In this document: positions 1 to 30,226 of the stretch, in pieces
Numbering within the stretch: position 1 is the stretch's first letter
Layout of the letters: each line of letters begins with the position of its first letter
Assembly (NCBI GenBank): GCA_046758505.1
Contig: JBHIAH010000024.1
Coordinates: 1-30,226 of the forward strand
Length of the DNA: 30,226 nucleotides
Reading direction: 5' to 3'
DNA from: Candidatus Methylomirabilales bacterium
GTDB taxonomy: Bacteria > Methylomirabilota > Methylomirabilia > Methylomirabilales > CSP1-5
The notes under the pieces: generated by a model
What the model saw: the letters and a program-made list of their open reading frames with translations, nothing else
Databases searched by the model: none
What the model was told of the DNA's origin: nothing
Program-made: the position numbers and the translations under genes

Positions 1-340
1 TCCACAATGCCGCCATAGGTGCCAGAAGAGTTGCAGCATTGCAATGATCTGCGAAGGCAAAAAACATGATCCTGGTCATGTGATCTTAGCAGGACACGAT
101 GCCGTCCACGCACTCCAAATGAGCCCAGAAACAGGCGATGTGCGCAACATGTGTTGCCGTCCGGCCGGAGCCAGCAGGGACCATGGCCTTGGGCTGGGCG
201 AGTCCGCCCTATCGAATTTGAGATCCGGGTGGTTCAGGTGAACCGGGAGGGCCTAGGCACAGGAATTCTGAATGCCGCGAAACCGGCGGCAGGCTTGCAG
301 AATAAAAGGCGCCTGCCCACCCGCAAACCCATTACTCCCT

Positions 341-376
341 TGGGGCAGAGTGGCGACATGGGGCAAGATTGTCCCA
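341..376 (+). promoter_or_regulatory. Putative enhancer (UAS) for a sigma54 activator, copy 1
   Basis: TGGGGCA-AGAT-TGTCCCA imperfect palindrome at 359-376 plus a TGGGGCA half-site at 341; 182 bp upstream of the -24 GG; recurs before three other sigma54 promoters. Confidence 0.7.
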
Positions 377-539
377 TTTTGCTCGGGAGCTCGTGCACCA
401 ATCTGTTCAGCAGGCTCTGCCGATGTCTCTCTCTTCCCTGCCTGGGGCAGGCGTGTCTCAGATGAGCTGAAACGTGCCGCCCTGTCTTTATAGTGAGGAA
501 TTCAAGGGTTAGCTCCTTTTCGGGGAAGGGATGCTGACT

Positions 540-555
540 TGGTACTCTCCTTGCT
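540..555 (+). promoter_or_regulatory. Sigma54 -24/-12 promoter 1
   Basis: TGGTAC-TCTCC-TTGCT, GG-N10-GC spacing (541/553); IHF-like AATTCAAGGGTTA ends at 511. Confidence 0.75.
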
Positions 556-623
556 CAATGTCCGGATTGTGGAGGAACGTCAAATAACAAAACGTGGCCA
601 CTAGGTGGCTATGGAGGTGCACT

Positions 624-1298
624 ATGTCAAGCAAAGAAGGGCTGTTGGATGAAGGGGAAGCATATCAAATGCGCAGGACGGTCACCCTCAAGGAGTTGGG
701 CCTCACAGGGGACGCGTGGGCGCCGCTTTCCATCAGCGTCGTCGTGTTCCTTTTGGCTGCGTTAACAGGATTGCTGGTCACATTCCCGGCCTGGCCAATC
801 CTGGGGATTGGGCGGGCTTTTCTCCCCGGATTCTTGATGCCGGTGACGGCGTTTGTGATGCTGGTGGTCACCACCGGGGGATTGACGGTGGCCTGGGGAG
901 GGGGGTCGGTCAGCCTGCTTGTGCTCTGGGAGATCCTGGGAAAGAAGACGACGTTCGCAACAGTCCGGCTGCTCACTGGAACCAGCCTCCTGGTCGTCTG
1001 GTTCCTGGTTGCGGTGTTTCTCCACATCTACGCCGCTCTGGAGCCCGAGCTCGAGGCCCAAGTGCTGTCCCAGAGCTCGGCCTTACACTTCGCCCTCTAT
1101 ACCTTCCACCGGTTTAACGACGTGATGCACTTTGTGTTCGCCGCCGGCGCGTTGGGGATGATCTGGGGGTATGGCGAGGGTCTTCTGCGCAATCGGGTCG
1201 CTCAGGTCATCACCCTGAGCTTGATCTGGCTTACCTTCTTCAGCCTCTCCTTGACGGTTGGGCTTCACTCTGCCGCGGTCCGCATGATCGCCGGCTAG
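624..1298 (+). CDS. Hypothetical integral membrane protein (~6 TM, several membrane-proximal His)
   Basis: ATG 624 after GGAGG; alternating hydrophobic segments; directly downstream of a sigma54 promoter; no family recognised. Confidence 0.75.
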   Translation: MSSKEGLLDEGEAYQMRRTVTLKELGLTGDAWAPLSISVVVFLLAALTGLLVTFPAWPILGIGRAFLPGFLMPVTAFVMLVVTTGGLTVAWGGGSVSLLVLWEILGKKTTFATVRLLTGTSLLVVWFLVAVFLHIYAALEPELEAQVLSQSSALHFALYTFHRFNDVMHFVFAAGALGMIWGYGEGLLRNRVAQVITLSLIWLTFFSLSLTVGLHSAAVRMIAG

Positions 1299-1366
1299 GA
1301 CGTCCAGGGCGGGGCAGGCCCCTCCGCCGGCCAGACCTTCGAAAGCAGAGGACCCGAGTTTCCCCG

Positions 1367-1402
1367 GCGATGCGGGATGAGGCTTTCCTCATCCCGCATC
1401 GC
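1367..1402. repeat. Perfect 16-bp inverted repeat (terminator-like or REP-like hairpin)
   Basis: GCGATGCGGGATGAGG-CTTT-CCTCATCCCGCATCGC; no U tract on either side. Confidence 0.7.
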
Positions 1403-1585
1403 TCGTGGGTCCCCATCTCCGATCCACATCCGCCCGTGACCCTCGCACACGCTCGGTCTGGGGTCGCGACAGGGTGAGCCGAGAAGGACATGCCCCCCCC
1501 GCCCATCAGGCCAAGCGGAAGAAGCCCGCGTTTTTTATGCAGACATTCACTTGGCTTTTGGCGTTGTTTTGTATATGCTCTCTCC

Positions 1586-3424
1586 ATGGGACGACCCTTT
1601 TCGAGAATCCCGGCGGCCATCCACTCCCGTTTCGAGTCACTCGTTGAGCTGAGTGGTCTCGGCCCGAACCTGACCGTCTTCGCTATCCTGCGGGGATTGG
1701 TGGTTCTCGCGGCCGGGATGTGGCTCCTCTTTTCCCCCCTCTCCGTACAGACCTCTCTCGTCTGGTGGGTCTTCGTCGCCTTTGCCGGGTATAGCCTGCT
1801 CCTGTACGCCCTGGTCCTTTGGCGAGCAGCGCTGGTCCCGCGCCTCGATCTCTGGGTCCTGGCCTTTGACCTTGCCTTCTGCTATCTCTTCGTCCGTCTC
1901 ACCGGGGGGACGAATTCTGATTTCGCCCCCGCCTTTTTCCTCGTCGCGTCGCTGCAAGCCTATTTCTACGGACTCTCCCGAGGCCTGGCGACGGCGACCG
2001 CGAGCATGCTGCTATACCTGGGGACCGAGTGGCCGGCCAACCCGAGCATCCACTGGACCACGGCGACCATCCGCGTCGGATTCCTCTTTCTGATTGCCGC
2101 TGCCCTGGGGGTTCTGGCAGAGCGGGAGCGGCGGCAGCGGCAGGCGATCCTGGGGCTCAACCAAGACCTGGATCAAGAGATGCAGCGGATCCAGCGGATT
2201 ACGGAGAGCATCGGGGATGGGATCATTGTCTTGGACCGACAGGGGCGGATCACGGACTGGAACCGGGCTATGGAGGAACGGTACGGCATCACCGCCGCCG
2301 AGGTGCGCGGGCTCCCCATCCTGGAGAGCTTCCCGACGCTCAAGGCGGAGGGATTTGAGGAGGTCCTCGCCAGGGTCCTGGGGGGAAAAGAAGAGGTGGC
2401 CCTCGAAGGATTTGAACATGACACCCGCCACCGGGGGCGCGTCACGGTGAACATCAAGGGGAGTTTCCTGCGGACGCCGGCGGGGGAGGTGGTCGGCGCG
2501 GTCCTGGTGCTCGAGGATGTGACCGAGCACATTCACCTGGAGCGGATCGCCCGGCAGTCAGAGAAGATGGCAGCGGTGGGTACGCTTGCAGCGGGGATCG
2601 CCCACGAGATCAATAATCCCATCGGAATCATCACATCCCGGGTGGAACTGATGCTCATGGAGGCCCGCGAAAGGGAGTTTGCGCCGGAGGTGATCAAAGA
2701 CCTCCGGGTGGTCGAAAAGCACGCCGGGCGCGTGGCCAAGATCACGCAGGGTCTGCTCTCCTTTTCGCGTCAGGCTCCCTGGACGATGACCGGGGTGGAC
2801 GTGAACCAGGTCGTCGAAGCGGTCCTCCTCCTGGTCGAGAAACAGGTCGCCAAGGAGGGGATCACCTTGAAGAGAGACCTGGCCCGGGGTCTCCCCAAGA
2901 TTCAGGGAAGCCGTAATCACCTCGAGCAGGTTGTGGTCAACCTGCTGACCAATGCCCGGGAGGCGATGCCGGGCGGTGGAACCCTGCAGGTCTCGACGGC
3001 TATGCACGGAGTCGCGTTCGGCACCGAACGCGCGGATGAGGCTGACAGCGCGGATCGCGCGGCGGACTTCGGCGAACCCCTCGGCCTGAGGAGTTCGGTC
3101 GAGGCTCACTCGAATCCCTTAGTCGAGTCGCCCAGTGGAGCCGTTGTCGATCAGCCCGGGGTGGAGATCCGGGTGAGCGACAGCGGCCCGGGAATCCCGC
3201 CCGACGTACTGCCGCGCATCTTCGATCCCTTCTTCACGACCAAGGAACAGGGGACCGGCCTGGGTCTGAGCATCACGTACGGCATCGTGCGGGAGCATGG
3301 CGGAACCATCACCGTGGAGAGTCGACCGAGGGAGGGGAGCACGTTTATTGTCCAGCTTCCGATTCCCACAGGATCGAGGAGAGAGGGCGTCACCCATGGC
3401 GAAAGGGCGTATCCTCGTCATTGA
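1586..3424 (+). CDS. Membrane-bound PAS-domain sensor histidine kinase (NtrB/AtoS-like)
   Basis: N-terminal TM helices, PAS (DGIIVLDRQGRITDWN), H-box AHEINNP, N-box NLLTNA, DSGPG, FDPFFTTK, GTGLGL; start uncertain (ORF is open from 1490). Confidence 0.92.
   Translation: MGRPFSRIPAAIHSRFESLVELSGLGPNLTVFAILRGLVVLAAGMWLLFSPLSVQTSLVWWVFVAFAGYSLLLYALVLWRAALVPRLDLWVLAFDLAFCYLFVRLTGGTNSDFAPAFFLVASLQAYFYGLSRGLATATASMLLYLGTEWPANPSIHWTTATIRVGFLFLIAAALGVLAERERRQRQAILGLNQDLDQEMQRIQRITESIGDGIIVLDRQGRITDWNRAMEERYGITAAEVRGLPILESFPTLKAEGFEEVLARVLGGKEEVALEGFEHDTRHRGRVTVNIKGSFLRTPAGEVVGAVLVLEDVTEHIHLERIARQSEKMAAVGTLAAGIAHEINNPIGIITSRVELMLMEAREREFAPEVIKDLRVVEKHAGRVAKITQGLLSFSRQAPWTMTGVDVNQVVEAVLLLVEKQVAKEGITLKRDLARGLPKIQGSRNHLEQVVVNLLTNAREAMPGGGTLQVSTAMHGVAFGTERADEADSADRAADFGEPLGLRSSVEAHSNPLVESPSGAVVDQPGVEIRVSDSGPGIPPDVLPRIFDPFFTTKEQGTGLGLSITYGIVREHGGTITVESRPREGSTFIVQLPIPTGSRREGVTHGERAYPRH
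3063..3130 (+). repeat. Short repeat element in frame within the kinase ATPase domain, copy 1
   Basis: 3088-3130 matches 26808-26850 at 38/43 nt; both copies are preceded by CGGACTTCGGCGA. Confidence 0.8.
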
Positions 3425-4775
3425 TGACGAGGAAGACATGCTGGAGAACTGCAGCCGGGTCCTCGATCGGCTCGCGTACGAGGCGATACTCGCGTCGGAC
3501 GCCCGGAAGGGGGTTGAGCGGTTTGAGCTGGAGCACCCGGTAGTGACGCTCACCGACCTCCGCATGCCCGGGATGGACGGGCTGGAGGTCCTCCGGGCCA
3601 TTCGGCGCATCGATCCCGAGGCGCTGGTCATTCTGTTTACCGCATTCGGCACCGTGGAGACGGCGGTGGAGGCGGTGAAGGAGGGGGCCTTCGACTATAT
3701 TGCCAAGCCCTTCAGTGCCGACCAGCTCCGGCTGGTGATCGAGCGTGCCATGACCCAACGGCGGTTGCTCGAGGAGAATCGCCGCCTGCGGGAGCAATTG
3801 ACCGAGACCTATCGGTTCGAAAACATCGTGGGTCGAAGCCGCCCCATGGTGCAGGTCTTCGACCTGATCAAAAAGGTGGCAGCCAGCGAGGCCAACATCC
3901 TGATCCTGGGAGAGAGCGGGACCGGCAAGGAGCTCATTGCCAGGTGCATCCACGCCAACAGCCCCCGGGCTGCCCGGGCTTTTGTTCCTGTGGACTGCGC
4001 CTCCCTTCCCGAACATCTGCTCGAGAGCGAGCTGTTCGGCCACGAGAAAGGAGCCTTTACTGGCGCCATAGCCACGCGGCGAGGCCTCTTTGAAGAGGCT
4101 GACGGCGGGACCATCTTTCTCGACGAGGTGGGGGACATTCCCCTTCCGCTGCAGGCCAAGCTCCTCCGGGTCCTGCAGGAGCGGCAGGTCCGCCGGGTGG
4201 GGGGAAACCGCTTCCTCGATGTGGACGTCCGGGTCATCTCCGCCACCCACCAGGACCTGGCGCAAATGGTCCAAGAAGCAACGTTCCGGGAGGATCTCTA
4301 CTACCGACTCAACGTCATCCCTCTGCCGCTGCCGCCGCTGCGGGATCGACCGGGTGATATTCCCCTGTTGGCTTACCATTTTCTCCGGCGGTACGCTGCC
4401 CAGAGCGGCAAGGGGGTCAAGGGGATCGCCCCGGCGACGCTCGAGCTGTTGGAGGCCTACCCCTGGCCCGGGAACGTCCGAGAGCTGCAGAATGTGATGG
4501 AGCGGGGTGTCGTCCTGGCGGAGGGAGAGATGGTCTCTCCGGCGGAACTCCCCACCGACCTCCGCCTGCCACAGCAGGCGCCGACCGCGGCGGTCGCGGA
4601 TCACCTGAGCCTCAAGAAAGCGAAGCGCCAATGGGTGGAAGCCTTCGAACGCGAGTATCTCGTCGCGCTCTTGCGGAAGCACCAGGGGAACATCTCTCAG
4701 GCGGCCAAGACGGCCGGCGTGGATCGCAAGACCGTCCATCGCCTCATCAAGCGCTACCGGATCGAATCCACCTAG
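3396..4775 (+). CDS. Sigma54-dependent response regulator (NtrC family: REC-AAA+-Fis HTH)
   Basis: ILVIDDE and DLRMPGMDG receiver, GESGTGKE Walker A, ESELFGHEKGAFTGA, FREDLYYRLNV, WPGNVREL, C-terminal HTH; ATG 3396. Confidence 0.96.
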   Translation: MAKGRILVIDDEEDMLENCSRVLDRLAYEAILASDARKGVERFELEHPVVTLTDLRMPGMDGLEVLRAIRRIDPEALVILFTAFGTVETAVEAVKEGAFDYIAKPFSADQLRLVIERAMTQRRLLEENRRLREQLTETYRFENIVGRSRPMVQVFDLIKKVAASEANILILGESGTGKELIARCIHANSPRAARAFVPVDCASLPEHLLESELFGHEKGAFTGAIATRRGLFEEADGGTIFLDEVGDIPLPLQAKLLRVLQERQVRRVGGNRFLDVDVRVISATHQDLAQMVQEATFREDLYYRLNVIPLPLPPLRDRPGDIPLLAYHFLRRYAAQSGKGVKGIAPATLELLEAYPWPGNVRELQNVMERGVVLAEGEMVSPAELPTDLRLPQQAPTAAVADHLSLKKAKRQWVEAFEREYLVALLRKHQGNISQAAKTAGVDRKTVHRLIKRYRIEST

Positions 4776-4784
4776 AAACCCCTT

Positions 4785-4976
4785 GGTTCACGGTTCACGG
4801 TTCATGGTTCACTGCAAGACCCGGAAAGCTCGTACGGACGGGCGACCGGCCACCAACCGCTTGGATTCAGAGTTCGCGGTTCATGGCTTATTGATGGTTG
4901 GTGATAAGTGATTGGTGGAAATTCCCAGCCACGAGCCACCTTTTTTCATACCGGTCACCGGTCGTCGGTCAACGGT
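4785..4976. repeat. Intergenic 7-bp tandem repeats
   Basis: GGTTCAC/GGTTCAT x4 at 4785-4812; degenerate heptamer runs near 4863-4917 and 4951-4976. Confidence 0.75.
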
Positions 4977-4986
4977 GAGTGCCCGA

Positions 4987-5043
4987 TGAGGCACGAGCCT
5001 TACTGATGGGGCAACCCCGCGGCTCTGGGGCAAATCTGTCCCA
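4987..5043 (+). promoter_or_regulatory. Putative enhancer (UAS), copy 2
   Basis: TGGGGCA-AATC-TGTCCCA at 5026-5043, with half-sites TGAGGCA (4987) and TGGGGCA (5007) at 19-20 bp periodicity. Confidence 0.7.
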
Positions 5044-5232
5044 TTGGGGGGGGAGACGTCTTCTTCACACCGCGTCGCCGTTTCGGCTTTCGGCGTGCCG
5101 TCTCCTCCGATCGGCGTGGGGCAGCCGTGTCTCAATGACTGCAGACAATTTGGCATGCCCCCGGATCCCGCTTGGCCGGATTTTCCATGAGAATTCGTAG
5201 GTTAGCGCCTCGTCGGGACGGCCTTCTGCCGG

Positions 5233-5248
5233 TGGCACCTAGTTTGCT
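5233..5248 (+). promoter_or_regulatory. Sigma54 -24/-12 promoter 2
   Basis: TGGCAC-CTAGT-TTGCT consensus match, 76 bp before the GNAT start. Confidence 0.85.
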
Positions 5249-5323
5249 GTTCGTGAGCTTGTGAGAGAATGCACAAGCATCCGACCACAGGAGAGGGCTC
5301 TGCGGGCGAAGGGGAGGTGCGTC

Positions 5324-5890
5324 ATGACAATGACAGCGGGACCCTTGACGGAGTACCCCAAGACCTGGGTCCTCGCAGAGGGGACCAAAGCCGTGGTGCG
5401 TCCGATGCTGAGGGAGGACCGGGATCGGCTCGCGCTTTTCTTCAAGCGTATTCCCGAAGAAGAGCTGCACTTCCTCAAGGACGACGTAACGGATCTCAGG
5501 ATCATTGACCGGTGGATTGAGACCCTGGACTACAACCGCGTCCTGCCTCTCATTGTCGAAGTGGGGAGCCGCATCGTCGCTGATGCCTCGCTCCACCGCC
5601 GCAGGGAGGGCTGGCGCCGGCATCTCGGGGGCGTGCGCGTGGTGGTGGATCCCGCGTACCGGCACAAAGGGCTCGCAGCGGGGCTCATTGTTGAACTGAT
5701 CGACATTGCCGGGCGGGAGGGCCTCGAGCGTTTGTACGCCGAGATCCCGGCCGACGACGCGGGGGCCGTCGAGGTGTTTGAGAACCGGGGATTCAAGCAG
5801 GTGGCCCGGTTCGATCGCAACATCGTCGATCGCACCGGGGAATACCACGACCTCACCGTATACCACCTAGACCTTGCCGAGAAGCGCTGA
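5324..5890 (+). CDS. GNAT family N-acetyltransferase
   Basis: VVVDPAYRHKGLA acetyl-CoA motif A, FENRGF; ATG after GGAGG. Confidence 0.88.
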   Translation: MTMTAGPLTEYPKTWVLAEGTKAVVRPMLREDRDRLALFFKRIPEEELHFLKDDVTDLRIIDRWIETLDYNRVLPLIVEVGSRIVADASLHRRREGWRRHLGGVRVVVDPAYRHKGLAAGLIVELIDIAGREGLERLYAEIPADDAGAVEVFENRGFKQVARFDRNIVDRTGEYHDLTVYHLDLAEKR

Positions 5891-5961
5891 TCGCGCGCGG
5901 GGGAAGGACCGGAGGAGCCCCGAGGGCGGCCGAGACGGATTGGCGGGGGGAGGCGGGAGCA

Positions 5962-6399
5962 ATGCGGGTCCAGGACTGGATGACGGCGGAGGTAGTGACG
6001 GTCGGGGGGAGCACCAGTCTTCGGGAGGCTGCCGAGCTGATGACGTCGCGGAAGTTCCGACATCTGCCGGTGGTGGAGGAAGGACGGCTGGTTGGGATCG
6101 TGAGCGAGCGGGACCTGCGGCAAGCCATGCCCTCGCAGGTCATGTCCCGTGCATTGCAGGGGTCTGACAAACTCTTGGACAAAGCCTGCGTTCGCGACAT
6201 AATGACTAGGCGAGTCGTCGGGGTCTCGCCGGAAGTACCGATTGGCAAGGCGGCGGCGCTGATGGCCAGAAATAAGATAGGGTGTCTCCCCGTGCTGGAG
6301 GGGGAAGCATTGGTGGGGATCATTACCGGGAGCGATATCCTGCATGCCGTCGCGGAGGAGAAGGGGGTGGTGGCGTTACCCGAGGTTCCGCTTTCGTGA
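5962..6399 (+). CDS. CBS domain pair protein
   Basis: VQDWMT, RHLPVV-GRLVGIVSERDL, IGCLPVL-LVGIITGSDI. Confidence 0.92.
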   Translation: MRVQDWMTAEVVTVGGSTSLREAAELMTSRKFRHLPVVEEGRLVGIVSERDLRQAMPSQVMSRALQGSDKLLDKACVRDIMTRRVVGVSPEVPIGKAAALMARNKIGCLPVLEGEALVGIITGSDILHAVAEEKGVVALPEVPLS

Positions 6400-6414
6400 G
6401 GGGGGGGAGTGACG

Positions 6415-7299
6415 ATGCATATTCTCGTGGCGATAGATGGGTCCGCGGCGTCCCGGGGGGCGGTCCGTTTCGCTTCCCGGCTGACGCAGGCGCTGGCTGG
6501 CTGGCTGACCCTCCTGCACGTGGTTTCGCCGTCGGGGGACCGGGAGGAGGCCGAGGCGCTCCTGCGGTCGGCCCAGGCCGATGCGGAAGAGTCCGGGACG
6601 CGGGGGACCGCCCGCCTGGAGGTCGGCGACCCGGTCGAGGTAATCGTCACAGTGAGAGGCGAGATCGGAGCCGACATGCTGGTCGTGGGAACGCACGGAA
6701 GAAAGGGATGGACGCGCGTGCTCCTCGGAAGCGTGGCGGAGAGCCTGTACAAGAGTGCTCCGTGGCCGGTGGCCGTTGTGCGGTCCTTTGATCCGCCGTC
6801 CGCAGGAATCGGCCCACTCCTGGCGCCGACCGACTTTTCCGAGGGGGCGACGCGTGCGGTCGAGGCCGCTGCGTTTCTTGCACGAAAGCTCGGCGTTCGC
6901 CTCGGGCTGCTCCACGTCTTGCCCGAGGCAGTCCCTCCCAAAGGGGAGAGGGGTCGCGCGGCGTCCCGACGAGCGGCCGACGAACTCCGCCGCGACGCGG
7001 AGACCCGGCTCCGAGCCCTCGTCAAGACGCTTGTCCTCGACCCTCAGCAGGTTGATGTTTCGCTCGTGACCGGCGTGGATGCAGCCGAGATCGCCCACTT
7101 CGCCAAGGAAATTCGTGCGGGCTGCATCGTCATGGGGACGCGGGGGCTCACCGGGCTGCCGCGGGTCATCCTGGGGAGCGTGGCCGACCAGATCTTGCGC
7201 CAAGCCCCCTGCCCCGTGCTGTTCGTTGCTCCGGGGATCGCGCCGGGTGGCGGGTGGCGGCGAGAAACACTGAAGACCGATGAAGGGGTTCATGGTTGA
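6415..7299 (+). CDS. Universal stress protein, two USP domains
   Basis: ILVAIDGS, GTHGRKG-LLGSVAE; PTDFSE, GTRGLTG-LGSVADQILRQAPCPVL. Confidence 0.92.
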   Translation: MHILVAIDGSAASRGAVRFASRLTQALAGWLTLLHVVSPSGDREEAEALLRSAQADAEESGTRGTARLEVGDPVEVIVTVRGEIGADMLVVGTHGRKGWTRVLLGSVAESLYKSAPWPVAVVRSFDPPSAGIGPLLAPTDFSEGATRAVEAAAFLARKLGVRLGLLHVLPEAVPPKGERGRAASRRAADELRRDAETRLRALVKTLVLDPQQVDVSLVTGVDAAEIAHFAKEIRAGCIVMGTRGLTGLPRVILGSVADQILRQAPCPVLFVAPGIAPGGGWRRETLKTDEGVHG

Positions 7300-7405
7300 T
7301 GGTTCATAGTGCATGGTTCACGGTTCAGGGATCACGGTTCAGGGCTTAGGGCAAAAATGGATTACCGCTCTTAAACCATGAACTATGAACTATCAACTAT
7401 GAACC
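7287..7405. repeat. Inverted pair of 7-bp tandem arrays
   Basis: Nine GGTTCAN-like units at 7287-7349, then five reverse-complement ATGAACY-like units at 7371-7405. Confidence 0.85.
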
Positions 7406-7416
7406 AGGGGGGCGCC

Positions 7417-8094
7417 ATGGATGTGACGACGGTTGGGAAGATCATGAGCCAGGCGCCCGTGGTGGTGGAGCCGCAGGCGCCTCTCCGGGAGGCGTGCCGG
7501 CTCATGGCCGAGCATCACATCCGCCACATCCCGGTGGTCTCCGCGGATGGACTCGTGGGAGTCATCAGCGACCGGGATGTCCGGGAATCGCTGCCTGCTC
7601 CGAGCAGTCAGGCTGGATCCGCGGAATGTGCCGCCGCAATGGATCGCATCGCCGTCTGGGAGGTGATGGTCGAAGAGGTGGTCACCGTCACCCCCCGGAC
7701 ACCCCTCGCACAGGCGGTGCATCTCCTTGCCGGTCACAAGATCGGCTGCCTCCCGGTCATGGATTCTGGCCGACTTGTCGGGATCGTCACCGAAACCGAC
7801 GTGCTCCAGGCCTTCGCCGGCTTATTGGATGACCTGTCTGGCTCGCCGCGGCTTGAGGTGGGGGTTCCAGACACGCCGGGCAGACTCCAAGAGGTGAGCC
7901 GCCTCTTCGCCGATGTCCCGTCGAGTGTCGGCAACTTCGTGGGGGCCTGGACCGGGCCGGTCAGCCCGGAGGGACCGACCACCCGGATTCTCGTGCTGCG
8001 GTTTCAGGCGTTTGAGCCCCAGGAAGTGCTTCGCATGCTTGAGGGGGCCGGAATCCGCGTGCTCTATCAGACTGAGGAAGGGGGGGAGCGATGA
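7417..8094 (+). CDS. CBS pair plus C-terminal ACT-like domain (AcuB-like)
   Basis: IRHIPVV-LVGVISDRDV, IGCLPV-LVGIVTETDV, then RLEVGVPDTPGRL; the upstream MNYELSTMN extension is heptamer repeat. Confidence 0.85.
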   Translation: MDVTTVGKIMSQAPVVVEPQAPLREACRLMAEHHIRHIPVVSADGLVGVISDRDVRESLPAPSSQAGSAECAAAMDRIAVWEVMVEEVVTVTPRTPLAQAVHLLAGHKIGCLPVMDSGRLVGIVTETDVLQAFAGLLDDLSGSPRLEVGVPDTPGRLQEVSRLFADVPSSVGNFVGAWTGPVSPEGPTTRILVLRFQAFEPQEVLRMLEGAGIRVLYQTEEGGER

Positions 8095-9080
8095 GCGGAA
8101 CCGCACAGATCACCCGCATTCTCGTCCCCACTGACTTGTCTCCTGCGGCGGCGGCTGCCTGTCGCCTCGCCGCCCGGCTGGCAATGCGGGCCGAGGCCGA
8201 GCTCATCCTCTTCCACGCTCTCCCGGGGGTGGAGCTGCTGGGGGAGATCGGGCGCGCGCGCGCGAGGTCACAGGTGGAGGTCTTGGACGATGTCCGCGAA
8301 CGGCTGCGCGAGTGGTTCGAGATGGCGGTGCCAGAGGAGGTCCGACGGTTCCTCACGGTCGCGTGCAAGGTCAAGGTAGGGGAGCCGACGCCGGGGATCG
8401 CCTGGGCGGCGCGGCGGAGTGGGGCCGATCTGATTCTGATGGCGACCAAAGGCCGCAGCGGCCTGGCCCATCTGTTGATGGGGAGTGTGACGGAGGCGGT
8501 GCTTCGCACGGTGCACGTTCCTATCCTCGCACTCCGGGTCGGGCAGGGGGACCGCCCCCTGACTGCGGTCAAGCGGATCCTGTGGGCGACCGACCTGTCC
8601 CGGGTCTCCGAGGGGGCCTGGCGCTATGCCCTGATGTTGGCGGACGTCCTGGCGGCCGAGGTCATTGTCGTTCACGTGGTGCGCCCGACCGAGCTGGCCG
8701 GGGTGGCGGATCACCCGGTCCCCCTGCCCCCGGGGTGGACGGAGCGGTATCTCGTGCCGCTCGAGCAGGAGCTCGAGCGCCGGCAGCAAGCGGTCGAGGC
8801 GCTGGGGCTGCGGGCGCGCCGCAAGGTCCTGGTTGGGGTCCCTGCGGAGGCTATCGTGGCAGAGGCCCGGACGGAGGAGGCCGGCTTGATCGTCATGGGG
8901 ACCCGGGGGCGGACGGGACTCACCCACGTCCTGCTGGGGAGTGTGGCGGAGGCGGTGATTCGGAAGGCCCCGTGTCCGGTCCTGGCGGTGCAGGTCGGGC
9001 GGGCAGCCGGGGTCCGGGAGCCAGAGTCGAGCGAGTCGCCGGCGCAGGCGGGGGCGACCTCCGGCAATAATAGTTCGTAG
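8091..9080 (+). CDS. Universal stress protein, two USP domains
   Basis: RILVPTDLS, ATKGRSG-LMGSVTE; RILWATDLS, GTRGRTG-LLGSVAEAVIRKAPCPVL; ATGA overlap with upstream gene. Confidence 0.92.
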   Translation: MSGTAQITRILVPTDLSPAAAAACRLAARLAMRAEAELILFHALPGVELLGEIGRARARSQVEVLDDVRERLREWFEMAVPEEVRRFLTVACKVKVGEPTPGIAWAARRSGADLILMATKGRSGLAHLLMGSVTEAVLRTVHVPILALRVGQGDRPLTAVKRILWATDLSRVSEGAWRYALMLADVLAAEVIVVHVVRPTELAGVADHPVPLPPGWTERYLVPLEQELERRQQAVEALGLRARRKVLVGVPAEAIVAEARTEEAGLIVMGTRGRTGLTHVLLGSVAEAVIRKAPCPVLAVQVGRAAGVREPESSESPAQAGATSGNNSS

Positions 9081-9100
9081 AGGAGGGGACAGAATATTCA

Positions 9101-9211
9101 AAGCGCGGAGCGGTCCTCTACCGTCACGTGAAGGACCAGGCGGGCAGGCCGCAGGATCTGGTCATCATGATCAACGATCTGGTGGAGACGCCGGATGTGG
9201 TCGGATTCTGA
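9101..9211 (+). pseudogene. Probable C-terminal remnant of a second GNAT gene
   Basis: Start-less frame KRGAVLYRHVKDQAGRPQDLVIMINDLVETPDVVGF* aligns by eye with the GNAT C-terminus KQVARFDRNIVDRTGEYHDLTVYHLDL. Confidence 0.5.
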
Positions 9212-9332
9212 GGGAGGACCCCTTTCCAGGAAACCAACGGCTCAGGCTGGAACGCACACGACCACAGATTTCCAAATTCGCTGACAGGCCCGCGGTCAGA
9301 TTGCTCACCTGCGCTGAGAGCGGAGGGAGGCG

Positions 9333-10502
9333 ATGTTTCACTGCACCACGTATGACGCCATCAAGGCCGGAGAGGTCACCGATATCTATTTTGCCAGGAC
9401 GCGGGAGATCCTCAAGGCGGAGGGACTGGACAAGCAGGTCAAGGCCGAGTTCATCGCCAAGACCCTCCCGCGAGACTGGACATGGGGCGTGCTGGCCGGG
9501 CTCGAGGAAGTCGCCAGCCTGCTCGGGGGGATGAATCTCGATGTCCGGGCAATGGGCGAGGGGACCGTTTTTCGGCCCTGGCAGCCGGTCCTAGAGATCG
9601 AAGGGATGTACACCGACTTTTGCGTGTACGAAACGCCCCTCCTGGGCCTGATCTGCCAGGCGAGCGGCATTGCCACGATGGCTGCCCGGTGCAGGCTCGC
9701 GGCCGGTGGGCGGACGCTCGTCAGTTTTGGTGCTCGTCGGATGCATCCGATCCTGGCGCCGTTCATCGAGCGGAATGCCTTCATCGGCGGCTGCGACGGC
9801 GTCTCGGTCCGTGCGGGGGCCGAGTTGATCGGCGAGCCCCCGACGGGGACAATGCCGCACGCACTGATCCTGGTGTACGGCGACACCGTCGAGGCGACCA
9901 AGGCATTCGACCGCGTGGTTGCCCCCGACGTGAAACGCATCTCGTTGATCGACACTTTTCAGGATGAGAAGTTCGAGGCCATGCGGGTTGCCTCGGCCCT
10001 GGGCGATCGGTTGTACGCGGTCCGTCTCGATACGCCCAGCTCGCGGCGGGGTAACTTCAAGCGGCTTGTGGAGGAGGTTCGCTGGGAACTAGATCTGCGG
10101 GGGTTCAGCCACGTCAAGATCTTCGTGAGCGGGGGGATGGGTGAGCGTCAAATCCGGGAGCTGCACCCGGTGGCGGACGGGTACGGGGTGGGGACCGCCA
10201 TCAGCGACGGGCCGGTCGTTGACTATTCCATGGATATCGTAGAGATTGATGGCAGGCCCGTTGCCAAGCGGGGGAAGGCGTCCGGGACCAAGCAGGTCTA
10301 TCGGTGTCCCCGTTGCCACCAGGATCTGGTCACGCCGGAGGCGTCTGACCCTCCACGGTGCGCGTGCGGCGGCGAGATGGAGGGCCTCCTCAATCCGTGG
10401 ATGGAGCGGGGGAGTCTCGTCGATGCTCTCCCGCCCCCCGCGGGGATCCGGCAGGGGGTGCTCGACCAACTCCGGTGGCTTCGAGCCTCAGGGGATCCCT
10501 AG
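9333..10502 (+). CDS. pncB: Nicotinate phosphoribosyltransferase (short, archaeal-like type)
   Basis: TDIYF, SFGARR, GTMPHA, VRLDTPSSRRG, IFVSGG, YGVGT, AKRGK; C-terminal CPRC...CAC possible Zn ribbon. Confidence 0.9.
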   Translation: MFHCTTYDAIKAGEVTDIYFARTREILKAEGLDKQVKAEFIAKTLPRDWTWGVLAGLEEVASLLGGMNLDVRAMGEGTVFRPWQPVLEIEGMYTDFCVYETPLLGLICQASGIATMAARCRLAAGGRTLVSFGARRMHPILAPFIERNAFIGGCDGVSVRAGAELIGEPPTGTMPHALILVYGDTVEATKAFDRVVAPDVKRISLIDTFQDEKFEAMRVASALGDRLYAVRLDTPSSRRGNFKRLVEEVRWELDLRGFSHVKIFVSGGMGERQIRELHPVADGYGVGTAISDGPVVDYSMDIVEIDGRPVAKRGKASGTKQVYRCPRCHQDLVTPEASDPPRCACGGEMEGLLNPWMERGSLVDALPPPAGIRQGVLDQLRWLRASGDP

Positions 10503-10529
10503 CCGAGCGTTCGCCGCTTACTGATTGGT

Positions 10530-10550
10530 GTCCAAGGTCCAAGGTCCAAA
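10530..10550. repeat. 7-bp tandem repeat (GTCCAAG x3)
   Basis: GTCCAAG GTCCAAG GTCCAAA, intergenic. Confidence 0.65.
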
Positions 10551-10579
10551 GTCTGGTATTGAGTTTGCGGAGGAGAGTA

Positions 10580-11269
10580 ATGAAAGCCAAGGACGTGATG
10601 ACGACGAAGGTGGTGGCCGTGGGTCCCGAGATGCCGGTCAACGCCATTGCGGCGCTGCTCCTCGAACGGCATATCAGTGCCGTACCGGTCATCGACGAGG
10701 ATCGACGCATTCTCGGCATCGTCAGCGAGGGGGACCTGATGCGCCGGCACGAGACCGCGCGGCGTCGATCCTGGTGGCTGGCCACGTTTGGCGAGGCTGA
10801 AGCCCTGGCGCGCGACTTCGTCCGGAGCCATGGGCAGCGGGCGAAGGATGTGATGACCCGAGGGGTCGTGACCGTGACCGACGAGACTCCCGTCGCCGCC
10901 ATCGCGGAGCTGCTCGAGCAGAAAGGGATCAAGCGGGTCCCCGTGGTGCGGGATGGCCGGCTGGTGGGGATTGTGAGCCGCGCAGACCTCCTGCGGGGGC
11001 TCGCGGCGCGGGGTTTGAAGCCGATGGCCCCCGAGGCCCAGGACGACGAGGCGATCCGTGCCCAGCTCCTGGCGGTGTTGGAGCAGGAGCCCTGGGCAGA
11101 GACCCATTTTCTCTCCGTCGTGGTGGACCATGGGGTCGTCCATTTCTGGGGTCTGGTGCGGTCCGAGGCGGAACGGCAGGCCCTGGGTGTAGCCGCCGAG
11201 ACAATTCCAGGGGTCCGGGGTGTGGAGGACCACCTGCGTCTCTTGCGGGACGTGCCCATTTCGGCGTAG
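10580..11269 (+). CDS. CBS pair plus BON domain protein
   Basis: MKAKDVMT, ISAVPV-GIVSEGDL, IKRVPVV-GIVSRADL, C-terminal VVVDHGVVHFWG...AETIPGVRGVEDHL; GGAGGA RBS. Confidence 0.92.
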   Translation: MKAKDVMTTKVVAVGPEMPVNAIAALLLERHISAVPVIDEDRRILGIVSEGDLMRRHETARRRSWWLATFGEAEALARDFVRSHGQRAKDVMTRGVVTVTDETPVAAIAELLEQKGIKRVPVVRDGRLVGIVSRADLLRGLAARGLKPMAPEAQDDEAIRAQLLAVLEQEPWAETHFLSVVVDHGVVHFWGLVRSEAERQALGVAAETIPGVRGVEDHLRLLRDVPISA

Positions 11270-11603
11270 AGAGGCGGGCCTTTGTGGCCTTCCCCTGGCG
11301 GCGCCCGCCGAGAACTCCCCCATTGCGGTCCAGGGAGATCAACACCGGACGGATATCGTGGTATACTCCCCCATCGGCTGGAGGCTCGGTTGGTCCACCG
11401 GGGTTGACGGGTGTTTCTCGCCTGTTGACCCCCTTCCAGCTGCTGGTCTTCCAGCGGGGAGCCGCGGCCCGGATTCGGGGTGTATCGTCCACAGGAGGGC
11501 CTCCGCATGGGGTATTTCGATTGTATCATATATAATGAGGATTGATGTGGAGGAGGGGGGCCGACATCCATGAGGACAAAGCGCCGATGAGCGGAGAGCG
11601 ACG

Positions 11604-13913
11604 GTGACACGGCAGGTGGAGATACCGCTTGCGATCCCCCGTGAGGATCCGGCCTGCGGGGAGCTGTTGCGGCAGACGCTGTTAGACCATAAGGGCGTGG
11701 TCTCGGCGGCCTGGGACACGGCCCGGCAGGTCCTGAGCCTGGAGTATCTTCCGGAACGGATCTCGCTGACGCGGGTGGAGGCGGTGGCGGAGAGGCTGGG
11801 GGCGCAGCTCGGGAGGCGCTATGAGCGCTGCACGCTCCGCGTCACCGGCATGAACTGCACCGAGTGTGCCCTCTCGCTCGAGCGGGAGCTCAGCCGGATC
11901 CCGGGCATTCCGTGGGTCGCCGTGGATTTCCCCGGTTCGGTGGTCCGGGCCGAGCTCGAGGCAGATGGGGCCGCCCGGGCGCGGCTCGAGCGGCGCATCG
12001 CAGAGCTTGGTTTTGCCGCGCGGCCCCGAGCGGTCGATGACGTCGAGTCCGTCGAACGGCGGCGAATGGTGGTCCTGACCGCTGCGTGCCTGCTCGCCCT
12101 GGGGGCGGGCTCGGTCCTCCGGTTTGTGCCGGGCATTCCCGGGATCGTTCCGGTCGCCTTTTTCGCCCTCGCGTATGCCACCGGGGGGTATTACAGCGCG
12201 AAGAACGCTATCGCCGCCCTCCGGGAACGCACGGTGGATGTGAACCTCCTGATGGTCACGGCGGCGCTGGGCGCCGCCGGAATCGACTACTGGCAGGAGG
12301 GGGCGATCCTGATGTTTCTCTTCTCCCTCTCGAACACGCTGGAGTCTTTCGCCATGTTTCGGACCCGCCGGGCCATCGTGGCCCTGATGGAACTCAATCC
12401 CGAGGATGCCCGCGTCCGGCGAGAGGGCGAGGAGGTTCGGGTCCCGGTAGAGGATCTGCGGGTGGGCGAGGTCGTGATCGTCGGGCCCGCGGACCGCATT
12501 CCCGTGGATGGTCAGGTACTGACGGGCCGGTCGGTGGTCGACGAATCTCCGATCACGGGTGAATCAATCCCGGTCGAGAAGGGGCGGGGCTCTGGGGTGT
12601 ACGCGGGCTCCATGAATCAGCAGGGCGTGCTGGAGATCCGGATGACCCGGCCCGCGTCCGAAAGCACGCTCGCCCGCGTGATCCGCCTCGTGGAAGACGC
12701 CCGGAGCCAAAAGGCCGAGGCCCAGCATCTCACAGAGTGGGTGGGCCGGTACTATACGGCTGCGGTGCTGGGCGGTGCCGCCCTGTTCATCCTGGTTACG
12801 CCGCTCTTCCTCGGGTGGCCCTTCGCCGTGAGCTTCTACCGGGCAATGACGCTCCTGGTGGTGGCCTCGCCCTGCGCCCTTGTGATCTCCATCCCGGCCG
12901 CTATCCTCTCCGGGATCGCCGGGGGCGCTCGCGCGGGGATCCTCTTTAAGGGGGGGGTCACTCTCGAGCAGGCGGCAGGGGTGCGGGTCGTGGCGTTCGA
13001 CAAGACCGGAACCCTGACCGAGGGACGGCTCCGGGTGACCGACGTTGTTCCGCTGGGGAAGGAGGACGGCGCGACAGTTCTCGGCCTGGCCGCCGCGGTC
13101 GAAGTCCGGTCGGAGCACCACCTCGGCAGGGCGGTGGTCGAGGCGGCCCGCGAGCGGGGTGTGCAGGTCGTGCCGGCCGATGAGGTCGAGACCTTCCCGG
13201 GGCGCGGGATCCGAGGGATCGTGGAGGGGCGGCGGGTCTGGGTGGGGAACCCGGGGCTGATGCGGGAGACGAGTGGGCCGCTGGATCCTGCAGTGTTGTC
13301 CCGGATCGAGGATCTCGAGTCCCACGGGAAGACCGTCGTCGTCGTCGGCGCGGACCGTCCGCTTGGTATGATTGCGGTTGCCGATTCAATCCGGCCGGCC
13401 GCGAGGCGGGTGGTGGAAGAGCTCAGGCAGAATGGCGTGGCCCATCTGGTGATGCTGACCGGGGACAATGCGCGTGTGGCACAGGCGGTGGCCGCCGAGG
13501 TGGGGATCCCGGAGTGGCGGGCGGGTCTCTTGCCGGAGCAGAAGGTCGGGGCGGTCCGGGACCTGGTCGCCTCCAGGGGTCTTGTGGCGATGGTGGGGGA
13601 CGGTGTCAACGACGCCCCGGCCCTGGCCGCGGCGACCCTGGGCGTGGCGATGGGAGGAGCCGCCACCGACGTGGCGCTCGAGACGGCGGACGTCGTGCTC
13701 ATGGCTGACGACCTCACGAAGCTCCCGCAGGCGCTGGGGCTGAGCCGTCGATGCCGGCGGGTGATTCTGCAGAACCTCGCATTCGCGGGAGTCGTGATCC
13801 TCGGGCTCGTGGCCTCGACCCTGATCGGATGGATGACACTCCCCATCGGAGTCGTCGGGCACGAGGGAAGCACGCTGCTGGTCGTGGCGAACGGCCTTCG
13901 ACTCTTGCGATGA
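11604..13913 (+). CDS. Heavy-metal P1B-type ATPase with P1B-4 signature and N-terminal HMA domain
   Basis: GMNCTEC, TGES, SPC, DKTGT, MLTGDN, GDGVNDAP, HEGST; GTG start. Confidence 0.93.
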   Translation: MTRQVEIPLAIPREDPACGELLRQTLLDHKGVVSAAWDTARQVLSLEYLPERISLTRVEAVAERLGAQLGRRYERCTLRVTGMNCTECALSLERELSRIPGIPWVAVDFPGSVVRAELEADGAARARLERRIAELGFAARPRAVDDVESVERRRMVVLTAACLLALGAGSVLRFVPGIPGIVPVAFFALAYATGGYYSAKNAIAALRERTVDVNLLMVTAALGAAGIDYWQEGAILMFLFSLSNTLESFAMFRTRRAIVALMELNPEDARVRREGEEVRVPVEDLRVGEVVIVGPADRIPVDGQVLTGRSVVDESPITGESIPVEKGRGSGVYAGSMNQQGVLEIRMTRPASESTLARVIRLVEDARSQKAEAQHLTEWVGRYYTAAVLGGAALFILVTPLFLGWPFAVSFYRAMTLLVVASPCALVISIPAAILSGIAGGARAGILFKGGVTLEQAAGVRVVAFDKTGTLTEGRLRVTDVVPLGKEDGATVLGLAAAVEVRSEHHLGRAVVEAARERGVQVVPADEVETFPGRGIRGIVEGRRVWVGNPGLMRETSGPLDPAVLSRIEDLESHGKTVVVVGADRPLGMIAVADSIRPAARRVVEELRQNGVAHLVMLTGDNARVAQAVAAEVGIPEWRAGLLPEQKVGAVRDLVASRGLVAMVGDGVNDAPALAAATLGVAMGGAATDVALETADVVLMADDLTKLPQALGLSRRCRRVILQNLAFAGVVILGLVASTLIGWMTLPIGVVGHEGSTLLVVANGLRLLR

Positions 13914-14118
13914 TCCGCGCCGTCGACACTCCGGGCCTCACGATTTCCCCAATCGCAGCCCTGCCCTTCCGGATCCGGCACCGTAGAATGCTCGGTGAGG
14001 CTGCCCTGCCGCAAGACGTTAAGCTCTCCCACGGCACGGACACGATGAGAAAGTTTGGATCCCTGTCCCGGCACTGTTCCGGCCAGCCTTCTGTCGCCGA
14101 CAGCATCCGGGTCCGATT

Positions 14119-15153
14119 GTGAGGGCGTTCGTACAGGGGCTTCTCACGGGCCATGGCCCCCTGATTCCCCTCCTGGCCCTGGTGTCGGTGGGCGCCCTGG
14201 TCTTTCTGGTCGCCTCCCGGCTGTCCCACCACGCCGACACGATCGGAGACGAGACGGGGTTTGGCGGCCTCTGGATCGGAACGGTGTTGCTCGCTGCCGC
14301 CACCTCGCTTCCCGAAGTGCTCACCGATCTCAACGCCGCCCTGCTCGATACGCCGAATATCGGCGTGGGGGATCTGTTTGGCGCCAACCTGGCCAACATG
14401 ATGATCCTGGCGGTCTTGGATCTCGTCTTTGCCCGGCGTCGGATCCTCGAGCATGTGGCCAGGGAGCACATCCGGTTCGGACTCCTTGGGATCGTGCTCA
14501 TGGGGATGGCGGGGACGGGGATCCTCACCGGCGGGTGGGCCCGGATCGGCCACATCGGGCTCGACACGCTCATGATCGCCCTGGTCTACCTGGGAGGGAT
14601 GCGGCTCCTGTACCGTTCCACGGCGTCCCTGCTGCGTCCCGTCGGGGTGGCGGACGCGCGGAGTCCCGAGCGGGCCCGCCTTCAGGGGGCAGCGGTCGGT
14701 TTCGCGCTCGGGACCATCGGCCTTTTGGTCCTAACGCCCCTGCTGGTCCTCTCGGCCGAGGCCGTCTCGTTGGAGACCGGGGTGAGCACCACATTCGTCG
14801 GCACCCTGTTGGTGGGTCTGACCACGACGTTGCCCGAACTGGGTACCACGTACGCGGCCATTCGCCTCGGGGCCTTCGATCTTGCGGTTGGAAACCTCTT
14901 TGGGAGCGTCATCTTTAACATGATCATCCTCCTGTTGATGGACGCCGCCTATCCGCGAGGGCCCCTGCTGGGTCTCGTCGCTCAGGATCATCTGTTGACG
15001 GTCGGCCTCGCGATCACCTGTCTCACGCTAGGCATCGTGGCCATCCTCTCCCGCAGCCGTCGGCACGCCGGTTCCCTGCGGCTGGAGAACATCCTGATCA
15101 TCGCGACCTACATCGGGGGACTCTGGTTGCTCTACAGCCTGGGTGTGGCGTGA
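14119..15153 (+). CDS. Sodium/calcium exchanger (CaCA) family antiporter
   Basis: Two alpha repeats ATSLPE...GDLFGAN and TTTLPE...GNLFGS..FN; ~10 TM. Confidence 0.9.
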   Translation: MRAFVQGLLTGHGPLIPLLALVSVGALVFLVASRLSHHADTIGDETGFGGLWIGTVLLAAATSLPEVLTDLNAALLDTPNIGVGDLFGANLANMMILAVLDLVFARRRILEHVAREHIRFGLLGIVLMGMAGTGILTGGWARIGHIGLDTLMIALVYLGGMRLLYRSTASLLRPVGVADARSPERARLQGAAVGFALGTIGLLVLTPLLVLSAEAVSLETGVSTTFVGTLLVGLTTTLPELGTTYAAIRLGAFDLAVGNLFGSVIFNMIILLLMDAAYPRGPLLGLVAQDHLLTVGLAITCLTLGIVAILSRSRRHAGSLRLENILIIATYIGGLWLLYSLGVA

Positions 15154-15373
15154 GCCAGGGGGATGTATTGTCTTTGGCAGCGGCCATGTCAGCATTCTGG
15201 AGATCGCCCGGGGGCACCTGGTAATCACCCTTCTTGGGACCGCGTGGATCGCATTGCGGACGTATCCGTTTGTCGTCCCTATGTTTGGATTGGCGGGACC
15301 TCTTCCGTCACGTTGCAGATAATCCTTGAATCGAAGGACGCCCCTTTCCCTTGACACCGTCTGTCGCATGTTT

Positions 15374-15402
15374 TTGACATTACGATTCCGCTCGACTATA
15401 GT
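15374..15402 (+). promoter_or_regulatory. Sigma70-type promoter
   Basis: TTGACA-N17-TATAGT, 40 bp before ATG 15442; the -10 lies within palindrome CGACTATAGTCG. Confidence 0.7.
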
Positions 15403-15441
15403 CGGAAGCGTCATCGGCTTAACACAAGAGGAGGTACCCTG

Positions 15442-15921
15442 ATGCGGCGATGGGTCATTGGGATGATATTTGTATTCTTGCTCTTTCTCCCCCAGTCCGG
15501 ACGGGGACAGTCGAAGGGGGCGCGGGTCGGGGCGCGGGTCGTCGGAAACCTCGAGGTCACCCTCTACGTGTGGGGGCCCCAAGACGTGCTTCACCCCCGA
15601 GGAGAAGGCCACCATACGCCGCAGGAGAAAGCGACCCATCACCTGGACGTGCGGGTCTACGATCTGCGGCGGGCGATCTACATTCCGTACCTTACCGTCA
15701 AGGCGACGATTACCGACCGCACCAAGCAGCGGGAGTTTACTGTGGGGTTGAATCCCATGATCGGGGAATGGCTGCACTATGGGGCCAACATCACGCTTCC
15801 CCATCCCGGGACCTATTCGATTCTGGTGGATGTCCAGCCCCCGGATATCGCCCGGTATAAGTACCTGGCGGATGTGTGGAGTAGCCCGGCTGAGGGGCTG
15901 TTCACCTACGAATACCGGTAA
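15442..15921 (+). CDS. Periplasmic P19/FetP/Tp34-like metal (iron) binding protein
   Basis: Signal peptide; HHLDVRV, YIPYLTV, PM...HYGANITLP-PGTY, VQPP, C-terminal FTYEY; GAGGAGG RBS. Confidence 0.75.
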   Translation: MRRWVIGMIFVFLLFLPQSGRGQSKGARVGARVVGNLEVTLYVWGPQDVLHPRGEGHHTPQEKATHHLDVRVYDLRRAIYIPYLTVKATITDRTKQREFTVGLNPMIGEWLHYGANITLPHPGTYSILVDVQPPDIARYKYLADVWSSPAEGLFTYEYR

Positions 15922-16118
15922 GCAGTCGATCGCTGAACATGTCAAGCGCACGGTGGCGCGCCCAGTGCAATCCTTTCTGTTCCCGCCCGGCCACAGACAC
16001 CAACGCTGTTTCCCGGCTGGATCTCGCTTGAGCCCGGTTGTTCGACTCCGGGTTTGTCTTTTGCCACCTCGTCGGACCGAACGGTACGGCCGGCAAGGTG
16101 GGTGATAAGCCTCTTCCC

Positions 16119-16144
16119 TGCGGCACCCCTGCCTCACTGAGGTA
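16119..16144 (+). promoter_or_regulatory. Putative enhancer (UAS), copy 3
   Basis: TGCGGCA-CCCC-TGCCTCA at 16119-16136 and half-site TGAGGTA at 16138; 187 bp upstream of the -24 GG. Confidence 0.6.
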
Positions 16145-16265
16145 ACCCCCCGTCTTTTGCGGCGTTCCCCTTTTGTTTCATTCCAGGACGGCCTGGCCTG
16201 GTGGGACATCCGTGCCTCAATCCGCATGTTCCTCCATTGCTTGGTGAGATGCGATCGTGCCGAGA

Positions 16266-16320
16266 AATCAAAGAGTTACGGCTGGAAGGGGATGGAAATG
16301 CTCGTGGCACCCTCTTTGCA
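16266..16320 (+). promoter_or_regulatory. IHF site plus sigma54 -24/-12 promoter 3
   Basis: AATCAA-AGAG-TTA (exact WATCAANNNNTTR) at 16266-16278; TGGCAC-CCTCT-TTGCA at 16305-16320. Confidence 0.88.
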
Positions 16321-16383
16321 AAATCTAAGGCGGACCCGGGCCCGCAATCTACGATCTCGGAAGGCTCGAGAGGGAGGAGGGGG

Positions 16384-16851
16384 ATGGGTAAGCCTCGAAA
16401 TCGGTCTGCGCGATCGAAACGAGGGGGGTCCCGGCACTGGTCGGTGGCTCTCGTGATCGTGACCGTGGGAGTTGCCGCCGTGGCCGCCTAGCGGGCGGAG
16501 GCTCCACGGCAGGTCGACCCTCGTGGTCCTTCCGTGGCGTCGGCGACGGTCCTCCCCGCGCTGGCGCGGCGGGAGAGCCGTCCGACTCTCGACCCAGCGC
16601 TCTTCGTCGGCAAGGCGGCGCTTGCCCACCAAGTGGCGCGGGAGATCCCCGGGGTGCTCGACCGGCTGTACTGTTACTGCTATTGCGACAAGCATCTCGG
16701 TCACAAAAGCCTCCTCTCCTGTTACACCGACGGCCACGCGGCAACCTGAGACATCTGCATGGATGAGGCGCTGGATGCGTCTCGCATGGCAAAGGCGGGA
16801 TACCAAGTGGCTCAGATCCGCGCCCAGATCAACCGGAAGTACGCCCGCTGA
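16384..16851 (+). CDS. PCYCGC/CYCxC-motif protein, predicted selenoprotein (TGA 16747-16749 = Sec); also interrupted by TAG 16489-16491
   Basis: ATG after GGAGG; N-terminal TM; LYCYCYCDKHLGHKSLLSCYTDGHAAT-U-DICMDEALDA...QIRAQINRKY; UxxC replaces the family CxxC; SECIS-like hairpin. Confidence 0.78.
16756..16791 (+). promoter_or_regulatory. Candidate bacterial SECIS element
   Basis: GAGGCGC-TGGAT-GCGTCTC stem-loop with lower TGCATG/CATGGCA pairing; G-containing loop starts 23 nt after the UGA. Confidence 0.65.
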
Positions 16852-16980
16852 TCGCCCGAATTCTCGAGTTGCTGCTCACGGACCGTATGCTGCCAAAATG
16901 CCGGCATGATGTGGTCGTGATTGGAAGCAGTCGAGACCGTGCGTGAATACTGTGTAAAGGTCACACGGAAACTCAAGGGG

Positions 16981-17718
16981 ATGTTCCACAAAATTCCTGA
17001 GCAAATAAGAAGACTGTCAATCGTCCTTGCCCTGATTATTGGGGGGGCGCTGGTCCTCAGGTATATTATTCTGCCTGCGTCCCTGTTCGGGACACAATTT
17101 CATCGCGCATCGACGATACGGAGGGAGGTTGCGAAACCTGTCAAGTTTGCAGGGACGACCGTGTGCGGTGAATGCCATGACGATAAACTGGCGATCAAGA
17201 GAAAGGGATTCCACAAAGACCTCGGGTGCGAAACGTGTCATGGGCCCGCAGCGCTGCATACGGAGGACCCGTTGACGGTAAAGCCCTTTGCGCCCCGGGA
17301 AAGAAAGTTCTGTCCCCTGTGCCATGCATACGATCCGTCGAGACCAACAGGTTTTCCGCAAATCAATGTGACGCTTCATAATCCCCTCAAGCCGTGCATC
17401 ACCTGTCATAATCCACACGATCCAAAGCCCCCCACAGCTCCGAGTAAGTGTTCTGCCTGTCATGCAGAAATTGCCAGAACCAAGGCGGTTTCACACCATG
17501 CACTCATCAGTTGCACGACATGTCACAGGGCGCCGAGGCGACATCGACTGAGCCCGCGCCGTGTGAAACCAACCAAGCCGGCAACGCGGGAATTCTGCGG
17601 GAAGTGCCATCGGGAAGGATCCAAGAGAAAGGACGCGCCAAAGATCGACCTGGCTACGCACGAGCCGAGACATCTGTGTTGGGAGTGTCATTATCCGCAT
17701 ATGCCGGGGGGGGCGTGA
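16981..17718 (+). CDS. Membrane-anchored octaheme cytochrome c
   Basis: N-terminal TM; 8 CxxCH (CGECH, CETCH, CPLCH, CITCH, CSACH, CTTCH, CGKCH, CWECH). Confidence 0.92.
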   Translation: MFHKIPEQIRRLSIVLALIIGGALVLRYIILPASLFGTQFHRASTIRREVAKPVKFAGTTVCGECHDDKLAIKRKGFHKDLGCETCHGPAALHTEDPLTVKPFAPRERKFCPLCHAYDPSRPTGFPQINVTLHNPLKPCITCHNPHDPKPPTAPSKCSACHAEIARTKAVSHHALISCTTCHRAPRRHRLSPRRVKPTKPATREFCGKCHREGSKRKDAPKIDLATHEPRHLCWECHYPHMPGGA

Positions 17719-18506
17719 TGGGCCGAAGGCGTTTTCTCCAGGGCCTGGTGTGGTTTATTTCCGTCTGCCTGTTTTCCAGGAATCCTCTCAAGGAGGTCGT
17801 TGCCAGTACGAGTGCAGAGCCAGGCGCAGGTCTGAACGGAGATGCAAAATTCCCGGTCGAAGGGTACGATCCCGCGAAACACTATTATGCAATGGGGATC
17901 GATATCGATAAATGTATCGGCTGTAACAGGTGCGTTGAAGCCTGCACGATTGAAAACAACGTCCCCCCAGAGCCGTTCTTTACGCGCACGTGGGTCGAGC
18001 GATACGTGATAAAGAATGACAAGACCGTCGCGGTACAGAACATCTCTGAGGGGAGAGATAGAGCCGAGGGACCCATAGAGGAGCGTGATATCCTGAGGAG
18101 CTTCTTTGTTCCCAAACTGTGCAATCAATGTGACAATCCTCCATGTGTGCAGGTCTGTCCTGTGGGAGCTACCTGGTCAACACAGGACGGAGTTATTGTT
18201 GTCGACAGTGAGCGCTGTATTGGATGCAGATACTGCATCCAGGCGTGCCCGTACGGCGCGCGATACCTTCATCCGAAAACCAAAACGGCCGATAAATGCA
18301 CGTTTTGTTATCATCGAATCGTCAAGGGGATGCTCCCGGCCTGCGTGGAGGTCTGTCCGACCGAAGCAAGAATTTTTGGAGACTTGAAGAGCAAAGCAAG
18401 CCGCCTGGTCCGATTCGAACGGATGAACAAGATCCACGTGCTCAAACCGCATCTCAACACCGAGCCGAAAGTCTATTACTCCGGTCTTGATGGAGAAGTG
18501 CGATGA
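17718..18506 (+). CDS. NrfC/PsrB-like four-cluster 4Fe-4S protein with Tat-like signal
   Basis: MGRRRFL; CIGCNRCVEAC, CNQCDNPPCVQVCP, CIGCRYCIQACP, CTFC...PACVEVCP. Confidence 0.93.
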   Translation: MGRRRFLQGLVWFISVCLFSRNPLKEVVASTSAEPGAGLNGDAKFPVEGYDPAKHYYAMGIDIDKCIGCNRCVEACTIENNVPPEPFFTRTWVERYVIKNDKTVAVQNISEGRDRAEGPIEERDILRSFFVPKLCNQCDNPPCVQVCPVGATWSTQDGVIVVDSERCIGCRYCIQACPYGARYLHPKTKTADKCTFCYHRIVKGMLPACVEVCPTEARIFGDLKSKASRLVRFERMNKIHVLKPHLNTEPKVYYSGLDGEVR

Positions 18507-19714
18507 ATCCTGCATCCTACACCGGCTTATACGATCTGCTCCAGCGGGTCACCGGCTTCATTTATCCCAATGAGCTGGAGATCCACTGGTCAATCCTCAT
18601 TGTCGTGTATCCGTACATTACCGGACTGGTCGCGGGGGCGTTTATCCTTGCATCGTTAGTCAAGGTCTTCAACGTCAAGGAAGTGCAGCCGACGTATCGG
18701 CTTTCCCTCTTGACGGCTCTGGCATTCCTCCTCGTTGCGCCGTTGCCGCTGCAATTACACCTTGGCCACCCCGAACGGGCTTTTGAGATTTTCCTGACGC
18801 CAAACCTGAGTTCGGCGATGGCCATGTTCGGGTTCGTGTATGCCTGGTATTTGATGGGTGTGCTTCTGCTCGAAATATGGTTTGAATACAGACGGGATCT
18901 TGTCGTGTGGTCCAATCAAGAAACGTTCCCAATGAAATGGATCCACAAGATTCTTTCCCTGTTTTCGACAGATATCAGCCAAAGGGCAATTGAATTTGAC
19001 CGAAAGGCCGTGAAGACAATCACGATTATCGGCATCCCGTCCGCCTTTCTCCTCCACGGCTATGTCGGATTTATCTTCGGATCGGTAAAGGCGAATCCGT
19101 GGTGGAGTAGTGTGCTGATGCCGATCGTGTTCCTCATGTCTGCGATTGTCTCGGGCATTGCCCTCGTCATCGTATTATACATGTTTCTCGTCTCGCTGAA
19201 GGGTGAAGGAATAAATATGAAGTGTCTTGACACCCTTGCTTCCTATCTCTTTTATGCGGTGATTGTTGATTTCTCTCTTGAGGCCTTGGATTTTGTCCAT
19301 CGCCTGTACGAAAGTGAGGAGTCGATCCAGATACTGGCAACATTGATCGCGGATAAGTTATTGATAAGCCTGGTCGTCATTCAAGTTCTCCTCGGGATGC
19401 TCATCCCGGTGGGAATTCTGGTTGTGGTCAAATTGCTAAAGTTTGACGAGGAGCTGAGAAAGCTCCTCTATTTCACCTCGGCGATCTTAATTCAACTCGG
19501 GATCTTCAGCACGAGATGGAACGTGGTCATTGGAGGCCAGTTGTTTTCAAAAAGTTTCCGGGGGCTGACGACCTACAAGATGGAGGTGATGGGAGTTGAA
19601 GGCTTGCTTGTCGCGATTGGCCTCCTGATTCTCCCATTCATTGTTCTGGCTATTCTCATGAGAATTCTCCCTCCGTGGAAAGCGGTTGGGGCGGGAGAGG
19701 TGCAGCACTCATGA
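18503..19714 (+). CDS. nrfD: NrfD/PsrC family membrane quinol-interacting subunit
   Basis: WSILIVVYPYITGLVAGAF, HLGHPER, LHGYVGFIF, RWNVVIGGQ; ~10 TM; follows the NrfC-like gene. Symbol denotes the family, not nitrite-reductase function. Confidence 0.9.
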   Translation: MNPASYTGLYDLLQRVTGFIYPNELEIHWSILIVVYPYITGLVAGAFILASLVKVFNVKEVQPTYRLSLLTALAFLLVAPLPLQLHLGHPERAFEIFLTPNLSSAMAMFGFVYAWYLMGVLLLEIWFEYRRDLVVWSNQETFPMKWIHKILSLFSTDISQRAIEFDRKAVKTITIIGIPSAFLLHGYVGFIFGSVKANPWWSSVLMPIVFLMSAIVSGIALVIVLYMFLVSLKGEGINMKCLDTLASYLFYAVIVDFSLEALDFVHRLYESEESIQILATLIADKLLISLVVIQVLLGMLIPVGILVVVKLLKFDEELRKLLYFTSAILIQLGIFSTRWNVVIGGQLFSKSFRGLTTYKMEVMGVEGLLVAIGLLILPFIVLAILMRILPPWKAVGAGEVQHS

Positions 19715-19841
19715 AGGGGGCGAGATCTGGACAGGGATAATCATGGGCCTGGGCCCGCTCTTGCCGTCCAATGTGTCAGCGGACCGGGGGCGGCGTGGCA
19801 GAGGGAGGGTGCCGGTGGACTCTGGCCCGAGCCTGGATTCA

Positions 19842-20075
19842 ATGGAGAGGCGCAAGGTGATTCCTCATATGCTTGCGGTCGCGATGACGCTGTTGGTCCC
19901 TGTCGTGGCGGCGGCCTGGTCGCTCGTGGCTGGGCACCGGCTCTCGCTCCGAGCGTATCCTGACCCTCGGACGGCGAGCCGGGCGCTGATGCCGATGGCG
20001 GCTCTGGCATTTGTCTTGACCGTGGCGGGCATCATGTTATTGAATCAGCCGATGGCGATGCGTCACGGAATGTAA
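19842..20075 (+). pseudogene. Short hydrophobic ORF, possibly the C-terminal remnant of a membrane polyferredoxin
   Basis: Two TM segments ending ...RALMPMAALAFVLTVAGIMLLNQPMAMRHGM; no clear start; family assignment from memory only. Confidence 0.4.
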
Positions 20076-20162
20076 GTTCTTCAGGGGTGGCTCTGGAGCG
20101 TGGCGATAACTCTTGAATGGTCTCATGTCCACCGATCTGGAAGAGATGAGAGGGGCAGGTTG

Positions 20163-21380
20163 ATGAATCCGTTTTCGGGAAGCGTACGGAGAAGTCGGGC
20201 CGCTGGGTGGGTCACCGCCCTCGTCGTGCTTCTCCTGTGGCCCGTGGCGTTCCCGGCGGCGCAAGAGCTCTTCACCCCTACCCAGAACCCGGTTGTCGGC
20301 TCACGGGTCTTCAGGGTCAAGGGATGCAGCCGGTGTCATGCGGTGAATGGCGTCGGGGGCCAGGTCGGACCTGACCTCGCCCGGATCCCGCGCCCCCGCT
20401 CGTTCTACGACCTTGCTGCGGCCATGTGGAATCACTTTCCCCGCATGGCGGCGCGGATGCGCGAGCTCAAGATTTCCCGGCCGCACCTCTATCCGCGGGA
20501 GACCGGCGACCTGATCGCGTTTCTGTACACCGTGGACTATTTCGATCCTCCGGGCAACCTCGAGGCGGGACAGCGGCTTTTTACGCAGAAAAAGTGTGTC
20601 ATCTGTCACCAGGTGGGCGGTAGGGGAGGAGTCGTGGGGCCCAACCTGGACTTCCTGAAGCAGTACGGTTCGCCGATCTTTATCGCGACGGCGATGTGGA
20701 ACCACGGCCCCGCCATGGCCGAGGCCATGCGGGCCCGGGGGATCACGCGCCCCTCCTTCAAGGGCACGGAGCTCATCGACCTGATCGCCTACCTCAAGTC
20801 CGCCTCGCCGGAACCGGTGGGGGAACCGCTGGTCGTCCTACCCGGTCGTGCCGAGGTAGGGCGCAAGCTCTTCGCCGAGAAGCGCTGCGTCACCTGCCAC
20901 AGTGCCGGGGGGAAGGGGGGTCGGGTGGGGCCGGATCTCGCCGAGCGAGGGCTACATCGGAGCCTGACCCAGTTTGCGGCGGCGATGTGGAACAAGTCCC
21001 CAGCGATGGTCAAGGCCATGCGCGCCCGGAAGATCTTGCTTCCAGAGCTCAAGCCTCAAGAGATGGCGGACATTGTGGCCTACCTCTACTCGGTGCGATA
21101 CTTCGCCGAGGGGGGAAATCCCCGCAACGGGCAAGCCTTGGTGGCCGGGAAAGGGTGTCTCCGGTGCCACTCCGTCCGTGGCGAGGGTGGAAAGTCCGCA
21201 GGGGATCTCGCCCAGGCCAGGCGCCTTCCCTCGCCTGCCGCGGTCGTCTCCATGCTGTGGAACCACGCCCTGGTCATGGAGGAGCAGGCCGAAATCCGGA
21301 AGCATACCTGGCCCGAGTTCCGCGCCCAAGAGATGGCCGACCTCGTCGCGTATCTCCAGGTGCTCAGGCGCAGCCGATGA
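20163..21380 (+). CDS. Tetraheme cytochrome c made of four class I-like repeats
   Basis: Signal peptide; CSRCH, CVICH, CVTCH, CLRCH, each followed by G(P)DL-like and WN(H/K)..M motifs. Confidence 0.9.
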   Translation: MNPFSGSVRRSRAAGWVTALVVLLLWPVAFPAAQELFTPTQNPVVGSRVFRVKGCSRCHAVNGVGGQVGPDLARIPRPRSFYDLAAAMWNHFPRMAARMRELKISRPHLYPRETGDLIAFLYTVDYFDPPGNLEAGQRLFTQKKCVICHQVGGRGGVVGPNLDFLKQYGSPIFIATAMWNHGPAMAEAMRARGITRPSFKGTELIDLIAYLKSASPEPVGEPLVVLPGRAEVGRKLFAEKRCVTCHSAGGKGGRVGPDLAERGLHRSLTQFAAAMWNKSPAMVKAMRARKILLPELKPQEMADIVAYLYSVRYFAEGGNPRNGQALVAGKGCLRCHSVRGEGGKSAGDLAQARRLPSPAAVVSMLWNHALVMEEQAEIRKHTWPEFRAQEMADLVAYLQVLRRSR

Positions 21381-22633
21381 TGAGGCGGATCGGACTACTT
21401 GGCTCGTTCGCACTGTTGGCATCCCTTGCGTGGCCGTGGCCTGTCGCCGCCAAGCCGCCGGCGGAGAGCTGCGTCGCCTGTCACCTCGAGATCGGCGACG
21501 ATCGCCTCGCCGCGCCCGCGCGGGAGTTCGGCACCAGCGTCCACGCAGCCAAGGGCTTCGGGTGCGTGTCATGCCACGGGGGCGACCCGAAGGAGGCGGG
21601 GATGGAGGCGATGGATCCGGCCAAGGGATACATCGGCAAGCCCAAGCACCGGCAGATTCCGCAGGTCTGCGGCCGGTGCCATTCCGATGCCCGATTCATG
21701 AAACGATACAACCCGGCGCTGCGCGTGGATCAGGTCGCCGAGTACAGGACGTCAGTGCACGGCCAGCGTCTCAGCCAGCTTGCGGATCCCAAGGTGGCGA
21801 CCTGCGTGAGCTGCCATACGGCCCATTCAATCAGGCCGCCTTCGGATCCTCGATCAACCGTCCACCCGCTCAAGGTGGCGGACACCTGCGGGGCGTGTCA
21901 CGGCGACGCGGAGTACATGAGGGCTTACGGTATTCCGACCGATCAGCTCACCAAGTACAAGGCGAGCATCCATTGGAAGACAATGTTGCTCAAGGGCGAC
22001 CTCTCCGCCCCCACGTGTAACGATTGCCACGGGAACCACGGCGCGACGCCTCCGGGAATTTCATGGGTCGGGAATGTCTGCGGGCAGTGCCACGTCGTAC
22101 AGGCGGAGCTATTTGCCAAGAGCGTCCACGCCGGGGTCTTCGCCCAGATGGGGACACCTGGCTGCGCGACGTGTCACGAAAACCACGAAATCAGGCCGGC
22201 GAGGGACGAAATGCTGGGGCTCGGGGACCAGGCCGTATGCGCAGCCTGCCACGCCCAGGACGATACGGGCGGGAAGACCGCCGTGGCGCTGCGGGAGAAC
22301 ATTGATTCCCTCCGCGGTACGTATGAAAAGGCGCACGCGATCCTGCTCCAGGCCGAGCACGCCGGGATGGAAGTCAGCCGCGCCCAGTTCGAGTTGAAGG
22401 ATGCCAAGGACGCTTTGGTAAAGGCCCGTGCGGCCATCCATGCCTTCGCCGTCGAGCCGGTGGAGAAGGAGGTCAAGACGGGCCTCGGCATCAGTCAGAA
22501 GGCGTACGCCCGCGGGGTGCAGGCACTTGAGGACTTGCAGTTTCGCCGCAAGGGACTGGTGGTGTCGGTCGTGATCATTCTGGCCCTCATCGCGGGACTC
22601 GTGATCAAGATCCGTCAGGTCGAAAGACGATAA
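21377..22633 (+). CDS. Nonaheme cytochrome c with C-terminal membrane anchor
   Basis: Signal peptide from ATG 21377; 9 CxxCH; helical C-terminal region and TM GLVVSVVIILALIAGLVI. Confidence 0.92.
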   Translation: MMRRIGLLGSFALLASLAWPWPVAAKPPAESCVACHLEIGDDRLAAPAREFGTSVHAAKGFGCVSCHGGDPKEAGMEAMDPAKGYIGKPKHRQIPQVCGRCHSDARFMKRYNPALRVDQVAEYRTSVHGQRLSQLADPKVATCVSCHTAHSIRPPSDPRSTVHPLKVADTCGACHGDAEYMRAYGIPTDQLTKYKASIHWKTMLLKGDLSAPTCNDCHGNHGATPPGISWVGNVCGQCHVVQAELFAKSVHAGVFAQMGTPGCATCHENHEIRPARDEMLGLGDQAVCAACHAQDDTGGKTAVALRENIDSLRGTYEKAHAILLQAEHAGMEVSRAQFELKDAKDALVKARAAIHAFAVEPVEKEVKTGLGISQKAYARGVQALEDLQFRRKGLVVSVVIILALIAGLVIKIRQVERR

Positions 22634-22830
22634 CCGATCACCGTAAACCGATGACCGTTCTACGTTGATTGGTTATCTTTTGCCGATCGTCGGGTCATCG
22701 GTCATCGAATCGTGAACCATGAACTCTGAACCCTGATGTGGGGCATTGGGGGTTGGGTGCTGGGGAAGGGTTTAAAAGCATCCTAGCATCCCAGCATTCT
22801 AGCCACCGAGCACCAATCACCAACCACCGG
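22633..22830. repeat. Mosaic of degenerate 7/8-bp tandem repeats
   Basis: ACCGATC/ACCGATG, GGTCATC, GTGAACC-ATGAACT-CTGAACC, AGCATCCY octamers, CACCAAT/CACCAAC runs. Confidence 0.65.
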
Positions 22831-22839
22831 GGGCAAGCA

Positions 22840-23295
22840 ATGGCTGAAGAGACACTGGGTCGAGACCGGACGCGCAGGAGCTTCATCAACTGGTTCCTTG
22901 CCACGAGTACGGGGGCCTTCCTGCTCGCAGTGCTCTACCCGGTGACCCGGTACCTGATTCCCCCGCCGATCGGGGAGTCCACGGCCGCAACCGTGACGCT
23001 CCCGATCAAACCGGCGGATGTGAAGCCGAATTCGGGGCAGATCTTCAAGTTTGGCAGCCGCCCGGGGATTCTGATCCGGACGCCGGCCGGCGAACTCCGG
23101 GCTTTCTCTGCTGTCTGCACCCACCTGCACTGCACGGTGCAGTACCGATCCGACCTCAGTCAGATCTGGTGCGCCTGCCACAACGGGCACTTCGACCTCA
23201 ACGGAAACAACGTCGCCGGTCCGCCCCCCCGGCCGCTGGATAAGTACGTAGTCAAGGTCCGGGGAGACCAGATCGTGGTGAGCAAGAGCGCATGA
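22840..23295 (+). CDS. Rieske 2Fe-2S subunit of a Rieske/cytochrome b complex
   Basis: Tat-like TRRSF plus TM; CTHLHC and CACHNG boxes; GPPPRPL. Confidence 0.95.
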
Positions 23296-24395
23296 ACACG
23301 GGAGCGCGCGACAAGCAGCACGGCAGGCTCTGGGAGTGGTTCGACGAGCGCATCGGCCTCGCCGAGCTGCAGAAGCTCGCCAAGAAGAAGGAGGTTCCGG
23401 TTCACCGGCATACGATCTGGTACTACCTGGGCGGGATGACCCTCTTTCTCTTTCTGATCCAGGTGAGCACCGGCATTCTCCTCCTCCTCTACTACCGGCC
23501 CAGTGCCGAGGAGGCGTATGAGTCTATCCAATTCCTGATGGCCGAGGTACAGTTCGGCTGGCTGATCCGCTCGATTCACGCCTGGGCGGCGAACCTGATG
23601 ATTTTTACCCTGTTCGTTCACCTCTTCAGCGTGTGGCTCCTCAAGGCGTACCGCCCACCCCGGGAGGTCACCTGGCTCTCGGGGATGGGCCTCCTGGGCC
23701 TCGCGCTGGGCTTCGGGTTTACCGGCTATTTGCTGCCGTGGAACGAGCTGGCCTACTTTGCCACCAAGGTGGGGACCGAGATCACGGGGGCTGTTCCCGT
23801 GATCGGCTCGTTTCTCGGCCGGCTGCTTCGCGGTGGCGAGCAGGTCACCGGGGCGACGCTCACACGCTTTTACGGAATCCACGTCGCAATCCTTCCGCTC
23901 CTCGCCACGCTCCTGCTGGGCCTGCACCTCTTTCTGGTCCAGAAGCATGGCATGAGCGTCCCCCCTGGCGTCGAGCGACAAGGGAGCGCAAAGCGCGTCA
24001 TGCCCTTCGTGCCGAATTTCCTCCTGCGCGACGTGGTAGGGTGGCTCTCGGCGCTGGCGATCCTGGCTGCGCTGGCGGCCTACTTCCCGGCGGAGCTTGG
24101 GGTAAAGGCGGACCCGTTCGCGCCCGCACCGATCGGCATCAAGCCCGAGTGGTACTTCATGTTCATGTTCAAGACGCTCAAGTACCTGCCGGCTCACATT
24201 CTTGGCGTCGAGGGGGAAGTCGTCGGCATCGTTGGCTTCGGCGTGGGCGGCCTGTTCCTGGTGCTCGTGCCCTTCCTGGATCGGTGGACGGCCCGGGGAG
24301 AGCGGAGCCGCCTGTTTACCTGGATCGGGGTTGTGATCATCGTGTATATGATCGTGTTGACATACCTTGGTTACACGGAGGTCGCAACGCAATGA
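23292..24395 (+). CDS. Cytochrome b of a Rieske/cytb complex (unsplit)
   Basis: [43 protein letters not shown] Qo motif. Confidence 0.95.
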
Positions 24396-25015
24396 AACCG
24401 ATTCGCCTGCTTACGGCAGTCCTACTCGGCGGGAGCCTGTTGGCCGCGCCTATGCGGGCCGCTGCCGAAACACCGGGAGATGCTGTGCGCGGTCGCACGG
24501 TGTTTACGAGCAAGCAGTGCGCGCGGTGCCATAAGCCTCGCGGCCAGCAGGCGCTCGGTCCACCACTGGAGGAACTCCGAAAGCGTCAGGGGGTGCTCGA
24601 GCTGGCAGGGCGGCTCTGGAATCACGCCCCGGCGATGTTCGAAGTCCTTGAATGGGAGGGCCTCGAATGGCCCCGAATTAGTGCAACGGAGATGCGCGAT
24701 CTCTTGGCATACCTTCGCGCGAAAACTCTCTGGGACCCTATCCCCAATACCTCTGCGGGGTACGTTACTTTGGTCCGGAAGGGGTGTCTCAAGTGCCACC
24801 GGTTGCGGGGTGAGGGGGGCTCGGCAGGGATCGAGCTGATGAAGTATCATGGAGGTTACGTATCTCCCCTTGTGTGGGCAACGACGATATGGAATCATTC
24901 CCCCCAGATGGCTGAACATGCCAGGCGAATGAGCCTGCTGTACCCGCGCTTCACCGGGGAGGAGATGGTCAACCTGTTTGGGTTCTTGAAGCACGCCGCC
25001 GCGTCATCCCAGTGA
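24392..25015 (+). CDS. Diheme cytochrome c (two WNH-type repeats, paralogous to 20163-21380)
   Basis: ATG 24392, signal peptide, CARCH...[13 protein letters not shown]...IWNHSPQM. Confidence 0.9.
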
Positions 25016-25031
25016 TCGAAAGGAGGAGAGT

Positions 25032-25382
25032 ATGCGACTCGGACGATTGATGATTGGCTTCGCACTTGTGCTCGGGTTCACGATCGTGATGGCGGCCTTC
25101 GTCCCGGAGGCTGCCGCCCTCAAGGTCCCGCCGGACTTCAGCTTTGCGCAGGGCAAGGGGAGTCCCGGGCCGGTGACCTTCAGCCATGCCTTTCACAAGG
25201 AAAAGCTTGGCAAGTGCTCGGCGTGTCACACCAAGGTGTTCAAGATGAAGCGGGGAAAGTCCGGGACGCCGACGATGGCTGCGATGAAGGAGGGGAAGTT
25301 CTGTGGAGCCTGTCACAACGGGAAGGTGGCTTTCAGCGTGAAAGAGTTTAAAAATTGCAAGAGGTGCCATAAGAAGAAATGA
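25032..25382 (+). CDS. Triheme c7-type periplasmic cytochrome
   Basis: Signal peptide, VTFSHAFH, CSACH, MAAMKEGKFCGACHNGKVAF, CKRCH; AGGAGG RBS. Confidence 0.92.
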   Translation: MRLGRLMIGFALVLGFTIVMAAFVPEAAALKVPPDFSFAQGKGSPGPVTFSHAFHKEKLGKCSACHTKVFKMKRGKSGTPTMAAMKEGKFCGACHNGKVAFSVKEFKNCKRCHKKK

Positions 25383-25681
25383 GGCCTGACCCTTCGGCGC
25401 AAGGATGCTTATGACCTGTGAGGCCTGCCTGGCTTGCCATGCCGGGACAGGGTCTGCGGGAGCCTCATCTCCTTCTGCGGGAGTCTGCTCTCGCTTCAGG
25501 CGTGCGTGCGTCAGTTCGTGGGGTGCGTAAAGGGTTAATCTCGGTGCGATGACAACCCTCCGGGCACCTTCAAAGGCAGGTGCACCCTCCCTCGGGTAGT
25601 TGGGTCCAGCTCGCTGAAAATCGGGAGTTCCTCGAGCGGACTCAAGGTCGCGACCGTCTTGAGGCGAAGGGAAAGAGCCAC

Positions 25682-26608
25682 ATGGACGAGCAGCCTACTG
25701 CCCGGCGCGGGCGCTGGCGGATTCTCCTGATCGGTCTGGCCACCTCCCTGGTCGTTGGCTTTGCATTGTTGGCCGGGCTCTGGGAAGTCAGCTCGAGCCC
25801 GTCATTCTGCAACTCCTGCCATATCATGGAACCCTACTACGAGGCCTGGAAGAAGTCCCCGCACAACACCGTGGCCTGCGTCAAGTGTCACTATCCTCCG
25901 GGCTTCCGCGACACGCTCTGGGTCAAGTATCAAGCGATCAGTCAGGTTGCTAAGTGGGCGACGGGGACATATAGCTCAAAACCTTTCGCCGAGGTTGAGG
26001 ACGCGAGCTGCCTTCGGTCGGGTTGCCACTCTCGACGTCTGCTCGAAGGCAAGGTCGTCTTCAGACGGGACATTCTCTTTGACCATCGCCCGCACCTCGC
26101 CGAGGTCCATGGAGGCCCACGGCTCCGTTGCACGAGCTGCCACTCGCAGATCGTTGTGGGGACCCACATCCAGGTCATCGAGACCACCTGCTTTCTCTGC
26201 CACTTCAAAGGGAAGAAAGTGGGGCGAGAGCTTGCCCCCATTGCTGGCTGCACCGGCTGCCACCAACCGCCGAAGGGTGATATTCTAGTGGGCTCGATCC
26301 GGTTCAACCACCAGGAGGTGGTGCGCCGCGGTGTCGCCTGCCAAAAATGCCACCTGAATGTTATCGAAGGTGATGGCGAGGCTCCACGCACGCGCTGTGT
26401 CACCTGCCACAACGAGCCGGAAAAACTCGAGGGCTACGCGGACACCATGATGATCCACAACGTCCATGTCTCTGGGCACAACATCGAATGCGCGCGCTGC
26501 CATAACGAGATCAAGCACAAGTTGCCACCTCCCATCGGAATGCCGGCCGCACAACCCCAGGCAGGCTCCCCCCCACGAATCGTGCGTGCCGCGGAGGGCA
26601 TTCGATGA
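25682..26608 (+). CDS. NapC/NirT-type membrane-anchored multiheme cytochrome c
   Basis: TM then SSPSFCNSCHIMEPYYEAWKKSPH-VACVKCH; 8 CxxCH plus CLRSGCH (CX4CH). Confidence 0.9.
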   Translation: MDEQPTARRGRWRILLIGLATSLVVGFALLAGLWEVSSSPSFCNSCHIMEPYYEAWKKSPHNTVACVKCHYPPGFRDTLWVKYQAISQVAKWATGTYSSKPFAEVEDASCLRSGCHSRRLLEGKVVFRRDILFDHRPHLAEVHGGPRLRCTSCHSQIVVGTHIQVIETTCFLCHFKGKKVGRELAPIAGCTGCHQPPKGDILVGSIRFNHQEVVRRGVACQKCHLNVIEGDGEAPRTRCVTCHNEPEKLEGYADTMMIHNVHVSGHNIECARCHNEIKHKLPPPIGMPAAQPQAGSPPRIVRAAEGIR

Positions 26609-28158
26609 CCCTGTGGAGCCGCATTGCCGCTTTGGGCCTGGTGTTGGGCGTTGCTGTTCCAGCCGTCTCCGCCCAGGAGCCGGGCCCCGACTCGACAGTG
26701 ACTGCTGTATCCCTCAGCGTTCGCATTTCACGGTTCACCGCAGGGAAAAATTCGAAATCCGAAATTGGAAATTCGAAATTGATCTTCGTCGGTCGTCGGA
26801 CTTCGGCGAGGAGTTCGGCTGAGGCTCACTCGAAGCCCTCAGTCGAGCCGTCAGCGGTCGTCGACCGTCAACCCGTGACGGTCGCGAGCCAGCATCCTGG
26901 TTCACCGCCCCTCGCACCGGCGGACCACGAAGAGGGCAAACCGCCGGCGAAGGCGCACCGCACTGGCGAGCTCGAATGCCAGAACTGTCACCTCGGCAAA
27001 CACCAGGGGATACTGCGGATGTATCTCGGTATGGGCGGGCGCGGGACGCCAATGATTCCGAGTCATATGTTTCAGGTCCGCGTGCAGTGCGTGGCCTGCC
27101 ACATCGTGCCCAAGGAAAAAAAGCGGGTCGCCGGCATTGTGGGGCAGACGTTCAGGCCGAGCGAGCAGGCATGCTTGGGTTGCCACGGCGAGAAGTACCG
27201 TGGGATGTTGAAGCGGTGGTCGGACACGCTCCGGAAGATGCAGGAGGCCGTGGCCCCGAAGCTCGCGGCTATGGACAAAGCGCTGGCCAGCGCCAACCCC
27301 AAAAATCCCAAGCATGCGAAGGCGAGGAAACTGGTGGACGACGCCGCATTCAATACTCACTTCGTTGCGCTCGCCAAAGGCGTCCACAACGTCTTTTACG
27401 CGGCCGACCTGCTCAAGCTCGCGAACGGCTGGCTCGACGAAGCGTTTACACTCCTTGGGCAGGCACCGGTCGAAACCGATGACGTCCTCGTCCGCGGTAG
27501 ATACTGCCGCGAGCTGTGTCACCAGCAGGCAGGGGTTCCCCTGCCCGTGACGGTCACATTCAAGGGGCAGGAGGTGCCGCACGGCCGGCACATTACCGAG
27601 TTCGGCGCCGTGTGTACGGACTGTCACTCGGCCGAGGTGCACAAGGCGGTCACTGCGACCCCTGCGACGTGCGTATCGTGTCATCATAGCCCGGAGAACG
27701 AACGGTGCACGTCGTGTCACCGCACGCAGGCTGCCTTCTACCGCGGGGAGATAAAGACGGACCTGGCCAAGATCGAGCCGAACGTCATGGCCGCCGCGGT
27801 GGATTGCACCGGGTGCCACGATTGGAACAAGAAGCACTCGCGCAAGGCGGTCGGCCAGCAGTGTCTCGCATGCCACGACGAGGCGTACGTCGCGTTCCTG
27901 GATGAGTGGACGACCGGGCTCGACGAGCAAATGGCGAAAGCGACCAAAGACCTCAAGCGTGCGGAGGTCGCACTCAAGAAGGCGCGCCGCGCCAAGCGTA
28001 AGATCAGCGCGGCGGAGAGCTTGGTGGAGGACGCGCACAGAGCACTGGCCGTGGTCAAAGGGGGGCGGGGCGTTCACAATCCCGCTGCCGCGGATGCACT
28101 CCTGGAAGTTGTCCGTCAAAAGGCAAAACAGGCGCTTGCCCAAATCGGGCGGCGGTGA
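26605..28158 (+). CDS. Periplasmic multiheme cytochrome c with repeat-derived N-terminal insert
   Basis: Signal peptide; 8 CxxCH plus CRELCH (CX3CH); two helical segments each ending GVHN. Confidence 0.9.
   Translation: MTLWSRIAALGLVLGVAVPAVSAQEPGPDSTVTAVSLSVRISRFTAGKNSKSEIGNSKLIFVGRRTSARSSAEAHSKPSVEPSAVVDRQPVTVASQHPGSPPLAPADHEEGKPPAKAHRTGELECQNCHLGKHQGILRMYLGMGGRGTPMIPSHMFQVRVQCVACHIVPKEKKRVAGIVGQTFRPSEQACLGCHGEKYRGMLKRWSDTLRKMQEAVAPKLAAMDKALASANPKNPKHAKARKLVDDAAFNTHFVALAKGVHNVFYAADLLKLANGWLDEAFTLLGQAPVETDDVLVRGRYCRELCHQQAGVPLPVTVTFKGQEVPHGRHITEFGAVCTDCHSAEVHKAVTATPATCVSCHHSPENERCTSCHRTQAAFYRGEIKTDLAKIEPNVMAAAVDCTGCHDWNKKHSRKAVGQQCLACHDEAYVAFLDEWTTGLDEQMAKATKDLKRAEVALKKARRAKRKISAAESLVEDAHRALAVVKGGRGVHNPAAADALLEVVRQKAKQALAQIGRR
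26717..26850 (+). repeat. In-frame composite repeat: heptamer arrays plus repeat element copy 2
   Basis: AAATTCG-like x5 (26748-26782), then CGGACTTCGGCGAGGAGTTCGGCTGAGGCTCACTCGAAGCCCTCAGTCGAGCCG (26797-26850). Confidence 0.8.
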
Positions 28159-28172
28159 TAAAGGATTAAAGC

Positions 28173-29003
28173 ATGGGACGATCCTCTCGACAGAAGCTGC
28201 CCGAGACCCCGCGCCGCAACTGGCCGGTGGCCGGACTCGCGGCCGCAGGTCTTATCGTGGCGGGCTACCTCGCATTGACCAAACTCGGGGGTGAGAGTCC
28301 CCTGTTCTGCACCGCGGGTAGCGGCTGCGATATCGTCCAGGCAAGCCGGTATGCGGTCTTTTTCGGCCTGCCCACGGCGCTGTGGGGGACTGGCCTCTAC
28401 GCGGCCATCGGCGCTCTTGCACTCATGGGGCTGGACGCGCGGCGATGGCTCGCCGCCTTCTTGCTGGCCGTTGTCGGCGTGTCCTTTTTTGCGTATCTCA
28501 CCTATCTCGAGTTGTTTGAGATCGGCGCGGTCTGTTCATACTGTGTCCTCTCGTCGCTGATCATGGTGGCCCTCTTCGGCCTTTTACTCGCTGGCCGGTC
28601 GTCGGTCGTCGGTCGTCGGTCCGCGGTGCGCCCGGGCCGGATCGCCACCCTCGGCACCATCACGGCTGTGGTTACCATCCTCGTCGGCGCCGGTTACTTC
28701 GCGGGGGATTCCTCGCACGCCGCTGGCTATCAGGAAGCACTTGCCCGTCACCTGAGCGACAGCGGCGCCATCATGTACGGCGCCTACTGGTGACCCGCCT
28801 GCGGCGAGCAAAAGGCCCGGTTCGGGCCTGCGGCGAAACTGCTCCCGTACGTCGAGTGCGATCCGAAGATGCCGGGGTCGGATCCGGCGCTCTGCCGCCG
28901 CCTCGCGATCCGGGTCTATCCCACCTGGTTCATCAGGGGCGTGCGTCACGAGGGGGTCCTCACGCTTGACCGGCTGGCCACACTCTCGGACTTCCGGCAG
29001 TAG
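28173..29003 (+). CDS. VKOR-thioredoxin-like fusion, predicted selenoprotein (TGA 28791-28793 = Sec)
   Basis: VKOR: C-TAGSG-CDIVQASRYA, CSYC; readthrough gives MYGAYW-U-PACGEQKARFG...LPYVECDP...LC...IRVYPTWFIRG...GVLTLDRLATLSDF to TAG 29001-29003. Confidence 0.88.
28596..28616 (+). repeat. In-frame heptamer repeat (CGGTCGT x3)
   Basis: Three exact units = 21 nt, encoding RSSVVGR between VKOR TM helices. Confidence 0.75.
28808..28831 (+). promoter_or_regulatory. Candidate bacterial SECIS element
   Basis: Perfect stem AGGCCCG-GTT-CGGGCCT (28813-28829); loop starts with G, 27 nt after the UGA. Confidence 0.65.
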
Positions 29004-29218
29004 TCCCCCTGGTGTGTCACCTGCCTTGGCGGGGAGGCCCACGAGATCATACCGACGTTCACCGGGATTTCTCCATCTGCGCATGATCCAGTGTGGATTT
29101 TTTTCTGACCTCTATCATTGATCGGCGACCGTCAGGGCAAGGGCTGAGAGAAAAGAGGTGGTTCGTCCTGCCGTTGCAAGCCGGATCTGAGGAGTGTGGT
29201 CCCCGCTTTTCACTCATC

Positions 29219-29236
29219 TGGGTCAGGTCTTCCCCA
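29219..29236 (+). promoter_or_regulatory. Putative enhancer (UAS), copy 4
   Basis: TGGGTCA-GGTC-TTCCCCA, 198 bp upstream of the -24 GG. Confidence 0.5.
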
Positions 29237-29374
29237 TCCAGTAACTTCCGCTCTCCAAAAGCATTGCAGGTCTCCTATGTCCTGGCGATGCCCCTTCTCT
29301 GGGACATACCTGCCTCGGTTTTGCCTGGTACCCTCGTGTTGGTTGGCAATGGCGATTAGTTGTTCTGGCTTAAA

Positions 29375-29431
29375 AATAAATAAGTTAGTTGAAGGTGAGT
29401 GAATTACCACACCCGTGGCACCCTGCTTGCT
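29375..29431 (+). promoter_or_regulatory. IHF-like site plus sigma54 -24/-12 promoter 4
   Basis: AATAAA-TAAG-TTA at 29375-29387; TGGCAC-CCTGC-TTGCT at 29416-29431. Confidence 0.82.
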
Positions 29432-29511
29432 CTGCAACCGCGGGGATCCCGTGTGACGCGTCCATTAGCCCCCCTTACCTTGGTTGAAGACGAGTAGATA
29501 TCGAGGGGATC

Positions 29512-30226
29512 GTGGGGTTGTTCACGAGCCTGAAGGCAAAGTTCATCACCGCGACGATTCTAATCCTCGTTGCCGCGATCGGGGTCTCGTCGTGGCGGAC
29601 CCTGAAGATGCAGCGGGACCAGCTCATTGCGGCCACCGAGGAGAAGGTGACTATGCTCACGGACACGATCGAAAGGAGCATAGCGACCGCCATGGTGGAG
29701 GGGCGCAGCGAGGATGTGCAGGCCATCGTCCAGAAGCTGGGGGATCATGGAGATATACAGCGGATACGAATCTTCGACGACGAGGGGACGATACGGATAT
29801 CCTCTGACCTGAAAGAACGAGGAAGGAAAGTATCCCGCCCCGGCCCTCCGCAATACAAAGGCCATATCGAGACAAACGTCCCCTTTATCTTCAAAGAGCA
29901 CGCAAGCGGACACGCAATCCATTCCCTCGTCAAGCCGATCCTGAATCGTCCGGAGTGTTACCGGTGTCACGATCCCCGTCACCGGGTAAACGGCATCCTC
30001 CAGATCGACTTTTCGCTGGCCAAGGCCAGGGCCCAGATTGCGTCCATCCACTCCTTCGTCCTTTTTTCTGCGATTGCGACCATCGCGTCCCTGTCCCTTG
30101 CCCTTTGGATCCTCCTCTCCCGGTTGGTGAGCCGCCCGGTCTCTGCCCTTATCCGTACGATGGGCGAGGCGGAGGGGGGGGATTTGGACGCTCGGGCACG
30201 TGTCGGGTCCAAGGATGAGCTGGGGC
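29512..30226 (+). CDS. Partial signal-transduction protein: TM, periplasmic heme-c sensor, TM, HAMP (runs off the window)
   Basis: Open frame from GTG 29512 (absent from the ORF track): SLKAKFI-TM...AMVEG...KPILNRPECYRCH...GILQIDF-TM-RPVSALIRTMGEAEGGDLDARARVGSKDELG. Confidence 0.88.
   Translation, partial: MGLFTSLKAKFITATILILVAAIGVSSWRTLKMQRDQLIAATEEKVTMLTDTIERSIATAMVEGRSEDVQAIVQKLGDHGDIQRIRIFDDEGTIRISSDLKERGRKVSRPGPPQYKGHIETNVPFIFKEHASGHAIHSLVKPILNRPECYRCHDPRHRVNGILQIDFSLAKARAQIASIHSFVLFSAIATIASLSLALWILLSRLVSRPVSALIRTMGEAEGGDLDARARVGSKDELG

Follow-up and report, generated by a model that had tools for sequence, protein, structure and literature searches.

Introduction

Two described gene clusters come closest to the locus analysed here. 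In Zixibacteria RBG-1, an Mtr/PetAB cluster combines MtrA-MtrB, a Rieske/cytochrome b pair, and monohaem and multihaem cytochromes; the available part of its description reports no extracellular MtrC and leaves the direction of electron flow unresolved (Castelle et al., 2013; PMC3903129). Respiratory families of this sort work in both directions (PMC6295460). In Geobacter sulfurreducens, the extHIJKLMNOPQS cluster contains a selenoprotein, a Rieske protein, a cytochrome b and multihaem cytochromes, and it also includes a porin (PMC5877670). In VKOR-thioredoxin fusions, the VKOR domain is the equivalent of DsbB and the thioredoxin (Trx) domain that of DsbA, as reviewed together with the formation of the Rieske disulfide and the oxidation and later reduction of apocytochromes (PMC3842002). 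The CYCXC family has been listed as a predicted UxxC selenoprotein (PMC13188914), and the published work that we found on it gives no assigned function, no likeness to CcmH and no position in a cytochrome operon.

Here we analyse a 30,226-nucleotide stretch (the window; contig JBHIAH010000024.1) of a Candidatus Methylomirabilales bacterium, in which a sequence-only reading had proposed an undescribed system, a cytochrome cluster bracketed by two selenoprotein genes.

Results

A co-oriented cytochrome gene run behind a sigma-54 site

The cluster is a single co-oriented gene run on the forward strand (16384..29003), and a perfect sigma-54 (-24/-12) site, TGGCAC-N5-TTGC, lies upstream at 16305..16319 (+), which confirms the earlier description. 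A site with at most one mismatch is found upstream of the CYCXC gene in 17 of 30 loci, and all 17 belong to the 19 loci of the cluster type; the background in the genome is 0.028 sites per 650 nt. The promoter and CYCXC as the first gene are kept across two orders, and a similar gene order recurs across Methylomirabilota, again spanning two orders, in genomes that are kin and not independent samples. The sigma-54 site is the probable promoter of the operon. The run includes intergenic intervals of 205, about 206 and 299 nt, and only 14 nt separate M from the terminal VKOR-Trx gene.

The seven c-type cytochrome ORFs carry 42 CxxCH motifs (8+4+9+2+3+8+8) plus one Cx4CH and one Cx3CH, and our recount gave the same figures as the sequence-only reading. 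The motif scan found no CxxCK in the cluster ORFs and no cytochrome motifs on the minus strand. A profile search recovered no catalytic subunit or porin among the scanned ORFs of the window, in agreement with the claim that it holds no molybdoenzyme, hydrogenase, CxxCK NrfA or porin. The NrfD, cytochrome b, NapC/NirT and VKOR families exceed their Pfam cut-offs; the first three stand as the quinone modules that had been named, but VKOR, although a fourth quinone-binding protein, is not a respiratory module of their kind. The earlier inventory holds for the core cluster and had left out the Rieske and 4Fe-4S genes.

The CYCXC gene and its probable decay

The first gene (16384..16851, +) encodes an N-terminal membrane anchor and a UxxC motif. 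It is a member of the already catalogued CYCXC/PCYCGC family (OS_HP4; NF041379, PF13798), with 130.8 bits on NF041379 (cut-off 90). The predicted Sec codon, TGA at 16747..16749, is followed by a SECIS-like hairpin at 16765..16783 (+), the stem of which is preserved through changed pairs across relatives, and TGA is found in the gene in 32 of the 33 genomes over cut-off. Six Cys/Sec and two His positions hardly vary, a set that suits a metal site. Just past the membrane anchor, an in-frame TAG (16489..16491, +) replaces a codon that is Trp in the four closest relatives. Contigs of all four sequencing runs, from one study and with three of the runs flagged as possible source, cover this TAG with no alternative letter, and PylS is below cut-off in a profile search of the genome, leaving no pylS to read it; because of these two results, the gene here is probably a recent pseudogene. 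What had been read as a UxxC selenoprotein gene at the head of the run is thus upheld in its family, its UGA and its hairpin, but not as an intact gene, the frame from anchor to UxxC being interrupted at 16489.

A second decayed gene is represented by a remnant at 19920..20075 (+; alignment, Fer4_5), which corresponds to the last helix, the final 51 codons, of a NapH/CcoG/FtrD-like polyferredoxin membrane protein 646 aa long. It matches the intact genes of two relatives (L033, L037) at 78–86% of amino acids and 82% of nucleotides, and it is the sole match in the genome; by this comparison, the rest of the gene is deleted here. In relatives, the intact polyferredoxin gene follows CYCXC.

CYCXC lies 7–11 kb upstream of the NrfH-like gene L on the same contig in 10 genomes. 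Among 82 genomes outside this order, 13 of the 17 with L have CYCXC, and 13 of the 16 with CYCXC have L. One relative (G003), in which ccmF-G-H genes immediately precede the cluster, retains the promoter and the cytochromes, and CYCXC was not found there.

A comparison of CYCXC with CcmH by HHalign gave 84% and a score of 32.7, with none of 30 shuffles scoring above 15.8; the match spans 34 columns and drops to 12% when the alignment is shallow and to 28% when it is global. HMMER was not significant in either direction. Among structural matches CcmH ranks second (Z 5.0, rmsd 3.4, 67 aligned), with a Z that helical bundles can reach as noise. The UxxC is aligned with the CxxC of CcmH, and fusions of CYCXC with CcmG/TlpA-like, CcmH-like and TPR domains occur. 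The LRCxxC motif is absent from CYCXC, which has A-T-U-x-x-C with six further conserved Cys/His, and a canonical CcmH is encoded elsewhere in this genome. The faint match at the UxxC, together with the CcmG/CcmH fusions, may offer a new lead.

A competing account, which we regard as a real possibility somewhat short of an even chance, holds that CYCXC is unrelated to haem attachment and is an exported Cu/Fe-binding selenoprotein that would supply metal to the respiratory chain, with the polyferredoxin (as a CcoG/FtrD-like metal reductase) and P19-type proteins as partners. The eight near-invariant Cys/His positions argue for it, as do the polyferredoxin gene directly after CYCXC in 14 of 30 loci and the other neighbours: P19 upstream here and in G005, FeoA/FeoB in G023, a P-type ATPase in G036, MerR in G022, and an Fe3+-binding protein in Parageobacillus (PMC13068155). 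The fusions, the alignment of UxxC with the CcmH CxxC, and the place of CYCXC at the head of a cytochrome operon, next after its conserved sigma-54 site, point the other way. This account covers CYCXC alone and would be compatible with the electron hub proposed below.

Three quinone-facing modules and their carriers

Three quinone-facing modules are recognized by sequence. The first consists of B (16981..17718, +), a membrane-anchored octahaem cytochrome c with eight CxxCH; C (17718..18506, +), an NrfC/TtrB-like 4Fe-4S protein with a twin-arginine-like N-terminus (Fer4_11) that is below cut-off on all of the TtrB, DsrO and NrfC models; and D (18503..19714, +), an NrfD/PsrC quinone-binding membrane protein (PF03916, E 5e-39). 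B has a GC3 of 0.58 and D a GC of 0.50, and by composition the three genes are a low-GC insert. The position of B-C-D varies between relatives, some of which add a pair of a 13-haem cytochrome and a cytochrome b; this pair and MtrAB are optional.

The second module is a Rieske/cytochrome b complex, for which the Rieske boxes, a c-type partner and a neighbouring cytochrome b that has PEWY and the four haem His are all found. G (21377..22633, +; motifs), a nonahaem cytochrome with a C-terminal membrane anchor, adjoins Rieske/cytochrome b in distant phyla too and is likely the cytochrome c1 substitute. H (22840..23295, +; PF00355) is a Rieske 2Fe-2S protein with b6f Rieske as its best PDB match; in the motif tally its box 2, CACHNGHFD, is without the potential-raising Ser/Tyr and would be of the low-potential type. 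I (23292..24395, +; Pfam, motifs) is an unsplit cytochrome b of 367 aa. A b6f-type complex was rejected for H and I, as the cytochrome b is unsplit and the haem-ci Cys is replaced by Tyr (YYLGG instead of YCLGG).

The third module pairs L with M. L (25682..26608, +; PF03264) is an NrfH/NapC-like membrane-anchored cytochrome with eight CxxCH and the Cx4CH. It has an N-terminal anchor and a first haem motif CxxCHxM, and its N-terminal 80 aa match NrfH (2j7a) with E 2e-9; the alignment ends at residue 76, and the acidic residue of the NrfH quinol site is Asp89. M (26605..28158, +; motifs, model) is an exported cytochrome with eight CxxCH, the Cx3CH and two helical bundles. It is the partner of L, to which it is fused in G036. 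Weak matches to NrfA-family bundles (E at least 0.17) come from a low-confidence model, and M was rejected as an NrfA or octahaem nitrite reductase because CxxCK is absent.

Three further proteins are soluble carriers by sequence: F (20163..21380, +; motifs, Pfam), an exported cytochrome with four class-I monohaem domains; J (24392..25015, +; motifs, Pfam), an exported dihaem paralogue of F; and K (25032..25382, +), a trihaem c7-type (PpcA-like) periplasmic shuttle with 76.7 bits on TIGR04257 (cut-off 40).

MtrAB in relatives and the direction of electron flow

Of the 32 genomes with L, 25 have an MtrB match, versus 12 of the 79 without L, and in 13 genomes MtrB and L share a contig and are no more than about 16 kb apart. 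MtrA decahaem and MtrB porin genes are located in or beside the cluster of relatives, and those of L033 exceed the cut-offs of TIGR03508 and TIGR03509. In this genome (96.8% complete, 149 contigs), neither Pfam nor tblastn found MtrAB, nor was it found in G006. Two futalosine-pathway genes are present in all five genomes searched.

For the main direction, we lean slightly towards quinol oxidation, with electron uptake a credible second. The opposite direction with the same anatomy, which we consider the less likely case, would have the intact operon draw electrons from Fe(II), minerals or humics via MtrAB (MtoAB/PioAB-like); oxidases or nitrate reductase would receive them downhill, and L, the NrfD module and a reverse Rieske/cytochrome b would carry them uphill into menaquinone. 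All six MtrB proteins examined lack the N-terminal CxxC that is linked to iron reducers, and the G017 contig on which a monohaem cytochrome and ACIII come after MtrAB also carries a haem-copper oxidase gene, both consistent with uptake. RuBisCO, however, is found in only one of five genomes, and a low-potential Rieske with several parallel quinone modules, as in Geobacter-type reducers, fits reduction too. In the literature, uptake is favoured by the judgement that a like cluster more probably serves Fe(II) oxidation (PMC3903129) and by the proposal of Rokubacteria PioAB homologues as candidates for iron oxidation (PMC10654088).

The terminal VKOR-Trx selenoprotein gene

The sel genes against which the selenoprotein calls were to be checked are present: selA, selB and selD exceed their cut-offs, and tRNA-Sec (selC) is encoded. 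The last gene, N (28173..29003, +), encodes a VKOR-thioredoxin fusion with a loop Cys pair, a CxxC and the Trx motif W-U-P-A-C. It matches Synechococcus VKOR-Trx (3KP9) over residues 19–273 (E 6e-40), with U at the attacking Trx Cys. A TGA at 28791..28793 is followed by a SECIS-like hairpin at 28813..28829 (+; fold), whose mean fold energy is -13.9 kcal/mol in 30 Sec sequences versus -6.9 in 10 Cys sequences. TGA occurs in the VKOR-Trx of 27 of the 44 genomes with a match, the frame being open beyond it, and the tree contains at least four Sec/Cys switches; 51 of 120 database homologues have WCPxC and 55 stop at the W. N is predicted to be a bacterial selenoprotein, and the UGA, the hairpin and the conserved TGA bear out its earlier identification.

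DsbB was found in none of five genomes searched. Sec-VKOR-Trx is the only VKOR in all four relatives examined and one of two in this genome, which suggests a Synechococcus-type DsbAB substitute. Its linkage to the cytochromes is partial. The 40 closest cluster loci contain 13 VKOR-Trx genes, all with TGA, whereas none of six fetched Cys loci adjoins cluster genes, and in the rearranged clusters L183, L190 and L192 the gene remains beside MtrAB or Rieske/cytochrome b. L has no match in 10 of 27 Sec-VKOR-Trx genomes, and among 12 Sec loci chosen as not beside L, nine lack any cluster gene within about 6 kb. The expected synteny of both Sec genes with cytochromes is thus seen in relatives, but VKOR-Trx often lies away from the cluster.

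Discussion

A proposed electron hub with accessory selenoproteins

We propose that the operon is probably an electron hub of the Mtr/PetAB kind, leading from menaquinone to the periplasm, and that the Sec genes encode accessory thiol-redox maturation factors. Menaquinol would be oxidised by the three quinone-facing modules, all feeding one periplasmic haem pool, which would end in MtrAB in most relatives; because MtrAB was not found in this genome, we infer an outlet here through reductases, oxidases or monohaem porins encoded elsewhere. As the cell's DsbA/DsbB substitute, Sec-VKOR-Trx would use the first-position selenolate of its Trx UxxC to take electrons from periplasmic dithiols, such as those of the Rieske disulfide or apocytochrome CxxCH, and its VKOR cysteines would relay them to menaquinone. 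CYCXC, with its CcmH-like UxxC, the polyferredoxin and haem-b partners may form a module that delivers reductant or metal at the periplasmic face, in which CYCXC would be dispensable and decaying in this genome.

The sequence-only reading had proposed a selenium-dependent thiol-redox arm, serving either maturation or electron entry and exit. Maturation fits best, and entry or exit is better explained by the MtrAB of relatives. A single dedicated arm is weakened, since VKOR-Trx is usually the only VKOR of its genome, without DsbB, and often unlinked, and since CYCXC is broken here and not found in G003. That break and that absence, with the variable placement of B-C-D and the optional 13-haem/cytochrome b pair and MtrAB, would also suit a loose island of independent cassettes with functionally untied bystander selenoprotein genes at its ends; we judge this improbable, given the promoter and first-gene position conserved across two orders, L in 13 of 16 CYCXC genomes outside this order, and the 14-nt gap before VKOR-Trx. 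The selenoproteins are probably accessory; that they are catalytic entry or exit points, with Sec-VKOR-Trx oxidising extracellular thiols or polysulfides to feed menaquinone for respiration, on the model of ExtKL/MccSep in the sulfur respiration of the Geobacter ext cluster, is very doubtful, for although this has precedent (PMC5877670, PMC13510729) and accords with the TGA bias and persistent linkage of VKOR-Trx at cluster loci, the protein has the architecture of a known disulfide-forming enzyme, is mostly the only VKOR where DsbB was not found, is often unlinked, and, like CYCXC, is haem-free and without resemblance to ExtKL.

Comparison with known systems

The B-C-D genes presumably have the build of the Geobacter Cbc4 (CbcSTU) cytochrome c/NrfC/NrfD module, a likeness of gene build. 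Compared with NrfHA, L begins like NrfH, but M lacks the CxxCK of NrfA. Within the CbcL/MtrH/MtoC group, the 13-haem/cytochrome b pair of relatives resembles a split CbcL/MtoC. CYCXC may share with the periplasmic domain of CcmH/NrfF/Ccl2 (PDB 2HL7, 2KW0) a small helical bundle in which a G-x-x-x-x-x-I helix hairpin comes after CxxC; it differs in its six extra conserved Cys/His, in lacking LRCxxC, and in having no Pfam CcmH match on its own domain.

N has the two-domain architecture, loop Cys pair, CxxC and Trx motif of Synechococcus VKOR-thioredoxin (SynDsbAB; PDB 3KP9, 4NV2) and plant LTO1, but with Sec at the first Trx position, a conserved SECIS and a link to a respiratory operon. Sec-VKOR-Trx is absent from the selenoprotein catalogues consulted, including the 119-family table of PMC13188914.

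The Geobacter ext cluster, with its Rieske/cytochrome b and multihaem genes, is a precedent for a Sec-linked respiratory locus of this kind (PMC5877670). Membership was rejected: the cytochrome b reaches 214 bits on ExtP, where the cut-off is 290, F stays at 62 on ExtS, where it is 100, and the profile search matched nothing in the cluster to ExtKL. The ext selenoprotein is a catalytic pentahaem enzyme (MccSep, PMC13510729), whereas both Sec proteins here are haem-free thiol proteins.

The RBG-1 cluster shares its elements in kind with the cluster studied here, a likeness of gene content. No selenoproteins are mentioned in the available part of its description (PMC3903129). The present genome differs from it in that MtrAB was not found, and the present cluster in being a sigma-54 operon with CYCXC, polyferredoxin and VKOR-Trx.

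Organization and transcription of the operon

The genome that holds the window is 2.99 Mb in size and 96.8% complete, the window being an entire contig, and the DNA is present in hydrothermal vent metagenome runs, among which no RNA data set was listed. The operon (16384–29003, plus strand) begins with A (CYCXC, the PCYCGC/NF041379 family) and continues with B (octahaem), C (4Fe-4S), D (NrfD), a 51-codon remnant, F (four haems), G (nine), H (Rieske), I (cytochrome b), J (two), K (three, c7), L (8+1, NapC/NrfH-like), M (8+1) and N (VKOR-Trx). Cytochrome L shares 70–76% identity with named NC10/Methylomirabilales and Rokubacteria records, which points to Methylomirabilota as the source. The haem-motif tally of the sequence-only reading (42 CxxCH and 2 atypical) is exact, the absence of CxxCK that it reported is borne out by a motif count over the window ORFs, and the sigma-54 promoter that it placed before the cluster corresponds to a perfect site at 16305. 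No CxxCH motif was found on the minus strand. Several gene junctions overlap by 1–4 nt, and others are separated by 205, about 206 and 299 nt; a single transcript across the operon is plausible from the gene layout. Scans for sigma-70 promoters and terminators gave matches at chance level.

Upstream of the sigma-54 site, part of the intergenic DNA (16055–16336) is 72% identical to the comparison genome G006 and partly retained in G003 and G005; this stretch likely contains activator-binding sites. A third perfect sigma-54 site in the window lies within 29416–30226, ahead of a sensor kinase gene that starts at 29512, runs off the contig end and encodes a CxxCH in its periplasmic sensor domain. 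After VKOR-Trx, G006 carries a related kinase together with a sigma-54 activator, and in G003 a gene for a CxxCH kinase lies within the cluster; haem-based redox control of the operon through such a kinase is possible. Before the operon, 1490–15153 encodes a PAS kinase, an NtrC-like sigma-54 activator and, after a perfect sigma-54 site at 5233, GNAT, two Usp, CBS, NAPRTase and CBS-BON proteins, a heavy-metal P-type ATPase and a Na/Ca exchanger. G005 and G006 likewise have much of the block ahead of the cluster.

Conservation of the operon

The full order in relatives is CYCXC (Sec form), polyferredoxin, EB_dh, F, G, Rieske, cytochrome b, J, K, [13-haem cytochrome and cytochrome b], L, M, [B-C-D], VKOR-Trx (Sec form) and [MtrA-MtrB], where brackets denote optional modules, and it recurs in both taxonomic orders. 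G accompanies H-I across phyla. We examined the 40 closest loci anchored on L, with flanks of 10 kb at most and many of them incomplete. VKOR-Trx is present in 13 of these, with TGA in all 13, and MtrB in 10; a further 40 loci, more distant, yielded no VKOR-Trx. In a sample of 111 Methylomirabilota genomes, L occurs in 32, MtrB in 37, CYCXC in 33 and Sec-VKOR-Trx in 27; 12 genomes have all three of L, CYCXC and Sec-VKOR-Trx. MtrB is found in 25 of the 32 genomes with L versus 12 of the 79 without it. Outside the order of this genome (82 genomes), L is present in 13 of 16 genomes with CYCXC. Because the locus set and the genome sample partly overlap and the genomes are kin, these co-occurrence counts are tallies rather than tests.

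The synteny of the two Sec genes with the cytochromes, which the sequence-only reading proposed to check, recurs in relatives, but only in part. CYCXC lies 7–11 kb upstream of L on the same contig in 10 genomes, and a sigma-54 site precedes it at 17 of 19 cluster-type loci and at none of 11 others. The full bracket was seen on one stretch here, in G005 and at locus L127, and Sec-VKOR-Trx is often unlinked: its distance from L is about 6 kb or less in 11 of its 27 genomes, and 10 of the 27 have no L match. Among 12 Sec-VKOR-Trx loci chosen as not beside L, three adjoin Rieske/cytochrome b or MtrAB genes and nine do not; none of six loci with the Cys form does. In G003, where CYCXC was not found, the promoter and the cytochromes are retained and lie behind the ccm genes.

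In G036, a complete genome from the same order, locus L281 (3818–15205) has the order MtrA-MtrB-Rieske-cytochrome b-G-K-13-haem-like-cytochrome b, with an L-M fusion (732 aa, 16 CxxCH) and neither Sec gene within the locus; CYCXC sits away from it, adjoining a P-type ATPase gene. One TGA falls within each of two cytochrome L matches (G110:C170:277–1176 and G100:C5:13393–14289), which could be a gene end or a further recoding site.

The terminal VKOR-Trx is a predicted selenoprotein

The genome encodes the machinery on which a selenoprotein reading depends: selA, selB and selD score over cut-off and tRNA-Sec is present. In alignment with the Synechococcus enzyme, the TGA at 28791 coincides with the first Cys of the Trx motif. 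VKOR-Trx matches occur in 44 of the 111 phylum genomes, 27 of them with TGA at the Trx position, and of the best 120 database homologues 51 carry WCPxC and 55 stop at the preceding Trp; the databases thus cut the Sec form at UGA. The hairpin that follows the UGA has a mean energy of −13.9 kcal/mol in 30 Sec sequences versus −6.9 kcal/mol in 10 Cys sequences, and a tree of 53 sequences requires at least four Sec/Cys switches. Taken together, sequence comparison makes it almost certain that this TGA encodes Sec. No description of a Sec form of VKOR was found in the openly accessible literature searched. VKOR was likewise not found in the portion covered, or by term search, of the 119-family selenoprotein table and main text of PMC13188914, in the main text and one supplement of the BSepDB paper (PMC13326102), or in the main text of the deep-Sep paper (PMC12013277).

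DsbB was found in none of five genomes, and VKOR-Trx is the sole VKOR in four of four relatives and one of two in this genome. According to the part of PMC3842002 consulted, cyanobacteria and plants use the VKOR domain as DsbB and the Trx domain as DsbA, a disulfide is present in Rieske proteins, and the CxxCH of apocytochromes undergoes oxidation followed by re-reduction. Given that no DsbB was found, the nearly always sole VKOR and these DsbA/DsbB-type roles, N is best read, by analogy, as a general oxidative-folding enzyme sited beside a heavy client load.

The front module in this genome

CYCXC is an NF041379 member by profile match, in a family already catalogued as predicted selenoprotein, and TGA occupies the Sec position in 32 of the 33 genomes over cut-off. 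Here its frame holds an in-frame TAG at 16489, directly past the membrane anchor, where the four closest relatives have Trp; the open frame is the shortest of the 33 genomes. Read-through by pyrrolysine was rejected, as PylS scores below cut-off; a CUA anticodon was found in none of the 39 tRNAs of the genome, an incomplete set. An assembly error is unlikely, since four of four runs, which all belong to one study, have contigs that agree at 16489. The polyferredoxin (a 646-aa Fer4_5 membrane protein) that follows CYCXC in most relatives is reduced to its last helix (19920–20075), and EB_dh, the haem-b gene next in relatives, is absent. B-C-D occupies their place, with a GC of 0.50–0.55 and GC3 of 0.58–0.64 versus 0.63 and about 0.8 in its neighbours; low-GC B-C-D is also found in G006, and the copy in G110 matches host composition. 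The TAG, the polyferredoxin remnant and the lost EB_dh together indicate that the front module is decaying in this lineage. In the sequence-only reading the cluster was bracketed by two selenoproteins; both genes are present, but only VKOR-Trx is likely made.

The role of CYCXC

That CYCXC belongs solely to the upstream metal-uptake block was dropped, as co-occurrence and promoter data link it to the cytochrome operon. Haem-maturation thiol chemistry and metal delivery stand at roughly even odds. For the former, a 161-sequence profile aligns the UxxC and C-terminal hairpin to CcmH with 84% probability and a score of 32.7, against at most 15.8 in 30 column shuffles and 9.9 when reversed; the probability falls to 12% with a shallow profile and to 28% in global mode, and HMMER cross-matching gave no significant match. 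In the AlphaFold model (pLDDT 77.5), the CcmH periplasmic domain ranks second among the structural matches (Z 5.0, rmsd 3.4, 67 residues), by itself within noise; the top match is a designed protein (VIA, Z 6.7), Foldseek gave none at E 0.001, and a search of the PDB with the profile had no hits. CcmG/TlpA-like redoxin fusions occur in 7 of 9 longer homologues, in about three independent arrangements, and of 27 long representatives two have a CcmH-like domain, which in one case scores over cut-off, and one has a TPR domain. Against a pure CcmH role stand eight near-invariant Cys/His residues, metal-transport genes among the CYCXC neighbours and a canonical CcmH encoded elsewhere in this genome.

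A P19/Tpd-type Fe2+ transport protein (PF10634) is encoded at 15442–15921, just upstream of the promoter; such a gene also adjoins CYCXC in G005, and a paralogue (75% identical) lies at G000:C53:13751 in the genome under study. At loci L013–L023 (genus g8 and others), the g8 CYCXC proteins have a twin-arginine-like signal at the start in place of a plain anchor, as would fit cytoplasmic loading of a cofactor. Divergent PCYCGC paralogues that contain UxxC were also seen.

Electron-transfer modules and outlet

By sequence, H-I forms a Rieske/cytochrome b complex whose cytochrome b is unsplit, has PEWY and lacks the haem-ci Cys. Rieske proteins with neither Ser nor Tyr in box 2 have a low potential, which suits menaquinol. 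Two futalosine-pathway genes are present in five of five genomes. A second Rieske gene (G000:C10:12950–13381), 82% identical to H, lies near CcmG-like genes, and no cytochrome b was found beside it. L begins like NrfH, with CxxCHxM as its first haem motif; in G036, L and M make up a single fused protein. M was rejected as a nitrite reductase, having no CxxCK; its structure model is poor (pLDDT 47), it has no PDB sequence match or Foldseek match at E 0.001, and the Atlas gave unnamed cytochrome clusters only.

Three parallel quinone modules would load the periplasmic carriers F, J, K and M, which in most relatives would then meet the MtrAB porin conduit. MtrAB is over cut-off at L033, and in G017 it is followed by ACIII; it was not found in this genome. 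Candidate outlets here would be molybdoenzymes, oxidases and four monohaem porin-like proteins encoded elsewhere. As to direction, RuBisCO in one of five genomes favours outward respiration; the N-terminal CxxC of MtrB is missing in six of six examined, which, with the reading in the consulted part of Castelle et al. (PMC3903129), favours electron uptake.

The four proteins (384–445 aa; G000:C17:19650, C17:25314, C66:6556 and C141:740) share an N-terminal A-x-P-x-F-A-R...CxxCH, have no Pfam or NCBIfam match, and are presumably Cyc2-like by this motif; in the Atlas, the one tested lies near porin-like clusters. They are a possible outer-membrane outlet replacing MtrAB. Two AioA-like molybdoenzymes over the TIGR02693 cut-off (G000:C17:35060–37732 and C45:13600–16272) each lie near two dihaem cytochromes, a layout that we take to recall iodate reductase idrABP1P2. 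NarG/NxrA-like, NapA-like and TtrA-like molybdoenzymes (G000:C66:10725, C17:28724 and C53:10151) are all below family cut-offs. ACIII adjoins a haem-copper oxidase gene (G000:C17:8071–15118), and an HAO-like octahaem protein is encoded at C53:1793. The NarG/NxrA-, NapA- and TtrA-like molybdoenzymes, ACIII/oxidase and HAO-like protein are candidate clients of the hub.

Implications and comparison with known systems

We regard as rather unlikely the broader proposal that a Methylomirabilota extracellular electron transfer (EET) operon supplies its own selenium-based kit for thiol-redox assembly, in which Sec-VKOR-Trx at the end would oxidise and a CcmH-related Sec-CYCXC at the start would reduce, with the polyferredoxin feeding CYCXC across the membrane in place of DsbD/CcdA. 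If true, it would give a first function to CYCXC/PCYCGC, a family of more than 1,000 representatives (E 1e-10) without an assigned one, and selenium would be required to build a multihaem conduit; with the CcmH-like lead, complementation becomes a direct test of the function of CYCXC. As a natural partial knock-out (CYCXC broken, polyferredoxin deleted, MtrAB not found), this genome shows which parts the operon core can dispense with. Most Methylomirabilota (NC10, Rokubacteria) have not been cultured, and the phylum is common in soil, aquifers and sediment. That roughly one in four of the sampled genomes has a conserved quinone-to-MtrAB operon suggests a part in metal/humic redox cycling and supplies marker genes to test that role.

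No description of this operon was found in the literature searched, within the same scope as for VKOR, and term look-up in PMC6094997, PMC7005843 and PMC11264602 turned up no account of the cluster; PioAB homologues are noted in Rokubacteria in the part of PMC10654088 consulted. The core of the operon works like the Zixibacteria Mtr/PetAB cluster. The Geobacter ext cluster, in the consulted parts of PMC5877670 and PMC13510729 (MccSep), likewise has a selenoprotein, Rieske, cytochrome b, multihaems and a porin, but the present operon is not a member: ExtP and ExtS scores are below cut-off and ExtKL gave no match. The present analysis adds that the sigma-54/CYCXC start is conserved, that Sec-VKOR-Trx is linked to the operon, that there is a CcmH lead for CYCXC, and that this copy is partly decayed.
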